64,000 bases of DNA from an uncultured Bacilli bacterium (GTDB lineage: Bacteria; Bacillota_I; Bacilli_A; RF39; UBA660). The notes below the pieces were generated by a model, which searched no databases, was not told where the DNA came from, and was given only the letters and a program-made list of their open reading frames with translations. Shown piece after piece: positions 1 through 64,000 of the stretch. Both the position numbers and the translations under genes were made by a program. Location of the stretch: assembly GCA_934090795.1 (NCBI GenBank), contig CAKOJQ010000003.1, positions 33,252-97,251 of the forward strand. The letters are read 5' to 3'. Position 1 is the first letter of the stretch. The number at the start of each line of letters is the position of its first letter.

Positions 1-398
1 AACTTCTTTTTATGATCTTCATTAAAATAACCAAGTTCACTAAGTTCTTTCTTTAAAGCTTCAAACATTAAATAAAGATTACCTAAACCATCATTAGTCA
101 TCTCTTCAACATAAATTTGATATTGTCCTGTAGGCGGATATAAAGAAACCTTACCACAAACAAGAACTTTCATTCCATCTTCAGGTGCAAAATTTAATTT
201 AGATGCATTAAAAGAAAACATAACCGCATTTATTCTTGATTCTTCATCTTTTAAAGTAAAATATAAATGTCCTCTAGTATGTCCCTTAAAATTAGATACC
301 TCACCCTTTAAATATACTTTTTGAATATTAGGATCAGTATCAAATTTATTTTTAAGATATCTATTTAAAGTACCTACTGTAATATATCTTCTTTCCAT
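1..398 (-). CDS. xseA: Exodeoxyribonuclease VII large subunit, N-terminal 132 codons; gene continues past the window start (3' partial)
   Basis: Reverse-complement translation from the ATG at 396-398 gives MERRYITVGTLNRYLKNKFDTDPNIQKVYLKGEVSNFKGHTRGHLYFTLKDEESRINAVMF..., matching the XseA OB-fold N-terminus (B. subtilis TVSALTKYIKRKFDVDP...HTRGHIYFTLKDE). The start overlaps the nusB stop by 1 nt. No ORF-track entry because it is truncated. Confidence 0.7.
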   Translation of the reverse strand, partial: MERRYITVGTLNRYLKNKFDTDPNIQKVYLKGEVSNFKGHTRGHLYFTLKDEESRINAVMFSFNASKLNFAPEDGMKVLVCGKVSLYPPTGQYQIYVEEMTNDGLGNLYLMFEALKKELSELGYFNEDHKKK

Positions 399-790
399 TA
401 CTCGTTTATAATCCTATCTAAACAAGCATTAATCATCTTTCTAACTGCATCATCACTATATTTCTTAGCAAGTTCTAAAGCCTCATTAATAACCACGATA
501 TTAGGTGTATCCATATATTTTATTTCATATATAGCCATTCTAAGAATAGCACCACCTGTTAAATCTAATCTATCAATTGTCCAATCTTTTAAATATTCAT
601 TTGCAATATTAGTTAATTCATCAAAATTAGTAACAATCCCATAAACCATATCTTTAACAAACTCATTATCTATCTCAACATTTTCTTTAATAACATCATC
701 TACATCATAACTCATTTTATTATTCTTATATAAAGTTATTTGATAAATAATAGTCATTATTTTTTCTCTTAATTCACTTCTACTTGCCAT
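398..790 (-). CDS. nusB: Transcription antitermination factor NusB
   Basis: 130 aa. The N-terminal RSELREK... and C-terminal ...DAVRKMINACLDRI are typical of NusB. nusB-xseA adjacency as in Bacillus. Confidence 0.8.
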   Translation of the reverse strand: MASRSELREKIMTIIYQITLYKNNKMSYDVDDVIKENVEIDNEFVKDMVYGIVTNFDELTNIANEYLKDWTIDRLDLTGGAILRMAIYEIKYMDTPNIVVINEALELAKKYSDDAVRKMINACLDRIINE

Positions 791-917
791 ATATAAACCT
801 CTTTCTTAAGTAATTATAACACGTCTAAATTAAATAATATATAATAAAATTTCAAATAAAAAGAAATATTAATTGTTATCTTTTAACTTCAATATTTCTT
901 CGATTAATTCTAAACAA

Positions 918-1709
918 TTATCTTCTTTCATTAATCATTATAAGTGATTTTTCAACATGTTTATTTTCATCACTTAAACTTTTATTAATTATTATCTCTA
1001 ATTTATTAATACCACTTTTATATTTATATAAAACCTCTTCAATATCTATATCTAATAATGAAGCTATTTCTTCAAATTTAAAAGTTCTTCCTTTAAATAA
1101 GCCTAACACTAAACCGATAATTATTGTTTCTTCACTAGTTAATGAATTAAAATTTAACTTTGAATTATTAAGTATTGAATATAAATTAAAATCTTTTAAA
1201 TTTTGTCCATTCAATCTAGCAAGTTCATAAATTATATTAGAATTATTAATTCCTTGAAACATATCATTAACAACATATTTTTTAATTATATCTTCACTTA
1301 ATAAACCAGCAGATTTAACAAATAAACTAGATTCAAACTCTAAAATAGATTCATTTATCTGCCATTTAACAGGTCTAATTTCTATCCAATTACGTTTATT
1401 ATCCTCTAAATTATTTACACATACATACTTAATATTGTTATACATTATAACAGGATACTTATTAAATTTAACTTCCCCACTTAATGTATTTTGTGGAATA
1501 TTATAAAAATCATTAGTTATATGTTTACCGCCTTTTTTATTTAACTTTGATTGCATCATACTATCTGTAATAACTAAAGGATATTCACCTAAATAAACAA
1601 AACCTTTATTTCCTATAAAAGGTTTAATTAAATTAATTAAATTATCATCAACTTCTATTACCAATTTACGATTTCTATCTTCCAAATAAACATTTTTAAT
1701 ATAATTCAT
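918..1709 (-). CDS. Hypothetical protein with C-terminal sigma-70 region-4-like HTH; probable start MNYIKNVYL
   Basis: ORF 918..1745. The internal ATG at 1707-1709 is preceded by AAAGGAAGTG (RBS, ~8 nt spacing). C-terminal FKFEEIASLLDIDIEEVLYKYKSGINKL is HTH-like. No family recognised. Confidence 0.35.
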   Translation of the reverse strand: MNYIKNVYLEDRNRKLVIEVDDNLINLIKPFIGNKGFVYLGEYPLVITDSMMQSKLNKKGGKHITNDFYNIPQNTLSGEVKFNKYPVIMYNNIKYVCVNNLEDNKRNWIEIRPVKWQINESILEFESSLFVKSAGLLSEDIIKKYVVNDMFQGINNSNIIYELARLNGQNLKDFNLYSILNNSKLNFNSLTSEETIIIGLVLGLFKGRTFKFEEIASLLDIDIEEVLYKYKSGINKLEIIINKSLSDENKHVEKSLIMINERR

Positions 1710-1768
1710 AATAACACTTCCTTTAAACCTCACATATAATAACACTATTACTAATTATTTACTAGTTT

Positions 1769-3673
1769 TTATTTCAAATTATTATAAACAAACTCACTAA
1801 CCTTATTAGCAACATGAGCATTTATTGGATATTTATAAGAACTAAAACTATTTTGATATTTAATATTTGGACTTACTATAACTAAAGAAAATTTAGGTTT
1901 TTCTATTGGAGCATACATAACATATGATGTATTTATTACACCAATAGTTCCCAAGATAGCTTCTGCAGTTCCTGTTTTACCAGCTGATGTAAACTTATGA
2001 TTAGTATAATAATACCCTGTACCGCTTTTATTTACTTCCATAAAGCCTTCTCTAATTCGATTTAAATAATAATCACTAACTGGTACATCATTATATACCT
2101 CATTTACATTTTCATAATAAATACTTCCATCATTATTTAAAACATATTTAAGTAAAGACATTCTTCTTCTTTTTCCACTTGCAATAGTGTTAATATAACT
2201 AGTAAGCTGTATAGGCGTATATGTATCATATTGTCCAATTGAATAATTTAAAAGTAAATCACTTGAAATAATATTTCCTTTAACACCACTAGATTCCTTA
2301 TTTAAATCAATATTAGTTAAAGTCCCTAAACCATAATCTTTAAATACATTACGATACTTATTAAAATCTTCATCGCTAGCTAATAAATTCATATTTCTTA
2401 CATATTCATTACCAGTTACTTTAATCGCAATTAAATATTGAAAATAATTACTACTCATTCTTAATGCTTCAATATCATCTAAATATCCTAAATTTTTCCA
2501 AGAACATTTTTCTCTTTGTGAAAATAATTTAACACAAGCATCTCTAACTTTAAAATTTTCATCAATTAAATTATATTTATATCCTACTGAAATTGATGCT
2601 CCTTTAACAGCACTACCAACAGCATATGAATCCAATACCGTATTATAAGAATAATCAATAAATGTATTATTACTATTAATCTTTTTTCCCACTAAAGATA
2701 TTATTTCTCCATTATTCGGATTACTAACTATTAAATAAGATTTATCAAAATATTTCGAATTAGGCGCTTTCTTAGCTAAAATCATCTCTGATTCTAATAC
2801 CTTCTCAGCTTCTTTTTGAATATTAATATCAACAGATAAAACAATATCTTTTCCTTTTTCATAATCGCTTACTAATTCCAAACAACCATTTTCTTTTTTA
2901 TACCTAGCTTTAGTTCCTTTTAAATAATCATCATAAATATATTCTAAATTACTTATTCCCACCCTATCATTTAAATTATATCCTTTATTTAAATAATGTG
3001 TTTTTAATTCCAACGGAATGCCTTGTTTACTACTAGAAACATTACCAAAAACAAGCCTTAAAGTATCACCATAAGGATAAGTTCTTTCCCAAGTAATATC
3101 AGTTCTAACACCCTTAATTTTAGTATTATTAATATTAATATATTCCTCATCACTAATATCATATTTAATTATTTTATCTTCATAAGAATAACCATTAGTA
3201 AATAAATAATATAAATAAGCTTCTTTTTTATCTACACTACTAATCATCTCATCTGTAACTAAATTAATCTTTTCATCTAATAAATCCTTACTACTAATTT
3301 TTCTTTCTTTATATTTAGTTATAATTTTATTAGATACTAAACTATCAACATAATTCTTATTATTAATATAATAATAATACTTTAACTTGTCTAAACTAAT
3401 CTTATAATCAATACTTATAATATCTTTTAACAACTTAACACTTTCAATAATATCTTTTTCACTTAATCCATATGTATTAGCAATAATAACCTTAACTTGT
3501 TTATTATCAACTAGTATTTTTCCATTTACATCTAATATTCTTCCCCTAGGAGCAGTTAAACCATAAACATATTCTTCTTTATTATTATATTTATTATTCA
3601 TATTATAAGAATATATTTTAAATACTGATATTAAAACAACTATTATAAATAAATATATTATTTTATTTTTCAT
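1769..3673 (-). CDS. Penicillin-binding protein 2-type class B transpeptidase (FtsI/SpoVD/PBP2 family)
   Basis: 634 aa with an N-terminal membrane anchor; TAPRGRILDVNGKILVDN PBP-dimer region; SXXK (SAVK), SXN (SSN) and KTG (KTGTA) motifs in order. Confidence 0.8.
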   Translation of the reverse strand: MKNKIIYLFIIVVLISVFKIYSYNMNNKYNNKEEYVYGLTAPRGRILDVNGKILVDNKQVKVIIANTYGLSEKDIIESVKLLKDIISIDYKISLDKLKYYYYINNKNYVDSLVSNKIITKYKERKISSKDLLDEKINLVTDEMISSVDKKEAYLYYLFTNGYSYEDKIIKYDISDEEYININNTKIKGVRTDITWERTYPYGDTLRLVFGNVSSSKQGIPLELKTHYLNKGYNLNDRVGISNLEYIYDDYLKGTKARYKKENGCLELVSDYEKGKDIVLSVDINIQKEAEKVLESEMILAKKAPNSKYFDKSYLIVSNPNNGEIISLVGKKINSNNTFIDYSYNTVLDSYAVGSAVKGASISVGYKYNLIDENFKVRDACVKLFSQREKCSWKNLGYLDDIEALRMSSNYFQYLIAIKVTGNEYVRNMNLLASDEDFNKYRNVFKDYGLGTLTNIDLNKESSGVKGNIISSDLLLNYSIGQYDTYTPIQLTSYINTIASGKRRRMSLLKYVLNNDGSIYYENVNEVYNDVPVSDYYLNRIREGFMEVNKSGTGYYYTNHKFTSAGKTGTAEAILGTIGVINTSYVMYAPIEKPKFSLVIVSPNIKYQNSFSSYKYPINAHVANKVSEFVYNNLK

Positions 3674-3716
3674 AATATTATTATGGATTAAAACATAAAA
3701 TATATAGGGTGATTTT

Positions 3717-3962
3717 ATGAATATTGTTGATATTTATATGAATAATTTAAGAAAAGATGATGTTTTAAATTTTTCACTAAAAAAAGACATAAGACTATCT
3801 AACGAAGAATTGGACTTTACTTATGACTTTATTAAAAAACATTATAAAGAAATTATGCAAAATAAATACAAATATAATTTTAATGATTATGAAAGTAGAT
3901 TTTCTAAAGAAAATGCTGAAAAAATAAAAAAGTTAATTAGTGAATATATTAACTATTTATAA
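3717..3962 (+). CDS. Small hypothetical protein (81 aa)
   Basis: Only plus-strand ORF in this region; preceded by AGGGTGA RBS. No family recognised. Confidence 0.3.
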   Translation: MNIVDIYMNNLRKDDVLNFSLKKDIRLSNEELDFTYDFIKKHYKEIMQNKYKYNFNDYESRFSKENAEKIKKLISEYINYL

Positions 3963-4818
3963 TGTCATCTTTTAAATTAGGATTAAATTTTCCTTCCTTT
4001 ATCATTTCTATCTCAAATTTATAAGGAGGTTTATCCTCAATGTAAGGTGTTTCTAAAATTTTAGGAACATCTTTTAATTTGGGATTATTTATAACTTTCA
4101 TTAAAGCATCAAACCCAATTGTACCAAAGCCAAAGTTTTCGTGTCTATCTTTATGCGTATTAATTTCATTTTTAGAATCATTTACATGAATACATTTAAT
4201 TTTATCTATTCCCACCTGTTTTTCAAACTCATCTAAATAATCATCAAAATTATTAATGTTTATTCCTGAATCATTTAAATGACAAGTATCTAAGCATACT
4301 CCAATCTTATTTTTAACATTTTTAACAATATAAGCTATTTCTTCTAAATTACAACCTATTTCAGTACCTTTACCAGCCATAGTTTCTAATAAAATAGTGC
4401 ATTTATCATCTTCTTTAGTTATATCATTAATTGCTCTTATTATATTATCAATTGCAATATTTCTATCTATCTTAACACTTGAGCCAGGATGTAAAACAAG
4501 ATATTTAACTTCTAACTCTTCGCATCTATCTATTTCTTTTCTTAAAAATTCCTTACTAAATTCGTATTTATGTTCGTCTAAGTTATTAGCTAAATTAATA
4601 ATATATGGTGCATGACAAATAACATTATTAATATCTATATTATTTTCTTTCATTATTTTTTTAGCATCTTCTAAATATTCTTTCTTTATAGAAGATCTAA
4701 ATGTATTTTGAGGAGCACCTGTATAAAACATAAATGTATTTGCGTTATATTGTACTGCCTCCTTAACACTGTCTAATATTTGTTTTGTTTTAAAATGGAC
4801 ATGTGAGCCTATTATCAT
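3949..4818 (-). CDS. nfo: Endonuclease IV (apurinic/apyrimidinic endonuclease)
   Basis: 289 aa; MIIGSHVHF...NANTFMFYTGAPQN...HAPYIINLAN...LVLHPGS...CLDTCH is the Nfo/xylose-isomerase-like TIM barrel. GAGGTTGA RBS. Confidence 0.85.
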   Translation of the reverse strand: MIIGSHVHFKTKQILDSVKEAVQYNANTFMFYTGAPQNTFRSSIKKEYLEDAKKIMKENNIDINNVICHAPYIINLANNLDEHKYEFSKEFLRKEIDRCEELEVKYLVLHPGSSVKIDRNIAIDNIIRAINDITKEDDKCTILLETMAGKGTEIGCNLEEIAYIVKNVKNKIGVCLDTCHLNDSGININNFDDYLDEFEKQVGIDKIKCIHVNDSKNEINTHKDRHENFGFGTIGFDALMKVINNPKLKDVPKILETPYIEDKPPYKFEIEMIKEGKFNPNLKDDIINS

Positions 4819-4914
4819 TTTCTATCAACCTCAAATATAGAATAACATATAATTTAAATTAAAGCATTAAAAAACTGAACTATCTAAGTATCAGTTTAAA
4901 TTATAAATTAACAA

Positions 4915-5401
4915 TTAAGCACATTTTACAGAATCAACAGTAGCTTTGGTTAAATCAACTGTAGGTAATTTTGTACTTTTTAAGTTAGATTTCATAGATT
5001 CAATATCAGCAAATGTTTTACCAGTTACCTCATTGCCTTCATATCCAACCATATAATTATTATCGTACATAACAATTTTAAAAGTTAAAGTAGCAGCATT
5101 AGGATCAGTAACAATAACTTTTCCTTTATATTGTTGCTGTGTATTACTAGAACCAGATAATTCATCAAATGTATAACAAGTAGTTGGGTTACTACCTAAT
5201 AGTAAATCTGATTGATATCTTGTTTGCGCATTTTTAAGCATTTCTTCTGCATACAATAAAAATGATGATTGTCTAGCAGAATTCATTTGATCTAAAATAG
5301 TTGGAACAGTAAGAACCATAATTAACGCAAGTATAACAATAACTGCAAGCAACTCAACTAATGTAAAACCTTTCTTATTTAATCTTTTCATAATCATATC
5401 C
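4915..5401 (-). CDS. Prepilin-type N-terminal cleavage/methylation domain protein (type IV pilin/pseudopilin-like); probable start MKRLNKKGFTLVELL
   Basis: KKGFTLVELLAVIVILALIMVL is the class III signal peptide with the G/FTLxE motif. AGAGGGA RBS 8 nt before the ATG at 5399-5401. No other pilus genes nearby. Confidence 0.6.
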
Positions 5402-5518
5402 CTCTTTCTTATTATTACAATATAATTGTACAAAAAAGAAGATATTATGTCAATTGAATTACTTTAATAAATTAAAATATAATTTAAACTATCTACATTA
5501 ATAATATACAAATTTAAA

Positions 5519-6733
5519 TTATATTTTCCATTTACCATTTTCCATTAATAATATTTTTTTCTTAGATTTTGTTTCTGCTTCTACAAAAACACTGTCATTT
5601 CCAAATACAAAATCATTATGCTCTCTAGATGTATTATATCGATAATATCTGGCTCCTTTTTCTTCTATTTTTTTCTTATCTACTCCAATACACTCTTCAA
5701 TAGAATTTCCTAAAGCAAAATGACAACCAGTATTTTCATCAAGTACTACTGAATCGAAAAATTCATTAAACTGTGCCAAAGGCGAATCTTGAGATACAAG
5801 TGCAATTTCTCCAATTCTGTTCATTTGATTTCGCTCATTTAATAACATAGCAATAAATGATTTACTATTAGATTTACAATTAATTAATCTTCCTCTAGTA
5901 AATTCAAATGTAGCATTTTCTATCATATCATCATAATAAAATCTGCTTTTTTTAGATAACACTATTTTACCTTCTGCAGAATAGCAATTGGGAGAAGTAT
6001 ATATTTCATAAGAAGGATAATTATCAAAATTAAAAATGCCATTATAATTATAAGATGTACAGCACCAAATTGAATGTGGATTTAACGATATTCTAAAATC
6101 TGTTCCCAAATTTGTGCAAAAATTTAATTTTCTAATATTCATCCTATTCAATTCGTTCATTAAATTTATTCTATTTTCCATCTCTCTTTTTTCTTCTGAT
6201 GAATTCAAAAAAATTCTATTAATTTTGATCCATAAATTATCTAAATCTTCTTTACTTCCAAACAATCCTTCTGCCCATTCTCTATTAGGACATATTGTTA
6301 ATGTCTGATCACAACCGGATAAATTTTCCATTTTATTAAAAACTTCTTTATTACTTTCTTTCAAACATCTATAGTATTTTATGACATAATCACTAAAATA
6401 AACATCAGAAAAATCAGTTACAGTGTTTTGAAAATAAATACATTTAACATTACCAATTGGTTCTAAAAATTTTGGTATAAACATTTCCATTTCTTTTTCT
6501 GATGGATTTGAATCATAAAAAGCTTTAATTTTGTCATAATCAAAATCCATAAATATAACATTTTTAATATGATATTCATCTTTTAATTCTTCTATAATAG
6601 GTTTTATTTCATCTAAACTAAAACTTGCATAAAAAATAATCGTAGAATAATTTTGATTATTTAAACTAATATCCAATATTCTTCGCAAATAATTTTTCTT
6701 TAAATTTAACATTTCCATATTCATATATAACAT
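5519..6733 (-). CDS. Putative M29-family aminopeptidase (AmpS/PepS-like)
   Basis: ~400 aa with size and C-terminal motifs (GEIALV..., CHFALGNS) resembling the thermophilic metalloprotease M29 family. Not certain. Confidence 0.45.
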   Translation of the reverse strand: MLYMNMEMLNLKKNYLRRILDISLNNQNYSTIIFYASFSLDEIKPIIEELKDEYHIKNVIFMDFDYDKIKAFYDSNPSEKEMEMFIPKFLEPIGNVKCIYFQNTVTDFSDVYFSDYVIKYYRCLKESNKEVFNKMENLSGCDQTLTICPNREWAEGLFGSKEDLDNLWIKINRIFLNSSEEKREMENRINLMNELNRMNIRKLNFCTNLGTDFRISLNPHSIWCCTSYNYNGIFNFDNYPSYEIYTSPNCYSAEGKIVLSKKSRFYYDDMIENATFEFTRGRLINCKSNSKSFIAMLLNERNQMNRIGEIALVSQDSPLAQFNEFFDSVVLDENTGCHFALGNSIEECIGVDKKKIEEKGARYYRYNTSREHNDFVFGNDSVFVEAETKSKKKILLMENGKWKI

Positions 6734-6816
6734 TCTCCATAAAGTTAAAAAATATTATAGTATGAAACATATCAAAATTTCAAGCATTAAATACAATCAT
6801 TAAATTAAAAATAAAT

Positions 6817-7038
6817 CTATTTTAATATTTTCAAAATGCTATTTACAGTATCTACCGTTTCTAATATATTATTAGTTTTATTTATTTTATCGTTTTTCTT
6901 AAAATTCTTATATGAATTTAAAAATTCTTTATAGTAACTACTGCCCCTATTTAAATATTTATACCAATATGAATTATTATTTATATATTCTTTTAATTTA
7001 GGATCACTATTAATTTTAATTAAAATATCAGCTTTCAT
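6817..7038 (-). CDS. Small hypothetical protein, YlbE-like (PKLKEYIxxxxYWYKYLNR motif)
   Basis: 73 aa; resembles Bacillus YlbE-family small proteins. Stop overlaps the next gene's start. Confidence 0.3.
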   Translation of the reverse strand: MKADILIKINSDPKLKEYINNNSYWYKYLNRGSSYYKEFLNSYKNFKKNDKINKTNNILETVDTVNSILKILK

Positions 7039-7421
7039 TAATCACCAAAAAATTTATTTATTACTCTAGGTGTTTTAGCAATAGTTTGAACTGTATCTGT
7101 ACTTGTTTTTTTAGCTGTTAACTCACTAATTACATTAATTGCTTTTTGAGCATTATTAATATATTTTTGTACATTATCTATATTTATATTTTTAACTAAA
7201 TTGGTTAATTCCGTAATGGAAGCATTTTTTCGATCATCACTTTCAATATTATCTTTATTTTCCTTATATTTTTCCCATACACTTTCATCTTTACCATACA
7301 AATCATATACCTCATAAAAATCTTGCCATGTATATTCTTTACTTTTTACATAATCAACCAGTTCCGGTTTACTTTTAATAAATTCTTTAAATTCATCTTT
7401 TTTATCCATAAATAAAACCAC
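7038..7421 (-). CDS. Hypothetical acidic/lysine-rich protein (possibly YlbD-like)
   Basis: 127 aa; co-oriented and overlapping with the YlbE-like ORF. No motif recognised. Confidence 0.3.
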   Translation of the reverse strand: MVLFMDKKDEFKEFIKSKPELVDYVKSKEYTWQDFYEVYDLYGKDESVWEKYKENKDNIESDDRKNASITELTNLVKNINIDNVQKYINNAQKAINVISELTAKKTSTDTVQTIAKTPRVINKFFGD

Positions 7422-7456
7422 CTAATATAATATATTAATTAAGTGGTCTTATAATT

Positions 7457-9943
7457 CTATAATTTAAAATCATCAATGAAATTATCAATAGTTAATTCTT
7501 GATTAGTATTTTCTTCTTTATTTACTGCAAAAGAATTTTCATCAATATTTTTCATATTTTTAATAACAAATACATTACTTACATTTAATTTAGTGTAAAC
7601 ACTTCCGGTTGACTGAACATCCATTATTGGAATATCACTATTTTTTAATATGTTTGTATCTTCTCCCGTAATATATCCAATCTCATCTTTACTATTAGTT
7701 AAGAACGCAAAAGATATTTCATACTTAGTTGATTTAACTTTCTTAAGTAAACTAGATCCTCTCTTAGCTCTTGATAAGAAACTTAAGTCTTTTAATTTAA
7801 CTCTCTTAGCCGTCTTTTGATTTGTAAATACATCTAAATATTCATCACTATCGTTATATGTTGTGCCTAAAATAACAAAATCATCTTTTAAGTTAATTCC
7901 CTTAACTCCCGCAGCTTTTGGACTAACTATTGGCACTTCATTAACATTATAATTTAAATAATATCCATCACTAGTAACAATCATCACATTTTCTTTATTT
8001 AAACTTGTACTTACTATTTCATCATCTTCTTTAAGTTTCATAGCCGTATATGGTTTATTATATCTTGATACTATAAAATCATTTAAATTACATCTTTTAA
8101 CCATACCATTTTTAGTAAATAATGAAATAATTGGATTTACTTGCTCTTCATCAATAACATAAGAAGATATTACTCTATCATCAGATGGTATAGTAACAAT
8201 ATTACTTACGTGTTTACCTAAGTCTTTCCACTTACATACTGGTATTTCATGAACAGGAATATATAAATAATTTCCTTTAGCAGTAATAATACATAGCTTA
8301 TTAATCGTATTAGTTTTATAATAAGAAATAACATAATCGCCAGGTTTAACTAGAGTATCTTCATCATCAGATTTACTCTTTAAGGAAACTCTCTTAATAT
8401 AACCATCTTTAGTTAAAATAACAATAACATCTTCTCTAGGAATTAAATCTTTTTCATCAATTTTAATTTCTTTAACTTCACTTCTAATTTCCGTCTTACG
8501 AGGCATTCCATATTCTTTTTTAATTCTTCTAAGTTCTTCTTTAATCACTGCTTTTAATTTATTTTCATCACTTAAAATTAATTTAAGTTCATTAATAATC
8601 TTTCTTAAATTATCTAACTTTTCATTTAAAATAGTTATATCTGTATTAGTTAATCTATATAATTGTAACATAACTATTGCTGTTGCTTGTTCTTCAGTAA
8701 AATCGAACCTCTTAACTAAATTTGTAATCGCATCTGGTTTATTTTTACTTTCTCTAATACAAGCAATTACTTCATCTAAAATGCTTATAGCTTTAACTAA
8801 GCCTTCAGTAATATGCATTTCTTTTAAAGCAAAATCTAAATCAAATTTAGTTCTTTTAGTAATAACATCTTTTTGATGTTCAATATAAGCATCAATTATA
8901 GGAATAATACCAAGTAATCTAGGTCTTCTTTTATCAATACAAACCATATTATAATTATATGTTGTTTGTAATTCAGTATTTTTAAGTAAATATTTTAATA
9001 TTAAATCTTTATTAGCACCTGCTTTAATATCGATAACAATACGAATTGAAGAATCTTTATCTGATTCATCTCTAACCTCTGCTATACCATCTATCTTTTT
9101 ATCATATCTAATATCGTCTATTTTTTTAACTAATAATTGTTTATTAACATCAAAAGGAATCTCAGTAATAATTATCTGCTCTTTACCTTTATTCTTTTCA
9201 AAAGAATATTTACTAGTAACAATTAATTTGCCTCTTCCAGTTTTAAAAGCTTCTTTAATACCATCTATACCTTCAACAATTGCCCCAGTTGGAAAATCAG
9301 GTCCTTTTATTATTTCAAAAATAGAATCTTCATGACAATTAGGACTATCTATTCTTTTAATAACAGCATCACATACCTCAATTAAATTATGTGGTGGAAT
9401 ATTTGTTGCATATCCTGCTGATATACCACTTGTACCATTAACTAAAAGATTAGGAAATTTTGCTGGTAACACAGTTGGTTCCATTAAAGTATCAGAATAG
9501 TTAGGAGCCATAACAACTGTATCTTTATCAATATCTTTTAATAATTCTTCACTTATTTTAGCAAGTCTACATTCAGTATAACGATAAGCAGCTGGTCCAT
9601 CACCATCAATAGAACCATTATTTCCATCTACTTCAATTAAAATATGATTTTGTTTCCAACTCTGACTCATTCTAATTAATGCTTCATAAACAGATGAATC
9701 GCCATGAGGATGATATTTACCTAATACATTACCAACCGCATTAGCACACTTTTTAAATTGTTTATCATATGTATTTTTATCACGATACATAGCATATATA
9801 ATTCTTCTTTGAACTGGTTTTAAACCATCTCTAACATCTGGTATTGCTCTATCTTGAATTATATATTTAGAATATCTTGCAAAACGAGATCCCATTATCT
9901 CTTCTAGACTATATTCATGTATTCTTTTAAGTATCTCTTCCAT
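7457..9943 (-). CDS. parC: Type IIA topoisomerase subunit A (ParC/GyrA family); no GyrA-box seen, so more likely topoisomerase IV subunit A
   Basis: 828 aa; AIPDVRDGLKPVQRRIIYAMY, HGDSSVYEALIRMSQ and the active-site AAYRYTE motif. No QRRGGKG GyrA box in the C-terminal domain. No B-subunit gene adjacent. Confidence 0.75.
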   Translation of the reverse strand: MEEILKRIHEYSLEEIMGSRFARYSKYIIQDRAIPDVRDGLKPVQRRIIYAMYRDKNTYDKQFKKCANAVGNVLGKYHPHGDSSVYEALIRMSQSWKQNHILIEVDGNNGSIDGDGPAAYRYTECRLAKISEELLKDIDKDTVVMAPNYSDTLMEPTVLPAKFPNLLVNGTSGISAGYATNIPPHNLIEVCDAVIKRIDSPNCHEDSIFEIIKGPDFPTGAIVEGIDGIKEAFKTGRGKLIVTSKYSFEKNKGKEQIIITEIPFDVNKQLLVKKIDDIRYDKKIDGIAEVRDESDKDSSIRIVIDIKAGANKDLILKYLLKNTELQTTYNYNMVCIDKRRPRLLGIIPIIDAYIEHQKDVITKRTKFDLDFALKEMHITEGLVKAISILDEVIACIRESKNKPDAITNLVKRFDFTEEQATAIVMLQLYRLTNTDITILNEKLDNLRKIINELKLILSDENKLKAVIKEELRRIKKEYGMPRKTEIRSEVKEIKIDEKDLIPREDVIVILTKDGYIKRVSLKSKSDDEDTLVKPGDYVISYYKTNTINKLCIITAKGNYLYIPVHEIPVCKWKDLGKHVSNIVTIPSDDRVISSYVIDEEQVNPIISLFTKNGMVKRCNLNDFIVSRYNKPYTAMKLKEDDEIVSTSLNKENVMIVTSDGYYLNYNVNEVPIVSPKAAGVKGINLKDDFVILGTTYNDSDEYLDVFTNQKTAKRVKLKDLSFLSRAKRGSSLLKKVKSTKYEISFAFLTNSKDEIGYITGEDTNILKNSDIPIMDVQSTGSVYTKLNVSNVFVIKNMKNIDENSFAVNKEENTNQELTIDNFIDDFKL

Positions 9944-10260
9944 CTTATCAAATCCTTACAAAAACTAGTATAACATAAGTTTCATATTTTTTTAATTTTT
10001 TCTGTCAATTTTTTGTAAATATTAAAACTTAAACTTTTTTAAACACTATTGGAAATATACCTGATATTTAATTATTTATACATATATGAATGAATTACTG
10101 CAATGTTTATATCATTTATAATATTAACACTTTTATCATCTAGAATAATAATTTACTTCTAATTCACTTTTTTGCATTGCTTATCACTTTTTAGATTTAA
10201 AGAAATTATATTTTTCATTTTTAAATTTAAATTATTTCATATGTAATATTTTCATAATAT

Positions 10261-10310
10261 AAAAAGTCTTTCAAATAAGCATGATTACTTAATTTGAAAG
10301 ACAATATTTT
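10261..10310 (-). terminator. Rho-independent terminator (bidirectional-looking) after the Cys/Thr-rich protein gene
   Basis: 11-bp stem gtctttcaaat/atttgaaagac (10266-10302) flanked by A5 on one side and T6 on the other. Confidence 0.45.
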
Positions 10311-10326
10311 TTCATATTACTTCTCA

Positions 10327-11829
10327 TTATTTATAATAAGTATAATGTGAATGGCAAACATAATCAGTTGTTGAACAGTCGTAATAATATGTTTCATTAA
10401 CAGTTTCTTTAATTGTGCAACTTGTTGCTAACGGATCATCGCAAGTACATCCAGTAGTATGTGGTACGCATGTTCTTGTTATTGTCTTTGGTCTTACACC
10501 ACTGCACGTTTTTGGAGTCGTAACATATTCACCATTATTACATATTCCAGAATCGTATGAAGTAATTGTTGCAGTACAAGTATTCTCATTACCATCATTA
10601 TCATATACAGTATAGCTCTTACTACTCTTTAGTCCACTTTCCGTTATAGTTTCTGTAGCACATCCTGACTCATCATCATGACACGTAACAGTTACTGTTA
10701 CTCCATCAGCAGTATCAGTATGACTTTTAGTTATAGTACATGTTGGTGGTGTTTCATCAAGTGGTGCATTTGATTTGCATGTTCCACTATTACCCATATT
10801 GTCATGAACAGTAAAAGTTTTATTTTCCAATAATCCTGTATAAGTTTTACTTTCTTCAACACAACCAGAACCTTCATCACTACAAGTTACTTTTATTGTA
10901 AAACCATTTGTTTTATCTCCTCCAACAGTTTCCGCAACACATGTTGGATTTATGTCATCAATTACACTGACATATACATACTGTTTTTTGTATAAACTAT
11001 AAATACTCGATAATCCAAATGATTTAGTTGTTGAAATATCTGTTTTTAAATTCACACTATATCCTGCCCCAAAATTAGGAAGCTTGTCAACTCCATCTAA
11101 AACACTATAAGTTTTTTTACAATAATTATCAACCATTTCGAATCCGTCTGAAGATTTACAAGTCTCACTAGTAAATGATTCATTATTTGCAAGAAAATAA
11201 TATGCATCATAAGTTATATCACTATATTTTTTAGTATAAGATATTGCACCTAATGTTCCACTAAATGTACCATTTTCTTTTACAGAAGCTTCATCTTGCC
11301 ATACAATCATTTTATAATACTTTGTAGTATTTTTAATAAAGTTTTTTTCAGCAGTCAACAAATATCCTTTTACATTTTCATTTGCTGTATCAACATTTTC
11401 TATAACACTTGATAATATATTATCAACATAATTCGTAGTTTCACAAGAAGAATCACTACATTCTGCAAAAGCAACATGTATATCGCTATCTGGTAATGTA
11501 TTTGAATTATAAACCTCTAAATTCAAATACGAAACCAAGTCAACCTTATTACTATTTTCTAACGAAAATACATATGGCTCACAATTTTGCAAAGCATAAC
11601 TAGTTGATAATGGATAACTTTCACATAATTTTAAACTTCCACTTATCGGAGTTATTTTTAAATCAACTGTCGCTGACTTAACACTTGCAATTGGATTTAA
11701 ATCAGAAATACTAATATTAAAAACATAAAAAGCATATCCAATTCCTAGAAATAATGACATTATTCCAAGAACAATGGAAAAAACCAATATTAATGTTTGT
11801 CTCTTAAAAAAACCATGTTTCATACACAA
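10327..11829 (-). CDS. Membrane-anchored Cys/Thr-rich secreted protein with two ~55-aa internal repeats
   Basis: N-terminal KRQTLILVFSIVLGIMSLFLGIGYAFYVF anchor. Repeats GFTIKVTCSDEGSGCVEESKTYTG...TVHDNMGNSGTCKS and GVTVTVTCHDDESGCATETITESG...TVYDNDGNENTCTA. C-terminal Cys cluster. Confidence 0.5.
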   Translation of the reverse strand: MCMKHGFFKRQTLILVFSIVLGIMSLFLGIGYAFYVFNISISDLNPIASVKSATVDLKITPISGSLKLCESYPLSTSYALQNCEPYVFSLENSNKVDLVSYLNLEVYNSNTLPDSDIHVAFAECSDSSCETTNYVDNILSSVIENVDTANENVKGYLLTAEKNFIKNTTKYYKMIVWQDEASVKENGTFSGTLGAISYTKKYSDITYDAYYFLANNESFTSETCKSSDGFEMVDNYCKKTYSVLDGVDKLPNFGAGYSVNLKTDISTTKSFGLSSIYSLYKKQYVYVSVIDDINPTCVAETVGGDKTNGFTIKVTCSDEGSGCVEESKTYTGLLENKTFTVHDNMGNSGTCKSNAPLDETPPTCTITKSHTDTADGVTVTVTCHDDESGCATETITESGLKSSKSYTVYDNDGNENTCTATITSYDSGICNNGEYVTTPKTCSGVRPKTITRTCVPHTTGCTCDDPLATSCTIKETVNETYYYDCSTTDYVCHSHYTYYK

Positions 11830-11908
11830 TCACCATATCCTCTATAAAATATACCATAAATAATAATTTAAAACAATCGAAAAATTAGAGAATTCTATCT
11901 CTAACTAA

Positions 11909-12187
11909 TTATCCATATAATCTTTTTAAATATATAATTTTACCTTCATGTTCAAGTTTAACAAAATCATCATCATCCTCACTTAATATGTCATTTCCAC
12001 ATTCACTAGTTAATGGGCCAATATTAAGTATTTTTTCTTTAGTTAATGGATAACTCAAATATAAATAGTCATTAACAGCAGGTTTATCACCATAAAACTC
12101 TATATTAATAACATAGCTATCATCTGAATTAACATCATTTAAATAATAATTATAACCATCAATTTTATTAATTAACAATTTTATCAT
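11909..12187 (-). CDS. Hypothetical protein (92 aa)
   Basis: ORF only; overlaps the upstream gene's stop by 4 nt. Confidence 0.3.
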   Translation of the reverse strand: MIKLLINKIDGYNYYLNDVNSDDSYVINIEFYGDKPAVNDYLYLSYPLTKEKILNIGPLTSECGNDILSEDDDDFVKLEHEGKIIYLKRLYG

Positions 12188-13947
12188 AAAGTTTTTTCCT
12201 TCTTCTCATACATTAATTCTAATAACTTTTTATTATAAATCGCATCCCAAGTACAATCATCTGCTAATGTTATACTTTCCAGTCCTCCCGCATTACGTAA
12301 AAAATATTTGGGTAAATAAGAAAGATTTGGTAAATTAACACTCATTATAATCTGATTAGCAGCTAAAAATAATTTACCAGTTTTAATTAAATTTGGTAGT
12401 GATATATAATCAAGTTCCTTATTAGCCATCAAAAACATATCACCAGTAACTCTTAAATTATCTGCCTCAAACATTCTTAAGTTCTTTGCATCATTCATAA
12501 AAAAATCACCAGTTTCTTGAAGAGAAGGAAAAGATGCAAATAAAACTTTATCATTTGATTTAAAGAAACATTTACCAGCATAACTTAAATTAGGTATTAC
12601 AATTGAACTTAAACCTTTATTAGAAAACATAAAATTATTTCCAACTCTCTGTAAAGAATCAAAATTTATACTTTCAACTATAATATTTCTCTTTAAAAAA
12701 TCATCACCAATTATTATAGTTTTATTTAAATCAATATTCGTTAATTTAATATTATTAGCTAAGAAATAATTCCCGATAACTTTTGCCTTACTTAAATTAA
12801 AATATTCCAAATCCGTATTAGCATATAACACATCATTACCAATCTCTCTAACATTACTAAATTCCATATTTTTAAGATATTGTCCTGAAATCAAGAAACG
12901 ATTAGGTAATTTATCTATCATATTATTTTTTATTCCAATCAATTTATTATCAAAAGACAAAGTAAGTTCAAAAATATTGTCTTCCTTGTTTGTAATATAT
13001 ACCTTCTTATCTTTTTTTCCCCTAACAATTTCAATATTTTTAATTTTACCAATAACATCACTAAAACTATCTCTTATTTTATTATCATAAACATCTATTT
13101 TTTTATTAACTAAATCAATTATAAAATAATCCATAATAATATACTTTTCCGGATCATATTTAATTACATTACCATTATCAACTATTATATTATTTGTACA
13201 ATAATAAATATCATTTAATTCATAATTATATTTATAATATTCTTCATCTATACTAATATAATTATCAATTTGAAATTCAGAATTTTCATCATAAATTTCT
13301 CTAATTCCATAGGCTTTATAAAAACTCATTGTTAATCCCGGTATAATATTATCTAAATTATTATCAAACGTAGAATCCGGATTATTAACTAATTCGTTAT
13401 AACGATTTTTTATTGATAAATGATTATTTTTATTTCTTGTAAACTGAATTGATATTACACTTGTTCCATATTCGTCTTGTCTATCTGGAATAAGAAAATC
13501 TTCTCTTTTAATATCTAAAATGTTCTTCTTAACAGCAAAAAATACATATTTATTTTCTAATCTTGAGGCTGGGTCTAGAAAAGTACATAATTGTTCATCT
13601 TTACTAAAATATTTTTTAAATGAATTAACTTCTTCAACTGTTTTACATTCAAAGAAATCGTATCCAGCATCATCTAATAATTCTTTAGGTGTTTTGCTTA
13701 CATCTCTTATGTCATATTCATTTTTAAGCCCTGCATTGCTATAAACAAAATCATTAAATTCTTCTTCTTTATGATTTTCTTTAATATCGTCATATAAGCT
13801 ATCTTTTACATAATAAAAATGCTTATTTAATATTTCTACTAATTTTCCAGGTATATTTAAAATTGTAGGAAAGCACTCCCTACAATAATGCATCATTTGT
13901 TCACCATATTTTTTCTTTATATATTTTAAATCTTTGCTTAAATCCAT
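12184..13947 (-). CDS. BspA/TpLRR-type leucine-rich repeat protein
   Basis: The C-terminal ~250 aa consist of ~23-aa repeats (xNxxLxxIxxGxxxFxxCxxLxxIxLP...) typical of the Treponema/Bacteroides BspA LRR family. No N-terminal signal peptide seen. Confidence 0.6.
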   Translation of the reverse strand: MDLSKDLKYIKKKYGEQMMHYCRECFPTILNIPGKLVEILNKHFYYVKDSLYDDIKENHKEEEFNDFVYSNAGLKNEYDIRDVSKTPKELLDDAGYDFFECKTVEEVNSFKKYFSKDEQLCTFLDPASRLENKYVFFAVKKNILDIKREDFLIPDRQDEYGTSVISIQFTRNKNNHLSIKNRYNELVNNPDSTFDNNLDNIIPGLTMSFYKAYGIREIYDENSEFQIDNYISIDEEYYKYNYELNDIYYCTNNIIVDNGNVIKYDPEKYIIMDYFIIDLVNKKIDVYDNKIRDSFSDVIGKIKNIEIVRGKKDKKVYITNKEDNIFELTLSFDNKLIGIKNNMIDKLPNRFLISGQYLKNMEFSNVREIGNDVLYANTDLEYFNLSKAKVIGNYFLANNIKLTNIDLNKTIIIGDDFLKRNIIVESINFDSLQRVGNNFMFSNKGLSSIVIPNLSYAGKCFFKSNDKVLFASFPSLQETGDFFMNDAKNLRMFEADNLRVTGDMFLMANKELDYISLPNLIKTGKLFLAANQIIMSVNLPNLSYLPKYFLRNAGGLESITLADDCTWDAIYNKKLLELMYEKKEKTL

Positions 13948-13949
13948 AA

Positions 13950-14534
13950 TTATTTCAAATATTCAGCAATTACTTTGCCAACATCGTCTCTTCCCTTCTT
14001 ATTTACTGATGAAAAATAAATAACATAATCATTTTCATCTAAATTTAATACAACTTTTATATTTTTTAAAGTTTTATCTCTATTAGAAGGTTTAATTTTA
14101 TCATATTTGTTAGCAATAATAGTTACTGGAATATTATAATATTTTAAATAATTATACATAAGTACATCATTTTCAGTTGGCTTATTTCTTCCATCAATTA
14201 TCATGAAAACATTTTTTAAATTACTTCTTGATTTTAAGTATTCTTCAATCATTAAACCAAACTTTTTTTGAGTTGCTTTACTAACGCTTGCATACCCATA
14301 TCCTGGAACATCTACTAAATAAAATGACTCATTACATAAATAAAAATTTAAAGTTTGAGTTTTTCCAGGAGTTGCACTAGTTCTAGCATAATTCTTTTTA
14401 CCTATCATGGTATTAATAAAACTACTTTTACCTACATTAGATCTTCCTACCAATAAAAATTCAGGCTTGTTATCAGTTGGATACTGACTTGTTCTAATTG
14501 CTATAACTTTTAAATCACTTGTTTCAATTTTCAT
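13950..14534 (-). CDS. engB: Ribosome biogenesis GTPase EngB/YsxC/YihA
   Basis: GRSNVGKSSFIN G1 motif, DVPGYG G3, NKYDK G4; 194 aa. Confidence 0.85.
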   Translation of the reverse strand: MKIETSDLKVIAIRTSQYPTDNKPEFLLVGRSNVGKSSFINTMIGKKNYARTSATPGKTQTLNFYLCNESFYLVDVPGYGYASVSKATQKKFGLMIEEYLKSRSNLKNVFMIIDGRNKPTENDVLMYNYLKYYNIPVTIIANKYDKIKPSNRDKTLKNIKVVLNLDENDYVIYFSSVNKKGRDDVGKVIAEYLK

Positions 14535-14662
14535 ATAATTTTCCTCAATTCAATTAAATAAACTCTTAGTTTACACTTTAATTATAATAAAGATGTTAAA
14601 AAATTGCAAATTTGTAGAAAAAATCTTTATCCTAAAGTATAATTATTTATGGGTGATACATA

Positions 14663-15238
14663 TTGTTATATCCAAATAATATTAAAAAGAAAGTTAAAAG
14701 GAATATATCTTTTGCTAATAGAGGAATGGATTTAGAAACTCTTATTAATGAAGCCAATGAATTTTATTTAAAAGAAGATATTGCTGTTATTTATAAGAAA
14801 CCTACCCCTGTTAAAATAAAAAAAGTAACATATACTAATGATATACCTAAAGTTGAAGGATACTTAAATCAAAAATCCACTTTAGATTATGTTGGATTAT
14901 ATAAAGGAAAATATATTGATTTTGATGCTAAAAAAACACTGAATTTGAATTCATTTCCTTTATCTAATATTCATCTTCATCAATTAAATCATATGAAGAT
15001 GATAATTAAACATGAAGGTATTACATTCTTACTAATTGATATTCAAAATAAAGTATTTTTACTTAAAGGAGAAGATATTATTAATTTTATTGAAAATAAT
15101 AATAAAAAAAGTATACCCTACTCTTATATAGAAGAAAAAGGTTATCAAATTGAATATAGCTATAATCCTATATTAAATTATATTAATACGATTGATAATG
15201 TTTATTTTAAAGGAGAAATTAAAAATGAAAAAAATTAA
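14663..15238 (+). CDS. recU: Holliday junction resolvase RecU (TTG start)
   Basis: 191 aa; FANRGMDLETLINEANEFYL N-terminus and DYVGLYKGKYIDFDAKKT core of the RecU family. GGGTGA RBS 6 nt before the TTG. Classic recU-ponA pair. Confidence 0.8.
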   Translation: MLYPNNIKKKVKRNISFANRGMDLETLINEANEFYLKEDIAVIYKKPTPVKIKKVTYTNDIPKVEGYLNQKSTLDYVGLYKGKYIDFDAKKTLNLNSFPLSNIHLHQLNHMKMIIKHEGITFLLIDIQNKVFLLKGEDIINFIENNNKKSIPYSYIEEKGYQIEYSYNPILNYINTIDNVYFKGEIKNEKN

Positions 15239-18038
15239 AATAAAGAAAAGAACTAAAAAAACAAATACTAAAGTAAATAATACTAAAGTGAATAATACTA
15301 AAGTGAATAATACTAAAGGTAATTTAAATGCTTTTAAAAAAAGATTTAAAAAAGGCAATCTAAGAGAAAAGATTCTAATAATTGTAATGCTTGTATTAGT
15401 ATCAATATTTATTCTAGGTTTTGCATTCGCTATTTATATAATAATATCAGCACCTGATTTTGACGCGAATAGCTTATTTACCAAAAACTCGTCAATACTA
15501 CTAGATTCCGAAGGAAATGAAATTGCGAGACTTGGAACTGAAAATCGTGAAAGAGTTACTTATGATGATTTACCAGAGGTATTTGTTGATGCTCTAGTAG
15601 CAACTGAAGACTCAAGATTCTTTCAACATAACGGAGTTGACCTTGCTAGATTCTTAAAAGCAACTATTGGACAACTTGCTGGTAATTCTGGAGCGGGTGG
15701 TGCATCTACCCTTACTATGCAAATTGCTAAACAAAGAATTAATGGTTATGAAGCAAGTGGAATTAAAGGTATTGTTCGTAAGTTTACTGATATGTATATG
15801 TCTGTATTTAAATTGGAAAAAACATATACTAAAGAACAAATAATTGAATTTTATGTAAATATTCCTAACTTAGGAAGTGGTTCTTATGGAATCGAACAAG
15901 CAGCTCAAACTTATTTTAATAAATCAATTAGTGAAGTTAACTTATCAGAAGCAGCATTACTTGTTGGATTATTCCAAGCACCATCTGCATATAACCCCAT
16001 AAATTATCCTGAAAAAGCTGAAGCAAGAAGAAATCAAGTATTAAACCTAATGAAACGTCATGGCTATATTAATGATGAAGAATGTGAAATTGCAAAATCA
16101 ATTAAAGTTGCTGATATGATATATCAAGGAAGTCGTTCCAAAAATAAAAATATTGGATTTATAAATACAGTTGTTGAAGAAGTTGTTAAACGAACAGGTA
16201 AAGATCCATATTTAGTATCAATGAAAATTAAAACAACAATGATTCAATCAAAACAAGATGTTTTAAATGACTTATATGCTGGAACAAATAAAAATTTAAA
16301 ATGGCCAAACGAAAATATCCGTGCAGGTGTAGCAGTTACTGATGTAAACACTGGTGCTATTGTTGCCGTTGGTGCTAACCGAAAAAATGATGAAAGAAAC
16401 TACAACTATGCTACAATGATTAAACGTCATCCCGGTTCAACTGCAAAACCAATCTTTGATTACGGTCCTGCCATAGAATATTTAAACTGGGGTACTGGTC
16501 AAATGGTTGTTGATGATGAGTTTACTTATAGTAATGGTGGATATATTAAAAACTGGGATAACCAATATAAAGGAATAATGACTATTAAAACAGCACTTGC
16601 ATCATCAAGAAACATCCCAGCTTTATACGCATTTCAAAGGCTAAATCAAAATCAAATTAAAACCTTTGTTACTGGTTTAGGAATTACTCCTGAATACGAA
16701 AATGGATATATTAATGAAGCACATAGTATTGGTGGATTTAATGGAGTTAACCCACTTCAAATGTCTGCAGCATATGCGACTTTTGCTAGAGGTGGCGTTT
16801 ATATCGAACCATATTCATTTACTGAAATCGAATTTTTAGATACCGGTGAAATTTATACAGTAACACCTGAAAAAAGAACTGTAATGAGTGAATCAACTGC
16901 TTTTATGATTAATTCAATCTTAACATATGCTGTTAAATCAGGAAATGTATCAGCCGGATCAAAATATGGAACTGATGTTGCTAGTAAAACTGGTACATCA
17001 ACTATTCCATCATCTACTAAAAAAGGTTGTACAGTTAAAGGAGATATAATTGGCGATTCATGGCAAGTAACATATACACCAGAATACTCTTATGCAGTAT
17101 GGGTTGGATATGACCAAAATAAAGGAGATACATGTCTTGTATCAAGTGTTGGAAACACAGTTAAAAAAGGAATTGTTAGAGAATTAACAGCTAAAATAAA
17201 TAGTACAAATAAAACATTTACTAAACCATCATCTGTTGTAACTGCAACAATCGAATTAGAAACAAATCCAGTTCAACTTGCTAGTGAATACACTCCAGAT
17301 AGCCTAAAAAGTGTTGAATATTTTAAATCAGGTACTGAACCAGATACTGTATCAACAAGATTTAGTAAATTAACTGCTCCTTCCAATTTAAAGGCAAACT
17401 ATGTTGCTGGAACAAATTTAGTTACCCTAACATGGAATGAAGTGCCAACACCAGATGCCGTAAGTGATTCATGGTTAGATAATTACTTTAAAGAAAATTA
17501 TGGAGTTTGGGCTGAAAAATATTTAGGAAAACGTAAAGAATACAATACTTCTACTATTGGAACATTTGGTTACGATATATACGTCAATAACGGAAGTGGT
17601 TATAACTATGTAGGCTTCTCGACTAGTTCTACATATACCTATACTGGAACTATTACAAGTAACACTACATTTATGGTTAAATCAACCTATTCAGTATTTA
17701 AATCAAATGCATCTGAAGGAACAACGGTTACTATTAATGCTGTAAATGATAATCCTGAATCAAGTGATTTTGAAACTGAGCTTAATGGCGTATCTGGAAT
17801 GACAGTTGCCGAATATTATAAATTTATTAATAACAATAAACCACTAAAAGTTACATTAAACGGTAAAGATATAAGTGATAAAGCAACTTATACAACAACA
17901 TGTATTGAAGAATTAACTGGCGAAGAATGTAGTGTCACATCAATGGATTGCACAACAAGTTATATCTTAAATCATAAAGCTTTCTATAATGGTAAATCAA
18001 GTGGTTCTATTCAAAGAACTTTAAAAGCTGGATGCTAA
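15225..18038 (+). CDS. ponA: Class A penicillin-binding protein PBP1A (transglycosylase/transpeptidase) with Lys-rich repeat N-tail and long C-terminal extension
   Basis: AGGAG RBS 9 nt before the ATG at 15225 (the ORF track's 15192 start lacks an RBS). GT51 motif ATEDSRFFQHNGVD; TPase SXXK (STAK), SXN (SSRN), KTG (KTGTS). Immediately downstream of and overlapping recU. Confidence 0.85.
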   Translation: MKKIKIKKRTKKTNTKVNNTKVNNTKVNNTKGNLNAFKKRFKKGNLREKILIIVMLVLVSIFILGFAFAIYIIISAPDFDANSLFTKNSSILLDSEGNEIARLGTENRERVTYDDLPEVFVDALVATEDSRFFQHNGVDLARFLKATIGQLAGNSGAGGASTLTMQIAKQRINGYEASGIKGIVRKFTDMYMSVFKLEKTYTKEQIIEFYVNIPNLGSGSYGIEQAAQTYFNKSISEVNLSEAALLVGLFQAPSAYNPINYPEKAEARRNQVLNLMKRHGYINDEECEIAKSIKVADMIYQGSRSKNKNIGFINTVVEEVVKRTGKDPYLVSMKIKTTMIQSKQDVLNDLYAGTNKNLKWPNENIRAGVAVTDVNTGAIVAVGANRKNDERNYNYATMIKRHPGSTAKPIFDYGPAIEYLNWGTGQMVVDDEFTYSNGGYIKNWDNQYKGIMTIKTALASSRNIPALYAFQRLNQNQIKTFVTGLGITPEYENGYINEAHSIGGFNGVNPLQMSAAYATFARGGVYIEPYSFTEIEFLDTGEIYTVTPEKRTVMSESTAFMINSILTYAVKSGNVSAGSKYGTDVASKTGTSTIPSSTKKGCTVKGDIIGDSWQVTYTPEYSYAVWVGYDQNKGDTCLVSSVGNTVKKGIVRELTAKINSTNKTFTKPSSVVTATIELETNPVQLASEYTPDSLKSVEYFKSGTEPDTVSTRFSKLTAPSNLKANYVAGTNLVTLTWNEVPTPDAVSDSWLDNYFKENYGVWAEKYLGKRKEYNTSTIGTFGYDIYVNNGSGYNYVGFSTSSTYTYTGTITSNTTFMVKSTYSVFKSNASEGTTVTINAVNDNPESSDFETELNGVSGMTVAEYYKFINNNKPLKVTLNGKDISDKATYTTTCIEELTGEECSVTSMDCTTSYILNHKAFYNGKSSGSIQRTLKAGC
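15264..15323 (+). repeat. 4 x 15-bp in-frame tandem repeat (aatactaaagtRaat) encoding (NTKVN)n in the PBP1A cytoplasmic N-tail
   Basis: Directly visible: units at 15264-78, 15279-93, 15294-308 and 15309-23 (the last is variant). Confidence 0.85.
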
Positions 18039-18058
18039 AAAAACAGTTGGAATTACTT

Positions 18059-18676
18059 CTAACTGTTTTTCTTATACTTACAATAATTTTTAAATTTACA
18101 ATCTAAACATTTGGGATTTTTACTAGTACAATAATATCTTCCAAATAAAAGTATTTGTTCGCTTACTCTATTCCATTTATCTTTTGGAATTTTTTTCATT
18201 AATTTTTTCTCGATAATTGTAACCGAATCATTTATCCTCGCAAATCCAAGTCTTTTAGAAACTCTTTCAACATGTGTATCAACTGGAATACTAGGTTCAT
18301 TATAAATATTTTTAAGCACTACATTTGTAGTCTTTCTACCAACTCCCGGTAAAGATTCTAAATATTTTCGATCATTTGGAACTATCCCATCATAATCTAT
18401 TAATAATCTTTTACTAACAGTAATTATATACTCGCTCTTTTTACTATATGATCCACAAGACCTTATAATATCTTCAATATCTTTTTTACTCGCATTAGCT
18501 AGACTATTAATATCATACTTTTTAAATAATTCCTTCGTAACAATATTAACTCTTTTATCCGTACACTGAGCACTTAAAATAGTTGCAATTAATAATTCAA
18601 AAGGACTATTATAATCTAATTCACATTTCGGATTAGGTATATAATAATCTAATATATCGTATATTTCCTTATTCAT
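18059..18676 (-). CDS. nth: Endonuclease III (DNA glycosylase/AP lyase)
   Basis: HhH-GPD: LLIATILSAQCTDKRVN, LPGVGRKTTNVVL; C-terminal 4Fe-4S cluster CX6CX2CX5C (CTSKNPKCLDCKFKNYC). Confidence 0.85.
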   Translation of the reverse strand: MNKEIYDILDYYIPNPKCELDYNSPFELLIATILSAQCTDKRVNIVTKELFKKYDINSLANASKKDIEDIIRSCGSYSKKSEYIITVSKRLLIDYDGIVPNDRKYLESLPGVGRKTTNVVLKNIYNEPSIPVDTHVERVSKRLGFARINDSVTIIEKKLMKKIPKDKWNRVSEQILLFGRYYCTSKNPKCLDCKFKNYCKYKKNS

Positions 18677-19307
18677 CTAACCAATTATAATCACTTATCT
18701 CTTTTACATTCTTATCTAATGCATTCCTACTCTTCAAATGATTATTTACATCCTCCATTGTCTTAAATCCCTTTTTAGTCCAATCATAAATTATTTTATC
18801 TATATATCTTAAACTAGTAACTCCATTATAAGTAGCTTCTTTAAGTGCCCCTAAAATAATTTCTTCACTAACATTTTTATCAAGCCAATCATTAATTATT
18901 TCATACTCCATTGGTGATAAAGACCTTGAAAACTCTTTTTCAAACTTTTCAAATATATTATTATTAACAACTACTTTATTAGTCTTATTTATATTATTAA
19001 CCATCGTTTTATATATAGCATCTAAATTAACAACTTCACTAACCACATTACCATTTTTAATAACATCAATATTTATTAATCCTTTATTAGTTAAACTAGT
19101 AAAAGAGTCTAATATCTTATTAACACTAATGCACGTTATTTTATTTATTAATTCTACATCAAAAGTAGGAGAATCTTGATTCATAAAATAAATTAATAAT
19201 AAGCATTCCTCTAAAGTTAATTTATATTCAAATATTAAAGGAAAAAATTCTTTCTTAATTATATAATCTTTTCTTTTAATTATACTTTCTAAAAAATTAC
19301 TATTCAT
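18669..19307 (-). CDS. dnaD: DnaD-domain replication initiation/membrane attachment protein
   Basis: C-terminal DnaB_2/DnaD domain (EIINDWLDKNVSEEIILGALKEATYNGVTSLRYIDKIIYDWTKKGFKT). dnaD-nth synteny as in B. subtilis. Confidence 0.7.
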   Translation of the reverse strand: MNSNFLESIIKRKDYIIKKEFFPLIFEYKLTLEECLLLIYFMNQDSPTFDVELINKITCISVNKILDSFTSLTNKGLINIDVIKNGNVVSEVVNLDAIYKTMVNNINKTNKVVVNNNIFEKFEKEFSRSLSPMEYEIINDWLDKNVSEEIILGALKEATYNGVTSLRYIDKIIYDWTKKGFKTMEDVNNHLKSRNALDKNVKEISDYNWLDE

Positions 19308-19313
19308 TAATTA

Positions 19314-20396
19314 TCACATCCAGTTTTTAATTATATATTTTTTAATTATCTTTTTATTATTTTTAAGTTTTCCATTAAGTATATTTAATAAAACATCATC
19401 ATATATCTTTCTTAATTTAGGAGAACCATCCATATCAAGTAATCTCATTATATCATCATTCGTTATTTTTAAATCACTTAATTTATGAATAGGCATTTGT
19501 TTATCCATTTTATTAATTTCTTCTTTACTAAAGCCTAATATTTCTCCACCAACTAAGCATACATATAAACCATACTTAAGTAAAGATAAATTATCTACTT
19601 TTCCATTATCAACAACTATTCTTATTTGTTTAATCATTGTAAGTGATTGTTTCGTAAAAGGATATTTTGAACTAAAATCTATTTGAGCCCATATTCCTAA
19701 AACATCAGATACTTCAACTATTTTATCATACTTTATGTCTAATTCATCTAATAAATCTAGTTCTTTTAAATATTCTAATCCTTTACCCAAATTTTTAGAT
19801 GAAAATATTTTTTCTAATTCTTGTTTTTTTCTTGTGTAACTAATATCCCTTAAAATTTCTTTATTATTTTTAATATATTTAGCAATATCATTATCTAATT
19901 TAAAATTAAGTACTATTGCAAATCTGATTGCTCTAAGTATCCTAACAGGATCATCACTTAATCTTTTATCTGCATCTCCTATTGTCCTAATAATTTTATC
20001 TTGAATGTCCTTAGTACCATTTAAATAATCAAATACTTTTCCATCTCTATTCATACATAATGCATTAATAGTAAAATCTCTTCTTTTTAAATCAACTAAT
20101 AAATTATCTACATAAATTATTGATTTAGGTTTGTGATTAATATATTCTCCATCCATTCTATAAGTAGTTATATCATAATTATATTTTCCAATCTTAAGAG
20201 GAATTGAGCCATAATTATTAACTCCCTTTTTTATTTTAAATACCTTAATAATGTCCTTTGGAAGAGCATTAGTACATATATCTACATCAAAAGACTCTAT
20301 TCCTAGTAAGTAATCTCTAACATATCCACCAACCACATAAGCCTCAAATCCACTTTTTTCTAACTTAAACAATACTTTTTTTATTTCATTATTCAT
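19314..20396 (-). CDS. cca: CCA-adding tRNA nucleotidyltransferase
   Basis: GGYVRDYLLG...DVDICT polymerase-beta head motif; RRDFTINA. Confidence 0.8.
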   Translation of the reverse strand: MNNEIKKVLFKLEKSGFEAYVVGGYVRDYLLGIESFDVDICTNALPKDIIKVFKIKKGVNNYGSIPLKIGKYNYDITTYRMDGEYINHKPKSIIYVDNLLVDLKRRDFTINALCMNRDGKVFDYLNGTKDIQDKIIRTIGDADKRLSDDPVRILRAIRFAIVLNFKLDNDIAKYIKNNKEILRDISYTRKKQELEKIFSSKNLGKGLEYLKELDLLDELDIKYDKIVEVSDVLGIWAQIDFSSKYPFTKQSLTMIKQIRIVVDNGKVDNLSLLKYGLYVCLVGGEILGFSKEEINKMDKQMPIHKLSDLKITNDDIMRLLDMDGSPKLRKIYDDVLLNILNGKLKNNKKIIKKYIIKNWM

Positions 20397-20442
20397 TAGT
20401 TACCTCATCAAAATTATACCAAATTATTAATACTTTGTGAAC

Positions 20443-20595
20443 TTAACACATATTTCTTGACATTCCTCTACGTATAGATGATCCAACTGCTCTACCAAGC
20501 TCAAATATTGTATTAATAAATCTTGATAAAGCATTAAGAATAGTTCCATTAATCGTTTGTCCACCTGTAATTTTATTAAGTTCTATGTCCTTCAT
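20443..20595 (-). CDS. Bacteriocin-type precursor peptide B (50 aa) with double-glycine leader: MKDIELNKITGG|QTINGTILNALSRFINTIFELGRAVGSSIRRGMSRNMC
   Basis: Translated by hand from the minus strand; absent from the ORF track (<60 aa). 12-aa leader matching the class II consensus (L-12, I-4, GG-1). Start ATG overlaps the stop of peptide A (TAATG coupling). GRAVG GxxxG motif. Confidence 0.6.
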   Translation of the reverse strand: MKDIELNKITGGQTINGTILNALSRFINTIFELGRAVGSSIRRGMSRNMC

Positions 20596-20726
20596 TAGTT
20601 ACATTTAAGAGGACGAATGAAACCATCTACAACACCAATTAAAAAAGTAATTAAGCCACCAATAATAGCTAAAACAGAATAATTAGCTTTTCCACCAGTT
20701 ACCCTATTTAATTCATAATCATTCAT
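20595..20726 (-). CDS. Bacteriocin-type precursor peptide A (43 aa) with double-glycine leader: MNDYELNRVTGG|KANYSVLAIIGGLITFLIGVVDGFIRPLKCN
   Basis: Hand-translated; AAGGAG RBS 10 nt upstream. ATG overlaps the last 8 nt (ATGAATGA) of the C39-ABC transporter gene. Hydrophobic mature part with GxxxG (GVVDG). Both peptides end in a Cys-containing tail. Confidence 0.6.
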   Translation of the reverse strand: MNDYELNRVTGGKANYSVLAIIGGLITFLIGVVDGFIRPLKCN

Positions 20727-22704
20727 CGCACTTCTCCTTTCTATCATTTAAAATATAGATTATTTGGTTATAATTAACATCATCATTAAAATGATTTACA
20801 TAAATAATTGTCTTATCATTATAAACCTCATTAATTTTATTAATTATTTCAATTCTTTCTCTAACCGCAATCTCTGAAAATGCTTCATCTAATATCAAGA
20901 TATTAAAGTTTTTATATAAACTTCTTGCAATAATTATCTTTTGTTTTTCTCCACCACTAAAATTATCTCTAACTATCGTATTTAGCTTATTTTCTTTCTT
21001 ATTAATAACATCTTCTAAATTAACTATTTTAATTATCTTATTTAGTCTATCTTTATCTAATTCATTATCTAATATAATATTATTAATTATTGTATCTTCA
21101 AATAAATAACTATTTTGATTAACATAAGATAAATTATCTAAATAACTATTATAGCTTATATCATTAAGATTCAAATTTCCTATTATTATTTTTCCATCAT
21201 AATCAGTTATATTCTTAGTTAAAATATTAATTAAAGTACTCTTTCCACTTCCATTGCATCCTTTAATTAACACTTTACTTCCCTGTTTTATTTTAAAACT
21301 TTTATTATTAATTATCTTATTTAATCCTATATAATAATTTAATTTAGAAACAATAATATCACCATTATTAAATAAGTATCCTTCACTTTTATTATCATAT
21401 TCTAAATAATATATTCCACTTATTCTATCAATCATCATCTTTAAATATTTAATAATTGGTTTAATTGTAATCAAATAATTAAAGGTATCTTTTAAATAAT
21501 CAAAATATAACAAATAAATCATAACTATTTTTAAATTACTATTTAAGCATCCCAAAATAACAATTAAACTTAAAGAGTTAACTGTTTCCATTAACGTATT
21601 TAAATAATTATTATTTCTATCTAATAAATAATTTGCTTCTGTCACATTTTTAGAATATATATCTAATTTCTTTTTAAAATAAATATTTAAATTTAATGAA
21701 CTAATAGTAATAATTTTTTCTATATACTCACATATATGATCCATATAAATATTATCTTTATCCATTAAATCATTATAATATTTAAGAATAATTTTATTTA
21801 ATTTAATACTTATTAAATAAGCGACTATATAAATTGATATAACTATAAATGTAAGTTTCAAATCTAAATATAGAAGAATAATTAAGGATATTAAACCTAA
21901 ACTAACATTTAAAATAAAATTAATAATTTCAGTACTTAAATAATTTTTAATTTTATTTAAGTCTTTAATTCGGTTAGTAATATCACCTACAGATTTTAAA
22001 TGCAAATATTTATAAGGGAGATTAAAATACTTTGATAAGTAATTGTTAACTAGTTCTAAATTAATTTTTTTATTTAAATTAATCAAGCATTCATTTTTAA
22101 TAAAATTAATTATTAATTTCGTAAGAATAATGGTAATAAAAATATTTAAATATTTATTATCTAATAAAATACTTTTAATTAATACTGACTGAAATATACT
22201 TAAAAATATTAATATAATTGTAAATATCAAACATATTATTACTTTAAACTTATTTTTATATACTAAATTTTTCAAGTAATCTAAATAAACATTTTTCTTT
22301 TTATATCTAACAATTTTCCCATTAGGAATTAGTTTTAAAATATAACCAGTAAATATTTTGTTAAACTCTTGATAAGTATATTTAGTTAGACCAACTTCGG
22401 GATCCATAACTACTACTTTATCTTTATTTTTTTCATAAACAACCATAAAATGATTAAAATTATTAATTCTGGTTTGAACTATATATGGTGGAGATACATC
22501 TTGATTAATAATTCCTATTGAATCAAAGCCATATTTTAAAGCTGCCATCTTAATATTATAAAAATTAGTGCCTTTATTATCAGTTAATGTATCACATCTA
22601 ACTACTTCTAATGGAACAAAACCATTATAATATTTAATAATTGACGCTAATGAACTAGCCCCACAATCTTTTTCTTCTTCTTGTCTAACAATATATCCTT
22701 TCAT
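20719..22704 (-). CDS. Bacteriocin-processing ABC transporter with N-terminal C39 peptidase domain (LagD/LcnC/ComA family)
   Basis: 661 aa. C39 catalytic Cys (EEKDCGASSLASII) and His (NFNHFMVVY). Six TM segments. Walker A GCNGSGKST, signature FSGGEKQ, Walker B ILILDEA. Confidence 0.85.
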   Translation of the reverse strand: MKGYIVRQEEEKDCGASSLASIIKYYNGFVPLEVVRCDTLTDNKGTNFYNIKMAALKYGFDSIGIINQDVSPPYIVQTRINNFNHFMVVYEKNKDKVVVMDPEVGLTKYTYQEFNKIFTGYILKLIPNGKIVRYKKKNVYLDYLKNLVYKNKFKVIICLIFTIILIFLSIFQSVLIKSILLDNKYLNIFITIILTKLIINFIKNECLINLNKKINLELVNNYLSKYFNLPYKYLHLKSVGDITNRIKDLNKIKNYLSTEIINFILNVSLGLISLIILLYLDLKLTFIVISIYIVAYLISIKLNKIILKYYNDLMDKDNIYMDHICEYIEKIITISSLNLNIYFKKKLDIYSKNVTEANYLLDRNNNYLNTLMETVNSLSLIVILGCLNSNLKIVMIYLLYFDYLKDTFNYLITIKPIIKYLKMMIDRISGIYYLEYDNKSEGYLFNNGDIIVSKLNYYIGLNKIINNKSFKIKQGSKVLIKGCNGSGKSTLINILTKNITDYDGKIIIGNLNLNDISYNSYLDNLSYVNQNSYLFEDTIINNIILDNELDKDRLNKIIKIVNLEDVINKKENKLNTIVRDNFSGGEKQKIIIARSLYKNFNILILDEAFSEIAVRERIEIINKINEVYNDKTIIYVNHFNDDVNYNQIIYILNDRKEKCDE

Positions 22705-22961
22705 TTAATCACCCTCTATATATATATTTAGTATAAAAGTATCAAGTTTACTTGTTTTTTTACAATTTTTTTAAAAATTTTATTTTATGACACTTTCTAA
22801 TTTTATGCAATTTTAAATAAGTCCTAATAGCCTCAAATAAGTGTAAAACTTTAATAAAATAACAAGTAAATTAGGTTACTCTTTACAATATATATTTATA
22901 GAAGCACCATAAAAGGTGTTTTTAGTACGTACAAAAAATATTAATGGAAGGAGAAAATATT

Positions 22962-23021
22962 ATGAAAAGATTTAAAGTAATTTTAAAATTATTATTCAAA
23001 TTATTTTTCTTATTTATATAA
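22962..23021 (+). CDS. Possible 19-aa cationic amphipathic peptide MKRFKVILKLLFKLFFLFI
   Basis: GGAAGGAG RBS 9 nt before the ATG. Lies in the divergent region next to the bacteriocin transporter. Speculative. Confidence 0.2.
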   Translation: MKRFKVILKLLFKLFFLFI

Positions 23022-23079
23022 GCAATTTATCATAAAAATTAAAAATGCCTAATATAATTAACTGATATGGAGGAATATA

Positions 23080-23568
23080 ATGATTAATAAACAAAAATTA
23101 TGGTTTTTAACATTATTTAGTATTATTTTAGTACTTTCAGTTTACTACATAGCTATGGATGAAAACACCCTAACTAAATTAACACCATCACCTGTTACAA
23201 CAAGTGAAGTCTTAAATGTAAAAGAAGAAGATACTTTAAGTGCCCTACGTGTTGAAGACGACGATCAAGATCAAAAAGTCATTGCTGAATTACAAGGAAT
23301 TCTTTTAGATCAAACAGTTAGTGCTGAAGAAAAAAATAATGCATATGAAAAACTAAAAGGCATTAATAGTACTAAAAGTAAAGAAACAAAATTAGAATCA
23401 TTAATACTTAAAACTTACAATTTAAAAAGTTTTATTAAAATTAAAGATGATCAAATAAACGTAATTATTTCATCCAAAAATAAAAATGTAACTGATGCTA
23501 ATAATATAATAAGAACCATTCAAAAAGAATTTGATACTCAAAAATACATTACAGTTAAGTATCAATAA
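23080..23568 (+). CDS. Membrane-anchored hypothetical protein (single N-terminal TM, acidic ectodomain)
   Basis: 162 aa; LWFLTLFSIILVLSVYYIAM TM. Weak resemblance to SpoIIIAH-like proteins only. Confidence 0.35.
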   Translation: MINKQKLWFLTLFSIILVLSVYYIAMDENTLTKLTPSPVTTSEVLNVKEEDTLSALRVEDDDQDQKVIAELQGILLDQTVSAEEKNNAYEKLKGINSTKSKETKLESLILKTYNLKSFIKIKDDQINVIISSKNKNVTDANNIIRTIQKEFDTQKYITVKYQ

Positions 23569-23640
23569 TTTTAAACATTCACTAAAGCCCCTTTTTAATC
23601 ATAAAATATGAGTGAGAAATGATGGAAAGGAAGATATTTA

Positions 23641-23844
23641 GTGGACTTAATCCTGACTAAAAGAGAAAAAGAAATTTTTAATTTATTAATAAAAAATAAA
23701 AATACAAGAGATATTTCTAAAGAATTACATATATCTGAAAAAACAATAAGAAATCATATATCTAACGTAATTCAAAAGCTAGACTGTCAAAATAGAACTT
23801 GTGCTATATTAGAATTAATTAAATTAGGTGAAATTAATTTATAA
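23641..23844 (+). CDS. LuxR/GerE-family HTH transcriptional regulator (stand-alone DNA-binding domain, GTG start)
   Basis: 67 aa; LTKREKEIFNLLIKNKNTRDISKELHISEKTIRNHISNVIQKL is the LuxR_C HTH. GAAAGGAAG RBS. Confidence 0.55.
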   Translation: MDLILTKREKEIFNLLIKNKNTRDISKELHISEKTIRNHISNVIQKLDCQNRTCAILELIKLGEINL

Positions 23845-23900
23845 GTCGTTAAACAAACGACTTATATTTTTTGGCTTGCATATAATTAATTGGTGGAATT

Positions 23901-24815
23901 ATGTTAAAAAATAAACTAAAAAAAAGAATATTTCTTATTATATCTTCTCTTCTAATTATTTTCATTATCTATTTATTTCCCACAAAAAAAATAGAAACAA
24001 TAAATAATGTCAAAAAAAATTATAAAGAAGCCTATATTTATTTACTTGATCAAAATAACTATGTTGCTAGAGTTAATATTATTTTAAATGAAAAAGATAA
24101 TCTTAATAAAATAAAAGAAATAGTTAACTATTTAACAATCGATGGTAATAAATCAAATTATATAAAAGAAGGATTTACTCCTATAATACCTAAAAAGACC
24201 AAATTATTATCCGTTGATATCGATAATAATATTGTTAAACTAAATTTTTCTAAAGAATTACTAAATATTCCCGATAATAAAATCGATCAATTAATTTCTT
24301 CTCTAATTTACTCTATCACCAGTTTAAATAACGATTATAAATTATCTATTTATATTGAAGGAAATATTTTAACTAAATTATCAAATAATAAATTAATAGA
24401 TCCCATATTAGATCGAAGTTATGGTATTAATAAAGTGTTTAACATAAATAATATTGTTGGAACTACCAAAACAACTATATTCTATTTATCAAAACAAGAT
24501 GACTATTACTATTATATTCCCATAACTTTAGTAAATAATGATCAAGATGATAAAATAAAAATTATTATTGAAGAAATGGCATCTAAAAGTGTTTATAACA
24601 CTAATCTAATTAGTTATATCAAAGATATAAAAAAAGCTGCCTATGAGATTAAAAATGACTATATTGTTCTTAATTTAAATAGCAATAATTTTTCATCTAA
24701 GGAATTAATTGAAGAAACTATTTATACTTTTAACCTATCCATTAAAGAAAACTATAACATAAACAAAGTTGTTTATTATATTGACGATAATCTTTATAAT
24801 TCTTATGACATTTAA
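23901..24815 (+). CDS. Membrane-anchored hypothetical protein (304 aa)
   Basis: N-terminal TM IFLIISSLLIIFIIYLF. No family recognised. Confidence 0.35.
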   Translation: MLKNKLKKRIFLIISSLLIIFIIYLFPTKKIETINNVKKNYKEAYIYLLDQNNYVARVNIILNEKDNLNKIKEIVNYLTIDGNKSNYIKEGFTPIIPKKTKLLSVDIDNNIVKLNFSKELLNIPDNKIDQLISSLIYSITSLNNDYKLSIYIEGNILTKLSNNKLIDPILDRSYGINKVFNINNIVGTTKTTIFYLSKQDDYYYYIPITLVNNDQDDKIKIIIEEMASKSVYNTNLISYIKDIKKAAYEIKNDYIVLNLNSNNFSSKELIEETIYTFNLSIKENYNINKVVYYIDDNLYNSYDI

Positions 24816-24842
24816 AAAGCACATAACCAGTGCTTTATTTTC

Positions 24843-25133
24843 TTATTTAACTAATTTTTTTGCAAAACTAGAATTATTATTATGTCTGTTTAAAATCATT
24901 TCATTAAATTTATTCGGATCCGGTGAAATATATCTAAGTAGTAATAAATATTTATTTTCAATTATATCATCCAAATAAGCATTTCCCTTATCTGTCATAA
25001 CTATCATACAATTATCTATAACAATTAATTCTTCATCTAACATATAGTCTAATAAATCATAATTAGTTATAAAATAATTATTATAACCCTTTCTTAACAT
25101 TAACAACATACTTCCAATTTCTAAACAATTCAT
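24843..25133 (-). CDS. Hypothetical protein (96 aa)
   Basis: ORF only. Confidence 0.25.
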   Translation of the reverse strand: MNCLEIGSMLLMLRKGYNNYFITNYDLLDYMLDEELIVIDNCMIVMTDKGNAYLDDIIENKYLLLLRYISPDPNKFNEMILNRHNNNSSFAKKLVK

Positions 25134-25165
25134 ATTTTATCTCCTCCATGTATTATATTTAGAAA

Positions 25166-25220
25166 TAAAAAAAGTAGAAATATAACGCATTAAAAACGTC
25201 TTTACTTCTACTTCTTTTTT
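25166..25220 (-). terminator. Rho-independent terminator downstream of the SDR gene (looks bidirectional)
   Basis: Stem aagtagaa (25172-79)/ttctactt (25206-13) flanked by A-run and T-run. Confidence 0.4.
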
Positions 25221-25266
25221 AATCTATAACTACATTATACAAATATTTTTAATAAATTACAAGTAA

Positions 25267-26004
25267 TTATTGTGCCGTATATCCTCCATCAATTGGAATA
25301 ACAGCTCCAGTTATAAATGATGCTTTTTCACTTAATAAATAAACAATTAAATTAGCAATTTCATTATCTTTTCCTAATCTTCCAATAGGCATTTGATTAG
25401 CCATAGCCTCTTTCATATCAGCAGGAACTTGACTTAAAATTGGAGTATCAACATAACCTGGCGCAACTGCATTAATTCTAATATTATCTCTTGCATAAGT
25501 AAGTGCAAGTGATCTTGTCATTTGGTTAATTGCTCCTTTAGTAGCTGAATAAGCAAAACTCATAGTTGTACCAACTAAGCCATACATACTTGATGTATTA
25601 ACAATGCTTCCACCACCATTTTTAAGCATTTCAGCAATAACATATTTATTAGCTAAGAATATTCCTGTTTGATTAACAGCAACAACCTTATTCCATTCTT
25701 CTAAACTAACTTCATGGGCTTTATTTGGTCCACCACCAATTCCAGCATTTGCAACTAAGTAATCAATGTGTCCAAATTTACTTACTGTTTCCTCTACTAA
25801 AGATTTAACATTTTCTTCACTTGAAACATCACATTTAATTCCTAATGCATTTTCACCTATACTAGATGCAATTTCTTCAACATTATCATTCCAATCAGCA
25901 AGAACAACATTTACACCATAACCAGCTAACTTTTTAGCAGTAGCAAGACCAATACCTGATGCTCCTCCTGTTATAATTGCAACTTTATTATTTTCCATTT
26001 TCAT
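25267..26004 (-). CDS. Short-chain dehydrogenase/reductase (SDR) family oxidoreductase
   Basis: TGGASGIG Rossmann motif, NAG, catalytic YSATK (YxxxK); 245 aa. Confidence 0.8.
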   Translation of the reverse strand: MKMENNKVAIITGGASGIGLATAKKLAGYGVNVVLADWNDNVEEIASSIGENALGIKCDVSSEENVKSLVEETVSKFGHIDYLVANAGIGGGPNKAHEVSLEEWNKVVAVNQTGIFLANKYVIAEMLKNGGGSIVNTSSMYGLVGTTMSFAYSATKGAINQMTRSLALTYARDNIRINAVAPGYVDTPILSQVPADMKEAMANQMPIGRLGKDNEIANLIVYLLSEKASFITGAVIPIDGGYTAQ

Positions 26005-26081
26005 CTTCTCCTTTTCTATCCTACCAAATTAATTATAGCACACAAATAACAAAATAAACTAAATAAGATAACCTAACTAGA

Positions 26082-28553
26082 TTATCTTAACTTACTTTTG
26101 TCATCTAAATTATATTTGTTTATTAACTCTTCAACACTATAACCAAATTTATCTTTAAATTCTTCATTATTCATATAGAAAATTTGGTTTAATTTACCAT
26201 TTTCATCAATAAGATTTATTCCTAACTCCTCACTTAATTTTATTTTAGCAATAAATTCTTTCAATGCACTTAGATGTGTAACTTGTTTATTTAATTCAGT
26301 GTCTATCTTACGCTCTAAACATATATTTTTTATTTGAGTAAAATCTTTTAATAGATTAAATCTCATACCAATTTGTAAAAGCAATTTGCCCTGTTCACTT
26401 TCAGGTAAACATTTTTGTCTTTGCGTATCAATCCATCTTCCTAAATTTATTTTGCCATTAATATCATAATTTTTTCCATCATTGGTTTTAAATTTTACGG
26501 GAATTTCTAAATCTCCGTGTGATTCATAATACTTTTTGGCATATTCATACATTTCTTTCCATGATAATGTAGAATTTTTATTTTGAAATCGCATGCCGAT
26601 TTGTAAAAGGGATTTGCCTTGTTCACTTTTAATTGGGCATAAATATCTTTGATTAGTTATCCATTGACCTAAGTTTATTTTACCATTTGGATCATAAGTT
26701 ACTCCATCATTGGTTTTAAACCATCGCGGTATTTCTAAATTTCCATGTACTTCATAATATTTTTTAGCCAGTTCATACATTTCTTTCCATGATAACGTTG
26801 AATTTTTATTTTCGAATCTCATGTCAATTTGTAAAAGTAATTTTTCCCTTTCACTTTCCGGTAAACATCTCCTTCTTTGCTTTGATATCCATTGACCTAA
26901 GTTTATTTGGCCATTAGGATTATAATTTATTCCATCATTGGTTTTAAATTTTACGGGAATTTCTAAATCTCCGTGTGATTCATAATACTTTTTGGCATAT
27001 TCATACATTTCTTTCCATGATAATGTAGATTTCTTATTTTCAAATCGCATTCCGATTAGTAAAAGTAATTTTCCCCTTTCACTATCAGGTAAACATGATT
27101 GTCTTTGATTTGCTATCCAACATCCTAAATTTATCTTTCCATTTGAATCATATGTAGTTCCATCATTAGTTTTAAACCTTTGAAGTATTTCTAAATCGCC
27201 ATATGTTTCATAATATTTTCTTGCAAGTTCATAATAATCCATCCAAGTTCGATTAATTCTTTTATAATAATCACTTAAGAAATTAAATATATCTATATTC
27301 TGAATTTCAATATTAAATTTAACTTCAGAAATATTGCTTCTTTCGTTGATTCTTCCTGTTTTGTGACTTTGTTCTTTAATTCTATCCTTAATGTTATTTT
27401 CAAGTTCATTCATATAAGTATAATTTCCGGCTAAATCAATAATTACAGGATTATTATTTCGATTAACGGATAAGGCTCTACCTAGTTGTTCAAAGAAAAC
27501 AATATCCGATGATGTTCCTCTTCCCATAATTACTCCATCAACATTTGGAGCATGAATTCCTTCATTATATTGATTTATAGCAAACATGACTCTTAATTTA
27601 TTACTTACATTATTACCACTTAAATCTACATCTTGGTAAAATGCTTCTCTATTTTTCTTTCCATCAGTTCCCATCTCACTTGTTGTTGAATAAAAAGCAA
27701 TATTTTCTTCACATGTTATTTGTTTAAACCATTCAAGTGCTTCTTTTTTAATGGTTTCAATATCGTTTACATCTTTTTCTGAAAATGGTGGACAAAAATA
27801 TATTAGTTTAGAATTTGAATGAATTGTTTCTTTTATAATTTTAGCTATACTTGGTGCTTCAGCTATTCTTTTTTTAGCAGCCTCTAGCTCTTTTTGATTT
27901 TCTTCTTCTAGACCTAAAGAACTTGTTTTATTCTCTAATTTTTTTAGTATTTCTTCTAAACCAATTACACTTGTTTTATAAGTTATATTTTGGGGTAAGA
28001 TACCATCAATTATGGCATCACATAAGTCATATCTACTTATTATTTTATTAGAAAATAATTCATCAGTTTCTGGATTTGCCATATCTCTTTCATATGAAGT
28101 ATTTCGGTCTCTTATAGTATAAGCAGTCATTCCAAATATTTTAATATCAGAATGAGTTTCAATAAATGTTTTAGTACGAGCACCCCATATTGGTGCTCCT
28201 AAATGATGGAATTCATCTAAAATTAATAAATCGCAATCAATATTCTCCATCTCTTCAAGTGATAAATTAATCAAACTTTGATAGGTTCTAAATTCAACAT
28301 TAGCAAAATCTTTTTCTTTACTAAAACCGGATTCTTTAATAATGTTTTCCAGATGTTCTATAATCCCATTTGATGGAACTATATATACAACTTTTTTATC
28401 TTGATTATGATAAGCTAAATTTAAAGCAAGATAGCTTTTACCAGTACCTGTTGCATGAACTATACCGACAACATCTTCACCACTTTGATAAGCATTATCT
28501 ATTTTTCTATATGCTTCTTCATTATGTTTATATAACTCTAAACCTCTATTCAT
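26082..28553 (-). CDS. SF2 helicase (ResIII/DEAD-like) fused to five tandem ~68-aa helicase-associated (HA-like) repeats
   Basis: Walker A HATGTGKSY, DExH LILDEFHH, motif III TAYT, motif VI FEQLGRAL. C-terminal repeats STLSWKEMYEYAKKYYESHGDLEIPVKFKTNDGxNYxxNGKINLGxWIxxQRxxCLPESExGKLLLQIGMRFxNKN x5. Confidence 0.7.
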   Translation of the reverse strand: MNRGLELYKHNEEAYRKIDNAYQSGEDVVGIVHATGTGKSYLALNLAYHNQDKKVVYIVPSNGIIEHLENIIKESGFSKEKDFANVEFRTYQSLINLSLEEMENIDCDLLILDEFHHLGAPIWGARTKTFIETHSDIKIFGMTAYTIRDRNTSYERDMANPETDELFSNKIISRYDLCDAIIDGILPQNITYKTSVIGLEEILKKLENKTSSLGLEEENQKELEAAKKRIAEAPSIAKIIKETIHSNSKLIYFCPPFSEKDVNDIETIKKEALEWFKQITCEENIAFYSTTSEMGTDGKKNREAFYQDVDLSGNNVSNKLRVMFAINQYNEGIHAPNVDGVIMGRGTSSDIVFFEQLGRALSVNRNNNPVIIDLAGNYTYMNELENNIKDRIKEQSHKTGRINERSNISEVKFNIEIQNIDIFNFLSDYYKRINRTWMDYYELARKYYETYGDLEILQRFKTNDGTTYDSNGKINLGCWIANQRQSCLPDSERGKLLLLIGMRFENKKSTLSWKEMYEYAKKYYESHGDLEIPVKFKTNDGINYNPNGQINLGQWISKQRRRCLPESEREKLLLQIDMRFENKNSTLSWKEMYELAKKYYEVHGNLEIPRWFKTNDGVTYDPNGKINLGQWITNQRYLCPIKSEQGKSLLQIGMRFQNKNSTLSWKEMYEYAKKYYESHGDLEIPVKFKTNDGKNYDINGKINLGRWIDTQRQKCLPESEQGKLLLQIGMRFNLLKDFTQIKNICLERKIDTELNKQVTHLSALKEFIAKIKLSEELGINLIDENGKLNQIFYMNNEEFKDKFGYSVEELINKYNLDDKSKLR

Positions 28554-28806
28554 CTAAATCACTTTCCACTTTTTCTATATCTATAAAATTAGTTCCATCT
28601 ATTGTTTGCTTAGTAATCATTACATAATCATTTTTAAGAATTTGACAGTTAAATTCATCTTGTTCAAATTCATATGATTCTACTTCACCATCAACATCTA
28701 TTTTAAAACCAATATTATGTCTATCAATAACATCTAATAAATTGTTGTTTTCATTATATTCTAAAGGAATATAAACTTCCTTAACTATTCCATATAATCT
28801 TTCCAT
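28546..28806 (-). CDS. Small acidic protein (86 aa from MERLYGIV...) translationally coupled to helicase 1
   Basis: ORF track gives 28546..28863 (TTG start); the ATG at 28804-06 is more plausible. Stop overlaps the helicase start by 8 nt. pI very acidic (many D/E). Confidence 0.4.
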   Translation of the reverse strand: MERLYGIVKEVYIPLEYNENNNLLDVIDRHNIGFKIDVDGEVESYEFEQDEFNCQILKNDYVMITKQTIDGTNFIDIEKVESDLDE

Positions 28807-28878
28807 GATACCACTCTTTTCTTTTTTAATTTTAACATAAATATGAAAAAAGGTAACCACCAACGATTATCTTTACTA

Positions 28879-29394
28879 CTAATTATTGTTTGGTAATTTC
28901 TTTACCCATTCATAAAGTTCTTTACACTTATTATCAAGTTCTTTTAAAACATCAAGCATACTTAAATGTTTATTATTTTTATCATAATAACTAGTTTTAC
29001 ATTCAAGTAAAGTTCTTGGATAATCAAACCCTTCATCTACTTCTATATCAAACCCATTAGGTAAATTATCAAAATCATATTTATCATTAAATAAAATATA
29101 AGTTATTGTACTATCTAATTCCTTCCAATAATCAAAATTATTTTCCTTTATTTTTTTAATAATAATTCTTTCATTATTTTGATATTCTTCTAAGTTTTTA
29201 ATATCCTCATCAAAATATTCGTAAAATTCAATTTTATAATGACCTGAACAACTTGCAAATGTTTTATATCCCTTTTTATTTAACAAAGCAACCGCAGGAG
29301 CAATCATTTTATCACAAACAAACACTTTAGGATGATCTTCAGCATAAGTATAAACTTCAAATGTTTCCTTATCTATAATACTATTTTTATCCAT
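28879..29394 (-). CDS. Hypothetical protein (171 aa)
   Basis: ORF upstream of the small acidic protein; no family recognised. Confidence 0.3.
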   Translation of the reverse strand: MDKNSIIDKETFEVYTYAEDHPKVFVCDKMIAPAVALLNKKGYKTFASCSGHYKIEFYEYFDEDIKNLEEYQNNERIIIKKIKENNFDYWKELDSTITYILFNDKYDFDNLPNGFDIEVDEGFDYPRTLLECKTSYYDKNNKHLSMLDVLKELDNKCKELYEWVKKLPNNN

Positions 29395-29439
29395 AATATA
29401 AATCGCCTTCCTATATAAAATTATAACATAATAAATTCC

Positions 29440-29840
29440 TACTCTAAATTAATACCTTTATTTAATAATTTATTTCCCATAAAATATAATGCACTATCAA
29501 TAAATACTTGTAAAAATACATATAAATACAACATTTTTCTTAATAACATATATTTACCTTTTAAATCATATGCCCTATCATAATTATTAATGAATAATGA
29601 TAATTCTGGAATATTTTTACCAATAATACTAAATATAGATATTATTAATAAAATTGTTAAAAGATAAGTTACAACACTAAAAGTAACTGATTTAGATTTT
29701 TATTATTATTCCATTTACTTCCTAAAGTAGTACCAAAATATCCCGAATATTCTAAAGGTATATATACTTCTTTAACTACACCATATAATCTTTCCGTGAT
29801 ACCACTCATTTCTTTTTTAATTGTAACATAAATATAAAAA
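29440..29840 (-). pseudogene. Decayed cassette remnant: 5' end of a second small-acidic-protein gene (MSGITERLYGVVKEVYIPLEY...) frameshifted into a membrane-protein-like fragment
   Basis: 29700-29840 is ~80% identical at DNA level to 28760-28870 (promoter/RBS/first 20 codons of the 86-aa gene), then diverges. Two disrupted reading frames; no intact ORF. Confidence 0.4.
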
Positions 29841-29857
29841 AAGGTAATCTTAATGGA

Positions 29858-30523
29858 TTATCTCTTTACCAATCTTTTTCCTTTATTTTTATTATACATA
29901 TATTCATCTATTGAAACTTGATGTTTTATATCTTTAACATCATCAACCAATTGCAACTTATTAAATAAACGCATAAACATAACATTAAAAGGAGCATAAT
30001 AACTACCAGAATTACAAAATTTAATTGTTACTCTTCCCAAATTAGTACTTCCATTTAAAACTCCCGATAATATAGATTTAGGTATAAATTCAAGTTCAAA
30101 TTCATCATCTATTTTTCTTATCTTTAAAATATTAGCATCATCGTGATTAAGTTCATCACTGCACCATGTAATAGTCTTATTTTCTTCATCATATAATTCA
30201 AAATAATGATAAAAATCATATTTGAGAGCTTTCTCACGATATCTTTTATTATATTTTTCAACCTCATAATTATTATTAAAAACATTATCCAAAGTACAAA
30301 CATTTACATTTTCTATATCCGCAAATAAATCTTGAAATGCTGAATATACTGCCCCATTTTCTTTAGTAATAGTAAAAAACATATTTTTAATTAATTTACT
30401 ATCATCCATTATTGTCCAGTACAAATCACCATTTCCGTAAGTAGACATATTAACTCTAACATTTCCATCAATTAATGTAATATCTTTAAAACCATTATTA
30501 ATTCCACTAGTAACAATTTCCAT
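29858..30523 (-). CDS. Hypothetical protein (222 aa from MEIVTSGINNG...)
   Basis: GGAGG RBS before the ATG at 30521-23 (ORF track's 30544 start is longer). Directly downstream of helicase 2. Confidence 0.35.
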   Translation of the reverse strand: MEIVTSGINNGFKDITLIDGNVRVNMSTYGNGDLYWTIMDDSKLIKNMFFTITKENGAVYSAFQDLFADIENVNVCTLDNVFNNNYEVEKYNKRYREKALKYDFYHYFELYDEENKTITWCSDELNHDDANILKIRKIDDEFELEFIPKSILSGVLNGSTNLGRVTIKFCNSGSYYAPFNVMFMRLFNKLQLVDDVKDIKHQVSIDEYMYNKNKGKRLVKR

Positions 30524-30583
30524 TTTAAACCTCCAAACATACAATATACTATATTAAAAATAATATTAATGCAATTTAGAATT

Positions 30584-32359
30584 TTAAAAAATTTTTAATT
30601 TTGGCTTATCTTTTAATTCAAATCTATCAACTAATTCTTCAATAGATATACCAAATTTTCTTTCAAATTCATCATTGCTCATATAAAATAAAATATTTAA
30701 CTTTCCATTTTTATCTAATAAAGGTAAACCAAACTTAATTGTTAGCTTTACTTTAATATAAAATGCATAAATAGTACCTGTTAATAAAACTTGTTTATTT
30801 TTTTCTAAATCAATTCCTCTTTGAATACAAACTTTTTTTATAGCTTTATAATCATTTATTGTATTAAAACGCATTCCTATTTGTAAAAGTAATATTCCTT
30901 GATTACTTAGAGGAGCACATCTATTTCTTTGATTTATAATCCACTTACCTAAATTTATTCTACTATTATTCGAATATGTAACTCCATCATTTGTTTTAAA
31001 GTTTTGAGGAATTTCTAAATTTCCATATTTTTCATAATAATTTTTTGCAAGTTCATAATAATATCCCCAAATATTATTAATTTTTCTTTGATACTCAACC
31101 AATTTATTATACAAGTCAGTATTAAGAACCTCAATATTCAAAAAAATATCATTTTTAAAATTTCCCTCAATTATACTTTTACTAAATAATTTATTTTTAA
31201 TTGTAGTATCCAATTCATTCATATATTCAAAATTACCAGCCAAATCAATTATCACAGGATTATTATCACGGTTAACAGCTAAAGCTCTACCTAATTGTTC
31301 AAAGAAAATAATATCAGATGATGTTCCTCTTCCCATAATAACACCATCTATATTTGGTGCGTGAATTCCTTCATTATACTGATTAATTGCAAACATGACT
31401 CTTAGCTTATCACTAACATCATTCCCATTTAAATCAATATCATGATAAAAGGCTTCTCTATTTCTTTTACCTTCTATTCCCATGTCACTTGTTGTTGTAT
31501 AAAAGATAATATTTTCTTCATCTGTTACTTGTTTAAACCATTCTATTGCTTCTTGTTTTACAGTCTCGATATCATTCACACCTTTTTCTGAAAATTGAGG
31601 ACAAAAATAAATTATTTTAGAATTTTTATGAATTGTATCTATAATTATCTTATTTATACTTGGAGCATTACCTATCCTTTTTTTAATATTTTCTAATTCT
31701 TCTAGATTATTATCTAAACCTAAAGCCTTAGTTCTTATTTCTAACTTTTTTAATATTTCTTCTAAACCAACAGCACTAGTCTTATAAACTACTTTTTGTG
31801 GTAATACGCCATCAATAATAGCGTCACTAATATCATATCTACTTACTATTTTATTAGAAAATAATTCATCAGTCTCTGGATTAGCCATATCTCTTTCGTA
31901 AGACTTATTTCGATTTCTTATTGTATAAGCAGTCATACCAAACACTTTCATATTTGGATGTGTTTCAATTAATGTCTTGGTACGATCTTCCCAAACAGGA
32001 GCACCTAAATGATGAAATTCATCTAATATTAATAAATCACAATTAATATTTTCTATTTCTTCAAAAGATAAATTAATTAAACTTTGATAAGTTCTAAATT
32101 CTACATTAGCAAAATCTTTTTTAACACTTAGATTAGATTCTTTAATAATATTTTCTAAATGTTCTATAATTCCATTTGAAGGTACCAAATAAACAATTTT
32201 TTTCTTTTGATTATTATAAGCTAAGTTTAATCCAAGATAACTTTTACCAGTACCCGTTGCATGTACTATTCCAACTACATTTTCACCACTTTTATAAGCA
32301 TCTTCTATTTTTTTATAAGTTTCTTTATTATGATTATATAATTTTAAACCTTTATTCAT
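30584..32359 (-). CDS. SF2 helicase (ResIII/DEAD-like) with 1-2 HA-like repeats; paralogue of 26082..28553
   Basis: N-terminal 400 aa ~75-80% identical to helicase 1 (MNKGLKLYNHNKETYKKIEDAYKSGENVVGIVHATGTGKSYLGLNLAY...LILDEFHHLGAP...). C-terminal has a single clear repeat plus a degenerate one. Confidence 0.7.
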   Translation of the reverse strand: MNKGLKLYNHNKETYKKIEDAYKSGENVVGIVHATGTGKSYLGLNLAYNNQKKKIVYLVPSNGIIEHLENIIKESNLSVKKDFANVEFRTYQSLINLSFEEIENINCDLLILDEFHHLGAPVWEDRTKTLIETHPNMKVFGMTAYTIRNRNKSYERDMANPETDELFSNKIVSRYDISDAIIDGVLPQKVVYKTSAVGLEEILKKLEIRTKALGLDNNLEELENIKKRIGNAPSINKIIIDTIHKNSKIIYFCPQFSEKGVNDIETVKQEAIEWFKQVTDEENIIFYTTTSDMGIEGKRNREAFYHDIDLNGNDVSDKLRVMFAINQYNEGIHAPNIDGVIMGRGTSSDIIFFEQLGRALAVNRDNNPVIIDLAGNFEYMNELDTTIKNKLFSKSIIEGNFKNDIFLNIEVLNTDLYNKLVEYQRKINNIWGYYYELAKNYYEKYGNLEIPQNFKTNDGVTYSNNSRINLGKWIINQRNRCAPLSNQGILLLQIGMRFNTINDYKAIKKVCIQRGIDLEKNKQVLLTGTIYAFYIKVKLTIKFGLPLLDKNGKLNILFYMSNDEFERKFGISIEELVDRFELKDKPKLKIF

Positions 32360-32692
32360 ATATTTTATCCCCTTATTCTTTATTTCCTTTTTTTATTTAA
32401 TTTAAGTTAGATTAGCACATAAAATTTTGTATTTCATATGTGTTAATAGACTATCTCATCCTTAAATTAATACATATTTTAGCATAATTTTAGATAAAAC
32501 ACAAACATTTTTTTGCTTATATATTCGCCACTTATTGGAAAAATTATTTTAGAAACCACTTCTTCGGCATATACTTTGTTATTAATTATAACTAGTTCGA
32601 AAAAATTATTTTAACAATAGAATGATTATCATATATATTGCCTTTAAAAATTTATTATTTAATTTATATTTTCAAACATTTAATTCTTTCTT

Positions 32693-34330
32693 TTATTTAC
32701 CATCTATTATTTTTTTCTTTATGTCTTTATCAATTGGAGACAATGGTAACTCTAGACCATATTTAATAAATAAATCTTTATGTTTAGACATTTCTATATT
32801 AAATTGTTGTCTTAGTTCATCATTTTTGCCTATTTCATTAAGTAATATTTTTGAATACTCCAAAAATTCTTTTTTATCCCTTTTTAGAAATTTTTTATCT
32901 TTAAAATAACTTAAATCAATTTTAGCAAGACGATGAAATATTAAAGTAAATAAACCTGATAATAGTAAGCCCATTGCTACATTAAGAGTAGTATCTGTGC
33001 TTTCAAATTCTTTAGATTCTAAATCTATCGTTTTATATATTATCTCATAATAATCAACTAATTCTGTATACTTAATTGGCGACTTTGATATATCTATAAT
33101 ATTCTTTTTAGATTCAGGTAATAAATTATTTGATTGGATATATTCAATATATTTTTCCATATCATCGTATCCTAAAAAACTTAAATCATAGGTTTTTGTT
33201 TCTCTTAATTTTAATTTTGCTTCGGCTGCGCCATAATTATATTCTCTACTTTTTCTTCCTTCTTTTTTAGCAGTTTTATCATCTAAAACATGATATTCAA
33301 TAAGATATGTTTGCTCTGGCTTTATTTCATCTACAAATCCAATTATTTCTTTTGTATTAGAAGATGTAACTTGATTTGTAATTGAATTGTATATTTCAGT
33401 ATTAGTTTCATAATAATATGCTGATGTTAATTCCTTAAACCAAGAAAACACTCCAGAAAATATACCTATTGATATTGATAAGGTTATAGCAGTTGAAATT
33501 AGTGATGTAAATAATTTTAATAATTCTTTTTTACATAATTTTTTAAAATATTGTACATTCTGATCAGCCTTTGTATAAGAACTATATGTGTGATAGATTT
33601 GACTGTCACTTTTATCAATTAAAGATAATAAATTTGTCATATCATCTTTGATAGACTCTTCTAATTTTTCTTTTTCATCTCTAAAAACAATTGTTTTTAT
33701 AAAACTATTATCTAGAAGTTCAGCTGGATTCAAATTCTTCTTAGCATTGTAATAACATACTTCAATTTCCGGATATTCAGTTAAATCTATGGTCTTAATA
33801 TATTCTTCAATCATTAAACTTATAAACATAGTATCATTAATATCATACTTACAAAATTCTAATAGTTCGCTTTTTTGATTCAATTTTATCTCTATAAAAA
33901 TAACTTTTAAAATAGCATTATAGAATGGTTCAACTACTTGTTTTTCATCCTCATAATCAACTACTGAAGAATTTCTTATTTTTCTTAAAAGAAGTTTTAT
34001 TTCATCTATTATTTCGTTTAAGTTTTCACTAGTAATATTAACTTTATTTAAATATTTGACATAATAATATACTTTAACATAAATAGTATAACTATCTAAC
34101 TTGGCATCTAACTTTTCTAATTTTCCTGTAGCGTTTATATAGTCATTTATTATAATTCCTTCAAAACTATTTTTCTTAGAACTTTTAATATCATTATTAT
34201 TTTCTATTTTGATACTATCTAATTCTTCTCTTATTTTAGTTACATCAAAACCAATTTTTTCAATCTCTCTTATTTTGTTATCAATTTCAATTAATTTTGC
34301 TTTATAGCTAATTGCGACGTCTGTGTTCAT
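32693..34330 (-). CDS. Two-TM membrane protein with long N-terminal coiled-coil-like domain (paralogue A)
   Basis: 545 aa; AGGAGG RBS. TMs LISTAITLSISIGIFSGVF and LNVAMGLLLSGLFTLIF. N- and C-termini similar to 34334..36010. Confidence 0.45.
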   Translation of the reverse strand: MNTDVAISYKAKLIEIDNKIREIEKIGFDVTKIREELDSIKIENNNDIKSSKKNSFEGIIINDYINATGKLEKLDAKLDSYTIYVKVYYYVKYLNKVNITSENLNEIIDEIKLLLRKIRNSSVVDYEDEKQVVEPFYNAILKVIFIEIKLNQKSELLEFCKYDINDTMFISLMIEEYIKTIDLTEYPEIEVCYYNAKKNLNPAELLDNSFIKTIVFRDEKEKLEESIKDDMTNLLSLIDKSDSQIYHTYSSYTKADQNVQYFKKLCKKELLKLFTSLISTAITLSISIGIFSGVFSWFKELTSAYYYETNTEIYNSITNQVTSSNTKEIIGFVDEIKPEQTYLIEYHVLDDKTAKKEGRKSREYNYGAAEAKLKLRETKTYDLSFLGYDDMEKYIEYIQSNNLLPESKKNIIDISKSPIKYTELVDYYEIIYKTIDLESKEFESTDTTLNVAMGLLLSGLFTLIFHRLAKIDLSYFKDKKFLKRDKKEFLEYSKILLNEIGKNDELRQQFNIEMSKHKDLFIKYGLELPLSPIDKDIKKKIIDGK

Positions 34331-34333
34331 ATT

Positions 34334-36010
34334 TTATTTTCCTCCTAATAATTTTTTCTTGGTAGTACTATCAAGTGCTTCTTTGGGAAGTTTAATTTCC
34401 ATCTGCTCAAATAAATCACCATATTTAGCTGCTTCGATATTAAATAATTCTCTAAGTTTCTCATTTTGACCAATTAACATTAGTAGTTCTTTAGTTTGTT
34501 CTAAAAATAATTTTTTATCATTTTTAAGATTTTCTTTTGCTTTCACACATCTTTTTAAATTCATAATTAGATGAAATTTACTATCATAGTTATAATAATC
34601 ATCTTTAGATAAATCTATATATATAATTCCCGCTTCTATGGCAATAGTTAAAATAGTAAGTATAATAGAAAATGCAATACTATTACTACTTGCTTCGACA
34701 TTTTTGGATTCTAAGTCTATAATATTATATACAATTTCATAATAATCTACATATTCTTGAATAATATCAACATTGTCTTTTATGTTAACAATTTCACTGC
34801 TATTAACAGGTACAGTAGCATTGCTATTCCAATAATCTAAATACCCATTAATATCTTGATATTTTAAATAGCTTAAATCATAAATGGTTTTTCTTCGATA
34901 CCACATAGCATCTTCCTCTGAAATTCCAGAAATATAATTTACTTTAGAATTATAGTCATCAATATCATCATCAGTTAATCTATCATATTTAATAACATAG
35001 GCTGTTTCAGTTGTATCATCAACAATTTCTCGTTCATCACTATGGGTATAAGTATTATCATAAGAACTATATGTATCTTTACTAACATCATATGAATATT
35101 TTTTGAATAACTTTTTGCCTAAAAAATTAAATAAGCTAAAACTAGCTATTGGGATTGATAACGCTATGGCAACTGCAACAATTGATTTCATAAGTTCTTT
35201 AAATTCTAATTTAAATGTTCTAACACTATCTTCATATCTTTTTTCAGTATTAGAATAATCTTTATATTTTTCTTTAATATCTTTTTCAACTGACTCAATA
35301 TTTTTAACCATGTTATTAGCAGGAACTGTTATAACATTTTTTAATCTATCTTTTTCATCTTTAAATACTATTAATTTAAGAAAATCATTATCTAATAGTG
35401 AACTATTACTGCCATTTCTTTTGATTTCATAGTATTTAGCTTCAATTTCGGGATATTTTTCAAAATTAATTTCATCGACTGTTGACTTTATTTTTCTTTC
35501 GATAAATGATTTGTCGATTTCACTAGCTTTGCAAAATTCTAGCAAAGTGCTTTTTCCAGTATAATATATTTCAAAACAAATTACTTTAAAAACACCTGTG
35601 TAAAAAGGCTCAACAATTTTCTTTTCTTCTTCATAATCAATCACTGATGAATTACCAAGACTTCTAAGTAATTTTTTAATTTCACCAACAATTTCACTTA
35701 TTTTATCTTCTTTAATATAATTTTTATCTAAATATTCAGCATAATTATTAACTTTAATATATATTTCAAAAGAATCTAAACTAGAATCTAATTTTTCTAA
35801 TCTTGCCATTGCATTAGAATAATCAGCAATTATAAATCCTTCAAAATTTTTATTTTTAGATATTTTAACTTTTGAATTAGTATCAGTAATAATTTTTTCT
35901 ACTTCTTCTTTAAATGTCTTAACATTAAAACCAATTCTTTCTATTTCTTCTATTTTGTCTTCAACCTGGATTAGTTTAGCTTTATAATTTAGTGCTACAT
36001 CTGTATTCAT
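34334..36010 (-). CDS. Two-TM membrane protein (paralogue B); probable start MNTDVALNYK
   Basis: ORF track's 36100 start is longer. GGGGGAATGAG RBS before the ATG at 36008-10, and the N-terminus aligns with paralogue A (MNTDVAISYKAKLIEID... vs MNTDVALNYKAKLIQVED...). Confidence 0.45.
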   Translation of the reverse strand: MNTDVALNYKAKLIQVEDKIEEIERIGFNVKTFKEEVEKIITDTNSKVKISKNKNFEGFIIADYSNAMARLEKLDSSLDSFEIYIKVNNYAEYLDKNYIKEDKISEIVGEIKKLLRSLGNSSVIDYEEEKKIVEPFYTGVFKVICFEIYYTGKSTLLEFCKASEIDKSFIERKIKSTVDEINFEKYPEIEAKYYEIKRNGSNSSLLDNDFLKLIVFKDEKDRLKNVITVPANNMVKNIESVEKDIKEKYKDYSNTEKRYEDSVRTFKLEFKELMKSIVAVAIALSIPIASFSLFNFLGKKLFKKYSYDVSKDTYSSYDNTYTHSDEREIVDDTTETAYVIKYDRLTDDDIDDYNSKVNYISGISEEDAMWYRRKTIYDLSYLKYQDINGYLDYWNSNATVPVNSSEIVNIKDNVDIIQEYVDYYEIVYNIIDLESKNVEASSNSIAFSIILTILTIAIEAGIIYIDLSKDDYYNYDSKFHLIMNLKRCVKAKENLKNDKKLFLEQTKELLMLIGQNEKLRELFNIEAAKYGDLFEQMEIKLPKEALDSTTKKKLLGGK

Positions 36011-36029
36011 AAACTCATTCCCCCAATAA

Positions 36030-36080
36030 ATTAAGATATATATTACCATACTTTTAATGAAAAAGCAAACATTTTTTTGA
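36030..36080 (-). promoter_or_regulatory. Sigma-A-type promoter: A-tract + TTGCTT -35, 17-nt spacer, TAATAT -10 (minus strand)
   Basis: Reverse complement reads aaaaaaATGTTTGCTttttcattaaaagtatggTAATATatatc...GGGGGAatgagtttATG. The same AAAAAATGTTTGCTTTTT block recurs at 45721-40 and 49561-80, and as a variant at 32500-20. Confidence 0.4.
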
Positions 36081-36181
36081 TTTATAATATATAAAAACAC
36101 AAAAGAAAATCTAATGTGTTTAAATTATAAAATATAACATATTACGACCTATTTTACCCATCCTAAAATAACAATAACTGT

Positions 36182-38356
36182 TTACGCCCTAGTTGGATTA
36201 TTATCTATTTCAATATTTACTTTACTATTTAATTTATAAATATCATCTAAGTATTTTAAATGTTCTTTAACCAAATTATAGGCTTTATATTTTAATATTA
36301 TTTGAAATCTATAAACATTATTTATTTTAAACATTGCAGCAGTTGTTGGTCCTAAAATTATAACATTAGTAAGTTTTTTATCTAAATAACTTTTAACTTT
36401 AGATATTTCTTTAGATGCCTCATTATAATCTTTGGATGCAATTAAAATTTTAGTTATATAAAAGTATGGCGGATATTTAAGAATTTTTCTAATATTCATT
36501 TCATAATTATAAAGAGATTCATAATCATTATTTTTAGCATATTCTATTATTTTGTTATCACTATTAAATGTTTGAATTACAGCATCTGATTTATCACTTG
36601 CTCTTCCAGCTCTACCAATTGTTTGAGTAATAAGTTCAAAAGTATTTTCTCCACTTCTAAAATCAGGAATATTTAAAGAATCATCTGCATTAATTATGGC
36701 TGCTAATGTTACTTTAGGAAAATCAAAACCTTTACTAATCATTTGAGTACCAACAATTATGCTTACATCTTCGCTTTCTATTTTAGCTATAATTTCGTCT
36801 TGGCTACCTTTTTTACTGGTCGTATCAGCATCCATTCTAACTGTTTTAACATTATATCTTTTATTAATTTCTTCTTCTAACTTTTCAGTACCAAGTCCAA
36901 AATTAGTTAAAGATTTTTCCATACAACTTGGACAGGTATCGGGATTATTAATGGTATATCCACAATAATGGCATCTTAAATTATTACTTGTTTTATGATA
37001 AGTTAAAGATATTTCACAATGAGGGCATTTAAAGGTATAACCACAATTTTTACAATTAACAATAGTTGAAAACCCTCTTCGATTAAGCATTAATAAAACT
37101 TGTTCATTTGCTTTTAGTTTCTCCCTTATTTTTTGATCTAAATATTCACTTATAATCATATTTCTTTTTTTATATTCTTCTTGCATATCAACTATTTTGG
37201 TAGTAGGCATTACACTTTTTCCAATTCGTTTTGTTAAAGATAGTAAAGTATAAACCCTCTTTTTAGCTCTAGCCATTGTTTCAAGTGAAGGCGTTGCAGA
37301 ACCAAGTACAACTGGACAGTTATGATATTTACTTCTTAAAAGAGCAATATTTCTAGCATGATATCTAGGATTACTATCTTGTTTATAGTTACTACTTTGT
37401 TCTTCATCTAATATGATAATTCCAATTTTTTCAAAAGGAACAAATATAGCACTTCTAGTTCCAACAACAATATGAACATCTCCATTTAAAATTTTATGAT
37501 ATTCATCATATTTTTCACCATCTGATAAAGCACTATGGAAAATAGCAACATCACTACCAAATCTTGAATAAAATCTTGAAACTATTTGATGAGTTAAACT
37601 AATTTCCGGAACAAGAAGTATTGCACATTTACCTGTTTTAACTACTTTTTCAATTAACTCCATGTACACCTCAGTTTTGCCTGATCCAGTTACCCCATGA
37701 AGTAAAAATATTTCACTTTTATTAAAACTTGCCTCTACTTTTTCTACTACTTCTTTTTGTTCTAAAGTTAGTTCTTTTTTCTTAAAACTATTATTATCAA
37801 TATTTATACGATATTTATTAACTTTATTTATTTTAATAATACTTTCATTAACAAGTTTTTTAACTATATCTAAACTATATTCTTTTTTTAAGATTTTTTC
37901 ATTATTTAAAAGTCTATTAAGTAGTTCAATTTGTTTAATACTTCTTTTATTATTGTTAGTATAATTAATAGCAGAATCTTTATTTATTAATTCTAAATAT
38001 TCATCATATTTTTGATAACTACTTTTAATTGTTTTTATTTTCATAGAAGATGGAAGCATTGCTTGATATGCTTGAATAAGAGAACAAAGGGTTAATTCTT
38101 TTAATGTTTTACCAAGCTCTAATAACTCTTTATTTAAACAAAAGTATTCATCTGTAATACTTGCTATTTCTTTTAAATTATTGCTATTACAATTATTAGT
38201 TATTTCTAAGACAAATCCATTAATTAAGGTATTTCTAAAAGGAACTTTTACTTTCATTCCAACTTTTAAATTATCTTTTAAAATATCAGGAATAATATAA
38301 GTAAAGGTTTGATCTAGTGCTTTAGCACCATATTCAACTAAAATATTAGCATACAC
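36182..38356 (-). CDS. priA: Primosomal protein N' (replication restart helicase PriA)
   Basis: Walker A LLHGVTGSGKTEVY, DEEQ box, Cys4 zinc-finger cluster CKNCGYTFKCPHCEISLTYHKTSNNLRCHYCGY...CPSC. Confidence 0.85.
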   Translation of the reverse strand: MYANILVEYGAKALDQTFTYIIPDILKDNLKVGMKVKVPFRNTLINGFVLEITNNCNSNNLKEIASITDEYFCLNKELLELGKTLKELTLCSLIQAYQAMLPSSMKIKTIKSSYQKYDEYLELINKDSAINYTNNNKRSIKQIELLNRLLNNEKILKKEYSLDIVKKLVNESIIKINKVNKYRINIDNNSFKKKELTLEQKEVVEKVEASFNKSEIFLLHGVTGSGKTEVYMELIEKVVKTGKCAILLVPEISLTHQIVSRFYSRFGSDVAIFHSALSDGEKYDEYHKILNGDVHIVVGTRSAIFVPFEKIGIIILDEEQSSNYKQDSNPRYHARNIALLRSKYHNCPVVLGSATPSLETMARAKKRVYTLLSLTKRIGKSVMPTTKIVDMQEEYKKRNMIISEYLDQKIREKLKANEQVLLMLNRRGFSTIVNCKNCGYTFKCPHCEISLTYHKTSNNLRCHYCGYTINNPDTCPSCMEKSLTNFGLGTEKLEEEINKRYNVKTVRMDADTTSKKGSQDEIIAKIESEDVSIIVGTQMISKGFDFPKVTLAAIINADDSLNIPDFRSGENTFELITQTIGRAGRASDKSDAVIQTFNSDNKIIEYAKNNDYESLYNYEMNIRKILKYPPYFYITKILIASKDYNEASKEISKVKSYLDKKLTNVIILGPTTAAMFKINNVYRFQIILKYKAYNLVKEHLKYLDDIYKLNSKVNIEIDNNPTRA

Positions 38357-38422
38357 AATAAATACCTTCTTTCTAACTAATTTATATTATAGCAAATAAA
38401 AACATAAATAGTTTAAATAATT

Positions 38423-38983
38423 CTATCTATGTTTTAAATTTGAATTATTACCTAAAGAATATGTTTTAGGTTTTGATTCTTGGACTTCAGTTTGTTCATT
38501 AATTTCATCTAGTGTTTCGCCTATTTTATCATTTCCATATAATTCTTGGAATTTTAAAAATTTTTGTTTTTCTTCTTCTAAATAAGCAATCATTTCTTCA
38601 GGAGTCATATTATAATAATTTGTTTTTTCTTTAGATTCAATACATGCTTCTTCACTAGAAAATATTAATTTTTGTTTTGGTTCTTCTATTTTAATAATTT
38701 CCCCATTTTCAATAGCTTCTTGTTTTATTTCTTGATACATTTTTTCATAAGCAATAATAAAATAAAATGGTGCAACAATATTTACGATTGGAGTTAAACA
38801 TTCCAGTATAACTCCAAAAAAAGATACCAATTTTTCTGAAAAAGTTTCTGATTTTTCAACAACAGCCTTATATCCTTCTCTTTCTAATCTATTATTCATT
38901 GCCTTATTAGTCAATTCACCAGTAACATATGTTAAAAATGATGAAATTAACTCAATAATTAAAAGTATTTGTAATAATGACAT
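38423..38983 (-). CDS. Small 2-TM membrane protein, tandem family member 1 (186 aa)
   Basis: MSLLQILLIIELISSFLTYV TM1, second TM, then conserved C-terminal tail ...MTPEEMIAYLEEEKQKFLKFQELYGNDKIGETLDEINEQTEVQESKPKTYSLGNNSNLKHR. Confidence 0.55.
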   Translation of the reverse strand: MSLLQILLIIELISSFLTYVTGELTNKAMNNRLEREGYKAVVEKSETFSEKLVSFFGVILECLTPIVNIVAPFYFIIAYEKMYQEIKQEAIENGEIIKIEEPKQKLIFSSEEACIESKEKTNYYNMTPEEMIAYLEEEKQKFLKFQELYGNDKIGETLDEINEQTEVQESKPKTYSLGNNSNLKHR

Positions 38984-39010
38984 ATTCTTTCCTGCCTTTC
39001 AATGTTTTGT

Positions 39011-39039
39011 ATTATAATATATTTTATGGATAAACACAA
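39011..39039 (-). promoter_or_regulatory. Sigma-A promoter of family member 1: TTGTGT-17-TATAAT (minus strand)
   Basis: Reverse complement: catttagTTGTGTttatccataaaatatatTATAATacaaaacattgaaAGGCAGGAAAgaatATG. Confidence 0.5.
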
Positions 39040-39230
39040 CTAAATGTTTACAAATGTGTTTTAATTGAACGGGATATATTGATCAAATTTTTTGCCAATT
39101 TTTATAAGTTAAAGTGTTGTGTAATTTTAATTATTGTGAAGTAAAACTAATAAATATTTAAAAAAATATTTTACTGCTAATTTATATAAAATCAAAATAA
39201 CAAATAAAAACATAAATAGTTTAAATAATT

Positions 39231-39779
39231 CTATCTATGTTTTAAATTTGAATTATTACCTAAAGAATATGTTTTAGGTTTTGATTCTTGGACTTCAGTT
39301 TGTTCATTAATTTCATCTAGTGTTTCGCCTATTTTATCATTTCCATATAATTCTTGGAATTTTAAAAATTTTTGTTTTTCTTCTTCTAAATAAGCAATCA
39401 TTTCATCAGGAGTCATTGTTTTATAATCAATTTTTTCTTCTGATTCGTCTTTAATATTTTCATTTTCTTCTCCACCAAAGAATATTTCATCATTTATATA
39501 ATTTTTTCGTACATTTGGATATATTTTTTCAAAATTAAATATTATTATCCATGGGTACACCATATTAAATATAGGAATAATTGATATAAATAGTGTTTTT
39601 AGTATACTTTCAAGTATACTTTTAAAATTTTTATAAAATATTATTTGTGTTCCTGGTGCAAACCTATTTAACTCGTTTTTTATTCTTTTAAGAGTTATTG
39701 CCATAAATATTTCTTGAGTTACAGATGTAAAAATTGCAGACACAGCATATATTATTAAAAGTATTTTTAATAATGACAT
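39231..39779 (-). CDS. Small 2-TM membrane protein, tandem family member 2 (182 aa)
   Basis: Same architecture. The C-terminal 63 aa are identical to member 1, and the last ~200 nt plus ~60 nt of 3' flank are near-identical at DNA level. Confidence 0.55.
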   Translation of the reverse strand: MSLLKILLIIYAVSAIFTSVTQEIFMAITLKRIKNELNRFAPGTQIIFYKNFKSILESILKTLFISIIPIFNMVYPWIIIFNFEKIYPNVRKNYINDEIFFGGEENENIKDESEEKIDYKTMTPDEMIAYLEEEKQKFLKFQELYGNDKIGETLDEINEQTEVQESKPKTYSLGNNSNLKHR

Positions 39780-39806
39780 AACTTTTCCTTCCTTTCATTG
39801 GCTTGT

Positions 39807-39835
39807 ATTATAGCATATTTTCAAGTTGAATACAA
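39807..39835 (-). promoter_or_regulatory. Sigma-A promoter of family member 2: TTGTAT-17-TATAAT
   Basis: Reverse complement: cttttagTTGTATtcaacttgaaaatatgcTATAATacaagccaatgaaAGGAAGGAAAAgttATG. Confidence 0.5.
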
Positions 39836-40045
39836 CTAAAAGTTCGTAATATAATATTTAATTTTTCCGTTCCTTTTTGATTTTTCATTAATTTAATTCT
39901 TTATTTTTATTAATTTTCAATAAATTAAGGTATTTTGTAATTTTAACTATTGTGAAGTAATATTAATAAACATTTAAAAAATATTTTACAGATAATTTAT
40001 ATAAAAACAAAATAACAAATAAAAACATAAATAGTTTAAATAATT

Positions 40046-40582
40046 CTATTTATGTTTTAAATTTGAATTATTACCTAAAGAATATGTTTTAGGTTTTGAT
40101 TCTTGGACTTCAGTTTGTTCATTAATTTCATCTAGTGTTTCGCCTATTTTATCATTTCCATATAATTCTTGGAATTTTAAAAATTTTTGTTTTTCTTCTT
40201 CTAAATAAGCAATCATTTCTTCAGGAGTCATTGTTTTATAATTAATTTCTTTTTCTGATTCGTATTTAATATTTTCATTTTCTTCTTCATTAAATAATAT
40301 TTCATCATTTATATATTCTTTTCTTATCGTTTGATATATTTCCTCACGATAAGATATTAAAAAACATGGATATACTATATGGCATATAGGAATAATCGAT
40401 AAAACAATTAATAATTTTAGTACACTTTCAAAATCTCTAAAATTTACTTGCGATCCGTCTGTGACACTATCTAAATCTTTTTTTATTCTTTTTATAGTTA
40501 TTATGTTAAAAATTTCGTTAGTTGCAAGTGCAAAAATTGTGCATACACAATAAGTTATTATTTTTATTATTAATAATGACAT
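40046..40582 (-). CDS. Small 2-TM membrane protein, tandem family member 3 (178 aa)
   Basis: Same architecture; divergent TM region; conserved tail ending ...NLKHK. Confidence 0.55.
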   Translation of the reverse strand: MSLLIIKIITYCVCTIFALATNEIFNIITIKRIKKDLDSVTDGSQVNFRDFESVLKLLIVLSIIPICHIVYPCFLISYREEIYQTIRKEYINDEILFNEEENENIKYESEKEINYKTMTPEEMIAYLEEEKQKFLKFQELYGNDKIGETLDEINEQTEVQESKPKTYSLGNNSNLKHK

Positions 40583-40606
40583 AACTTTCCCCCTTCATTG
40601 CTTTGT

Positions 40607-40635
40607 ATTATAGCATATTTTTTGAATAAATGCAA
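40607..40635 (-). promoter_or_regulatory. Sigma-A promoter of family member 3: TTGCAT-17-TATAAT
   Basis: Reverse complement: acagTTGCATttattcaaaaaatatgcTATAATacaaagcaatgaaGGGGGAAAgttATG. Confidence 0.5.
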
Positions 40636-40846
40636 CTGTATGTTCGCAATATAACGTGTGATTTTTTCAGGCCAATTTGATTTTTTCACTAATCTAATTC
40701 TTTATTTTTATTAATTTTCGATAAATTAAGGTATTTTGTAATTTTAACTATTGTGAAGTAATATTAATAAACATTTAAAAAATATTTTACAGATAATTTA
40801 TATAAAAACAAAATAACAAATAAAAACATAAATAGTTTAAATAATT

Positions 40847-41380
40847 CTATTTATGTTTTAAATTTGAATTATTACCTAAAGAATATGTTTTAGGTTTTGA
40901 TTCTTGGGCTTCAGTTTGTTCATTAATTTTATCAAGTGTTTCTCCTAATTTTTCGTTTCCATACAATTCTTGGAATTTTAAAAATTTTTGCTTTTCTTCT
41001 TCTAAATAAGCAATCTTTTCATCAGAAGTCATTGTTTTATAATCAATTTTTTCTTCCGATTCGTCTTTAATATTTTCATTTTCTTCTCCACCAAAGAATG
41101 TTTCATCATCTATATATTTTTTCCTTATCACTGGATATATTTTTTCATAATTAGATATCAAAAACAATGGATATATTATATTGAATATAGGAATAATTGA
41201 TAAAAATAATGATTTTGGTATACTTTTAAAATTCATAAAACTTATTTGTGATTCGTCTGCGACTCTATTTAAATCTTTTTTTATTCTTTTCATAGTTATT
41301 GTGACAAATATTTCGCAAATTACAAATGTGAAAATTGCAGATTCACCATAAAATATTAATAGCATTTTTAATAATGACAT
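40847..41380 (-). CDS. Small 2-TM membrane protein, tandem family member 4 (177 aa)
   Basis: Same architecture; a few substitutions in the conserved tail (TSDEKIAY, NEKLGETLDKINEQTEAQ). Confidence 0.55.
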   Translation of the reverse strand: MSLLKMLLIFYGESAIFTFVICEIFVTITMKRIKKDLNRVADESQISFMNFKSIPKSLFLSIIPIFNIIYPLFLISNYEKIYPVIRKKYIDDETFFGGEENENIKDESEEKIDYKTMTSDEKIAYLEEEKQKFLKFQELYGNEKLGETLDKINEQTEAQESKPKTYSLGNNSNLKHK

Positions 41381-41405
41381 AACATTTCCCCCTTCATTGT
41401 TTCGT

Positions 41406-41434
41406 ATTATAGCATATTTTCATGTTGAATACAA
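41406..41434 (-). promoter_or_regulatory. Sigma-A promoter of family member 4: TTGTAT-17-TATAAT
   Basis: Reverse complement: cttttagTTGTATtcaacatgaaaatatgcTATAATacgaaacaatgaaGGGGGAAAtgttATG. Confidence 0.5.
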
Positions 41435-41575
41435 CTAAAAGTTCGTAATATAATATTTAATTTTTTCCGTTTCTTTTTGATTTTTCATTAATTTAATTCT
41501 TTATTTTTGCCAATTATTTCCACTAGATATATACAAACAATTGTTTTAATATATTCTCGTAAGGAGAAATGTTTA

Positions 41576-42844
41576 ATGAATAATAATTTATATTCAAATA
41601 GAAATATTATTGCAATTGATTTAAAAAGTTTTTTTGCTTCTGTTGAATGTATAGAAAGAGGTCTTGATCCATTTACTACTGCTCTAGTTGTTTGTGATCC
41701 AACTAGAAATGGCGCTATTACTTTGGCAGTTACGCCTTTTTTAAAAAATTTAGGAGTTCCATCTAGAGGAAGAGCCTATGATTTACCTAAAAACATTAAA
41801 ATATTTAAAGCACCACCTCGTATGAGCCTATATATTCAAAAAAGCCGTGAGGTTTTAAGCATTTATTTAGAGTATGTTGCTAAAGAAGATATTCATGTCT
41901 ACTCAATTGATGAAGTGTTTTTAGATGTTACTAATTACCTTCATATGTATAATATGACTGATTATGAACTTGCTCAAACTATTATAAATGATATAAAGAA
42001 AAGAACTGGACTTACCACAACAGCCGGAATTGGTCCAAATATATTACTTGCTAAACTCTCAATGGATATTGAAGCTAAACACGTTCAAAATAACATTGCT
42101 AAATGGACTTATGATGATGTTAAAAATAAATTATGGTCTATCACTCCCTTATCAAAAATGTGGAGCATTGGGCCTCGTATGGAACGTAATTTAAATAAGC
42201 TAGGTCTTTATACAGTAGGAGATATTGCCAAATATGATAAAAATAAATTAAAAGATAAATATGGTATTATTGGTATTGAGCTATGGGAGCATGCTAATGG
42301 GATTGATAACGCTAGAATAAGTGATTTTAATAATTATATTCCAAAAGAAAATTCAATTAGTCATAGTCAAATTTTATTTAAAGATTATAATCAAAATAAC
42401 ATAATTCTTATTATAAGAGAAATGGTAAGTGTTTTAGTTAAAAGGTTAAGAACGGCTCATAAACAAACTTCTTCAATTGGTTTAGGAATCGGTTACTCTA
42501 AGGAAACTGGTGGTGGTTTTTATCACGTAACTAAGTTAGATACTAGTACATTTAAAGAAGATGAAATAGCTGATATCTGCTTAAACATGTTTGATAAATA
42601 TTATGAAGAATATATGCCAATTAGAAAAGTTTCAATTTCTTTTGGTAGATTATCTGATGATACCGGAATCCAGCTTAATATATTTGAATCATTTGAAAAA
42701 GAAAAAACAAACAAAAATGGTGAAATTGTTATAGATGAGCTTAATAACAAATATGGTGCTAATATGATTTTGAAAGCATCTAGCTTACTTGAAGATTCTA
42801 CTATTAGAATGCGTAATGGGAAGATAGGAGGTCACAATGCCTAA
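41576..42844 (+). CDS. Y-family (translesion) DNA polymerase, UvrX/YqjW/DinB-like
   Basis: IIAIDLKSFFASVECIERGLDP, SIDEVFLDVT and GIGPN... palm motifs. AAGGAG RBS before the ATG at 41576 (the ORF track's 41507 start is longer). Confidence 0.8.
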   Translation: MNNNLYSNRNIIAIDLKSFFASVECIERGLDPFTTALVVCDPTRNGAITLAVTPFLKNLGVPSRGRAYDLPKNIKIFKAPPRMSLYIQKSREVLSIYLEYVAKEDIHVYSIDEVFLDVTNYLHMYNMTDYELAQTIINDIKKRTGLTTTAGIGPNILLAKLSMDIEAKHVQNNIAKWTYDDVKNKLWSITPLSKMWSIGPRMERNLNKLGLYTVGDIAKYDKNKLKDKYGIIGIELWEHANGIDNARISDFNNYIPKENSISHSQILFKDYNQNNIILIIREMVSVLVKRLRTAHKQTSSIGLGIGYSKETGGGFYHVTKLDTSTFKEDEIADICLNMFDKYYEEYMPIRKVSISFGRLSDDTGIQLNIFESFEKEKTNKNGEIVIDELNNKYGANMILKASSLLEDSTIRMRNGKIGGHNA

Positions 42845-43169
42845 TAGAAACGCGATTAAATGGGCTCCTTTTAATTCAGTTATTAACGGCAACTATATAA
42901 TGAGTATGATAGTTAAAGAAAAATCTAGAATAGTTAAACCTACTTTATCAGAAGAACAAATAAATGAGTTTGAAAATTTAGTTAAAGAATCATTAATTAA
43001 TAAAATACCTTTAGAATTTACTATTTACGATAATGGATATACTAAAAATATAAAAGGAACCGTTACTAAAATAGACAGTTCCTTAAATAAAATATTTTTA
43101 AACTATAATAATCATATCTTCTTTTGTGAAATAATGAATATTAAAAAACTAGATTATTTCTTATCATAA
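42837..43169 (+). CDS. yolD: YolD-like protein (UmuD-analogue partner of Firmicutes Y-family polymerases)
   Basis: 110 aa; NAIKWAPFNSV...KPTLSEEQINEFENLV...FTIYDNGYTKNIKGTVTKID matches the YolD family (IKWQPF...KPELSEDQQEE...). Overlaps the polymerase stop by 8 nt. Confidence 0.65.
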   Translation: MPNRNAIKWAPFNSVINGNYIMSMIVKEKSRIVKPTLSEEQINEFENLVKESLINKIPLEFTIYDNGYTKNIKGTVTKIDSSLNKIFLNYNNHIFFCEIMNIKKLDYFLS

Positions 43170-43999
43170 TCATCTAAAAATGAATGATTTACTCCATCTT
43201 TGTGCCAAGAAAGTATACAATTCATATTAACATTATCCATTGCTTTAAAAATATTAGCATCAACACTTGGATTAATTTTACGTAAATTTTTAATTAGTTC
43301 TTTCATTTCTTTACGTTTACTTGTTCCATCATTTATTAAGGAACAACCTTCTGTAAAACGACATGCACAATTTATAAAAGTTAATTCGTTATAATTTTTC
43401 CAAGCAATAATAGATGCTTCTTTAACTAAATATAATGGTCTAATTAAATCTATTCCTTCATAATTATCAGAATGCAATTTAGGCATCATTGTTTTAATTT
43501 CAGCTCCATAAAACATAGATAAAAGGGTTGTTTCAATAACATCATCAAAGTGATGACCTAGCGCAATTTTGTTGCATCCTAACTCTTTAGCATGATTGTA
43601 TAAATATCCTCTACGCATCCTTGCACATAAATAGCAAGGACTTTTTGAATCCACATTAGCAACTACATCAAAAATATCACTTTCAAACATCTCTAATGGA
43701 ATATTTAATATTTTTGCGTTATCTAATATAAAATTACGATTATATTCATTATAACCAGGATCCATAACAACATAATGAGCATTAAATTTAACGTTGCCAT
43801 GTCTTTGTAATTCTTGAATACACTTCGCAAGTAAAAATGAATCTTTTCCTCCACTAATACAAACCATGACATTATCATTTTCTTCAATTAATTTATAATC
43901 AGAAACGGCTTTAACAAATTTAGACCATATTTCTTTACGATATGTTGTTATAATGCTTCTTTCTATTTCTTTATACTTCTCCATTTTTAACCTCTTCAT
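43154..43999 (-). CDS. ttcA: PP-loop ATPase of the TtcA family (tRNA 2-thiocytidine synthase-like)
   Basis: SGGKDS PP-loop (VMVCISGGKDSFLLA). Two Cys motifs (CYLCARM; CACRFTEGC). 281 aa. Overlaps the upstream cysteine desulfurase gene. Confidence 0.65.
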   Translation of the reverse strand: MKRLKMEKYKEIERSIITTYRKEIWSKFVKAVSDYKLIEENDNVMVCISGGKDSFLLAKCIQELQRHGNVKFNAHYVVMDPGYNEYNRNFILDNAKILNIPLEMFESDIFDVVANVDSKSPCYLCARMRRGYLYNHAKELGCNKIALGHHFDDVIETTLLSMFYGAEIKTMMPKLHSDNYEGIDLIRPLYLVKEASIIAWKNYNELTFINCACRFTEGCSLINDGTSKRKEMKELIKNLRKINPSVDANIFKAMDNVNMNCILSWHKDGVNHSFLDDYDKK

Positions 44000-45101
44000 A
44001 CACTTTATTAAATATTTTTATAAATTCATCTAGTTCTTCTTTAGTTGTTAAATAAGATAAACTAATTCTAATTGATGAACTAGCTCTTCCTTTATCTTTA
44101 GTTAGTGCATACACTAGTTTTGAAGGTGTCATTATTGGACAACAACTAGTTTTACTAGAAACCATTACTCCATTTTGATTTAATTTATCAACAAAAAGAA
44201 CTGATTTTACTTTCTTAACACTTATATTAATTGTATAAGGCAAGCTATTTGCAGTACTATTAATAATTACATCTTTATTTTGTTTTAATAAGTTAATTAA
44301 ATAATCATGAAGTTCCTTAACATATTTATATCTTTCATCTAAATTTTTATATGCTTTTTCAATTGCAACCGCCGTACTCGCAATTAAATTGGTATTAGGA
44401 GTACCACTACGATAAACAGTTGTTGATTTGCCACCTAATATTTGAGGTTTTAACTCGATATTTTTTCTTTTTACTAAAATAGATATTCCCATTAGCCCAT
44501 AAAATTTATGCGGAGCAATAGTTACTAAATCAGTATTTTGAATATCTATATTAATTTTACCAATTGCTTGAGATGCATCGGTATGAAAAATAATATGATC
44601 ATAATTTATTAAAAGTTTTCCAATTTCTTGAATAGGTTGTTTTATTCCAAGTTCTGAATCAACAGAGGTTACTGATACTAAAATTGTTGTAGGTTTAATC
44701 ATACTCTTTAAAACATCTATGTCAACTATTCCATCTTTGTTAACTGGAATCATTTCTACTTCAAAGCCTTCTTCTTGCAAACGTAAACAAGCACTCATTA
44801 CCGAATTATGTTCAAGGCTGCTAACTAAAATATGATTTCCAAAATTTTTATATCGATAAGATGCACCTAATATCGCTAGATTATTACTTTCAGTAGCACC
44901 ACTTGTATAAATTATTTCATCAGGATTAATATTTAAAATTTTTGCAATTTTTTTATTAGCATCATCTATAACTTTTTTAGCCATCATTCCCATATCATGA
45001 TTAGAGTTTGGATTGCCATAATACTTATTTGTAACATTTATATAGCAATCTAACACATCTTTATCAACCGGAGTTGCTGAAGCATAATCTAAATATATCA
45101 T
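43971..45101 (-). CDS. Cysteine desulfurase (NifS/IscS-type class V aminotransferase)
   Basis: IYLDYASATP N-terminus, PLP-lysine region IAPHKFYG, C-terminal active-site Cys region (SSKTSCCP). 376 aa. Confidence 0.8.
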   Translation of the reverse strand: MIYLDYASATPVDKDVLDCYINVTNKYYGNPNSNHDMGMMAKKVIDDANKKIAKILNINPDEIIYTSGATESNNLAILGASYRYKNFGNHILVSSLEHNSVMSACLRLQEEGFEVEMIPVNKDGIVDIDVLKSMIKPTTILVSVTSVDSELGIKQPIQEIGKLLINYDHIIFHTDASQAIGKINIDIQNTDLVTIAPHKFYGLMGISILVKRKNIELKPQILGGKSTTVYRSGTPNTNLIASTAVAIEKAYKNLDERYKYVKELHDYLINLLKQNKDVIINSTANSLPYTINISVKKVKSVLFVDKLNQNGVMVSSKTSCCPIMTPSKLVYALTKDKGRASSSIRISLSYLTTKEELDEFIKIFNKVYEEVKNGEV

Positions 45102-45160
45102 AGGTCCTCCTTAAATATTTATCTAATTTATTATAGAAAAAAAACAATTAATAGTAAATA

Positions 45161-45598
45161 TTAATCATTCTTATTTTCTTGTAAATAACATTTTTCTTTT
45201 ATAATAGTTGAAGATAATCCTCTATTATATGGAAAATAAACAAAATCTACACCTTTAGGCTTTAACTTTAATTCATTTTGATTATATAAAGGAGAATTAT
45301 TCCAATCAGAGCCATGAAAAATAACATTAAAATTTTCTTGTTCCCAAGCAACACTTTTATCTAATGTAGTTTGGGGAATCACTTTATCAACGTATTTAAT
45401 AGCGTTTACAATTTCCATTCTTTGTTCTAAAGGAATTACTGGTGTTTTTCCTTTATATTCTTCTACTAACTCATCTGTACTAACACCAACAATTAAATAA
45501 TCGCACATTGATTTAGCCTGTTTTAAAATATGTAAATGTTCAACATGAAATAAATCAAACACTCCTGTTGTATAACCAATTTTATATTTCTTTTTCAT
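45161..45598 (-). CDS. Cytidylyltransferase of the TagD/glycerol-3-phosphate cytidylyltransferase family
   Basis: IGYTTGVFDLFHVEHLHILKQAK (HxGH), VGVSTDE, and the RYVD and ISST-type motifs align with TagD. Confidence 0.6.
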   Translation of the reverse strand: MKKKYKIGYTTGVFDLFHVEHLHILKQAKSMCDYLIVGVSTDELVEEYKGKTPVIPLEQRMEIVNAIKYVDKVIPQTTLDKSVAWEQENFNVIFHGSDWNNSPLYNQNELKLKPKGVDFVYFPYNRGLSSTIIKEKCYLQENKND

Positions 45599-45953
45599 AC
45601 TTTTCTCCTTTCCTTTAAAATAACTTAATAATTTATTATATGCTTAATATAATTTTGTACTACTTTTTTCCAAATAAAAACAATCTTTTTTCGTTCGAAT
45701 ATTATCCGTTATAGCACGTATTCAATAAAAAAGCAAACATTTTTTCTAATAGTGCATTTTAAGTAAAAGAAAAAGACATATAAACATATACATCTTAGAT
45801 CTTAAAATTTATCTATTAATTTTAATTTAACCAAACTAATTAAAGATTCATTATTAAAATATTCATTATATTTTTTACTCTCTTTTTGAAATTTTTTTAA
45901 TAAATTTCTGTTATATTCTTCAAAAAAATAGCTATTATTAACCATACTAGAAT

Positions 45954-46364
45954 CTATGCTTTAAATTTTATAATTTTTTCTTCAATAACTTTAAGGATTC
46001 CAATATAATTATTATTGCAAACTATCAAATATTTATTATTTAATTTATACCTAGTAAAAGAATGGTATAAATTAATTTTATAATCAAATTTTTTACTTAA
46101 AAGTGTTTTTATTTCTTCTTCACTATAATATAAAACTCCATATTTAGAATATTCTTTTGTCTTAATATTATTACATCTTTTAATATTTTCTTTATAAATT
46201 ACCTTATCATATAAACTTTGATACCTACTCAAAAATATTTTATCTTTAAAATTTTTATTTTTCTTTTCATTTATAATTAACCATTTGTTATCTAGTTTTT
46301 CTAGTTCTTCCGATTTATTATAATTTTTCATTGCAACTAAAATAAGATAATTTTTAACTTTCAT
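45954..46364 (-). CDS. Hypothetical protein (136 aa)
   Basis: ORF only. Confidence 0.25.
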   Translation of the reverse strand: MKVKNYLILVAMKNYNKSEELEKLDNKWLIINEKKNKNFKDKIFLSRYQSLYDKVIYKENIKRCNNIKTKEYSKYGVLYYSEEEIKTLLSKKFDYKINLYHSFTRYKLNNKYLIVCNNNYIGILKVIEEKIIKFKA

Positions 46365-46379
46365 TAAATAATTATATTC

Positions 46380-46568
46380 TTATTTACTATAATCAGATAA
46401 GTAATCACTTGGTATCGTAAATGATTCTGGATAATTATATAAAGATTTTATAACATCATCAAAATTACAAGTATGACAAATATTTTCATCTAAACTATAA
46501 TGATATAGAAGGCTTACCTTTATTACATCACCCACAGCATCTAACAAACAGACATTTACATTAACCAT
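46380..46568 (-). CDS. Hypothetical small protein (62 aa)
   Basis: ORF only. Confidence 0.2.
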   Translation of the reverse strand: MVNVNVCLLDAVGDVIKVSLLYHYSLDENICHTCNFDDVIKSLYNYPESFTIPSDYLSDYSK

Positions 46569-46712
46569 ATAATTTATATAATTTATCCACTTAAATATTT
46601 TTTATCTTTATCATAGTATGAACATGGAAGATAACAATTCTTAAATCTTTTATATACTTTACTTTAATAATAACCTCTAATTAAAGAAAAAAGTATAACT
46701 TAATATACTTTT

Positions 46713-47843
46713 CTAATATTCATACCATAATCCATCTTTTCTTAACTTAGCAACAATTTGGGTATGTTCTTTATAAGTAGATGCAAAATATGTTTTTTTA
46801 TTTTTATCGGCAACAAAATAATAATAATCATGTTCTTCTGGTTCCATAACTGCATTTATTGAGTTTAGCGAAGGACTATCAATAGGTCCAATTGGTAAGC
46901 CGGTAAAAGCGCAAGTATTTTCACTTCTTGTATTATATTTATTACATGATTTTAAATTATTATTAGTTAAATCTTTTGAAAAATCTTTATTAACTGCATA
47001 ATAAGTTGTAGCATCAGATCCAAGTGTCCATCCTGCTTCTATTCTATTATAAAATACTCCTGCAACACCTGCTCTATCATCAGAATTAGCACCCTCTAAC
47101 TCAACTATTGAAGCAAGAGTAAGTAACTCATGAACACTAAGTTTACTAACATTTATATCTTCTTTGTAAACCTCTAATTTTTTTCCCATTGTATAAATCA
47201 TCTTATTTAATATTTCTTCAATAGTAGAATTCTTTTTAAAATCATAAGTATCAGCAAATAAATATCCTTCTAAAGGATGATAAATTCCATCTTGTTTTAC
47301 CTCATCAGTAATAAAATCATATGTACTTATCATTTTATTAACAAATTCATCACTATCAGCAACAGCTATAACATCATCAGCTTTATAACCAAATTTAGTT
47401 TCGATAACTTTAGCATAATCATTTAATCTCTTGCCTTCAATAAAAGTAACCTGAACAATTTCATTTTCTAAAGAAGTATTTTTATGTAAAGCATTAATTA
47501 TATCATCAACACTCATACTCTTGGATAAATTATAAGTTCCAGCATACAATTCTTTATTGCTATTTAATTTAATATAAATCTTAAATACAGTTGCATTTTT
47601 TATTAATCCTGCTTTTTCTAAATCATCAGCTATCTTATTTTTACCAGTATTGTTTTTTATTTCAAACTTAATAATTTCATTGGTTTTCTTATCTACTGGG
47701 GATAAATAATAATCACTTGCTACAATAAATGAAACAAGCAGAACTATAACTATTCCACAAATTATTAATATTATTTTATTAGCACCAATTTTTTTACTTT
47801 TATTAGTATTTTCCTTATTTACTTTCTTCTCCACTTTCTTCAC
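46713..47843 (-). CDS. mltG: Endolytic murein transglycosylase MltG (YceG family)
   Basis: N-terminal TM, YceG core, C-terminal ...YYYFVADKNKKTYFASTYKEHTQ. Synteny ruvX-DUF1292-mltG as in Bacillus yrrK-yrzB-yrrL. Confidence 0.8.
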   Translation of the reverse strand: MKKVEKKVNKENTNKSKKIGANKIILIICGIVIVLLVSFIVASDYYLSPVDKKTNEIIKFEIKNNTGKNKIADDLEKAGLIKNATVFKIYIKLNSNKELYAGTYNLSKSMSVDDIINALHKNTSLENEIVQVTFIEGKRLNDYAKVIETKFGYKADDVIAVADSDEFVNKMISTYDFITDEVKQDGIYHPLEGYLFADTYDFKKNSTIEEILNKMIYTMGKKLEVYKEDINVSKLSVHELLTLASIVELEGANSDDRAGVAGVFYNRIEAGWTLGSDATTYYAVNKDFSKDLTNNNLKSCNKYNTRSENTCAFTGLPIGPIDSPSLNSINAVMEPEEHDYYYFVADKNKKTYFASTYKEHTQIVAKLRKDGLWYEY

Positions 47844-48108
47844 CTATTTTTTCTTGTAATGAAGATAATAATCCTTCAACTACTTCCCACTCTTTATCTG
47901 TTTCAATTTGACCTAAATTTATATCTTTTCCACTTGGATCATACGTATTAGCATAAACTTTTATTTTCCCATTATCATCTAATGTGTTATCTGTAAAAAC
48001 AATATAACTCTTCTTAAATTCATCAGAATCAAAAGTAAATAAAACATTACATGTTAATTCTTCTCCCTTATTATTTTTAATTGTAAATGTTCCATTTGCA
48101 TTATTCAT
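47815..48108 (-). CDS. DUF1292/YrzB-family protein
   Basis: ELTCNVLFTFDSDEFKKSYIVFTD matches YrzB (EVLFTFESDEFGKSYVLY). Confidence 0.6.
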   Translation of the reverse strand: MNNANGTFTIKNNKGEELTCNVLFTFDSDEFKKSYIVFTDNTLDDNGKIKVYANTYDPSGKDINLGQIETDKEWEVVEGLLSSLQEKIGEESGEESK

Positions 48109-48521
48109 TTTTTCTCTTCCCTTCTTAAATATGTATCTAATATGATAGCAGCTGCTGTATTATCAATATGTTCTTTTCTTTTCTTTCTTGACATATCATA
48201 ATCAAGTAACACTCTCTCTGCTTCAATAGTTGATAATCTTTCATCAATCAATTCAATCTTTAAGTTAGTTTTTTCTTCTAATAGTTTTTTAAAATTTAAA
48301 CTTCTTTCACTTGCAAAACCAAGTGAATTATTCATATTTTTAGGTAAACCCAAAACTAAATTTTCAACCTTTTCTTTTTCAATTATTTTTAAAACTTCAT
48401 TAACAGCATCATCCATATTATTATATTTAATTAATTTATAAGGTGATGCTATAATTCCTTGTTTATCTGATATAGCAAGTCCCAAAGTTTTAGTACCTAA
48501 ATCCATCCCTAATGTTCTCAT
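48105..48521 (-). CDS. ruvX: Putative pre-16S rRNA nuclease/Holliday junction resolvase-like YqgF
   Basis: MRTLGMDLGTKTLGLAISD N-terminal RNase H-like motif; 138 aa. Confidence 0.85.
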   Translation of the reverse strand: MRTLGMDLGTKTLGLAISDKQGIIASPYKLIKYNNMDDAVNEVLKIIEKEKVENLVLGLPKNMNNSLGFASERSLNFKKLLEEKTNLKIELIDERLSTIEAERVLLDYDMSRKKRKEHIDNTAAAIILDTYLRREEKK

Positions 48522-48817
48522 TTAATAAAATAATTCTCCACTAACAATGAAATTAACTTAACTTTTTCTATTTTAACAATCTTATCTCTAGCTTTTTTAT
48601 AATTTGTTATAAACATTGGATCATCTGTAATTAAATATCCAGTTATTTGATTTACCGGATTATAACCACTCTCTTCTAAAGCTTCAAATACTTCAAAAAA
48701 AGTTTTACTAACTAAAGCACTTTCAATTTTTCTTTGGTCAAACAAAGATGTATTATCTAACATACTACCACCACTCAACATATCAATTATAACAAAATAA
48801 GTATGAAATTGAAACAA
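48518..48817 (-). CDS. ireB: UPF0297/IreB-family protein (likely starts at an internal Met, MLDNTS...)
   Basis: ESGYNPVNQITGYLITDDPMFITNYKKARDKI matches the YrzL/IreB signature ([20 protein letters not shown]). Confidence 0.6.
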   Translation of the reverse strand: MFQFHTYFVIIDMLSGGSMLDNTSLFDQRKIESALVSKTFFEVFEALEESGYNPVNQITGYLITDDPMFITNYKKARDKIVKIEKVKLISLLVENYFIK

Positions 48818-48868
48818 AAAAACACCGATAAATTTATCTCTATCTAGTGTCTCTTTTATAATATTTTT

Positions 48869-49507
48869 TTATCTTCTTTTTGCAGCATTATTTGAATTAG
48901 ATAATGATCTATCATTTGTTAATCTTAATACTTTTGCATCAGCACATGGAGTATTATAATAACCTCCAACTTCATTCTTTCTTGATGGAATATTGAAAAC
49001 ATAATCACGAGATGCAGTTAAATCAGTCTCAACGTAATTTACATTCTCTTTCATTTCACCAATTTCTTTTTCTAACTTTTTAATTCTAATTTTTGATTCT
49101 TTAATTTTCTTAGGAATCTTTTCATCACGTATTTTAATTAACTTATAAAAATCTCCTTCTTTAATATTATTAGCAATACATACAATTGGAGTTACAACAA
49201 CTGCAGTAAGAATTAAAGTAGCCCACAAAATTGGATTAGTTGTCTTAACAACAGCTGCAGCAGCAAGTTGAAATCCTGACAATATAGCAAAACAGCTAGA
49301 CAACCATTTTTTATTTTGAATACGATTATTAACTCTTTTTTTACATTTAGCAAGTTCATTAACTTTTGCTTTTTCTTGTTCTAATCTATTTTCTTTTCTA
49401 AGAATTTTACTCATATCAGAACTATTTCCTTCTAAAGTAACAACCTTAACATCACCATCAGTAACAATACCTGTAGTTTCATTTAATGAAATAACATTTT
49501 TATTCAT
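48869..49507 (-). CDS. Hypothetical 2-TM membrane protein with coiled-coil segments (212 aa)
   Basis: TMs FAILSGFQLAAAAVV and WATLILTAVVVTPIVCI. TTGCTT-17-TATAAT promoter upstream. Confidence 0.35.
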   Translation of the reverse strand: MNKNVISLNETTGIVTDGDVKVVTLEGNSSDMSKILRKENRLEQEKAKVNELAKCKKRVNNRIQNKKWLSSCFAILSGFQLAAAAVVKTTNPILWATLILTAVVVTPIVCIANNIKEGDFYKLIKIRDEKIPKKIKESKIRIKKLEKEIGEMKENVNYVETDLTASRDYVFNIPSRKNEVGGYYNTPCADAKVLRLTNDRSLSNSNNAAKRR

Positions 49508-49599
49508 AATATTTCACCTTTCCCCTTCAAATTACACATATTATAGCACATAAATAGTAAAAAAGCAAACATTTTTTCTTATTATGTTCTTATTAGCAA

Positions 49600-50178
49600 T
49601 TATACTATATATTTTAGTTCCTTATTATAATCATTTATATTTCCAACCACCCCATAAATTATTATCTCTAATTCCTTAAATTTAAATAATTTTTTATTAT
49701 AAATAGAATCTAAAATCATTATAAAATCTAACTTACTATAATCAACACCACTATTTAAAACATAATTAATTACACCTAACTTATAATTACTGCTTTTCTT
49801 TAAATAAGCAACATAATCATAATTAAAAGAAGAAATGTAATATTTATTCTTAGGATTATCTAAATATTTAGTTATGTCAATCTTTTCCTTTAATTCTATA
49901 ATCATCACTTTATTTTGATATCGATTAATTACATCTTCTAACTTAGGAATATCAATATTCTTATTCCTTAATTCTTGATAAGTAAAATTTCTTAATAATC
50001 CTTTTTCTTCAAACACTCTTGATAAAAAAGAATCATGGAGTATAACCGGAATTTTATCTTTAGTTAGTCTTACATCAAATTCAATACCTTGATATCCATT
50101 TTTAAATGCATTATCAAAGGCCTCAATTGTATTTTCTTTAATATTATCATCATATAAACCACGATGCGCTATAAACAT
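49600..50178 (-). CDS. Glycerophosphodiester phosphodiesterase family protein (short form)
   Basis: MFIAHRG...ENT..AF...G..GIEFDVRLTKD..PVILHD is the GDPD catalytic N-terminus. Confidence 0.7.
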   Translation of the reverse strand: MFIAHRGLYDDNIKENTIEAFDNAFKNGYQGIEFDVRLTKDKIPVILHDSFLSRVFEEKGLLRNFTYQELRNKNIDIPKLEDVINRYQNKVMIIELKEKIDITKYLDNPKNKYYISSFNYDYVAYLKKSSNYKLGVINYVLNSGVDYSKLDFIMILDSIYNKKLFKFKELEIIIYGVVGNINDYNKELKYIV

Positions 50179-50202
50179 AAAAAATCACCTTAATATATTT
50201 TA

Positions 50203-51591
50203 TTAAAGTGATTCATTATTATTATCATCTATTATTTCTTTTGTTTTCATTAAATCATCTAATGCATCTTCTATTGTTGTAGGTTCTTTTTCTTCAAACG
50301 CTTCATCTATAACACTTTTTTCTTTCATTTTAGGCATATCATCAAGTATTTCATTATCATTATTATTTATTTTTTTATTATTCTTTTTATTTTTATAGAA
50401 GAAGATAAAATAAGCAGCAACCCCAGCAATTATTAAACCTCCAAAAATTAATAAAATAATTAAAACCATCTTTGAATTATTATTATTTTTATCAATTGCC
50501 CCAGGTACAAATGTCGTTGTAGTTGTAGGTTCTTCACTAACATATTCTTCCCTTAGTACCGTTATATTATAAATATTAACTTCATTTTCTTCATCAGTAG
50601 GAGTTACAGTAATTGTAACAATATTTTCTCCAACTTTTAAGTTATCAGCACCCTTTATTTCAACTTTTGCATTCTCATCAGCTGCAGTAGCACTTATCTC
50701 TAATTTCTCAATCTCAAAAGGAACGCTTAATGTATAATCTAAGTTATTTTCATCAAACTTTTCATTTATATTATAATCTTTAACACTTAAACTAGCTAGC
50801 TTATTTGATCCATCAGTAGTTTCTCCACGATAAATTATAAATTTATACTCTTCAGTTGATTTTTCATCTTCACTCGTAAATTTAAATATTACTTCATTCT
50901 TACCTTGAATAGTTTGAATAATTGTATCGGAAGAACTTGATACAGTACACCCAACAGTACACTCACTAGTTAATGTTACACCAGTTTGTTCAGTATTATA
51001 TACAAGCACAACTTGTCTAATAGTATCTTTAGTATATAATTTATATTCATGAGTATTAGAATTAAAAGCAGGTTTCATGGTTGAATTTTTAAAACTCATG
51101 CTTGTTACTTTAGCACTTGTATTTTTAGGTTTAGTTGTTGTAGTTGTTACACCTTGTCTTAAAGTCAAGGTTTTTGAGTAATCCACTGCCGTTCCAACTT
51201 CATCTGCGCCTTTCCTAAACTTAATATTTTTAATTACAAAAGAAGTTGTTGTGCTAGCCTCACTTAAATTAGTAACTGAAAATGAACCAATTATTCCGTC
51301 TTTCAAATTAGTACTAGATACTATAAATCCTTTATTTCCTGAATAAGTTTCAGTTGTAGAATAATCATTACTAGTACTACCACTAAATTTAAGAATACCT
51401 GCATCATAATTTATTTCAAATTCAACTTGATCAAATTCATCACTGCCAACATCACTAAGTTTTAGCTCATATTTACCGGTCTCATTTGTTTTTAATGTTG
51501 ATACACCAGTAACTTCTAACGATGCAGCATCAACTGATATTGCACCTATTAAGCTTACCAAACTCCCAATCAAAATTTTTTTAATTTTCAT
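50203..51591 (-). CDS. Cell-surface protein: signal peptide, Thr-rich region, cadherin-like beta-sandwich-type domain, C-terminal TM anchor and charged tail
   Basis: MKIKKILIGSLVSLIGAISVDA signal. KLASLSVKDYNINEKFDENNLDYTLSVPFEIEKLEISATAADENAKVEI resembles the Cadherin-like/SLH-associated domain. C-terminal MVLIILLIFGGLIIAGVAAYFIFFY. Confidence 0.5.
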   Translation of the reverse strand: MKIKKILIGSLVSLIGAISVDAASLEVTGVSTLKTNETGKYELKLSDVGSDEFDQVEFEINYDAGILKFSGSTSNDYSTTETYSGNKGFIVSSTNLKDGIIGSFSVTNLSEASTTTSFVIKNIKFRKGADEVGTAVDYSKTLTLRQGVTTTTTKPKNTSAKVTSMSFKNSTMKPAFNSNTHEYKLYTKDTIRQVVLVYNTEQTGVTLTSECTVGCTVSSSSDTIIQTIQGKNEVIFKFTSEDEKSTEEYKFIIYRGETTDGSNKLASLSVKDYNINEKFDENNLDYTLSVPFEIEKLEISATAADENAKVEIKGADNLKVGENIVTITVTPTDEENEVNIYNITVLREEYVSEEPTTTTTFVPGAIDKNNNNSKMVLIILLIFGGLIIAGVAAYFIFFYKNKKNNKKINNNDNEILDDMPKMKEKSVIDEAFEEKEPTTIEDALDDLMKTKEIIDDNNNESL

Positions 51592-52046
51592 TTAAATACC
51601 TCTTTACTATATATAAGTTTATCATATATTTTTAGAAAAACAAATACCCATTTTTTATACATTATATGAATTCATTTTCATTTATATGAATTTTCGTAAT
51701 ATTTTACTTACTTATCATTTGGTTATTTGATATTCTAATACCTAAGGAACATTTAATTGTTTAGGTGATTAATGTGAATAAAAGATTATTATATTTTATA
51801 ATTTTCAATTTATTTATTATTATTTTTATTTTATTCTACATCATTATTAAAATGAATGTGTTAAAATAAAAACACCATAAACACAGGAGGTTTTGGTGAT
51901 CTTAACTATTAAGGTAATCACTTAACGTTCTAAATTAAGTGTTCCTTTTTATTTTATGTAAGTCTTACTTACATATTCATATTATCAAATTTTAAAATTT
52001 TTATCAAGATGTAATACGAATTTTCATTTTAGACAATACTATAATT

Positions 52047-52496
52047 TTATCTTCCAATTACTCTGGCATTATTAATTATTTCACTCATATTTTCCTTATT
52101 ATGTAAAAATTTTATCTTATTAATAATATCCTTATAAGTTTTCAACTTTATTTTACCGGAATCATTCATTCCAAATCCACTTACTTTTCTTTTATAGATT
52201 GATCTTAAATATACGTATCCATGAGCAGAAGCTAATTTAACTCTACTATTATTTCCATTATAATCATATAAATACATAAAATCATCTTCATTCAATTTAT
52301 AATATTCAAAATCATAATTTTTATTTCTAATTTAAGAATTAAGAACTAAAAAATAATCATATTCTTCATCATTATAAATTAATAAACAAGGTCTTCCTGT
52401 ATTATAAGCATGATCAAGTTTATTTTCTCCCTTAGCAAAAACAATATTTTTAATATAAACTATTTTTCCAATATAATCATTTTCATACATAACCAT
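52047..52496 (-). pseudogene. MazF/PemK-fold toxin-like gene interrupted by an in-frame TAA (rc of 52332-52334)
   Basis: Reading from the ATG at 52494-96: MVMYENDYIGKIVYIKNIVFAKGENKLDHAYNTGRPCLLIYNDEEYDYFLVLNS*IRNK..., continuing in the same frame as the 82-aa ORF (52047..52295). GxE...RP.LLI.ND...hydrophobic-LNS corresponds to the MazF GSEQ..RPvlVi.nD...iaPiTs core. Confidence 0.4.
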
Positions 52497-52500
52497 TCAC

Positions 52501-53583
52501 TTACAAAATTTTTATTAATATTTCATTTATTAAATATAAATATTTAGGACTTATAAACACATATCCATCTTTAACAATTAATTCTTTATTCTTAATTAAA
52601 CTATCTATATCATATTTATCTTCAAATTTAACTCCATATTTATTCTCAAATTCTTTTAAATTAATACCTTTCATCTTTCTTAATCCAAGCATAACTTCAT
52701 CATACATTTTATCATCTAAACTTAACAAACTTTCACTTAAATGATAATCACCACTCATATATCTACTTAAATTTCTAGTATTATCATATCTAAATCCATC
52801 AATATAACCAGATGAACCAAGTCCAAACCCATAATATTCCTCATTATTCCAATAACTTAAATTATGTCTTGATTCATATCCCTTTAAAGCAAAATTACTT
52901 ATTTCATAATGATTATATTTATGTTTTTTTAAATAATTAATAATAGTAAAATACATTTTAGAATCTAATTCTTCATTTATAGGATTAATACCTTCATTAT
53001 ATATTTTAGTATGTTTTTCTATTTGTAATGAATAAGTACTTATATGATTAGGTTTTAACTTAACTAAAAGTAAAAGATCCTTTTTCAAAGTTTTAATATT
53101 TTCTTCAGGAATTCCATAAATTAAATCTAAATTAATATTATTTATTCCTTTATTTCTTATCATATTAATTTTATTTTGAATATCTTTAAAATCTACTTTC
53201 CTTTCCATAAAACCAAGATTATCTATATTAAAAGATTCAATACCAATACTTAATCTATTAACTTTATTTTTAACTAATATATCAATTAATTCTTCATTTA
53301 TATCACAAGGATTACATTCAAAAGTATATTCATAATCTTCTTTTATTTTAACTGCACTTAATATACTAAATAATTTATCTAACTGCTTACTATTTAAACA
53401 AGATGGTGTTCCCCCACCAATATAAACTGTCTCCATCTCTTCATAATTATAGTATTCATCTATTTCTTTTTTTAAAGCATCTAAATAATTATCTATCATT
53501 TTATCATTCTTAAACATTTTACAAAAATCACAATAAGAACAAATATGACTGCAAAAAGGAATATGAATATACATATGTTTCAT
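52501..53583 (-). CDS. hemW: Radical SAM heme chaperone HemW (HemN-like)
   Basis: YIHIPFCSHICSYCDF CxxxCxxC radical-SAM motif near the N-terminus; 360 aa with HemN_C-like end. Confidence 0.8.
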   Translation of the reverse strand: MKHMYIHIPFCSHICSYCDFCKMFKNDKMIDNYLDALKKEIDEYYNYEEMETVYIGGGTPSCLNSKQLDKLFSILSAVKIKEDYEYTFECNPCDINEELIDILVKNKVNRLSIGIESFNIDNLGFMERKVDFKDIQNKINMIRNKGINNINLDLIYGIPEENIKTLKKDLLLLVKLKPNHISTYSLQIEKHTKIYNEGINPINEELDSKMYFTIINYLKKHKYNHYEISNFALKGYESRHNLSYWNNEEYYGFGLGSSGYIDGFRYDNTRNLSRYMSGDYHLSESLLSLDDKMYDEVMLGLRKMKGINLKEFENKYGVKFEDKYDIDSLIKNKELIVKDGYVFISPKYLYLINEILIKIL

Positions 53584-53637
53584 TAATACTCACCTATATC
53601 ATTATAAACAAAAATATAGCATTTTTAAAGTGCTACA

Positions 53638-54363
53638 TTACTCTATTAATTCATTTAAAAATTTTTTACTTTTTAAATATAAACCAGTATATCTATCATA
53701 ATAAGTATTAACAAAATAATTTATATTCTTTATTATGTTATCACTTATTTTCAGTTCACTAATAGACTTTATATCTACTAAATAATACATTCTAAGCATT
53801 TTTAATGTTTTACTATCATAAATAATTTCATTAGTATAACAATTTTTACAAATATAACCGCCTACATCAGGATCTATCGTAACAATGTTACTTTTCTTGC
53901 CACATTTACAGCATGTATTAAAATCAAATCCAACCCCTAAATAATCCAAATATTTAAGTTCTAAAATATTTGTCATAACCATTGGATTTAATCCTTCATC
54001 TATTTTATATAAAGTAGTAATTAATAAATTATATATTTCTTCATCATTATTTTGTTTCATAACTTGAGTAGCTAAATCAATTAAAAAAGACATATAACTA
54101 ATTAAGATTATGTCCTTTTTTATATTTTTAAATTCATTAATTATATCGGCACTTTTTAAAGTACTTAATTTATTATCGTTATAATATAAATAGAAAGAAC
54201 CATAAGTTAAATTAACTGTAAAACTTCTAAGAGGACTTTTAATATTTTTAGCTCCTTTAGCAATTGCACCAATCATTCCCTCTTTAGTTAAAATATTAAC
54301 TATTTTACTTGTTTCACCATAATTAACACTACTTGCTATAATTCCTTCTACTTGTTTTAACAT
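53638..54363 (-). CDS. recO: DNA repair protein RecO
   Basis: N-terminal OB fold (EGIIASSVNYGETSKIVNILT) and C-terminal zinc finger CCKCG...CKNCY. Era-proximal position as in Bacillus. Confidence 0.8.
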   Translation of the reverse strand: MLKQVEGIIASSVNYGETSKIVNILTKEGMIGAIAKGAKNIKSPLRSFTVNLTYGSFYLYYNDNKLSTLKSADIINEFKNIKKDIILISYMSFLIDLATQVMKQNNDEEIYNLLITTLYKIDEGLNPMVMTNILELKYLDYLGVGFDFNTCCKCGKKSNIVTIDPDVGGYICKNCYTNEIIYDSKTLKMLRMYYLVDIKSISELKISDNIIKNINYFVNTYYDRYTGLYLKSKKFLNELIE

Positions 54364-54484
54364 ATAATTCTAACCTCTTTTGTATTTCATATAATATTTA
54401 ATTTCGCCAGTTTCTTTAAATTTATCCCAAGCTTCTTCTTTTGTCATATAAATTCCCTTTCTATTTATATATTGGGAATTTAAT

Positions 54485-55558
54485 TTATCTTTTATTCACT
54501 TTTTGATTAATTTTTTCTTGAAATGTAAGTATTATTGAATTTCGATCAATTGGAATATCTTGTTCAAATAATTCACTACTTATACTAGCTATCATTTCAG
54601 GCGTAAGTTCTACACCTTTATAATTATAATTAATATTTTTAATAGCTTCATCTATATTTTTATATGTATATGATCCATAATAATTTTTTTTCATAAATTC
54701 ATTTATTTTTTCAACTATAGATCCACCGACTAAACGACGATACGCAGCTACCCTCATAAATAACATAAACTTTTTAACTGGCATATGAGTCAATCTATAA
54801 AAATCTAAAATATTAAATTTTTCACTATTTATTCCATTACATACATCTAAACATAAATTTTTAAATTCTAATTCTCTTTCATCAACAGTCTTACTATAAG
54901 TTCTTAATAAAGTCAAAACATCAGTTTTATTTTCTTCTTTAGCTTTCTTTACAATTTCATTAAATAAATAATTTTCAACTTTATAACTATTAAAAATATA
55001 ATTAGGATAACAATCATTACTTTCCAAATAAGCCTTAATTGCATCTATAACTTTAGCTTCCTTATTACTATCAATATCATGTTTTTCTTCTTCCATTTTT
55101 TTTGCCAAATTTGCATTTTTTAATATAATTAACTTTTCAAATTTAGCCATAATTAAATCTTTATCATTTGGAAAATCCTTAACATAATCTTCAACTTGAT
55201 ATCTAATATATGTTGTATTATAGTTATTTAATAATTCCAAAAAGTCATCATCTGTTTTAGCTTGTAATAATGTATTTGCAACTTCATACTTTTTACTAGC
55301 CCCGTTGCCATTTTTAGAATACAACTTTTGACATCTTTTAGTATAATATTTTTCTAAAATTAGTATTTCTTCCATACTTGGTTTTGGTTCAACAACATGA
55401 TTTTTAAACATATTCAAACAAGTTGAAATATATGTAGCATTAAGACCATATTTTAGAGCCATTTCACTTCTAACATTCTCTCCATATTCTGTTTCTAACA
55501 AACGATAAAAAGTTTCTTGTCCAATCTTTATTTTCTCTTCTAATGTATATCTTGCCAT
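54485..55558 (-). CDS. Hypothetical protein (357 aa) between era and recO
   Basis: ORF only; no motif recognised. Confidence 0.3.
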   Translation of the reverse strand: MARYTLEEKIKIGQETFYRLLETEYGENVRSEMALKYGLNATYISTCLNMFKNHVVEPKPSMEEILILEKYYTKRCQKLYSKNGNGASKKYEVANTLLQAKTDDDFLELLNNYNTTYIRYQVEDYVKDFPNDKDLIMAKFEKLIILKNANLAKKMEEEKHDIDSNKEAKVIDAIKAYLESNDCYPNYIFNSYKVENYLFNEIVKKAKEENKTDVLTLLRTYSKTVDERELEFKNLCLDVCNGINSEKFNILDFYRLTHMPVKKFMLFMRVAAYRRLVGGSIVEKINEFMKKNYYGSYTYKNIDEAIKNINYNYKGVELTPEMIASISSELFEQDIPIDRNSIILTFQEKINQKVNKR

Positions 55559-55578
55559 AATTCATATCTCCCTTTTTA

Positions 55579-56460
55579 CTAAAAATCTTTAAAGCCTAAC
55601 TCGCTTAAATATCTTTCTTTATCACGCCAATTTTTAACTGTTTTAACATATAATTCTAAATAAACTTGTTTACCAAGTAATTCTTCCATATCACATCTAG
55701 CTAAAGAACCAATTTGTTTAAGCATTGATCCTTGTGATCCAATAATTATTTTCTTTAAATTATTTCTTTCAACTATTATATCAACATACACTTCCATTAA
55801 AGAGCCCTTATCTTTTAAATGAGTAACAACACATGTAACTGAATGTGGTACTTCCTCTTCTGTTAAATTAAGAACCTTTTCTCTAACAAGTTCTCCAAGC
55901 ATAAATTCAAGTGATGTATTTGTAATAGTTCCATCATCATAATATTTAATTTCATCTGTTAAATACCCTTTAATTACATTAATTAGTCTTTCAACATTAT
56001 CATCTTTTAAAGCACTAATAGGAACTATATCACTAAAATCATATAAATCTTTATAGTCATTTATTGATTTTAATATTTGTTCATCACTTAATTTATCTAT
56101 TTTATTTAAAACAAGAATAACTGGTGTTTCAATATTTTTAAAAGTCTGTGATATAAATTTATCTCCTCTTCCAATTGGTGCTGATGCATCTACAACAAAT
56201 AAAATAGCATCTATATCCTCTAGGGATTCATAAGTTTGTTTATTTAAATATTTTCCTAATTTATCTTGAGGTTTATGAATTCCTGGAGTGTCTACAAAAA
56301 TAATTTGAGTTTCTTTATCATTATAAACTCCTTGAATTGCATTCCTAGTTGTTCCTGCCACATTAGAAACTATTGCTATATGTTTTTTTAATATTGTATT
56401 CATCAAAGTACTTTTCCCCGTATTTGGTCTACCTATTATACTTACAAATCCACTTTTCAC
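55579..56460 (-). CDS. era: GTPase Era (GTG start)
   Basis: GFVSIIGRPNTGKSTL G1, DTPG G3, NKID G4, C-terminal KH domain; AAGGA RBS. Confidence 0.9.
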   Translation of the reverse strand: MKSGFVSIIGRPNTGKSTLMNTILKKHIAIVSNVAGTTRNAIQGVYNDKETQIIFVDTPGIHKPQDKLGKYLNKQTYESLEDIDAILFVVDASAPIGRGDKFISQTFKNIETPVILVLNKIDKLSDEQILKSINDYKDLYDFSDIVPISALKDDNVERLINVIKGYLTDEIKYYDDGTITNTSLEFMLGELVREKVLNLTEEEVPHSVTCVVTHLKDKGSLMEVYVDIIVERNNLKKIIIGSQGSMLKQIGSLARCDMEELLGKQVYLELYVKTVKNWRDKERYLSELGFKDF

Positions 56461-56475
56461 GTTACCACATCCTTA

Positions 56476-56521
56476 TTATTTTAATAAAAAAATTAAAGAC
56501 TAGTCAATCAGACTAGTCTTT
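56476..56521 (-). terminator. Rho-independent terminator immediately upstream of the era RBS
   Basis: Perfect 11-bp stem aaagactagtc/gactagtcttt (56495-56521) with a 5-nt loop, followed on the minus strand by AATTTTTTTATT. Confidence 0.55.
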
Positions 56522-56652
56522 GTCTATGCCTATCGGCACCTGTCATAGTATATACCATAAATGGTATGATACTGTCTAAGCATTTCTGCTCCTGTATCTA
56601 TATACTACTACATTATTATATTCTAGTCAAGATAATTTTATACTAAATATAT

Positions 56653-57273
56653 TTATAAAGTATATTCTTTAATAATATTGTCATCTATTTCTTTCATTTT
56701 TTCATTTGGTATTCTTATCACATCAATATAATCATATTCACTAAATGGTGGAATAATTGACATTTTACTAATAGTTTTCATATGTTCGATTAATGCATAT
56801 GAAGTAATATTATCACGTTTACTGTAATATTTTAAAGAATTTTTTATTTTTTTCTTTTTTGCGTTATCACTTTCTTTTGAATAATTTAATCTAAGTTTTT
56901 CTATTTCGCTATCAAGAATTAAAACATTGCCCAAATCAACACTTTTTTTATGTTTTTTGGATGAAATAGGAATAACATGTAAGACAGGATTATATGCTGT
57001 GTCTCCTTTAGAAACAACAATTGCAAAATGATTTCCTGAAAATTCACTTCCTATATTTACTCCAAATCTAACTTTTATTACACTTCCTCTACTATATCTT
57101 CTAAAGTATAATGGTTTATTTTCTATCTCATATAGTAATGTATTGCTATTTTTTAAAATGGTATTTTCAAAATTAGTATACTTATCGCCTAAATTCATAT
57201 CTGAAATTCTTACAAAATTAACATGAGCATTGGTTAATTTTTTATGTTTTATTTCTGGAGATAATTCATTCAT
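56653..57273 (-). CDS. MazF/PemK-fold protein with N- and C-terminal extensions (206 aa)
   Basis: RGSVIKVRFGVNIGSEFSGNHFAIVVSKGDTAYNPVLHVIPISSKK...SYALIEHMKTISKMSI parallels the MazF signature (GdI..v.f.p..GsEq.g.RPvvVvs...vvPiTs...s.vl.dQirtidk.Rl). Confidence 0.4.
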   Translation of the reverse strand: MNELSPEIKHKKLTNAHVNFVRISDMNLGDKYTNFENTILKNSNTLLYEIENKPLYFRRYSRGSVIKVRFGVNIGSEFSGNHFAIVVSKGDTAYNPVLHVIPISSKKHKKSVDLGNVLILDSEIEKLRLNYSKESDNAKKKKIKNSLKYYSKRDNITSYALIEHMKTISKMSIIPPFSEYDYIDVIRIPNEKMKEIDDNIIKEYTL

Positions 57274-57286
57274 TTATAATCACATC

Positions 57287-57655
57287 CTAATATATATTTT
57301 CGATTAAATTACCCACTTTTATTATTCTTTCTTCTCTATTTATATCATATAAAAATATTTCACAATCATTTTCATAAAATTCCTTAATCATATTTTTATT
57401 AATATTTTTTAAATCATTTATCGTTTTAGAACTTGTCATAATATATAAACTATCAAAATCTTTTTTTCTATATCCATGACTAACCGCGTTTGCTATTGCA
57501 GCTTCTTCAGCATATATTGTACTTCTAAAAATGTCATTCTTAACAATAACACCGGCAAATAATTTTCCATCATTCATCTTTGCTACAGCGCTATAAAAAA
57601 TATTATCATGAGGAGCATAACAATTACTTAATAATCTTTCTAATTCTCTTATCAT
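57287..57655 (-). CDS. Cytidine-deaminase-fold paralogue lacking the zinc ligands (probable pseudoenzyme)
   Basis: Aligns with the cdd next door (AGVIVKN...AEEAAIANAVSHGY...YIMTSS) but has YAEE instead of C/H-AE and no PCxxC motif. Confidence 0.55.
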   Translation of the reverse strand: MIRELERLLSNCYAPHDNIFYSAVAKMNDGKLFAGVIVKNDIFRSTIYAEEAAIANAVSHGYRKKDFDSLYIMTSSKTINDLKNINKNMIKEFYENDCEIFLYDINREERIIKVGNLIENIY

Positions 57656-58035
57656 TAGTCCTCCAAATTAAATGGATAAGGGCAAATATCTGCTACTGTA
57701 AATTCTTTACACTTTCCTCTATTATTATAGCAAAAAACCTTAGCATCAGGCAAGAAATATTCATGTAGTAATTCCCTGCACATAAAACATGGCATACATA
57801 TTTCTTTACTTGAACCCATTACATGTATTTCTTTAAAATCTTTAACGGAAAATCCTTCACTAAATGCATTTGCTATCGCAACTTGTTCTGCGCACATTCC
57901 ACTTTTACCATCTTTATTTTCAATATTTACTCCAATTACTTCTTGATTATTTTGCATAACAATCACACATGCAACTTTATAATTAGAAATATTAGCATAA
58001 GCATTTTTCATAATTAGTTTTAAATTATCTTTCAT
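57655..58035 (-). CDS. cdd: Cytidine deaminase (homotetrameric type)
   Basis: CAEQVAI (Zn-ligand Cys + catalytic Glu) and CMPCFMC (PCxxC) motifs; 126 aa; GGAGAG RBS. Confidence 0.8.
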   Translation of the reverse strand: MKDNLKLIMKNAYANISNYKVACVIVMQNNQEVIGVNIENKDGKSGMCAEQVAIANAFSEGFSVKDFKEIHVMGSSKEICMPCFMCRELLHEYFLPDAKVFCYNNRGKCKEFTVADICPYPFNLED

Positions 58036-58240
58036 AAACTCTCCAACACTAAAATAATTTTAGGAACCAAAATAATCCATTCAATCATACTTATCTTAAG
58101 TAAAAAAGCCGTAATAACAACAAGTATTGCTACACTAACATGGATTTTCTATTAGGTTCATTACTAACAACATCATCTATTCCTTTAAATGCATAACCAA
58201 ATGATTTTTTTAATCTCTTAATCGATAATACCTTTTTCAT
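58036..58240 (-). pseudogene. dgkA: Diacylglycerol/undecaprenol kinase gene remnant, frameshifted and 3'-truncated
   Basis: From the ATG at 58238-40: MKKVLSIKRLKKSFGYAFKGIDDVVSNEPNRKS-(frameshift in an A-run)-IHVSVAILVVITAFLLKISMIEWIILVPKIILVLE, then a stop at the cdd RBS. Matches the S. aureus DgkA N-terminus (FKDNFHYAFDGLKYAFRNELNFRIHIVVAILVILL). Only ~65 of ~115+ codons remain. Confidence 0.55.
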
Positions 58241-58658
58241 TTAATATTTCCTTCTGTAAATCAAACATTTCTTTTTCTTCTTTTTCTCCTAAAGTATGAT
58301 CATAACCAAGTAGATGTAAAAGACCATGAATGCATAAAAATGATAATTCCCTCTTTTCACTATGACCATATTCTATAGCTTGCTCTTTCATTCTATCTAT
58401 TGATACATATATTTCTCCAAGCATATTAACTGGGCCTTGTAAAGCTCCATTATCATTAAACGCAAAAGAAATAACATCAGTAGGTCTATCAATACCTCTA
58501 TATTCTTTATTTATCTTATGTATCTCATCATTATTAATAAAAATTACTGAAAAATAAACATTCTTAAGTTTTAACTTATTACAAGCAAAATCAAATAAAT
58601 CATTTAAATAATCATATTCTTTATAACCATATTCATCTATTATATCAAAACTATTCAT
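58218..58658 (-). CDS. ybeY: Endoribonuclease YbeY (16S rRNA 3' maturation)
   Basis: HGLLHLLGYDH zinc-binding motif; 146 aa. Confidence 0.85.
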   Translation of the reverse strand: MNSFDIIDEYGYKEYDYLNDLFDFACNKLKLKNVYFSVIFINNDEIHKINKEYRGIDRPTDVISFAFNDNGALQGPVNMLGEIYVSIDRMKEQAIEYGHSEKRELSFLCIHGLLHLLGYDHTLGEKEEKEMFDLQKEILNEKGIID

Positions 58659-59323
58659 ATTACCACTCCATACAAATTAAGTATTATTATCACTAATATT
58701 GCAATTATTAATACACATATTAAATTTAATAAAAAACTATTTTTTACTCTTTCACTAGTCTTTTTAAATATAAACTCACTTACTAAATAGAAAAGATACC
58801 CAACAACTCCACCAACCACATTTAAAATTATATCATCTACATCAAAGCTTCTACCTAAAAGTAACTGAATAGTCTCAACAGTTGAACTAACAATAAGTGT
58901 AATTAAAAAACTATAAGTTATATTTTTAGTCTTACAGTAATAACTAGTATAATAACCAAATGGAATAAATAAAACTACATTTCCTATCACATTACGATAA
59001 AATAACTTAGAAGTAACACTATATCTAAATATTTCTTTAAAAGGAATAAAATTATTACCAAAAGAAGAAAAATCAGTAGCAGTTACCAAACTAAATAACA
59101 TTATAACATAAGCTATAAACACTAAATTAATTATCTCTTTATATATCTCTAACTTAGTACGATTTGCCAAGCTATAAGCTATCTTTAAACATATTGTTGT
59201 AATCATACATAATAATAAGATAGGCCATAAATCAACTATAATTTCAATTGCTGCTTTGGGTATCACTAGCATCACCTTTTTCATAGTACTGGTATTCATT
59301 AATAAGTTCATTACAAATAACAA
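58655..59323 (-). CDS. VanZ-like family membrane protein (start probably an internal Met such as MKKVML at ~59284)
   Basis: Multi-TM with GRSFDVDDIILNVVGGVVGYL, the VanZ signature. The ORF-track start overlaps yqfD by 80 nt. Confidence 0.45.
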   Translation of the reverse strand: MLFVMNLLMNTSTMKKVMLVIPKAAIEIIVDLWPILLLCMITTICLKIAYSLANRTKLEIYKEIINLVFIAYVIMLFSLVTATDFSSFGNNFIPFKEIFRYSVTSKLFYRNVIGNVVLFIPFGYYTSYYCKTKNITYSFLITLIVSSTVETIQLLLGRSFDVDDIILNVVGGVVGYLFYLVSEFIFKKTSERVKNSFLLNLICVLIIAILVIIILNLYGVVI

Positions 59324-60380
59324 ATACTCTATAATCTATTGTACTATTATTTATCTCTTTTTTCAAAACTTTTTGACTACTAATTGTTCCAATATTACTA
59401 AATTTTTCTTTAATTTTATCATTTACCAAATTTTCTACCTCTTCATCACTTAAAATATGTTTTTTATATCCATATTCTTTCTCTTTATAAAACTTAATTT
59501 TTAATCCTAATATCTTTATCTCTCTTATATTTTCTTGACTAAAATATTTATATTTATTTTTAAAAAATATTTTATCATTTATATTGATATTAAACCTAGA
59601 CTTACCAGTATATTCTTTTTTATTTTCTTCTTTAGGTATTGATACCTCTACGTCATACCATACATTACCATATACATATCCTGTTGCTAAAGTATCACCT
59701 TTAACTTCTTCATATAATTTAATTTCTCCACTAATTAAGACATCCCCTTTTTTAACATATTCCCCACTTCTAACTAAATTAACTCCTTTAGTAGATATAA
59801 TCTTAGTAATATAAGCATCTTTTTTAGCAATTATATTTCGGTATCCACTTTCTTTATTTATTTCTTTAATTTTTCTTTCTTCACATCTAATTATATATTT
59901 CATCCCATCTTTAGTAATACTAATCCACTCTAATTTATCTTTATTATTAATTAATATATTGTCTTGTATTTTTTCTAATTCATTAAAATCATAAGCAAAA
60001 GAATATTTCTTAACATTATTATTATCTAATTCTTTATATATTAACTTACGAATACTAGATGATGAATGTATTACTTCAATATCTACTATATAACTAGTTA
60101 TTATATCCATTAAAATAAAAGCAAGAATAAATATTATTATATAAAAAATATTATTTTTAATCATTTCTTTAAGTTTATTAATTCCAACATAACTAACTAT
60201 TTTAATCTTTGAATAATAATTTAATCTTTTAATTTTTTTATAATCATCTAAATTTATTATACATGTTATCTTATTATTATCTATATAACTTATATTAGAT
60301 AAATAAATCTTATTACTAATACACTTATTTATAAATCTATTAACACTTCCCGTTACTTCTATTTTAACTTGTTTATTCAT
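59244..60380 (-). CDS. yqfD: Sporulation protein YqfD
   Basis: MNKQVKIEVTGSVNRFINKCISNKIYLSNI N-terminus typical of YqfD; central TM; overlaps yqfC. Confidence 0.7.
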   Translation of the reverse strand: MNKQVKIEVTGSVNRFINKCISNKIYLSNISYIDNNKITCIINLDDYKKIKRLNYYSKIKIVSYVGINKLKEMIKNNIFYIIIFILAFILMDIITSYIVDIEVIHSSSSIRKLIYKELDNNNVKKYSFAYDFNELEKIQDNILINNKDKLEWISITKDGMKYIIRCEERKIKEINKESGYRNIIAKKDAYITKIISTKGVNLVRSGEYVKKGDVLISGEIKLYEEVKGDTLATGYVYGNVWYDVEVSIPKEENKKEYTGKSRFNININDKIFFKNKYKYFSQENIREIKILGLKIKFYKEKEYGYKKHILSDEEVENLVNDKIKEKFSNIGTISSQKVLKKEINNSTIDYRVFVICNELINEYQYYEKGDASDTQSSN

Positions 60381-60618
60381 AGGATACTCCTACAATATTA
60401 CCAGAAATAATTAATTCATTTTCTTGCATATGTTTTATTAACATATTACTACCTTTAATCTTTAAATTAAAATTATCAAATTTAACCATTGTTAAATTAT
60501 TATCAAATGAGATTATATCTTTATAATTATATAAATAAATATTATTTTTATATAAACAAATATAATAATTATTATTTCTTAAGGCGTTATTAATTATCTC
60601 TAGCATACGCTTCACCAT
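60373..60618 (-). CDS. yqfC: Sporulation protein YqfC
   Basis: 81 aa; ...LIISGNIVGVSYE C-terminus and position directly upstream of yqfD. Confidence 0.65.
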   Translation of the reverse strand: MVKRMLEIINNALRNNNYYICLYKNNIYLYNYKDIISFDNNLTMVKFDNFNLKIKGSNMLIKHMQENELIISGNIVGVSYE

Positions 60619-60673
60619 TTAATTATATGTTTTAAACAAAAGAAAACTACTGAAATTCAGTAGTTAAATATTA

Positions 60674-63600
60674 TTATGGTATTAATGTTATTCTAGCGTA
60701 ACCATTTCCTTCTTTAGCACAGTTTACAGTTGGTGTTTCACTATGGCACGTAGTTGTAACGGTCTTAGTACCTTCGGCACTTGATTCAGTACAATTATAA
60801 CAATACATTACTTTATTTGTTAATAATGTATTACCAATATATGATGAACCGCCGCCACCGCCACCGTAGCAGTTTCCACCAGTACCAGCGCCGCCACCAT
60901 AATAGCCTCCGCCTCCAGCACCGCCATTATTGCTGGCTTTACCATTTCCCCCAATTCCAAATGAACCAGCATTACACCAACCGCCATCTACGCACTTTCC
61001 TCCTGCAGTTTGTGTACCACCACCACCAGATTTATTAGAACAAGCTCCATCAACACCATTATTTCCACTTAAACCACCAGCGTTACCACCAGCACCAGAG
61101 TTACCTTTGCCACCGCCACCACCAGCAACAATTATAATGTTGTTTAAAGATGAAGATAAAGTGTTTAATTTGCCAATTGAAGTAGCAATATGTGTTGCTC
61201 CTCCACCACCAAATCCATTTGTTAGTGCAGTACCACCACCATTATATCCTCCAGTAATACCTGATCCAGCTCCACCGACATAAACATACAAACTATCATT
61301 TCTATTTAAATTTATAGTTCCAGAAGAATAGCCTCCTGTTCCTCCTGTTCCACCACCTTGGGCTCCCCAAGCTTCAAGTTTATATGTTCCAGCAATTGGT
61401 GCAGTAAATGTATAATATGGTTCTGAAAGACTTGTTGTTGAAGCAACATAATCGTATTCTATAAATTGAAAACTTCCTGTATAACTATATCTAGCTTCAA
61501 TAGTAATATCAGATGTTGCACTAAGTTTATTATTAGTTATATTTCCTTTTCCATCAGTTATTACATAACCATCAAACCTGTAATTATCATAGCTACTATG
61601 ATTAGGCATATCAATTGGTTTGCCTTTATATGCATATAATGTTGTTGTTTTATTTGAAACAGTATCAACTATTGTAACAGTGATATTTCCAGCTTTTTTT
61701 ATTTCACCAGCATATGTTATTCTTGCATAACCATTTCCTTCTTTAGCACAATTAGATGTTGGTGTTTCACTATGACATGTAGTTGAAAGCGTCTTAGTAG
61801 ATTCAACATTTGATTCAGTGCAATTATAGCAATACATCACTTTATTCGTTAATAATGTATTCCCAATATAGCCAGAACCGCCGCCGCCACCTCTATAATG
61901 AAGACCGCCGCCACCGCCATAAAGACCGCCGCCGCCACCTGATCCATCACCTTTACTAGATCCACCTTGACCAAATGAACCAGCGGTTTGACCAGTTCCA
62001 GCAGCAGTTTGACTGCCACCAGTTCCGCTTCCTGAAAAAATTCCTGCAGCACCTTGAATACCGCCACCTGAACCTCCATCGCTTGAATAGCTATCACTTT
62101 CATAAGAAGCGCCACCACCGCCACCAGACACTATAATTAGATTATCTAATTTATTTGATAGGGTATTAAGTAATCCAGTTGTTAGTGATATGAATGTAGC
62201 ACCACCTCCACTTCCAACTGTTTTACCATTAGTTGCACCAAATGCATTACCACCGCCATTATAGCCACCCGATACAGATGATTGAGTAGTACCATTTGTT
62301 CCTGCTCCGCCAACATAAATGTAAATCGTTTGTCCTTTTTTTAAATATATATTTGCAGCACTATATCCACCATAACCACCTACTTTTGTTTTAGCAGAAC
62401 CTCCTTGGGCTCCCCAAACTTCTATCTTATAATTTTCATCGATGGGAGCAGTAAAAGTATAGTAAGGTTCAATATTATTATTAGAAGGAGCTATATATGC
62501 ATATTCATCAATTACTTTATTTTTATATTTTACTTTCAAAACAACTTTATCACTATTTGGAGTTATTTTTGTTCCATTAATAGTTGCCAATCCACTCTCT
62601 AGTTCAAATTCATAAAAAACATAGTTATCGCTCAATTCCGGTGATAATGTTATTTCCATTCCCTTTTGCGTCTCTACCGTAGTAACTTTCTTTAGTTCCT
62701 CACTTACAATAGTTATTATTGACAATTCTTCTACAACTGAATCATCAGGTAAAGTGATTCTAGCATATCCATTTCCACTTTTAGCACAATTAGATGTTGG
62801 CGTTTCACTATGACAAGTTGTTGATACTGTTTTGGTAGATTCATCACTTGATTCAGTACAATTATAACAATACATTGACTTATTTGTTAAAAGCGAGTTC
62901 CCTATATAGCCCGAGCCTCCGCCTCCGCCGCATGAATCATTTACACCACCGCCATAGAAGCCACCGCCTCCACCACCAATTCCATATTGGTAACTACTAA
63001 CATATTTATAACTTCTACCTTGACCAAATGTTCCGCCACTATCACTTTCGGTTTGCTTGCCAGAAACACCATACACATCATTCTTTTGCAAATGTGGCTC
63101 ACCATCAACACCATTAAAGCCACCTCCGGATCCTCCTAGTCTAATTTGATATTTACTTGGTTCCCATCCGCCTACTCCACCGCCGCCGCCAGCGACAATA
63201 AGAATTGCTTGTTGATTAGTATTTAGTGTTGATAATAAACCAGATACAGTAGCAATGTGAGTTGCGCCTCCACCACCACCATTATATCTTGTTGAAGAAA
63301 CATTTCCACCATTGCCTCCACCATTATAACCACCTGAAGCAATTTCACTTGATGCTGAACCATTTGTTCCCTTGCCACCCACATTTATGTATAAAACATC
63401 ATTTTTATTTAAGGAAACAATTCCAAAAGAATAGCCACCATATCCGCTCTCATAAGTAGAAAAACCTCCACCTTGTGCTCCCCACGTTTCTAATTTATAT
63501 TTTCCATCTACCGGAGCTACAAATTTTTCATTATTACCCGTATAAGTAAATTCGATTTTATTAGTAGAAGAATATTTTGCCTTTATAGACGCATTCCCAT

Positions 63601-64000
63601 TTATTGTAATTTTATTTCCATTAATTGTTGCATTTCCTGACTCAACATTCCATCCTGAAAAATATGCACCTGCTTTAGAAGCAATAATTGGTAATTCATA
63701 AGTACTATTTTTTTCAAATTTAACTGTTTTATTAATATTACGCTGTTCATCAATTATTGTTAAATCAACAAGCTCCCCTGGCTTTTCAATTGTTATATAA
63801 GCAGATAATTGTTTTCCCATATCACTATTTTGATTCGTATAAGTTTTATTTGGAAACGCTAGCGTTAAAGTATAATTATGAACAACACCATTTTCAATAT
63901 TGCCTGATGTATCAAATGTTCCATATCCTAAACTTACCTTGCTAGATCCTGACTTCAACGTATTAGGTAAAACATAAGCAACTGTTCCATTATTATTAGT
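60674..64000 (-). CDS. Giant glycine-rich repeat protein: three ~350-aa modules (beta-strand lead-in, Gly-rich core, Cys-containing cap); N-terminus lies beyond the window end
   Basis: Reading frame stays open to position 64000. Each module: YTFTAPIxxxYKxExWGAQGG...GGYGGY...lYiYVGGAGtnG...GGYNGGG...GGGAThI...L..L...iIVaGGGGG...GSFGqGG...GGGGGsgYIGNTLLTNKVMYCYNCTESxxExTKTxxTTCHSETPTxNCAKEGNGYARITL. Confidence 0.6.
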   Translation of the reverse strand, partial: TNNNGTVAYVLPNTLKSGSSKVSLGYGTFDTSGNIENGVVHNYTLTLAFPNKTYTNQNSDMGKQLSAYITIEKPGELVDLTIIDEQRNINKTVKFEKNSTYELPIIASKAGAYFSGWNVESGNATINGNKITINGNASIKAKYSSTNKIEFTYTGNNEKFVAPVDGKYKLETWGAQGGGFSTYESGYGGYSFGIVSLNKNDVLYINVGGKGTNGSASSEIASGGYNGGGNGGNVSSTRYNGGGGGATHIATVSGLLSTLNTNQQAILIVAGGGGGVGGWEPSKYQIRLGGSGGGFNGVDGEPHLQKNDVYGVSGKQTESDSGGTFGQGRSYKYVSSYQYGIGGGGGGFYGGGVNDSCGGGGGSGYIGNSLLTNKSMYCYNCTESSDESTKTVSTTCHSETPTSNCAKSGNGYARITLPDDSVVEELSIITIVSEELKKVTTVETQKGMEITLSPELSDNYVFYEFELESGLATINGTKITPNSDKVVLKVKYKNKVIDEYAYIAPSNNNIEPYYTFTAPIDENYKIEVWGAQGGSAKTKVGGYGGYSAANIYLKKGQTIYIYVGGAGTNGTTQSSVSGGYNGGGNAFGATNGKTVGSGGGATFISLTTGLLNTLSNKLDNLIIVSGGGGGASYESDSYSSDGGSGGGIQGAAGIFSGSGTGGSQTAAGTGQTAGSFGQGGSSKGDGSGGGGGLYGGGGGLHYRGGGGGSGYIGNTLLTNKVMYCYNCTESNVESTKTLSTTCHSETPTSNCAKEGNGYARITYAGEIKKAGNITVTIVDTVSNKTTTLYAYKGKPIDMPNHSSYDNYRFDGYVITDGKGNITNNKLSATSDITIEARYSYTGSFQFIEYDYVASTTSLSEPYYTFTAPIAGTYKLEAWGAQGGGTGGTGGYSSGTINLNRNDSLYVYVGGAGSGITGGYNGGGTALTNGFGGGGATHIATSIGKLNTLSSSLNNIIIVAGGGGGKGNSGAGGNAGGLSGNNGVDGACSNKSGGGGTQTAGGKCVDGGWCNAGSFGIGGNGKASNNGGAGGGGYYGGGAGTGGNCYGGGGGGSSYIGNTLLTNKVMYCYNCTESSAEGTKTVTTTCHSETPTVNCAKEGNGYARITLIP

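Follow-up and report, generated by a model that had tools for sequence, protein, structure and literature searches.

Proteins in which a ResIII- or DEAD-type helicase core and a Helicase_C domain are followed by tandem HA domains are recorded at NCBI as 'Helicase associated domain protein', and to our knowledge they have been widely annotated (in Streptomyces, in Firmicutes and on Pseudomonas plasmids) yet lack known biochemistry. Examples with 6-10 HA repeats each are found on plasmid pRUMAL01 of R. albus 7 (WP_013483605 and WP_013483606), on an Aneurinibacillus plasmid (WP_272443845) and on a linear plasmid of Streptomyces (WP_331753504), and matches to proteins of this name are also present on P. 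aeruginosa plasmids. The annotated proteins often occur as two neighbouring paralogues, as in the adjacent pair of pRUMAL01. [quoted passage not shown]

The window, by which we mean the whole 64-kb stretch of DNA analysed, contains two genes, Hel1 and Hel2, that are duplicated members of this annotated, functionally unstudied HA-repeat helicase family and lie in a structurally plastic region. The locus and its flanks comprise the following features.

25267..26004, minus strand: SDR oxidoreductase, flanking housekeeping gene (Pfam adh_short_C2, 1e-67)
26082..28553, minus strand: Hel1, 823 aa (open reading frame; Pfam ResIII and HA, motif positions, HMM repeat coordinates)
26334..27245, minus strand: HA repeat array of Hel1, 4 x 228 nt (TRF, repeat families D1/D2, pairwise identities)
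28546..28806, minus strand: p86, 86 aa, acidic; reading frame overlapping the Hel1 start, conserved upstream partner
28756..28872: direct repeat copy A, 117 nt, covering the p86 upstream region and first ~17 codons (family D5)
28879..29394, minus strand: p171, 171 aa, reading frame upstream of p86 with no Pfam match
29747..29863: direct repeat copy B (family D5, 87% identical to copy A)
29744-29794, minus strand: p86-start remnant ERLYGVVKEVYIPLEY, 17 codons, diverging afterwards (tblastn of p86 homologues, translation)
29858..30523, minus strand: p221, 221 aa from ATG (228 aa from TTG), reading frame downstream of Hel2
30584..32359, minus strand: Hel2, 591 aa (reading frame; core, one HA repeat and C-terminal domain)
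32693..34330, minus strand: p545, paralogue of p558, no Pfam match
34334..36010, minus strand: p558, paralogue of p545, adjoining priA
36182..38356, minus strand: priA, flanking housekeeping gene (the identical gene of L001-L004 matches the PriA Pfam families)

The two paralogous helicase frames, the 171-aa frame upstream of p86 and the frame after Hel2 had all been recognised in the first-pass annotation, although the last had been given 222 aa. Its picture of an island between the SDR gene and priA is right as to the flanking region, but p545 and p558 separate Hel2 from priA, and the locus does not consist of paralogues only, since p86, p171 and p221 each lack a full second copy. The flanks of the helicase genes in the window are of housekeeping type (priA, SDR and sporulation genes), and the island has a GC content of 25.0%, the window one of 24.8%.

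Reading the two proteins as SF2 ResIII-like helicases fused to tandem HA repeats proved correct. Hel1 starts with an SF2 ResIII/DExH core (aa 1-436), continues with its HA repeats at aa 437-740 and finishes in a helical C-terminal domain of 83 aa, and Hel2 has a similar core, a single HA repeat and the same C-terminal domain. The Pfam profile ResIII (PF04851) matches both (E 1.1e-15 for Hel1, 2.4e-15 for Hel2), and the same motifs are present in each: GTGKS at aa 36, DEFHH at 113, TAYT at 143 and QLGRA at 355/356. The two are 71% identical over 504 aa and 73% over the 436-aa core, lower than the 75-80% originally estimated. The Pfam Helicase_C profile does not reach its threshold in either protein at E<=0.01. 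The AF2 model of Hel2 (pLDDT 82) has two RecA-like domains, and structural comparison placed RadD and XPB nearest to the helicase core, at an identity of only 16-20% (16-18% in the RadD alignment). Domain searches of the helicase, p86, p106 (introduced below), p171 and p221 revealed neither a nuclease nor another effector domain.

The repeat unit is 228 nt, or 76 aa, and not 68 aa as first thought; Hel1 carries four repeats instead of five, and of the one to two proposed for Hel2 exactly one was found (aa 431-506, nt 30842-31069). TRF recovered periods of 228 (3.8 copies) and 456 in the Hel1 array, in which Pfam HA (PF03457) matches four stretches (E 4.4e-45, 152 bits); in Hel2 the same profile scores 27.3 bits, just below the gathering cut-off of 28.4, and a family-specific HMM gives 127 bits. 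The repeats of Hel1 are mutually 64-74% identical at the protein level, repeats 2 and 4 being the closest pair, and with pI values of 7.9-9.3 HA repeats are mildly basic. Across the helicase family there are 1 to 11 of them, and proteins with cores at least 97% identical differ in carrying between 2 and 6. Moreover, identity is 64% among repeats of one protein vs 49% for same-index repeats of orthologues, and the best-matching repeat had the same index in just 106 of 540 cases, implying concerted evolution and not a positional code. DNA binding by the HA domain itself has been reported (Mills 2013, as cited in PMC12191111).

Two small proteins accompany the helicase. The stop codon of p86 overlaps the ATG of Hel1 by 8 nt, which confirms the translational coupling noted earlier, and p86 is indeed very acidic (pI 4.08, 22 D+E vs 7 K+R). 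It lies directly upstream of 52 of the 58 testable helicases, with overlaps of 8-23 nt, and its dN/dS is 0.08-0.28; in one protein (P0211) a p86-like domain is fused to a motif-less helicase remnant and HA repeats. p86 is predicted to have an acidic tail and to fold as an OB-like beta-barrel of five strands, a modelled fold that is not among the recognised DNA-mimic folds and that speaks neither for nor against the DNA-mimic or regulator role proposed in the first-pass annotation. As a classical ssDNA-binding OB protein, p86 would be too acidic. The second partner, p106, a helical protein of ~106 aa, is directly downstream of 32 of 63 helicases; it is absent from the 64-kb window, has been lost in the window's genus and is unrelated to p221. 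p86, the helicase and p106 probably form an ancestral, tightly coupled operon in uncultured low-GC gut Bacilli.

The distribution of the family was examined through 148 relatives in GTDB species genomes, from which 80 loci in 77 species-level assemblies, almost all titled uncultured Bacilli, were kept; the count covers genomes that carry a helicase locus. Of the 77 genomes, 75 supplied just one of the 80 loci each, and the window's genus has 2-3 copies. The operon is found at a different place in the genome in almost every species. The helicase cores are under purifying selection (dN/dS 0.14-0.20). A species-variable housekeeping mix (NrdD, pyruvate kinase, tRNA synthetase and thymidylate kinase) was found among the 141 neighbouring proteins, with no enrichment of integrase, restriction-modification or phage genes.

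By contrast with p86, the other small proteins p171 and p221 are not conserved partners of the helicase. The p171 family (160 homologues) is kept across the clade, but its linkage to the helicase is limited to L001-L005 and L009, and it has another context in L092-L094; because it is located elsewhere in other species, it is not a helicase partner. p221 is restricted to the window's genus. p545 and p558 share 40% identity, and the sister species (L009) lacks a 3.8-kb block containing p545 and Hel2. The 117-nt repeat of the p86 5' end flanks p171 on both sides, and the only trace of a second p86 copy at the locus is the 17-codon remnant. The absent block, this repeat and the variable HA number partly uphold the description of the locus as rapidly evolving. 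Its island-like appearance is probably due to tandem and segmental duplication, in a region with other tandem paralogue families, which lie in the window too.

On balance, Hel1 and Hel2 are probably vertically inherited ResIII/DExH SF2 ATPase paralogues that serve DNA repair, recombination or chromosome maintenance and not phage defence. The enzyme may be an ATP-driven DNA translocase or branched-DNA remodeller, which multivalent, functionally equivalent HA three-helix modules would keep on duplex DNA; the number of modules would then tune avidity or reach and spell no sequence code. p86 could act as a stoichiometric subunit or regulator, for instance by offering the HA array, which is mildly basic, an acidic pseudo-substrate.

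The first-pass annotation had instead suggested a horizontally acquired or rapidly evolving island, possibly a phage-defence or restriction-like system. An anti-phage or anti-plasmid module, whose HA array would detect DNA that is foreign or modified and whose SF2 motor would then attack that DNA, with p86 (together with p106) as regulator or self-protection factor, appears unlikely. Duplication and repeat-number variation would in that case reflect an arms race, and shifting position, 2-3 copies and polymorphic HA number at near-identical cores are traits that accessory or defence genes typically show as well. HA domains have been found fused to PLD nucleases akin to END defence nucleases (PMC12191111), and the helicase core structurally resembles the motors of HsdR, type ISP LlaBIII, SauUSI and ZorD. 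A search of PADLOC-DB v2 gave a partial match to mREase_IV, the motif region of a type IV restriction helicase (E 4e-11, ~65 aa around motifs V-VI), as well as matches at E>1e-5 to the N-termini of Cas3 and DinG. However, no component was matched end to end, p86, p171, p221, p545 and p558 had zero matches there, and no NCBIfam model matched end to end. The lack of an effector domain, the lack of any excess of defence, restriction-modification or mobile genes among the neighbours, the single locus in most assemblies, the purifying selection on the cores, the even GC content and the homogenised, not positionally diversified, HA repeats also argue against defence, and viral contigs are almost devoid of the family, IMG/VR having one weak relative. 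Conservation of the gene set in relatives had been named at the outset as a finding that would count against the defence reading, and this is largely what was seen, for the p86 and helicase pair only, because the two genes occur in a like arrangement across the 77 carrier genomes. None of the findings points to a phage-defence island of recent acquisition.

Also improbable is that p86, the HA helicase and p106 form an undescribed three-component DNA-surveillance machine of gut Bacilli, in which p86 would be a pseudo-substrate gate and a change in HA number an adaptive strain-level switch; recombination-driven variation in HA number, both across the family and at near-identical cores, might then tune the choice of DNA structures or invading elements on which the machine acts. 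It is also very doubtful that the proteins are TtrA-like helicases for DNA transfer or replicon maintenance, whose HA arrays would, as proposed for TtrA, recognise particular DNA ends or structures while the motor moves or maintains DNA (conjugation, large plasmids), the chromosomal copies being relics of mobile elements: the description of TtrA, the plasmid-borne HA helicases of R. albus, Aneurinibacillus and Streptomyces and the matches on P. aeruginosa plasmids fit this idea, but relaxase, T4SS, integrase and replication-initiator genes are missing among the 141 neighbours, the flanks are housekeeping genes, and a Streptomyces HA helicase, unverified as TtrA, is only 24-28% identical, confined to motifs V-VI through the HA repeats. 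That Hel2 and the small reading frames are decaying by-products of duplication, with p86-Hel1 alone functional, is very unlikely, for although Hel2 has no p86 gene upstream and a single HA repeat, the sister species lacks Hel2 and p545, and fragments of genes do survive in the locus, as the p86 remnant shows, Hel2 has lost none of the motifs, its reading frame is intact, 9 contigs from several samples carry it at 100% identity, its orthologue in L015 gives dN/dS 0.18 at dS 0.83, and forms of 591-599 aa with one repeat recur.

The preferred reading of lineage-conserved maintenance helicases carries a warning for annotation, as duplicated cassettes with a ResIII helicase can mimic a defence island where, as here, the genes are lineage-conserved and the chromosomal region is prone to duplication. 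In comparison with known systems, RadD and XPB, the structural neighbours of the core, both lack HA repeats. RadD works with the OB-fold protein SSB. A sequence-level assignment to RadD, raised earlier as an alternative, was not borne out, with no NCBIfam match above noise, no PDB sequence match (RadD chains included) and, in place of the paired CxxC of a RadD-type zinc finger, isolated cysteines only in Hel1 and Hel2. Unlike the restriction and defence motors named above, Hel1 and Hel2 have no nuclease, methyltransferase or specificity partner. TtrA, whose likeness to them is by description, is found at the telomeres of linear replicons and linked to conjugal transfer, whereas Hel1 and Hel2 lie in an internal segment of a chromosome, in a housekeeping context without transfer genes. 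The closest counterparts are the annotated plasmid proteins, which likewise begin with a ResIII-type SF2 core and continue in tandem HA repeats, the R. albus protein being 29% identical over 89% of Hel1. These reach the Pfam Helicase_C threshold, in contrast to Hel1 and Hel2, and the ~83-aa C-terminal helical domain is an extra of the window family. Moreover, no p86 or p106 is annotated beside the plasmid-borne copies of R. albus, Aneurinibacillus and Streptomyces, whereas the window clade offers a conserved, translationally coupled operon, two small partners and natural variants with 1 to 11 HA repeats, which makes it a convenient system for asking about the role of HA arrays.

The two paralogous SF2 helicases of the ResIII type, Hel1 and Hel2, are best explained as parts of a lineage-conserved chromosomal module for DNA transactions, the mechanism of which we infer. 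The relevant genes of the window are all on the minus strand. They are listed here in the order of transcription and named by protein length in amino acids, followed by one further gene that was found in relatives.

36182-38356, minus strand: priA
34334-36010, minus strand: p558
32693-34330, minus strand: p545
30584-32359, minus strand: Hel2, 591 aa
29858-30523, minus strand: p221
29744-29794, minus strand: remnant of a p86 start, 17 codons
28879-29394, minus strand: p171
28546-28806, minus strand: p86, directly before Hel1
26082-28553, minus strand: Hel1, 823 aa
25267-26004, minus strand: SDR oxidoreductase
Directly 3' of the helicase in comparison loci L016-L088 (for example L016:13467-13790): p106, ~106 aa, all-helical

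The same gene order was found on identical or near-identical contigs from metagenomes of the human gut, Hadza samples among them, in which the sporulation genes SpoIIIAH, Germane, and GerE lie beyond the SDR gene. By exact look-up, 9 contigs, all from the same species, carry the identical Hel2 sequence, and no record of the exact Hel1 sequence was found. In this AT-rich DNA, signals for promoters and terminators were no higher than shuffled expectation.

Both helicases match ResIII in Pfam (E ~1e-15) and share 71% identity over 504 aa; the GTGKS, DEFHH, TAYT, and QLGRA motifs named in the first-pass annotation are all present in both, at equivalent positions. After the repeats, each protein has a helical C-terminal domain of ~83 aa, 54% identical between the two. 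A family-specific segment, R-x-R-x(3)-YERDMAN, is invariant just after motif III (aa 146-160 in both proteins; window ~28074-28118 for Hel1 and ~31880-31924 for Hel2); the model shows it in a loop of low confidence, and its position is presumably comparable to that of the RED motif of XPB. PDB sequence searches with the helicase, HA region, p171, p221, and p106 gave nothing significant, the HA structure 2KTA surfacing at E 0.59 only, and Pfam, scanned permissively, returned only noise for p106, p171, p221, p545, and the C-terminal domain of the helicase.

The repeats match the HA domain (PF03457; E 4.4e-45 in Hel1), for which an NMR structure (2KTA) exists and DNA binding has been reported (Mills 2013, as cited in PMC12191111). 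The family HMM detected four repeats in Hel1 (aa 437-740) rather than the five proposed earlier, and a single one in Hel2 (aa 431-506) instead of one to two, with a unit of 228 nt, or 76 aa, and not ~68 aa. The 175 full-length members of the family carry 1 to 11 repeats (mode 6); the number is fixed at 1 in the Hel2 type and at 6 in other lineages. In the group of Hel1, proteins whose first 420 aa are at least 97% identical to each other carry 2 to 6 repeats, a count to be read with the caution that repeats of this kind can collapse in short-read assemblies. Repeats within one protein are 64% identical vs 49% for same-index repeats of orthologues, and only 106 of 540 repeats had their best match at the same index, which is near the chance frequency. 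On this sequence evidence, the arrays thus evolve in concert, without a positional code; a TALE-like code was ruled out, same-index repeats not being mutual best matches.

The conserved partner of the helicase is p86, a very acidic protein (pI 4.08) whose stop overlaps the Hel1 start by 8 nt, just as first described. A GTDB scan with one genome per species identified 148 relatives, and the best 80 loci, from 77 assemblies, were analyzed. Almost all of these assemblies are titled uncultured Bacilli, from the guts of humans, rabbits, goats, and deer; GC in the set is 22-31%, and Clostridium sp. CAG:710 and CAG:433 belong to it. Only the two assemblies nearest to the window contribute 2-3 of the best 80 loci each. 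A p86 homologue was found directly upstream, on the same strand and usually overlapping by 8-23 nt, of 52 of the 58 helicases whose 5' end is intact and whose flank is long enough, and p106 directly downstream of 32/63, with a typical gap of 1 nt. No other family of neighbours is present in more than 11 of the best 80 loci. The p106 protein, which was found neither in the window nor in its genus, matches nothing in Pfam or the PDB. Among 1.84 billion representative proteins, a profile search recovered only 146 relatives of p86, nearly all stand-alone and 70-90 aa long. In one metagenomic protein (P0211, 735 aa), a p86-like domain is fused to what is left of a helicase, without Walker A or DExH motif; five HA repeats and then the C-terminal domain follow. 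P0211 may be either a fusion that arose naturally or a degenerate variant.

The island had been thought to consist of paralogues only, which does not hold for p86, p171, or p221. The latter two are tied to the helicase in the closest relatives only, and members of the p171 family (160 or more proteins from MAGs of Bacilli) occur elsewhere in unrelated contexts. Replacement of p106 by p221 was ruled out by profile-profile comparison (probability 0.1%). Between Hel2 and priA, p545 and p558 form a paralogue pair (40% identity) that the earlier reading had overlooked; neither has a Pfam match, and the pair is confined to the closest relatives. The p545 gene may be disrupted in some strains, since gene calling gives it 396 aa in L001 and L004, two contigs of the same species.

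Local plasticity of the locus is real. A sister species (L009, ~93% nucleotide identity) lacks exactly the p545 and Hel2 block (window 30574-34346), and its Hel1 has two more HA repeats than that of the window. In another relative, the p558-p545-Hel2 and p221-Hel1-SDR blocks lie on separate contigs. A direct repeat of 117 nt (87% identical; 28756-28872 and 29747-29863), containing the p86 upstream region and its first ~17 codons, flanks a 991-nt segment with p171; the p86-start remnant that it leaves is called as a 36-aa gene in public contigs. Four tandem paralogues of 177-186 aa (38423-41380, minus strand), without Pfam match, have hydrophobic N-terminal halves that are ~50% identical and C-terminal ~65 aa that are almost identical, the latter suggesting gene conversion among them. 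Taken together, the block missing from L009, split blocks, direct repeat, and tandem paralogues suggest that this part of the chromosome is generally prone to tandem duplication and gene conversion.

Elsewhere in the window, a C39-peptidase ABC exporter (20719-22704) is directly followed by two ORFs of 50 aa that have double-glycine leaders (…NKITGG|, …NRVTGG|; 20443-20747, minus strand), an arrangement that resembles a class II or two-peptide bacteriocin locus.

The observations of the first-pass annotation largely stood, and its reading of a horizontally acquired defence island was not supported. GC content is 25.0% in the island vs 24.8% in the window, and dN/dS is 0.14-0.17 for Hel1 core orthologues, 0.18 for Hel2 vs its L015 orthologue, 0.20 for Hel1 vs Hel2, and 0.08-0.28 for p86. 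Two weak, partial matches to the family were found in a phage collection and one weak match in IMG/VR; PHROGs returned only the generic 'DNA helicase' phrog_16. The suggested PADLOC check yielded matches limited to ~65 residues around helicase motifs V-VI, and nothing meaningful matched in NCBIfam. Scans of the window for tRNA and Rfam elements found nothing, so the window has none of the tRNA or structured-RNA landmarks that would mark an integrative element. The composition, dN/dS, viral-collection, PADLOC/NCBIfam, and tRNA/Rfam lines argue against recent acquisition. In addition, the Pfam content of 141 non-redundant neighbour proteins is a housekeeping mixture (such as NrdD, pyruvate kinase, a tRNA synthetase, thymidylate kinase, and a few HTH and GNAT proteins), in which integrases, transposases, restriction-modification genes, and phage genes are not enriched.

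Roles in DNA transfer or defence are less probable, and no positive evidence was found for either. In the preferred chromosomal DNA-transaction module, an SF2 DNA motor would be tethered by a multivalent HA array, with p86 as a putative acidic OB-like subunit. The ancestral module would also have contained a small helical subunit (p106). In the genus of the window, the module has been duplicated and locally rearranged.

The architecture of ResIII, Helicase_C, and multiple HA repeats was confirmed by Pfam on three plasmids: R. albus 7 pRUMAL01, with two adjacent genes of 10 and 8 repeats, one Aneurinibacillus plasmid, and one Streptomyces linear plasmid. Many P. aeruginosa plasmids gave partial matches, annotated by NCBI as 'Helicase associated domain protein'. 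Neighbouring HA-helicase paralogue pairs were also observed on plasmids of distant phyla, in pRUMAL01 (L089, 6998-13580) and a Streptomyces plasmid (L095). Pairing may be a recurrent feature of the family. The only genetically studied example found in the literature is Streptomyces TtrA, which is helicase-like and subtelomeric, carries tandem HA domains, and has been implicated in replicon-end transfer (bioRxiv 10.1101/2024.11.13.623437). The helicases of the window are added members of this known, uncharacterised family.

Follow-up and report, generated by a model that had tools for sequence, protein, structure and literature searches.

The locus at 38357-41515 (minus strand) of the window, the 64,000-nucleotide stretch of DNA from an uncultured Bacilli bacterium that was analysed here, holds complete paralogous genes in a tandem array that varies between strains, and we hold its anatomy and recombination mechanism with high confidence. 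As delimited by repeat families D1-D4 and the unit alignment, the array has the duplicated promoter block upstream of g4 at one end and, at the other, runs up to the base that adjoins the start codon of priA. Four complete, intact open reading frames lie on the minus strand between 38423 and 41380 with a period of 796-815 nt: g4 (40847-41380, 177 aa, N-terminal type B, from the ORF and strain comparison), g3 (40046-40582, 178 aa, type C), g2 (39231-39779, 182 aa, type A), and g1 (38423-38983, 186 aa, type D), the last three from the ORFs and an identity matrix, with an AlphaFold2 model for g1. The gene starts (38983, 39779, 40582, and 41380) were those given in an earlier note on this DNA. The repeat search found a 300-nt block in four copies with spacings of 808, 815, and 801; Tandem Repeats Finder reported nothing for the array because its longest period is 500. 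Each inter-unit spacer contains a copy of about 135 nt of the sequence upstream of g4 (repeat families D4 and D11). The priA gene (36182-38356, minus strand; Pfam PriA domains and synteny) was the fixed downstream boundary in all strains, and the divergent Y-family DNA polymerase (IMS) and YolD-like genes (41573-43169, plus strand; Pfam) formed the fixed upstream boundary.

In each unit of about 800 bp, a sigma-A-type promoter and a strong RBS preceded a coding sequence of about 180 codons, whose stop codon was spanned by an A/U-rich hairpin with a U-tract. The promoters quoted in the earlier note were all present on the minus strand, with exact 17-nt spacers before TATAAT: TTGTAT for g4 (41406-41434) and g2 (39807-39835), TTGCAT for g3 (40607-40635), and TTGTGT for g1 (39011-39039). 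Three of these four promoter-like sites carried the TG extension TGCTATAAT, the g1 site being the one without it. A generic promoter scan returned 61 promoter-like sites against 63.2 expected, which is chance density in DNA of 25% G+C. The support for the promoters comes from their conservation and not from the consensus match itself; the g4 site was conserved in the orthologous cassettes of other strains, and the g2 site was also supported by cassette comparison. Mean identity of the promoter block across units was 0.73-0.80. The 5' regions had been described as near-identical, which was right for units 2 and 4 (87-100%) but not for unit 1, only 63-83% identical to the others.

The earlier note had missed that every stop codon lies within a 13-bp A/U-rich hairpin with a U-rich tract behind it, on the minus strand (g4, 40823-40859; g3, 40022-40058; g2, 39207-39243; g1, 38399-38435). 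Folding and sequence identified it in g1, g2 (z = -3.1 in a 141-nt flank), and g3, and in g4 the sequence has the same fold as the units folded. By their sequence these hairpins are terminator-like, and the terminator scan passed over them because it demands at least three G-C pairs. Just past the g1 hairpin, and in the g1 unit only, a further TGCTATAAT (TG at 38393-38394, TATAAT at 38386-38391) is a possible promoter of priA. Since each unit has its own promoter and hairpin, independent expression of all four is predicted and seems plausible.

The division of the units into constant and variable segments, claimed before, was confirmed by the unit identity profile, in which mean pairwise identity was calculated in 30-column windows of the aligned units. 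The N-terminal coding part showed values of 0.44-0.69, compared with 0.90-1.00 for the 3' block. The variable segment measured about 350-380 nt and not 330 nt as proposed. The constant block comprised the last ~190 coding nt (64 codons, 192 nt) and about 60 nt of flank; this block, the promoter block, and some short N-terminal stretches made up the homology blocks common to the units. Between copies, the last 64 codons and 3' flank were 91-99% identical, while the N-terminal membrane parts were 54-83% identical. The four tail blocks, located by tblastn on the minus strand, were at 40850-41041 (g4, 91-94% identical in nucleotides to the other three), 40049-40240 (g3, 97-99% identical to the g1 and g2 tails), 39234-39425 (g2), and 38426-38617 (g1), the last two supported also by dS and the identity matrix. 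Among g1-g3, dS was 0-0.015 in the tails (for the g3 tail, 0 to g2 and 0.015 to g1) and 0.18-0.89 in the N-terminal parts of these three genes. Because silent sites were homogenised as well, the tails have undergone concerted evolution, as the earlier note had it, and not purifying selection alone.

The array was then compared across about 15 near-identical strains, in which the flanking proteins were 94-100% identical. Cassette number (1, 2, 3, or 4) and cassette order differed between them. The N-terminal parts fell into five discrete types, each 90-99% conserved in nucleotides across strains; the types are old and have stayed nearly unchanged. The g2 N-terminal part, for example, shared 96-99% nucleotide identity with its type A counterparts in L006, L007, and L008. 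The tails did not track the N-terminal type in the type-by-genome identity matrix, so they have been swapped among types; nucleotide identity between g4 and the L001 cassette fell from 98% in the N-terminal part to 84% in the tail. The g4-orthologous cassette was the sole copy in L001-L005 and L038-L040, and single-cassette strains of different types existed (B only, or E only). In L007 and L008, the first cassette was preceded by the 3' flank of a cassette whose gene is missing. In all cassettes of all strains examined, ORFs, promoters, and RBSs were intact.

The earlier note had proposed gene conversion; recombination between units was demonstrated directly by an exact g4/g3 hybrid gene in strain L037. 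Compared in 30-nt windows, this gene differed from g4 at 0-2 positions per window over nt 1-90 and matched g3 without mismatch over nt 91-360, and g3 was identical to the 3' nine-tenths of it. The order in L037 was hybrid-A-D, and that in the studied contig B-C-A-D. The hybrid gene is the product of an unequal crossover. Homologous recombination at the homology blocks accounts for tail homogenisation, tail swaps, copy numbers of 1-4, order changes, and hybrid genes.

We considered it extremely improbable that the array is an assembly artefact, in which one gene or a two-copy locus was inflated to four by strain-mixture misassembly. Metagenome assemblies of the locus are often short or broken, several gene-carrying contigs end within a few kb of the array, and the assemblies give 1-4 copies. 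However, N-terminal parts as different as these four belong to different genes and not to strain variants of one, and each type recurs with the same flanks in independent assemblies. In addition, L037 independently has three cassettes with the same A-then-D order after a hybrid of the first two, the junctions between units are regular, and the ORFs are intact.

The earlier note had also suggested diversifying selection on the membrane part, which the strain comparison did not bear out. The N-terminal types were discrete and conserved, and within types pN/pS was 0.16-0.9, apart from one pair at 1.37 that rests on 7 differences. Pooled within-type pS of orthologous cassettes was higher in the tail (0.16) than in the N-terminal part (0.056). 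Between types pN/pS was 0.92, a value that fits relaxed or episodic selection after duplication and falls short of proof of positive selection.

The array proteins were found to be divergent members of a small membrane-protein family of uncultured low-G+C gut Firmicutes. For the wider, unnamed family, 15 close homologues and, at E<=1e-3, 265 representatives were found. Neither the four proteins nor the family matched any model in Pfam, NCBIfam, PHROG, or PADLOC, the Pfam and NCBIfam search covering 41 family members. At every other locus examined the family was single-copy in chromosomal housekeeping surroundings; the genomic context was different in every lineage, and no neighbour was common to the family loci compared. 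Conservation was highest in the N-terminal module, where 20 positions were invariant in 24 sequences. The earlier note had held that single-copy conserved homologues of known function would speak against its reading: single-copy homologues with a well conserved N-terminal module were indeed found, but none with a known function. One family copy was cargo of a mobilisable element, adjoining a Mob_Pre relaxase, an HTH repressor, and serine recombinases. As a stand-alone gene, the family kept a consensus TTGACA-17-TGnTATAAT promoter and a AAAGGGGG RBS in 9 unrelated genomic contexts.

In the predicted architecture of the family, a TM helix is followed by a second hydrophobic element, a helix-kink-helix in which Pro and Asn are invariant; a disordered, acidic linker then leads to a conserved amphipathic helix with the motif Y-x-x-M-T-x-E-E-x-I-A-Y-L-E-x-E-K. 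Each of the four array proteins had two hydrophobic segments followed by a tail of 102-116 aa with 14-17 K/R and 24-25 D/E, and polar residues were conserved in the hydrophobic helices (N4, Y6, T9, T10, S13, P59, and N62). The AlphaFold2 model of g1 had a pLDDT of 72.6, with residues 1-100 at 80-94. The REGYK and PIVNI motifs, ancestral in the wider family, were retained in the g1 protein, and types A-C have lost both ancestral strand motifs, REGYK and GKIYK. The sole structural hint of a phage link was one BFVD match, below threshold (E 0.11), to a phage protein that is itself uncharacterised.

The mode of evolution of the array is already known from immunity-gene arrays. The esaG/DUF600 genes of Staphylococcus aureus, tipC of Streptococcus, and lpl of S. 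aureus form strings of non-identical paralogues that share high-similarity blocks over gene ends and intergenic regions, and block recombination there leads to deletion, expansion, mosaic genes, and repertoire change between close strains (PMC9484751). The present array resembled them in its homology blocks, at least two of which surround the variable regions in all units, in its copy number of 1-4, and in its exact hybrid gene, with copy-number change and mosaic genes between close strains. It differed from them in being variable in the membrane module and constant in the C-terminal tail, in having its own promoter and hairpin in each unit, and in its homologues in other taxa, which are single-copy and unlinked to toxins. 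It also differed in that no T7SS, LXG, EsaD, or TelC toxin lies beside it, and its proteins have no DUF600, DUF443, or TipC domain. Neither a cognate polymorphic toxin nor any other toxin-like gene was encoded between the polymerase and priA or within about 10 kb, where Pfam scans showed housekeeping genes, helicases, and unknowns; no bacteriocin, T7SS, or phage gene adjoined the array.

Class IIb immunity proteins, such as those for lactococcin G and enterocin 1071, are small, act at the membrane, and are constitutively expressed from genes directly downstream of the bacteriocin genes. Like class II immunity proteins, the array proteins are small, predicted to be in the membrane, and served by a constitutive-type promoter, and the window encodes a peptide pair with an exporter. 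This class IIb two-peptide operon (20443-22704; peptide genes 20443-20747) has no adjacent immunity gene. However, it is 17.7 kb and at least 12 genes away from the array, which is neither in the operon nor adjacent to it, and the array proteins show no similarity to any Pfam or NCBIfam immunity family. No bacteriocin peptides or C39 exporter were present in the flanks of the other family loci examined. Phage superinfection-exclusion and 'moron' genes encode small membrane proteins with their own promoter and terminator. The present units resemble these as autonomous promoter-RBS-gene-hairpin modules for a small membrane protein, and in the patchy occurrence of the family in variable contexts that include a mobilisable element; unlike them, the array has no prophage context and no PHROG, phage-genome, or IMG/VR match (no tblastn match in 50,697 phage records, nor in 72,556 plasmid records). 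A known anti-phage defence or superinfection-exclusion protein was rejected, with no PADLOC or PHROG match and no convincing defence genes among the neighbours of remote homologues, where only generic helicase-motif matches were seen. Integron cassettes are promoterless, bounded by attC sites, and next to an integrase. An integron-like array was likewise rejected, as every unit had its own promoter-like site, the units were mutually homologous, the gene-end hairpin was terminator-like, and no recombinase domain occurred among the array neighbours scanned.

Our best guess for the function of the array proteins, and a tentative one, is that they act at the membrane as protective factors for immunity or exclusion; as an explanation of the whole, a recombining array of such factors is the one we favour, with rather less than even confidence. 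Each unit would be expressed constitutively and supply one variant, with its own specificity, of a stand-alone membrane factor that protects the cell. The membrane module may recognise an antagonist inserted in the membrane, or the receptor of that antagonist; a two-peptide bacteriocin or another membrane toxin would be an example, and a phage component a less likely one. The tail, shared by all variants, may serve for contact with a conserved partner. A strain with several types would then be protected more broadly, and recombination would set the repertoire of the strain. Bacteriocin or toxin immunity seems about twice as likely as phage exclusion. The evidence is circumstantial: the stand-alone gene with its conserved promoter and RBS in unrelated contexts, the mobilisable-element cargo, presence, absence, and copy number that vary between near-identical strains, the evolutionary mode shared with T7SS immunity arrays (PMC9484751), and the bacteriocin operon lacking an adjacent immunity gene. 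Against a protective role, which the earlier note had raised, stand the missing neighbouring toxin, the missing bacteriocin genes at other loci, and the absence of matches in the defence, phage, plasmid, and immunity collections searched. The single-cassette strains of B only or E only also count against it, since no particular type is needed. In arms-race immunity proteins the best-conserved part is usually not one like the N-terminal module of this family, which argues in the same direction.

An ordinary membrane role without any arms race, for example that of a small scaffolding or regulatory protein that docks through a cytoplasmic helix, is somewhat unlikely but a serious alternative. The lineage would then have amplified the gene by unequal crossover, types A-D would drift under relaxed constraint with tails kept alike by recombination, and copy-number differences would be nearly neutral. 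The single-copy state in housekeeping surroundings elsewhere, the strongly conserved N-terminal module, the consensus constitutive promoter, the loss of strand motifs in types A-C, and the missing toxin or defence linkage all agree with this, as do a between-type pN/pS close to neutrality and a within-type value of about 0.85 for type D. However, type A was under clear purifying selection across strains (pN/pS 0.16-0.38), and the intact ORFs, promoters, and RBSs indicate that derived copies are maintained and not decaying. A context that differs in every lineage, with one copy on a mobilisable element, would also be unusual for a core physiological gene. We regarded it as very unlikely that the proteins are toxic and make membrane lesions in the manner of a holin, a type I toxin, or an SOS-induced division inhibitor, with the damage-inducible polymerase as a neighbour reflecting SOS control. 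The short N-terminus, two hydrophobic segments, charged tail of about 100 aa, and conserved polar residues in the hydrophobic helices would suit such proteins, and g4 is divergent from the Y-family polymerase/YolD operon. However, a consensus sigma-A promoter and a strong RBS would imply constitutive high expression, incompatible with a lethal product. The holin candidate was rejected: the small size class and 1-4 TM segments with a charged C-terminal tail were found, but 150-200 aa is large for a holin, and there was no lysis cassette, endolysin, antitoxin, or prophage near the array and no Pfam or PHROG holin match. A YneA/SidA-type SOS division inhibitor was rejected as well, as no GAAC-N4-GTTC LexA box (up to 1 mismatch) occurred within 38300-41640, which covers the array and the polymerase intergenic region; the whole window had 5 matches versus 8.9 expected by chance, and the remote homologues were not beside SOS genes.

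Extending the protective reading, we put forward as speculation that the unnamed family constitutes a class, new and widespread, of stand-alone immunity proteins with which gut Firmicutes resist peptide toxins that insert into membranes; two-peptide bacteriocins resembling lactococcin G would be examples. Specificity would lie in the membrane module and come from helix-helix recognition, the conserved amphipathic helix of the tail would bind a partner or receptor common to the variants, and the array would be a strain-specific orphan repertoire, built by recombination and unlinked to a toxin gene.

The locus is a compact natural example of how homology-block recombination builds and trims paralogue repertoires among near-identical strains of an uncultured human-gut bacterium, and the crossover is recorded in the exact hybrid gene. 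The locus also draws attention to its protein family, which has hundreds of representatives in gut metagenomes but no Pfam, NCBIfam, PHROGs, or PADLOC model, and whose members travel as self-contained expression units. If the immunity or exclusion role is true, these genes would be a new class of orphan protection genes in gut Firmicutes and a simple system for specificity encoded in transmembrane helices. If it is false, the family would still be a candidate for some other conserved function at the membrane of spore-forming gut bacteria.

The array is made up of four intact genes on the minus strand, g1 (38423-38983, 186 aa), g2 (39231-39779, 182 aa), g3 (40046-40582, 178 aa) and g4 (40847-41380, 177 aa), in a window whose G+C content is 24.8%. 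A repeat search of the window found 300-nt blocks in four copies, spaced by 808, 815 and 801 nt; Tandem Repeats Finder, whose longest searched period was 500, reported no array. The four units (u1-u4, one cassette for each gene) were aligned and scanned in 30-column windows, and the results showed a mean pairwise identity of 0.44-0.69 in the N-terminal coding part versus 0.90-1.00 across the final ~190 coding nt and ~60 nt of 3' flank. Such results confirmed an earlier note, made from the sequence alone, which had described a four-copy array with a variable N-terminal part and a constant 3' end. Among u2-u4 the identity remained at 0.90-1.00 for ~60 nt more, past the common 3' flank. The 5' regions, which the same note had called near-identical, proved not to be uniform, as u1 was there just 63-83% identical to the other units. 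No RNA family of Rfam was found across the whole window.

All the promoter strings cited for the array were present with spacers of exactly 17 nt, and three of the four promoters had a TG-extended -10, TGCTATAAT. A generic scan found 61 promoter-like hexamer pairs against 63.2 expected, which is the chance density in A+T-rich DNA, so the support for the array promoters is their conservation. A feature that had been overlooked is a 13-bp A/U-rich hairpin (AAAACATARATAG, 11 nt, CTATTTATGTTTT) across each stop codon, followed by a U-rich tract; all four units have it, and so does the end of each cassette in all related strains. The generic terminator scan reported no terminators and passed over this hairpin because it requires G+C-rich stems with at least three G-C pairs. 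On the 3' side of g1, TGCTATAAT takes the place of the U-tract, 30 nt upstream of the priA start codon, and may be priA's own promoter. A search for LexA boxes in the array and the polymerase intergenic region was negative, and a conserved CGAAC..AGTTG at -35 was rejected as a LexA site, since neither its spacing nor its right half matches one. A perfect 12-nt palindrome, AAACAATTGTTT, lies at 41529-41540 between g4 and the polymerase start, in the polymerase leader, and is kept in all strains; in sequence it resembles a degenerate GAAC-N4-GTTC LexA box, with the two outer positions differing.

Nei-Gojobori estimates were obtained from a codon alignment of g1-g4. For the N-terminal part, dS was 0.18-0.89 and dN/dS 0.56-1.45 over all pairs. 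For the tail, the last 64 codons of each gene, dS among g1-g3 was 0-0.015, near zero, which makes dN/dS not meaningful, and g4 differed from g1-g3 by a dS of about 0.16-0.18 with a dN/dS of 0.28-0.42. Since the tails agree even at silent sites, purifying selection alone does not explain them, and gene conversion or duplication must have been recent.

Proteins like g2 were rare, with only 15 in a collection of 5.8 billion sequences, all of them metagenomic. Four species-level MAGs in the genome collection, labelled 'uncultured Bacilli bacterium' and derived from Hadza gut samples, contained the locus. On every contig the cassettes lay between the same two neighbours, the polymerase and priA, and the flanking proteins were 94-100% identical to those of the window (PriA 95-97%, polymerase 96-97%, PP-loop protein 98-100%). 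Read from the polymerase side to the priA side, the N-terminal types are B-C-A-D in the window (four copies), (B/C hybrid)-A-D in L037 (three copies), D-A in L007 and L008 and E-A in L006 (two copies), and a single B in L001-L005 and L038-L040 or a single E in L009 and L010. A nucleotide identity matrix showed that the N-terminal parts form discrete types, 90-99% identical across strains (g4 and L001, 98%; g2 and both L007b and L008b, 99%; g1 and L007a, 95%; type E between strains, 96-99%), while different types were just 47-83% identical to each other. The tails were 81-100% identical overall and did not track the N-terminal type. Between g4 and its L001 orthologue the tail was only 84% identical versus 98% for the N-terminal part, and pS pooled over orthologous cassette pairs was 0.16 in the tail versus 0.056 in the N-terminal part, so the tails have a different, mosaic history.

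Within types, pN/pS was 0.16-0.38 for A, 0.33-0.76 for E, about 0.85 for D and 1.37 for B, the last from a single pair with only 7 differences; between types it was 0.92. As judged from these comparisons, the N-terminal membrane types are old and stable. The evolutionary reading of the earlier note was thus half right: the silent-site identity of the tails supported concerted evolution; the comparisons did not show continuing diversifying selection of the membrane part. In 30-nt windows, the hybrid gene of L037 differed from g4 at 0-2 positions per window in nt 1-90 and matched g3 without a mismatch in nt 91-360. An unequal crossover joining neighbouring g4 and g3 in a window-like array, with the loss of one unit, gives exactly this gene. 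L007 and L008 have a cassette 3' flank without a gene upstream of their first cassette. Both the anatomy of the array and its recombination mechanism have good support.

Upstream of the type E cassettes lie 820-950 nt (L006 9048-10000, L009 9182-10000, L010 5797-6643) in which neither a family ORF nor any other convincing ORF was found; matches to the tail-coding block were weak and partly inverted, and the stretch may be a degraded cassette or something else. On another contig (L036, 218-2275), a 685-aa ORF, P0016, contains two-thirds of a type A cassette, the C-terminal part, joined to a long stretch rich in Asn and Lys that has a glycine loop like that of protein kinases. This ORF was rejected as a true fusion protein, as the contig is 2.4 kb long with 1.5x coverage and probably a chimeric assembly.

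A family profile was searched against 1.84 billion representative proteins, and 265 members were found at E <= 1e-3 and 89 at E <= 1e-10, mostly of 150-200 aa. The consensus reads MLLNIYLGTTAISWAT..KLKREGYK..SIPVYNILN..GDKxYEY..LLExGKIYKP, followed by a variable acidic linker, YxEMTxEEKLAYLExEKExL and a basic C-terminus, so that conservation across the family is highest in the N-terminal membrane module. In this lineage the ancestral motifs persist in type E and g1 (type D); REGYK and GKIYK are both lost in types A-C (g2, g3 and g4). No model of Pfam, NCBIfam or PHROG fitted the four window proteins, 41 family members or 10 further ones, PADLOC gave no match for the four window proteins, the source databases held no name beyond 'hypothetical protein', and a literature search on the family motifs found no papers.

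In nine other, unrelated genomic contexts the family gene was single-copy. An all-vs-all comparison of the neighbouring ORFs of six representative contexts found no common neighbour, and the sole recurring one was a DUF1016 nuclease fragment in two remote contexts; tblastx of the remote-locus flanks gave mostly low-complexity noise. One copy immediately follows a Mob_Pre relaxase gene, with an HTH repressor and two serine recombinases next to it, and is thus carried by a mobilisable element as cargo. A near-consensus promoter (TTGACA, 17 nt, TGnTATAAT or TATACT) with a AAAGGGGG RBS was found ~60 nt upstream of the family gene in nine of nine contexts (L012, L015, L017, L021, L023, L025, L027, L029 and L034), and its spacer AATATATGTAAATATG, partly conserved across them, might be an operator. 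The family gene travels as a unit complete in itself, with probable constitutive expression. A tblastn search of phage and plasmid collections gave no match, and IMG/VR held no relative. UppP is the receptor of lactococcin-G-type bacteriocins; in one context only (L025, 4782-5588), a BacA/UppP gene is found 1.4 kb upstream of the family gene, which may be coincidence.

A PDB sequence search returned nothing below E = 0.1. A first AlphaFold2 model, from a 15-sequence alignment, was poor (pLDDT 57.7); a second, of g1 with 78 sequences, reached pLDDT 72.6 and was usable for residues 1-100, which scored 80-94. It predicted a helix (3-35), a strand (38-40), helices 48-62 and 65-77 with a kink at an invariant Pro, a helix (79-92), a strand (96-98), a disordered acidic linker, helices 128-149 and 152-164 and a disordered end. 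Charges were counted in 40 of 107 family members, those with exactly two hydrophobic segments in a hydropathy scan. The loop between the segments had a mean of 7.1 K/R versus 2.0 in the 15 residues past the second segment, so by the positive-inside rule the loop is predicted to be cytoplasmic. We infer that the modelled strands 38-40 and 96-98 pair, because the model has no other strands and types A-C lost the motifs of both together. Such pairing would put the region past the second hydrophobic segment on the side of the loop, making the second segment a re-entrant hairpin and leaving the tail in the cytoplasm.

The array is flanked by a divergent Y-family polymerase (IMS domains) with a YolD-like gene on one side and priA on the other, and no toxin, T7SS, phage or recombinase gene adjoins it. 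Farther out are housekeeping genes for Aminotran_5 (a cysteine desulfurase-type aminotransferase), a PP-loop ATPase, a CTP_transf_like cytidylyltransferase, YceG and RuvX. Directly after priA lie two paralogous membrane proteins of 588 aa (34334-36100, minus) and 545 aa (32693-34330, minus), ~40% identical to each other, with no match in Pfam, NCBIfam, PADLOC or PHROG. By eye, they have a long charged N-terminal region, probably a coiled-coil, two hydrophobic segments and a Tyr/Asp/Asn-rich middle domain. Each strain has one or two of these genes, conserved at 84-92%, below the flanking genes. Some strains have 2.5 kb inserted between the 588-aa gene and priA (L007 11323-13892, and at the corresponding place in L008 and L010). 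In L007 the insertion holds an uncharacterised 304-aa ORF and minus-strand ORF fragments that by eye look like IS30-type transposase remnants; the region downstream of priA is therefore variable too. Downstream of the 545-aa gene are two paralogous ResIII helicases with Helicase-associated (HA) domains (26082-28553 and 30584-32359, minus). PADLOC gave these only weak partial matches, to type IV restriction and Cas3 helicase motifs, and a PADLOC scan of neighbours found helicase-motif matches only. A 1094-aa protein at 60674-63958 (minus) matched the ALK/LTK glycine-rich domain PF12810 (E 1.6e-99).

The window also carries a class IIb-type two-peptide bacteriocin operon (20443-22704, minus), consisting of a Peptidase_C39 ABC exporter (20719-22704, minus) followed by two 50-aa double-glycine-leader peptides (20595-20747 and 20443-20595, minus) with predicted mature forms KANYSVLAIIGGLITFLIGVVDGFIRPLKCN and QTINGTILNALSRFINTIFELGRAVGSSIRRGMSRNMC. 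The peptide at 20595-20747 scored 22.2 bits for TIGR03949, versus a cut-off of 21.5, and also matched the lactococcin G-beta family below that family's cut-off. No immunity gene adjoins the operon, and the gene that follows downstream (19314-20396) resembles, by its sequence, one for a CCA-adding enzyme.

A protective role, as immunity to a membrane-acting peptide or toxin or as phage exclusion, is a tentative reading built on circumstantial evidence. It would suit a small membrane protein encoded alone under a strong predicted promoter of its own, a patchy distribution independent of context that includes a mobilisable element, polymorphic presence and copy number among near-identical strains, several divergent types maintained intact, and a mode of evolution common to immunity arrays; the bacteriocin operon without an immunity gene in the same window points the same way. 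However, that operon is 17.7 kb from the array and no such bacteriocin genes were found in the related loci examined, no defence or phage profile matched, and the membrane module of the family is conserved, not hypervariable. An ordinary physiological membrane role with near-neutral amplification is given only slightly less weight than the protective one. Holin-like or toxic membrane proteins were thought improbable, because a product of that kind would be lethal under a consensus constitutive promoter and a LexA box is absent. Little weight also went to an assembly artefact: the four N-terminal types are different genes and turn up again in independent assemblies.

The evolutionary mode of the array has been described for the tandem paralogues esaG, tipC and lpl (PMC9484751). 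In an unnamed protein family, the array adds a new case to a known class of loci, here without a linked toxin.

Follow-up and report, generated by a model that had tools for sequence, protein, structure and literature searches.

A 64,000-nt stretch of DNA from an uncultured Bacilli bacterium (hereafter the window) ends in a giant glycine-rich open reading frame that adjoins sporulation genes, which raises the question of what kind of protein this gene encodes and where that protein acts. The host is a very AT-rich (25% GC) human-gut bacterium of the class Bacilli. The reading frame lies on the minus strand (60674..64000, 1108 codons) with no stop between the window end and the stop codon at 60674-60676, and Gly makes up 20.7% of its product. 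A first-pass annotation had described a protein of more than 1100 aa whose N-terminus lies off the window, and this proved correct: the window holds the 3′ 90% of the gene, the first 122 codons falling past its end. We recovered the complete gene from a metagenome contig (L084) that matches the window at 100% over 3327 + 7430 nt (10.7 kb), including all 3327 nt of the open frame. In this contig the gene starts at a GTG with a AAGGTAGG ribosome-binding site and runs for 3693 nt, encoding 1230 aa without the upstream interruption that had been envisaged. A homologue (P0001) is 99% identical to the window protein.

We searched the window protein against Pfam and found three stretches matching PF12810 (ALK_LTK_GRD), the glycine-rich domain (GRD) of ALK and LTK, with a score of 333.4 bits against a gathering threshold of 24.5 (E = 1.5e-99). 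The best stretch, in module 2, spans profile positions 9-242 of 243. By these profile matches, what the annotation had left as an unrecognised family is PF12810, to which all three modules belong, while no NCBIfam model matches the protein. Conversely, when 45 bacterial modules were combined into a profile, it matched only ALK/SCD-2 GRD chains among the PDB sequences (E = 8.3e-7 to 5.3e-5), leaving positions beyond ~217 unmatched. This relationship required a profile, since a single-sequence phmmer search of the PDB sequences gave no match.

The predicted fold leads to the same family. The AF2 model of module 2 is confident (pLDDT 95.8, pTM 0.93) and contains 12 β-strands, and a Foldseek search of the PDB with this model returned ALK/LTK GRDs at all ranks from 1 to 21 (E = 6e-9 to 4e-6, prob 1.00; TM 0.39-0.53, about 0.5; identity 14-19%), with the next match at E = 0.25. 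The β-solenoid expected by the annotation is not supported by the Foldseek search, in which ALK/LTK GRDs are the only significant PDB matches. From these matches we infer a TNF-like β-sandwich into which a glycine-rich segment is inserted. As in the homologous ALK/LTK domains and phage fibre tips, the invariant glycine runs (GGYNGGG, IVAGGGGG, GGGGGYYGGG and GGGGSGYIGN) would form a rigid, hexagonal polyglycine-II lattice. Furthermore, across 250 modules the conserved G-blocks are interleaved with variable, indel-rich segments, and these segments of variable length between the glycine runs may, again by homology, form exposed loops that bear the binding specificity.

The likeness to the ALK/LTK GRDs (PDB 7LRZ, 7N00, 7MZY, 7NX1 and 7LIR) therefore holds for Pfam, the reverse profile and the predicted fold, and the GRD is all that the bacterial protein has in common with these receptor tyrosine kinases. 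It is not itself a receptor tyrosine kinase: Pfam finds no kinase, MAM, LDLa or EGF-like domain in full-length P0001. Unlike in ALK/LTK, the bacterial GRD comes in three tandem copies with β-spacers, each ending in a four-Cys cap that does not align with ALK by sequence, and ALKAL cytokines cannot by default be assumed to be its ligand. ALK and LTK use the GRD fold to bind small helical cytokines, and on a bold analogy host peptides might serve as ligands for some GRDs of gut bacteria.

Two other kinds of glycine-rich protein were rejected. The PE_PGRS proteins of mycobacteria are also glycine-rich, with a predicted polyglycine-II/PPII bundle (PMC13243192), but the bacterial GRD protein differs from them in lacking a PE domain, in its export route and in its repeat logic, and neither the window protein nor full-length P0001 has a PE or PGRS match in Pfam. 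A collagen-like fibre was dismissed because the same two proteins have no Pfam match to collagen-like, BclA C-terminal or Ena (DUF3992) families, and because the glycines of the three window units occur in runs (GGGGG, GGYNGGG) and not in G-X-Y triplet tracts.

The protein contains three units of ~345 aa, with WGAQGG at ORF aa 173, 529 and 878 and GYARIT at ORF aa 411, 757 and 1100. The three modules of ~1 kb noted by the annotation are real, with a DNA repeat spacing of 1029 and 1038 nt and one PF12810 stretch each. Their description as DNA-level repeats is overstated: identity over whole units is 58-63% at the DNA level and 52-55% at the protein level, and only the 216-nt caps reach 73-76% in DNA, the longest shared exact runs being 21-32 nt. 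Nor does every unit open with YTFTAP, as had been stated; units 2 and 3 do, and unit 1 has EKFVAPVDGKYKLETWGAQGG.

Each unit consists of a linker weakly resembling an InlB B-repeat followed by one GRD, all on the minus strand. Linker 1 (63560..63772), an InlB-B-repeat-like β domain, precedes GRD module 1 (62750..63559); linker 2 (62513..62749), of the same β-domain type and aligning with linkers 1 and 3, precedes GRD module 2 (61712..62512), the module with the best Pfam stretch that was used for AF2 and Foldseek; and linker 3 (61460..61711), placed by unit alignment, precedes GRD module 3 (60677..61459). Modules 1 and 3 were delimited by their PF12810 stretches and the unit alignment. Module 3 has four additional loop Cys (aa 987, 1003, 1009 and 1044), and the protein, whose C-terminus lacks both an LPXTG motif and an anchor, stops right after it (…GYARITLIP).

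The linker assignment comes from a match of linker 1 (aa 92-142) to PF09479 Flg_new, which is weak and sub-threshold (16.5 bits against a gathering threshold of 27, E = 0.0096), and from relatives that carry canonical Flg_new/Flg_new_2 repeats at the equivalent position (94 bits in P0073). These relatives pair canonical B-repeats with GRDs, as expected for a likeness to the InlB B-repeat surface proteins of Bacilli (PF09479/PF18998), and one bears the NCBI name 'InlB B-repeat-containing protein'; the window protein differs in how weakly its spacers match.

Each GRD ends in a conserved cap (repeat family D1), at 62750..62965 in module 1 (Cys aa 378, 381, 396 and 405), 61712..61927 in module 2 (Cys aa 724, 727, 742 and 751) and 60683..60898 in module 3 (Cys aa 1067, 1070, 1085 and 1094). 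The module 1 cap reads GGGGSGYIGN…MYCYNC…TTC-x8-C…GNGYARITL. The cap thus has four Cys (C-Y-N-C ... C-x8-C) and not the three counted originally. In the module 2 model, C1 terminates strand 221-229, and C3 and C4 close the C-x8-C loop ahead of the last strand (262-267). When 250 modules were compared, all four Cys were present in 163, and most of the others retained C1 and C2 without both C3 and C4. This paired loss with the CxxC retained accounts for about 30% of modules; loss of C1 or C2 while C3 and C4 are present occurs in only 2 modules, and C4 is replaced by His in a single one (CCSH). The cap His is the majority residue in only about 30% of modules.

The annotation had proposed either a metal site or disulfides for this cap. 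Disulfides are favoured by the joint retention or loss of C3 and C4 and by the weak conservation of the His, and they are plausible on this pattern: two independent disulfides, one in the CxxC pair and one in the C-x8-C pair, would by homology staple the cap, which closes the β-sandwich. A metal-binding cap (Zn or Fe), redox-active or structural, would have the CxxC…C…C spacing on its side, superficially like that of zinc knuckles. A Cys3-His site fits poorly with four Cys, and the one-sided loss of C3 and C4, the minority status of the His and the predicted extracellular location of the protein all speak against a metal. We therefore reject the four-Cys metal site and consider a metal function of the cap very improbable.

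The window encodes the C-terminal part of an N-terminal β-sandwich domain (63773..64000, minus strand; P0001 residues ~123-198), whose first strands, like the signal/anchor helix before them, are encoded outside. Checking the true N-terminus for a signal peptide, as the annotation had suggested, gave a predicted signal/anchor helix at residues 2-33, followed by strands from 44 to 194 (AF2 model of P0001 1-205, pLDDT 72.8). Searching for homologues of the N-terminal 198 aa yielded just 5 close fragments, hence the shallow alignment and mediocre model. This domain is probably TasA/camelysin-like (PF12389). The signal is weak for this protein itself (17.4 bits, E = 0.0042, below the cut-off of 22.5) and stronger for its homologues: PF12389 matches 8 of 9 homologous N-termini at E <= 0.1 (best 2.9e-7), reaching 26.5 bits in P0004. 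A Foldseek search with the N-terminal model gave weak generic β-sandwich, jelly-roll and lectin matches without recovering TasA, and an N-terminal profile run against the PDB sequences gave chance-level lectin matches with nothing meaningful among them. The likeness to the TasA/camelysin fibre proteins of Bacilli accordingly lies in a hydrophobic leader followed by a β-sandwich and in close homologues above the Pfam threshold; the GRD protein differs by its sub-threshold score, the missing structural match, ~1000 extra residues of GRD modules and the lack of sipW nearby. Neither the 20 window ORFs searched with Pfam nor the genes called in the adjoining 6 kb upstream include a signal peptidase (sipW), a sortase, pilus genes or a tapA-like gene. 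Prepilin N-methylation (type IV pilin) leaders or plain signal anchors occur on other members of the family.

Based on the predicted leader, we infer that the protein is exported. The best explanation, which we hold to be probable, is an exported 1230-aa protein that carries three GRD heads on β-spacers and works as a multivalent adhesin or ligand-binding fibre; by analogy with related domains, a secreted or surface-displayed multivalent binding protein is its most likely function. The chain would run from the N-terminal signal/anchor helix through the probably TasA/camelysin-like β-sandwich to three units of spacer and GRD. It would leave the cell by the Sec pathway and either stay bound via the N-terminal helix or be freed after cleavage at an AVA|Y site, and the three different heads displayed on the spacers would then provide multivalent binding.

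One variant of this explanation, not an alternative to it, makes the protein the subunit of a polymeric fibre, in which the TasA-like domain polymerises by donor-strand exchange as in TasA and the GRD heads decorate the filament. PF12389 in the homologous N-termini is consistent with it, as is a shared 'VFNSGT' strand motif, which may resemble the N-terminal strand of TasA. Furthermore, a prepilin leader, which would play the equivalent role in relatives, is found on proteins with near-identical modules, and the single module of one such pilin-leader protein (P0073) is 86% identical to module 1. Set against this are the fold search that missed TasA, the lack of a sipW or tapA-like partner nearby and a load of 1000 aa that is unusual for such fibres, and we regard polymerisation as possible though doubtful. 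Around another pilin-type relative (P0077) lie housekeeping and PT-HINT genes but no pilus operon.

The GRD family extends to phages, and the homology to phage tail-fibre proteins that the annotation had raised as a challenge to its reading is in effect present, PF12810 being common in phage virion and tail-fibre proteins. A structure search of BFVD returned 101 phage matches at E <= 1e-3, including virion structural and tail-fibre proteins (best match TM 0.74, 32% identity), and the individual modules match PHROGs 7388, 1589 and 5811 (E = 1e-28 to 1e-37). The tail-fibre protein gp24 of Pam3 provides a published precedent, with a TNF-like and glycine-rich receptor-binding tip that resembles C. 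elegans ALK (PMC9608196). The tips of Pam3 gp24 and of Salmonella phage S16 gp38 (PDB 6F45) share with the bacterial modules the alternation of conserved glycine-rich motifs and variable loops (PMC9608196; bioRxiv 10.1101/2023.11.25.568672). The bacterial protein differs in its cellular context, its Sec-type leader and its tandem heads; it lacks a trimerising helix, and its locus has neither a chaperone gene nor a phage neighbourhood. Could the gene then be a remnant or domesticated phage tail-fibre or receptor-binding protein? The frequency of the domain in phages and the structural similarity would favour such an origin. However, no phage genes lie near the locus, the neighbours being polC, yqfC/D, ybeY, cdd, era and recO; in place of a baseplate-attachment or trimerisation domain the protein begins with a Sec-type helix; and the locus is kept at the same place in many metagenomes. 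We thus reject a prophage tail fibre on the housekeeping neighbours and the hydrophobic leader, and give a phage remnant very little credence.

The neighbourhood also bears on a role at the spore surface, where the protein would be an exosporium or appendage fibre, grouped with yqfC/yqfD and decorating the spore. As the annotation had it, the gene does adjoin sporulation genes: yqfC (60373..60618, minus strand; YabP family, PF07873 on the identical gene in L001) begins 55 nt downstream on the same strand, followed by yqfD (59244..60380, minus strand; PF06898). The organism encodes YabP, YqfD and a Germane-domain protein (23901-24815), and the first description of TasA, the founding member of PF12389, was of a spore-associated protein in B. 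subtilis. However, the gene sits between polC and yqfC, at the edge of the conserved housekeeping/sporulation block yqfC-yqfD-…-ybeY-cdd-era-recO. A terminator-like hairpin and T-run (60635..60665, minus strand; AACTACTGAATTTCAGTAGTT then TTCTTTTGTT) separates its stop codon from yqfC; the scan for such sites gave 2, where 0.2 would be expected in shuffled sequence. A further terminator-like hairpin follows polC upstream, and the gene has the appearance of a self-contained unit with such a hairpin on either side. In addition, paralogues and relatives occur in unrelated contexts with pilin leaders, and the spore-fibre families named above (collagen-like, BclA-type, Ena-type) are unmatched. The cell-surface half of the annotated role therefore remains plausible, and the spore half, suggested by adjacency, appears unlikely.

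The GRD protein is an uncharacterised member of a known, very widespread domain family and not something new: an exotic-looking raw sequence resolves into the catalogued PF12810, whose bacterial and phage members number in the thousands. The finding is of modest value and would not surprise a specialist familiar with this family. The family comprises ~14,790 representative clusters at 50% identity, none of whose members carries a functional name, and none of the bacterial members appears to have been studied experimentally in the literature searched. It is also a multigene family: 43 assemblies together contain 79 loci, some MAGs have at least 5, and paralogues are numerous in uncultured low-GC gut Bacilli. 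This strong expansion in gut Bacilli, the fibre-type leaders and allele-level head swapping are hallmarks of a variable surface-recognition system, which makes the family a reasonable target for work on gut colonisation or phage-host interaction. Bacterial and phage GRDs also bear on the origin of the metazoan ALK/LTK ligand-binding domain. A more speculative and rather improbable reading is that gut Bacilli and their phages share a pool of GRD modules that act as interchangeable receptor-binding heads, which the bacteria would mount on two fibre-forming carriers, TasA-like subunits and type IV pilins, giving polyglycine-II-tipped fibres that are reshuffled at the Cys cap; if true, this would be an undescribed class of adhesive fibres.

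The head swapping itself can be followed at this locus. Alleles of the same locus differ by replacement of the module 1 core, and the break falls where the conserved cap begins; in allele L001 this breakpoint maps to the start of the module 1 cap. One allele has two modules that are 98% identical in DNA. Comparison of these alleles supports the suggestion that identity between modules promotes recombination, which would proceed by whole-module replacement at the caps. Whole heads would be traded by recombination at these caps, both inside the gene and between it and its paralogues, and such exchange may diversify binding or antigenic specificity between strains. Module 3 is conserved at 96% or more among the three-module alleles P0001, P0002 and P0003, and at 87-89% in the two-module allele P0006.

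The glycine-rich (GRD) gene runs on the minus strand from 64000 to a stop codon at 60674-60676, an open frame of 1108 codons in which 20.7% of the encoded residues are glycine. Its missing 5′ end was taken from L084, a metagenome contig showing 100% identity with the window across the gene's 3327 nt and 7430 nt downstream; the full product is 1230 aa, beginning MKELDLIKKKRILIVTISIGLLLTILIGAAVAYMAPK…, with a GTG start codon preceded by AAGGTAGG. The frame is unbroken, and the upstream interruption raised by the first-pass annotation is absent. The proposed three-unit architecture is confirmed, WGAQGG occurring at aa 173, 529 and 878 and GYARIT at aa 411, 757 and 1100 of the window ORF, although the YTFTAP start ascribed to every module does not apply to unit 1, which begins EKFVAP…. 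A repeat finder detected a 216-nt family on the minus strand at 60683-60898, 61712-61927 and 62750-62965 (73-76% identical, spaced 1029 and 1038 nt), corresponding to the conserved ends, or caps, of the modules. Alignment of the three ~345-aa units gave 52-55% protein identity and 58-63% DNA identity; at the protein level the caps hardly vary, and the longest exact DNA runs common to the units are 21-32 nt, meaning that the description as DNA-level repeats holds for the caps but not for the rest. The cysteines of each cap number four (CYNC … C-x8-C) rather than three.

The family had not been recognised from the sequence, and we can now assign the modules to PF12810 with little room for doubt. 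All three match this Pfam 'ALK/LTK glycine-rich domain' (E = 1.5e-99, 333 bits, for a cut-off of 24.5 bits). We excised 255 complete modules from 120 homologues and aligned 45 diverse ones; the resulting profile matched solely ALK-family GRD chains among all PDB sequences (E = 8e-7 to 5e-5), including 7LIR, 7NWZ, 7LRZ and 7N00. The suggested AlphaFold check, run with this alignment on module 2, gave a confident model (pLDDT 95.8, pTM 0.93), for which ALK/LTK GRDs occupy Foldseek ranks 1-21 in the PDB (E = 6e-9 to 4e-6, TM 0.39-0.53), with no other PDB match better than E = 0.25.

Viral proteins carry the same fold. Against predicted viral structures, the module model returned 101 Foldseek matches at E <= 1e-3 (best TM 0.74, 32% identity), among them virion structural and tail-fibre proteins and many automatically named 'receptor protein-tyrosine kinase', and each module is matched by three PHROG families of unknown function (E = 1e-28 to 1e-37). 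In cyanophage Pam3, the tail fibre gp24, which binds the receptor and was likened by its describers to C. elegans ALK, combines a TNF-like sandwich with a glycine-rich lattice bearing variable distal loops (PMC9608196), the same two-part architecture as is predicted for the module family. Among the polyproline-II bundle domains compiled in one survey are those of ALK, LTK and phage S16 gp38, but of no bacterial surface protein (bioRxiv 10.1101/2023.11.25.568672). Searching all 1.84 billion representative proteins with our profile (HMMER) yielded 14,790 clusters at E <= 1e-3, of which 2,565 reached E <= 1e-30; members extend to 7,775 aa, and some have up to 11 matching stretches. Given the Pfam, PDB and phage matches, the published fold and this cluster count, the family is already known and very large, and the GRD protein is a new, uncharacterised member of it. 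Among species-representative genomes, relatives are encoded at 79 loci in 43 assemblies, nearly all uncultured gut 'Bacilli bacterium' MAGs (many from Hadza samples), CAG:582, Coprobacillus sp. CAG:605 and 'Tenericutes' UMGS bins, with at least 5 GRD loci in some MAGs.

The cap had been proposed to form a metal site or a disulfide. Across 250 modules, all four cysteine columns are occupied in 163; most of the others keep C1 and C2 and lack both C3 and C4 (e.g. CCNY 31, CC-Y 18), and just 2 retain C3 and C4 but have lost either C1 or C2. The histidine following C3 is the majority residue in only ~30% of modules. This conservation pattern disfavours a four-ligand metal site, which we consider highly unlikely, and fits two independent disulfides, a putative CxxC pair and a C-x8-C loop.

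As for export, the true N-terminus has features of a signal peptide: the N-terminal model, of moderate confidence (pLDDT 72.8), predicts a helix at 2-33 followed by β-sandwich strands at 44-194, and an AVA|Y signal-peptidase-type site is apparent by eye. The sandwich is probably TasA-like. PF12389 (camelysin/TasA family) matches 8 of 9 homologous N-termini, and close homologues of the GRD protein exceed the threshold (P0004 with 26.5 bits); the GRD protein itself scores 17.4 bits, under the 22.5 cut-off, and TasA was not among the Foldseek matches of the N-terminal model. The modules are separated by ~80-aa β-spacers with a weak Pfam match to the InlB B-repeat (E = 0.0096), and canonical B-repeats occupy this position in relatives. 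The protein terminates directly after module 3, and its sequence contains no LPXTG motif or C-terminal anchor. Other family members start with prepilin N-methylation leaders or plain signal anchors; a module of one pilin-type homologue, P0073, shows 86% identity to module 1. A related gut Bacilli genome (contig L082, 14641-22061) encodes a pilin-leader GRD protein, P0077, and, a few genes downstream of it, very large Big_2 / PT-HINT proteins of the polymorphic-toxin type.

Inter-module identity within the window allele alone would be marginal support for recombination, and the predicted proneness to recombination is supported by population evidence. Among alleles at this locus the N-terminus is at least 94% conserved, and the last module is at least 96% conserved in the three-module alleles and 87-89% in the two-module allele P0006. 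Module 1 of the P0003 allele differs (60% identical). Outside the ~670 nt that form the module 1 core, the P0002 allele aligns collinearly with the window locus at 96-97% DNA identity; module-2-like sequence takes the place of that core, and its right-hand breakpoint falls where the conserved cap starts. Two P0002 modules show 98% DNA identity and share an exact run of 701 nt.

In the module alignment, indel-rich segments alternate with invariant glycine blocks. By homology with ALK/LTK and phage fibre tips, the glycine blocks would form a rigid polyglycine-II scaffold upon a TNF-like sandwich, and the indel-rich segments may be exposed loops setting binding specificity. Three non-identical heads would be displayed on β-spacers of an exported protein. 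Taken with the export signal, the fibre-type carriers of relatives, the expansion into a multigene family and the swapping of heads, these differing heads on spacers make a multivalent, variable surface adhesin or ligand-binding protein a reasonably likely reading. A variant of it, in which the protein polymerises into a fibre, is unlikely. A spore-surface fibre, one of the two roles first suggested, is quite improbable: the adjacency to yqfC/yqfD is real, but nothing beyond it links the gene to sporulation. In the (near-)identical contigs the order is toxN - polC - GRD gene - yqfC - yqfD - vanZ-like - ybeY - cdd - … - era - recO. Terminator-like hairpins, more than shuffles predict, directly follow polC and the GRD gene (the latter at 60645-60665 plus a T-run), and a σ70-like site (TTTACA-17-TAAAAT), of a kind no commoner than chance, lies upstream. 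A phage remnant, for which the viral matches speak, is very improbable. The majority of the 20 window ORFs scanned with Pfam, including all the largest, have housekeeping functions; a second GRD gene, a sipW and pilus genes are absent from this set. The GRD gene has a GC content of 37%, against 24.8% for the window, an excess in keeping with its abundance of GGN glycine codons. Overall, the first-pass observation stands and its interpretation does so in part only.

Elsewhere in this neighbourhood, a ToxN_toxin gene (type III toxin-antitoxin) lies directly upstream of polC, outside the window (927-1442 of contig L001). A 206-aa PemK/MazF-like toxin-domain protein, with no antitoxin identified, is encoded at 56653-57273 (-), between a cytidine-deaminase-like ORF pair (57287-57655, 57655-58035) and era. 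A second predicted surface protein, at 50203-51591 (-), has 462 aa, a signal peptide, a Cadherin-like β-sandwich (PF12733) and a hydrophobic C-terminal segment. Four ORFs of 500-590 aa (10327-11829, 12184-13947, 32693-34330 and 34334-36100, all -) match no Pfam family at E <= 1e-5. Tandem paralogues of 178 and 177 aa at 40046-40582 (-) and 40847-41380 (-) have hydrophobic N-termini and near-identical C-terminal halves (…EEEKQKFLKFQELYGN…KPKTYSLGNNSNLKHK); the former, the one scanned, has no Pfam match. An ABC exporter with an N-terminal C39 peptidase domain, a type that exports bacteriocins or double-glycine peptides, is encoded at 20719-22704 (-), with neighbouring ORFs at 18059-20396. Large proteins with a ResIII helicase domain and repeated HA (helicase-associated) domains are found at 26082-28553 (-) and 30584-32359 (-), with small ORFs between. 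Finally, a 445-aa ORF at 41507-43169 (+), which by eye resembles a Y-family (DinB/UmuC-type) DNA polymerase, overlaps a 110-aa ORF downstream in the ORF listing.
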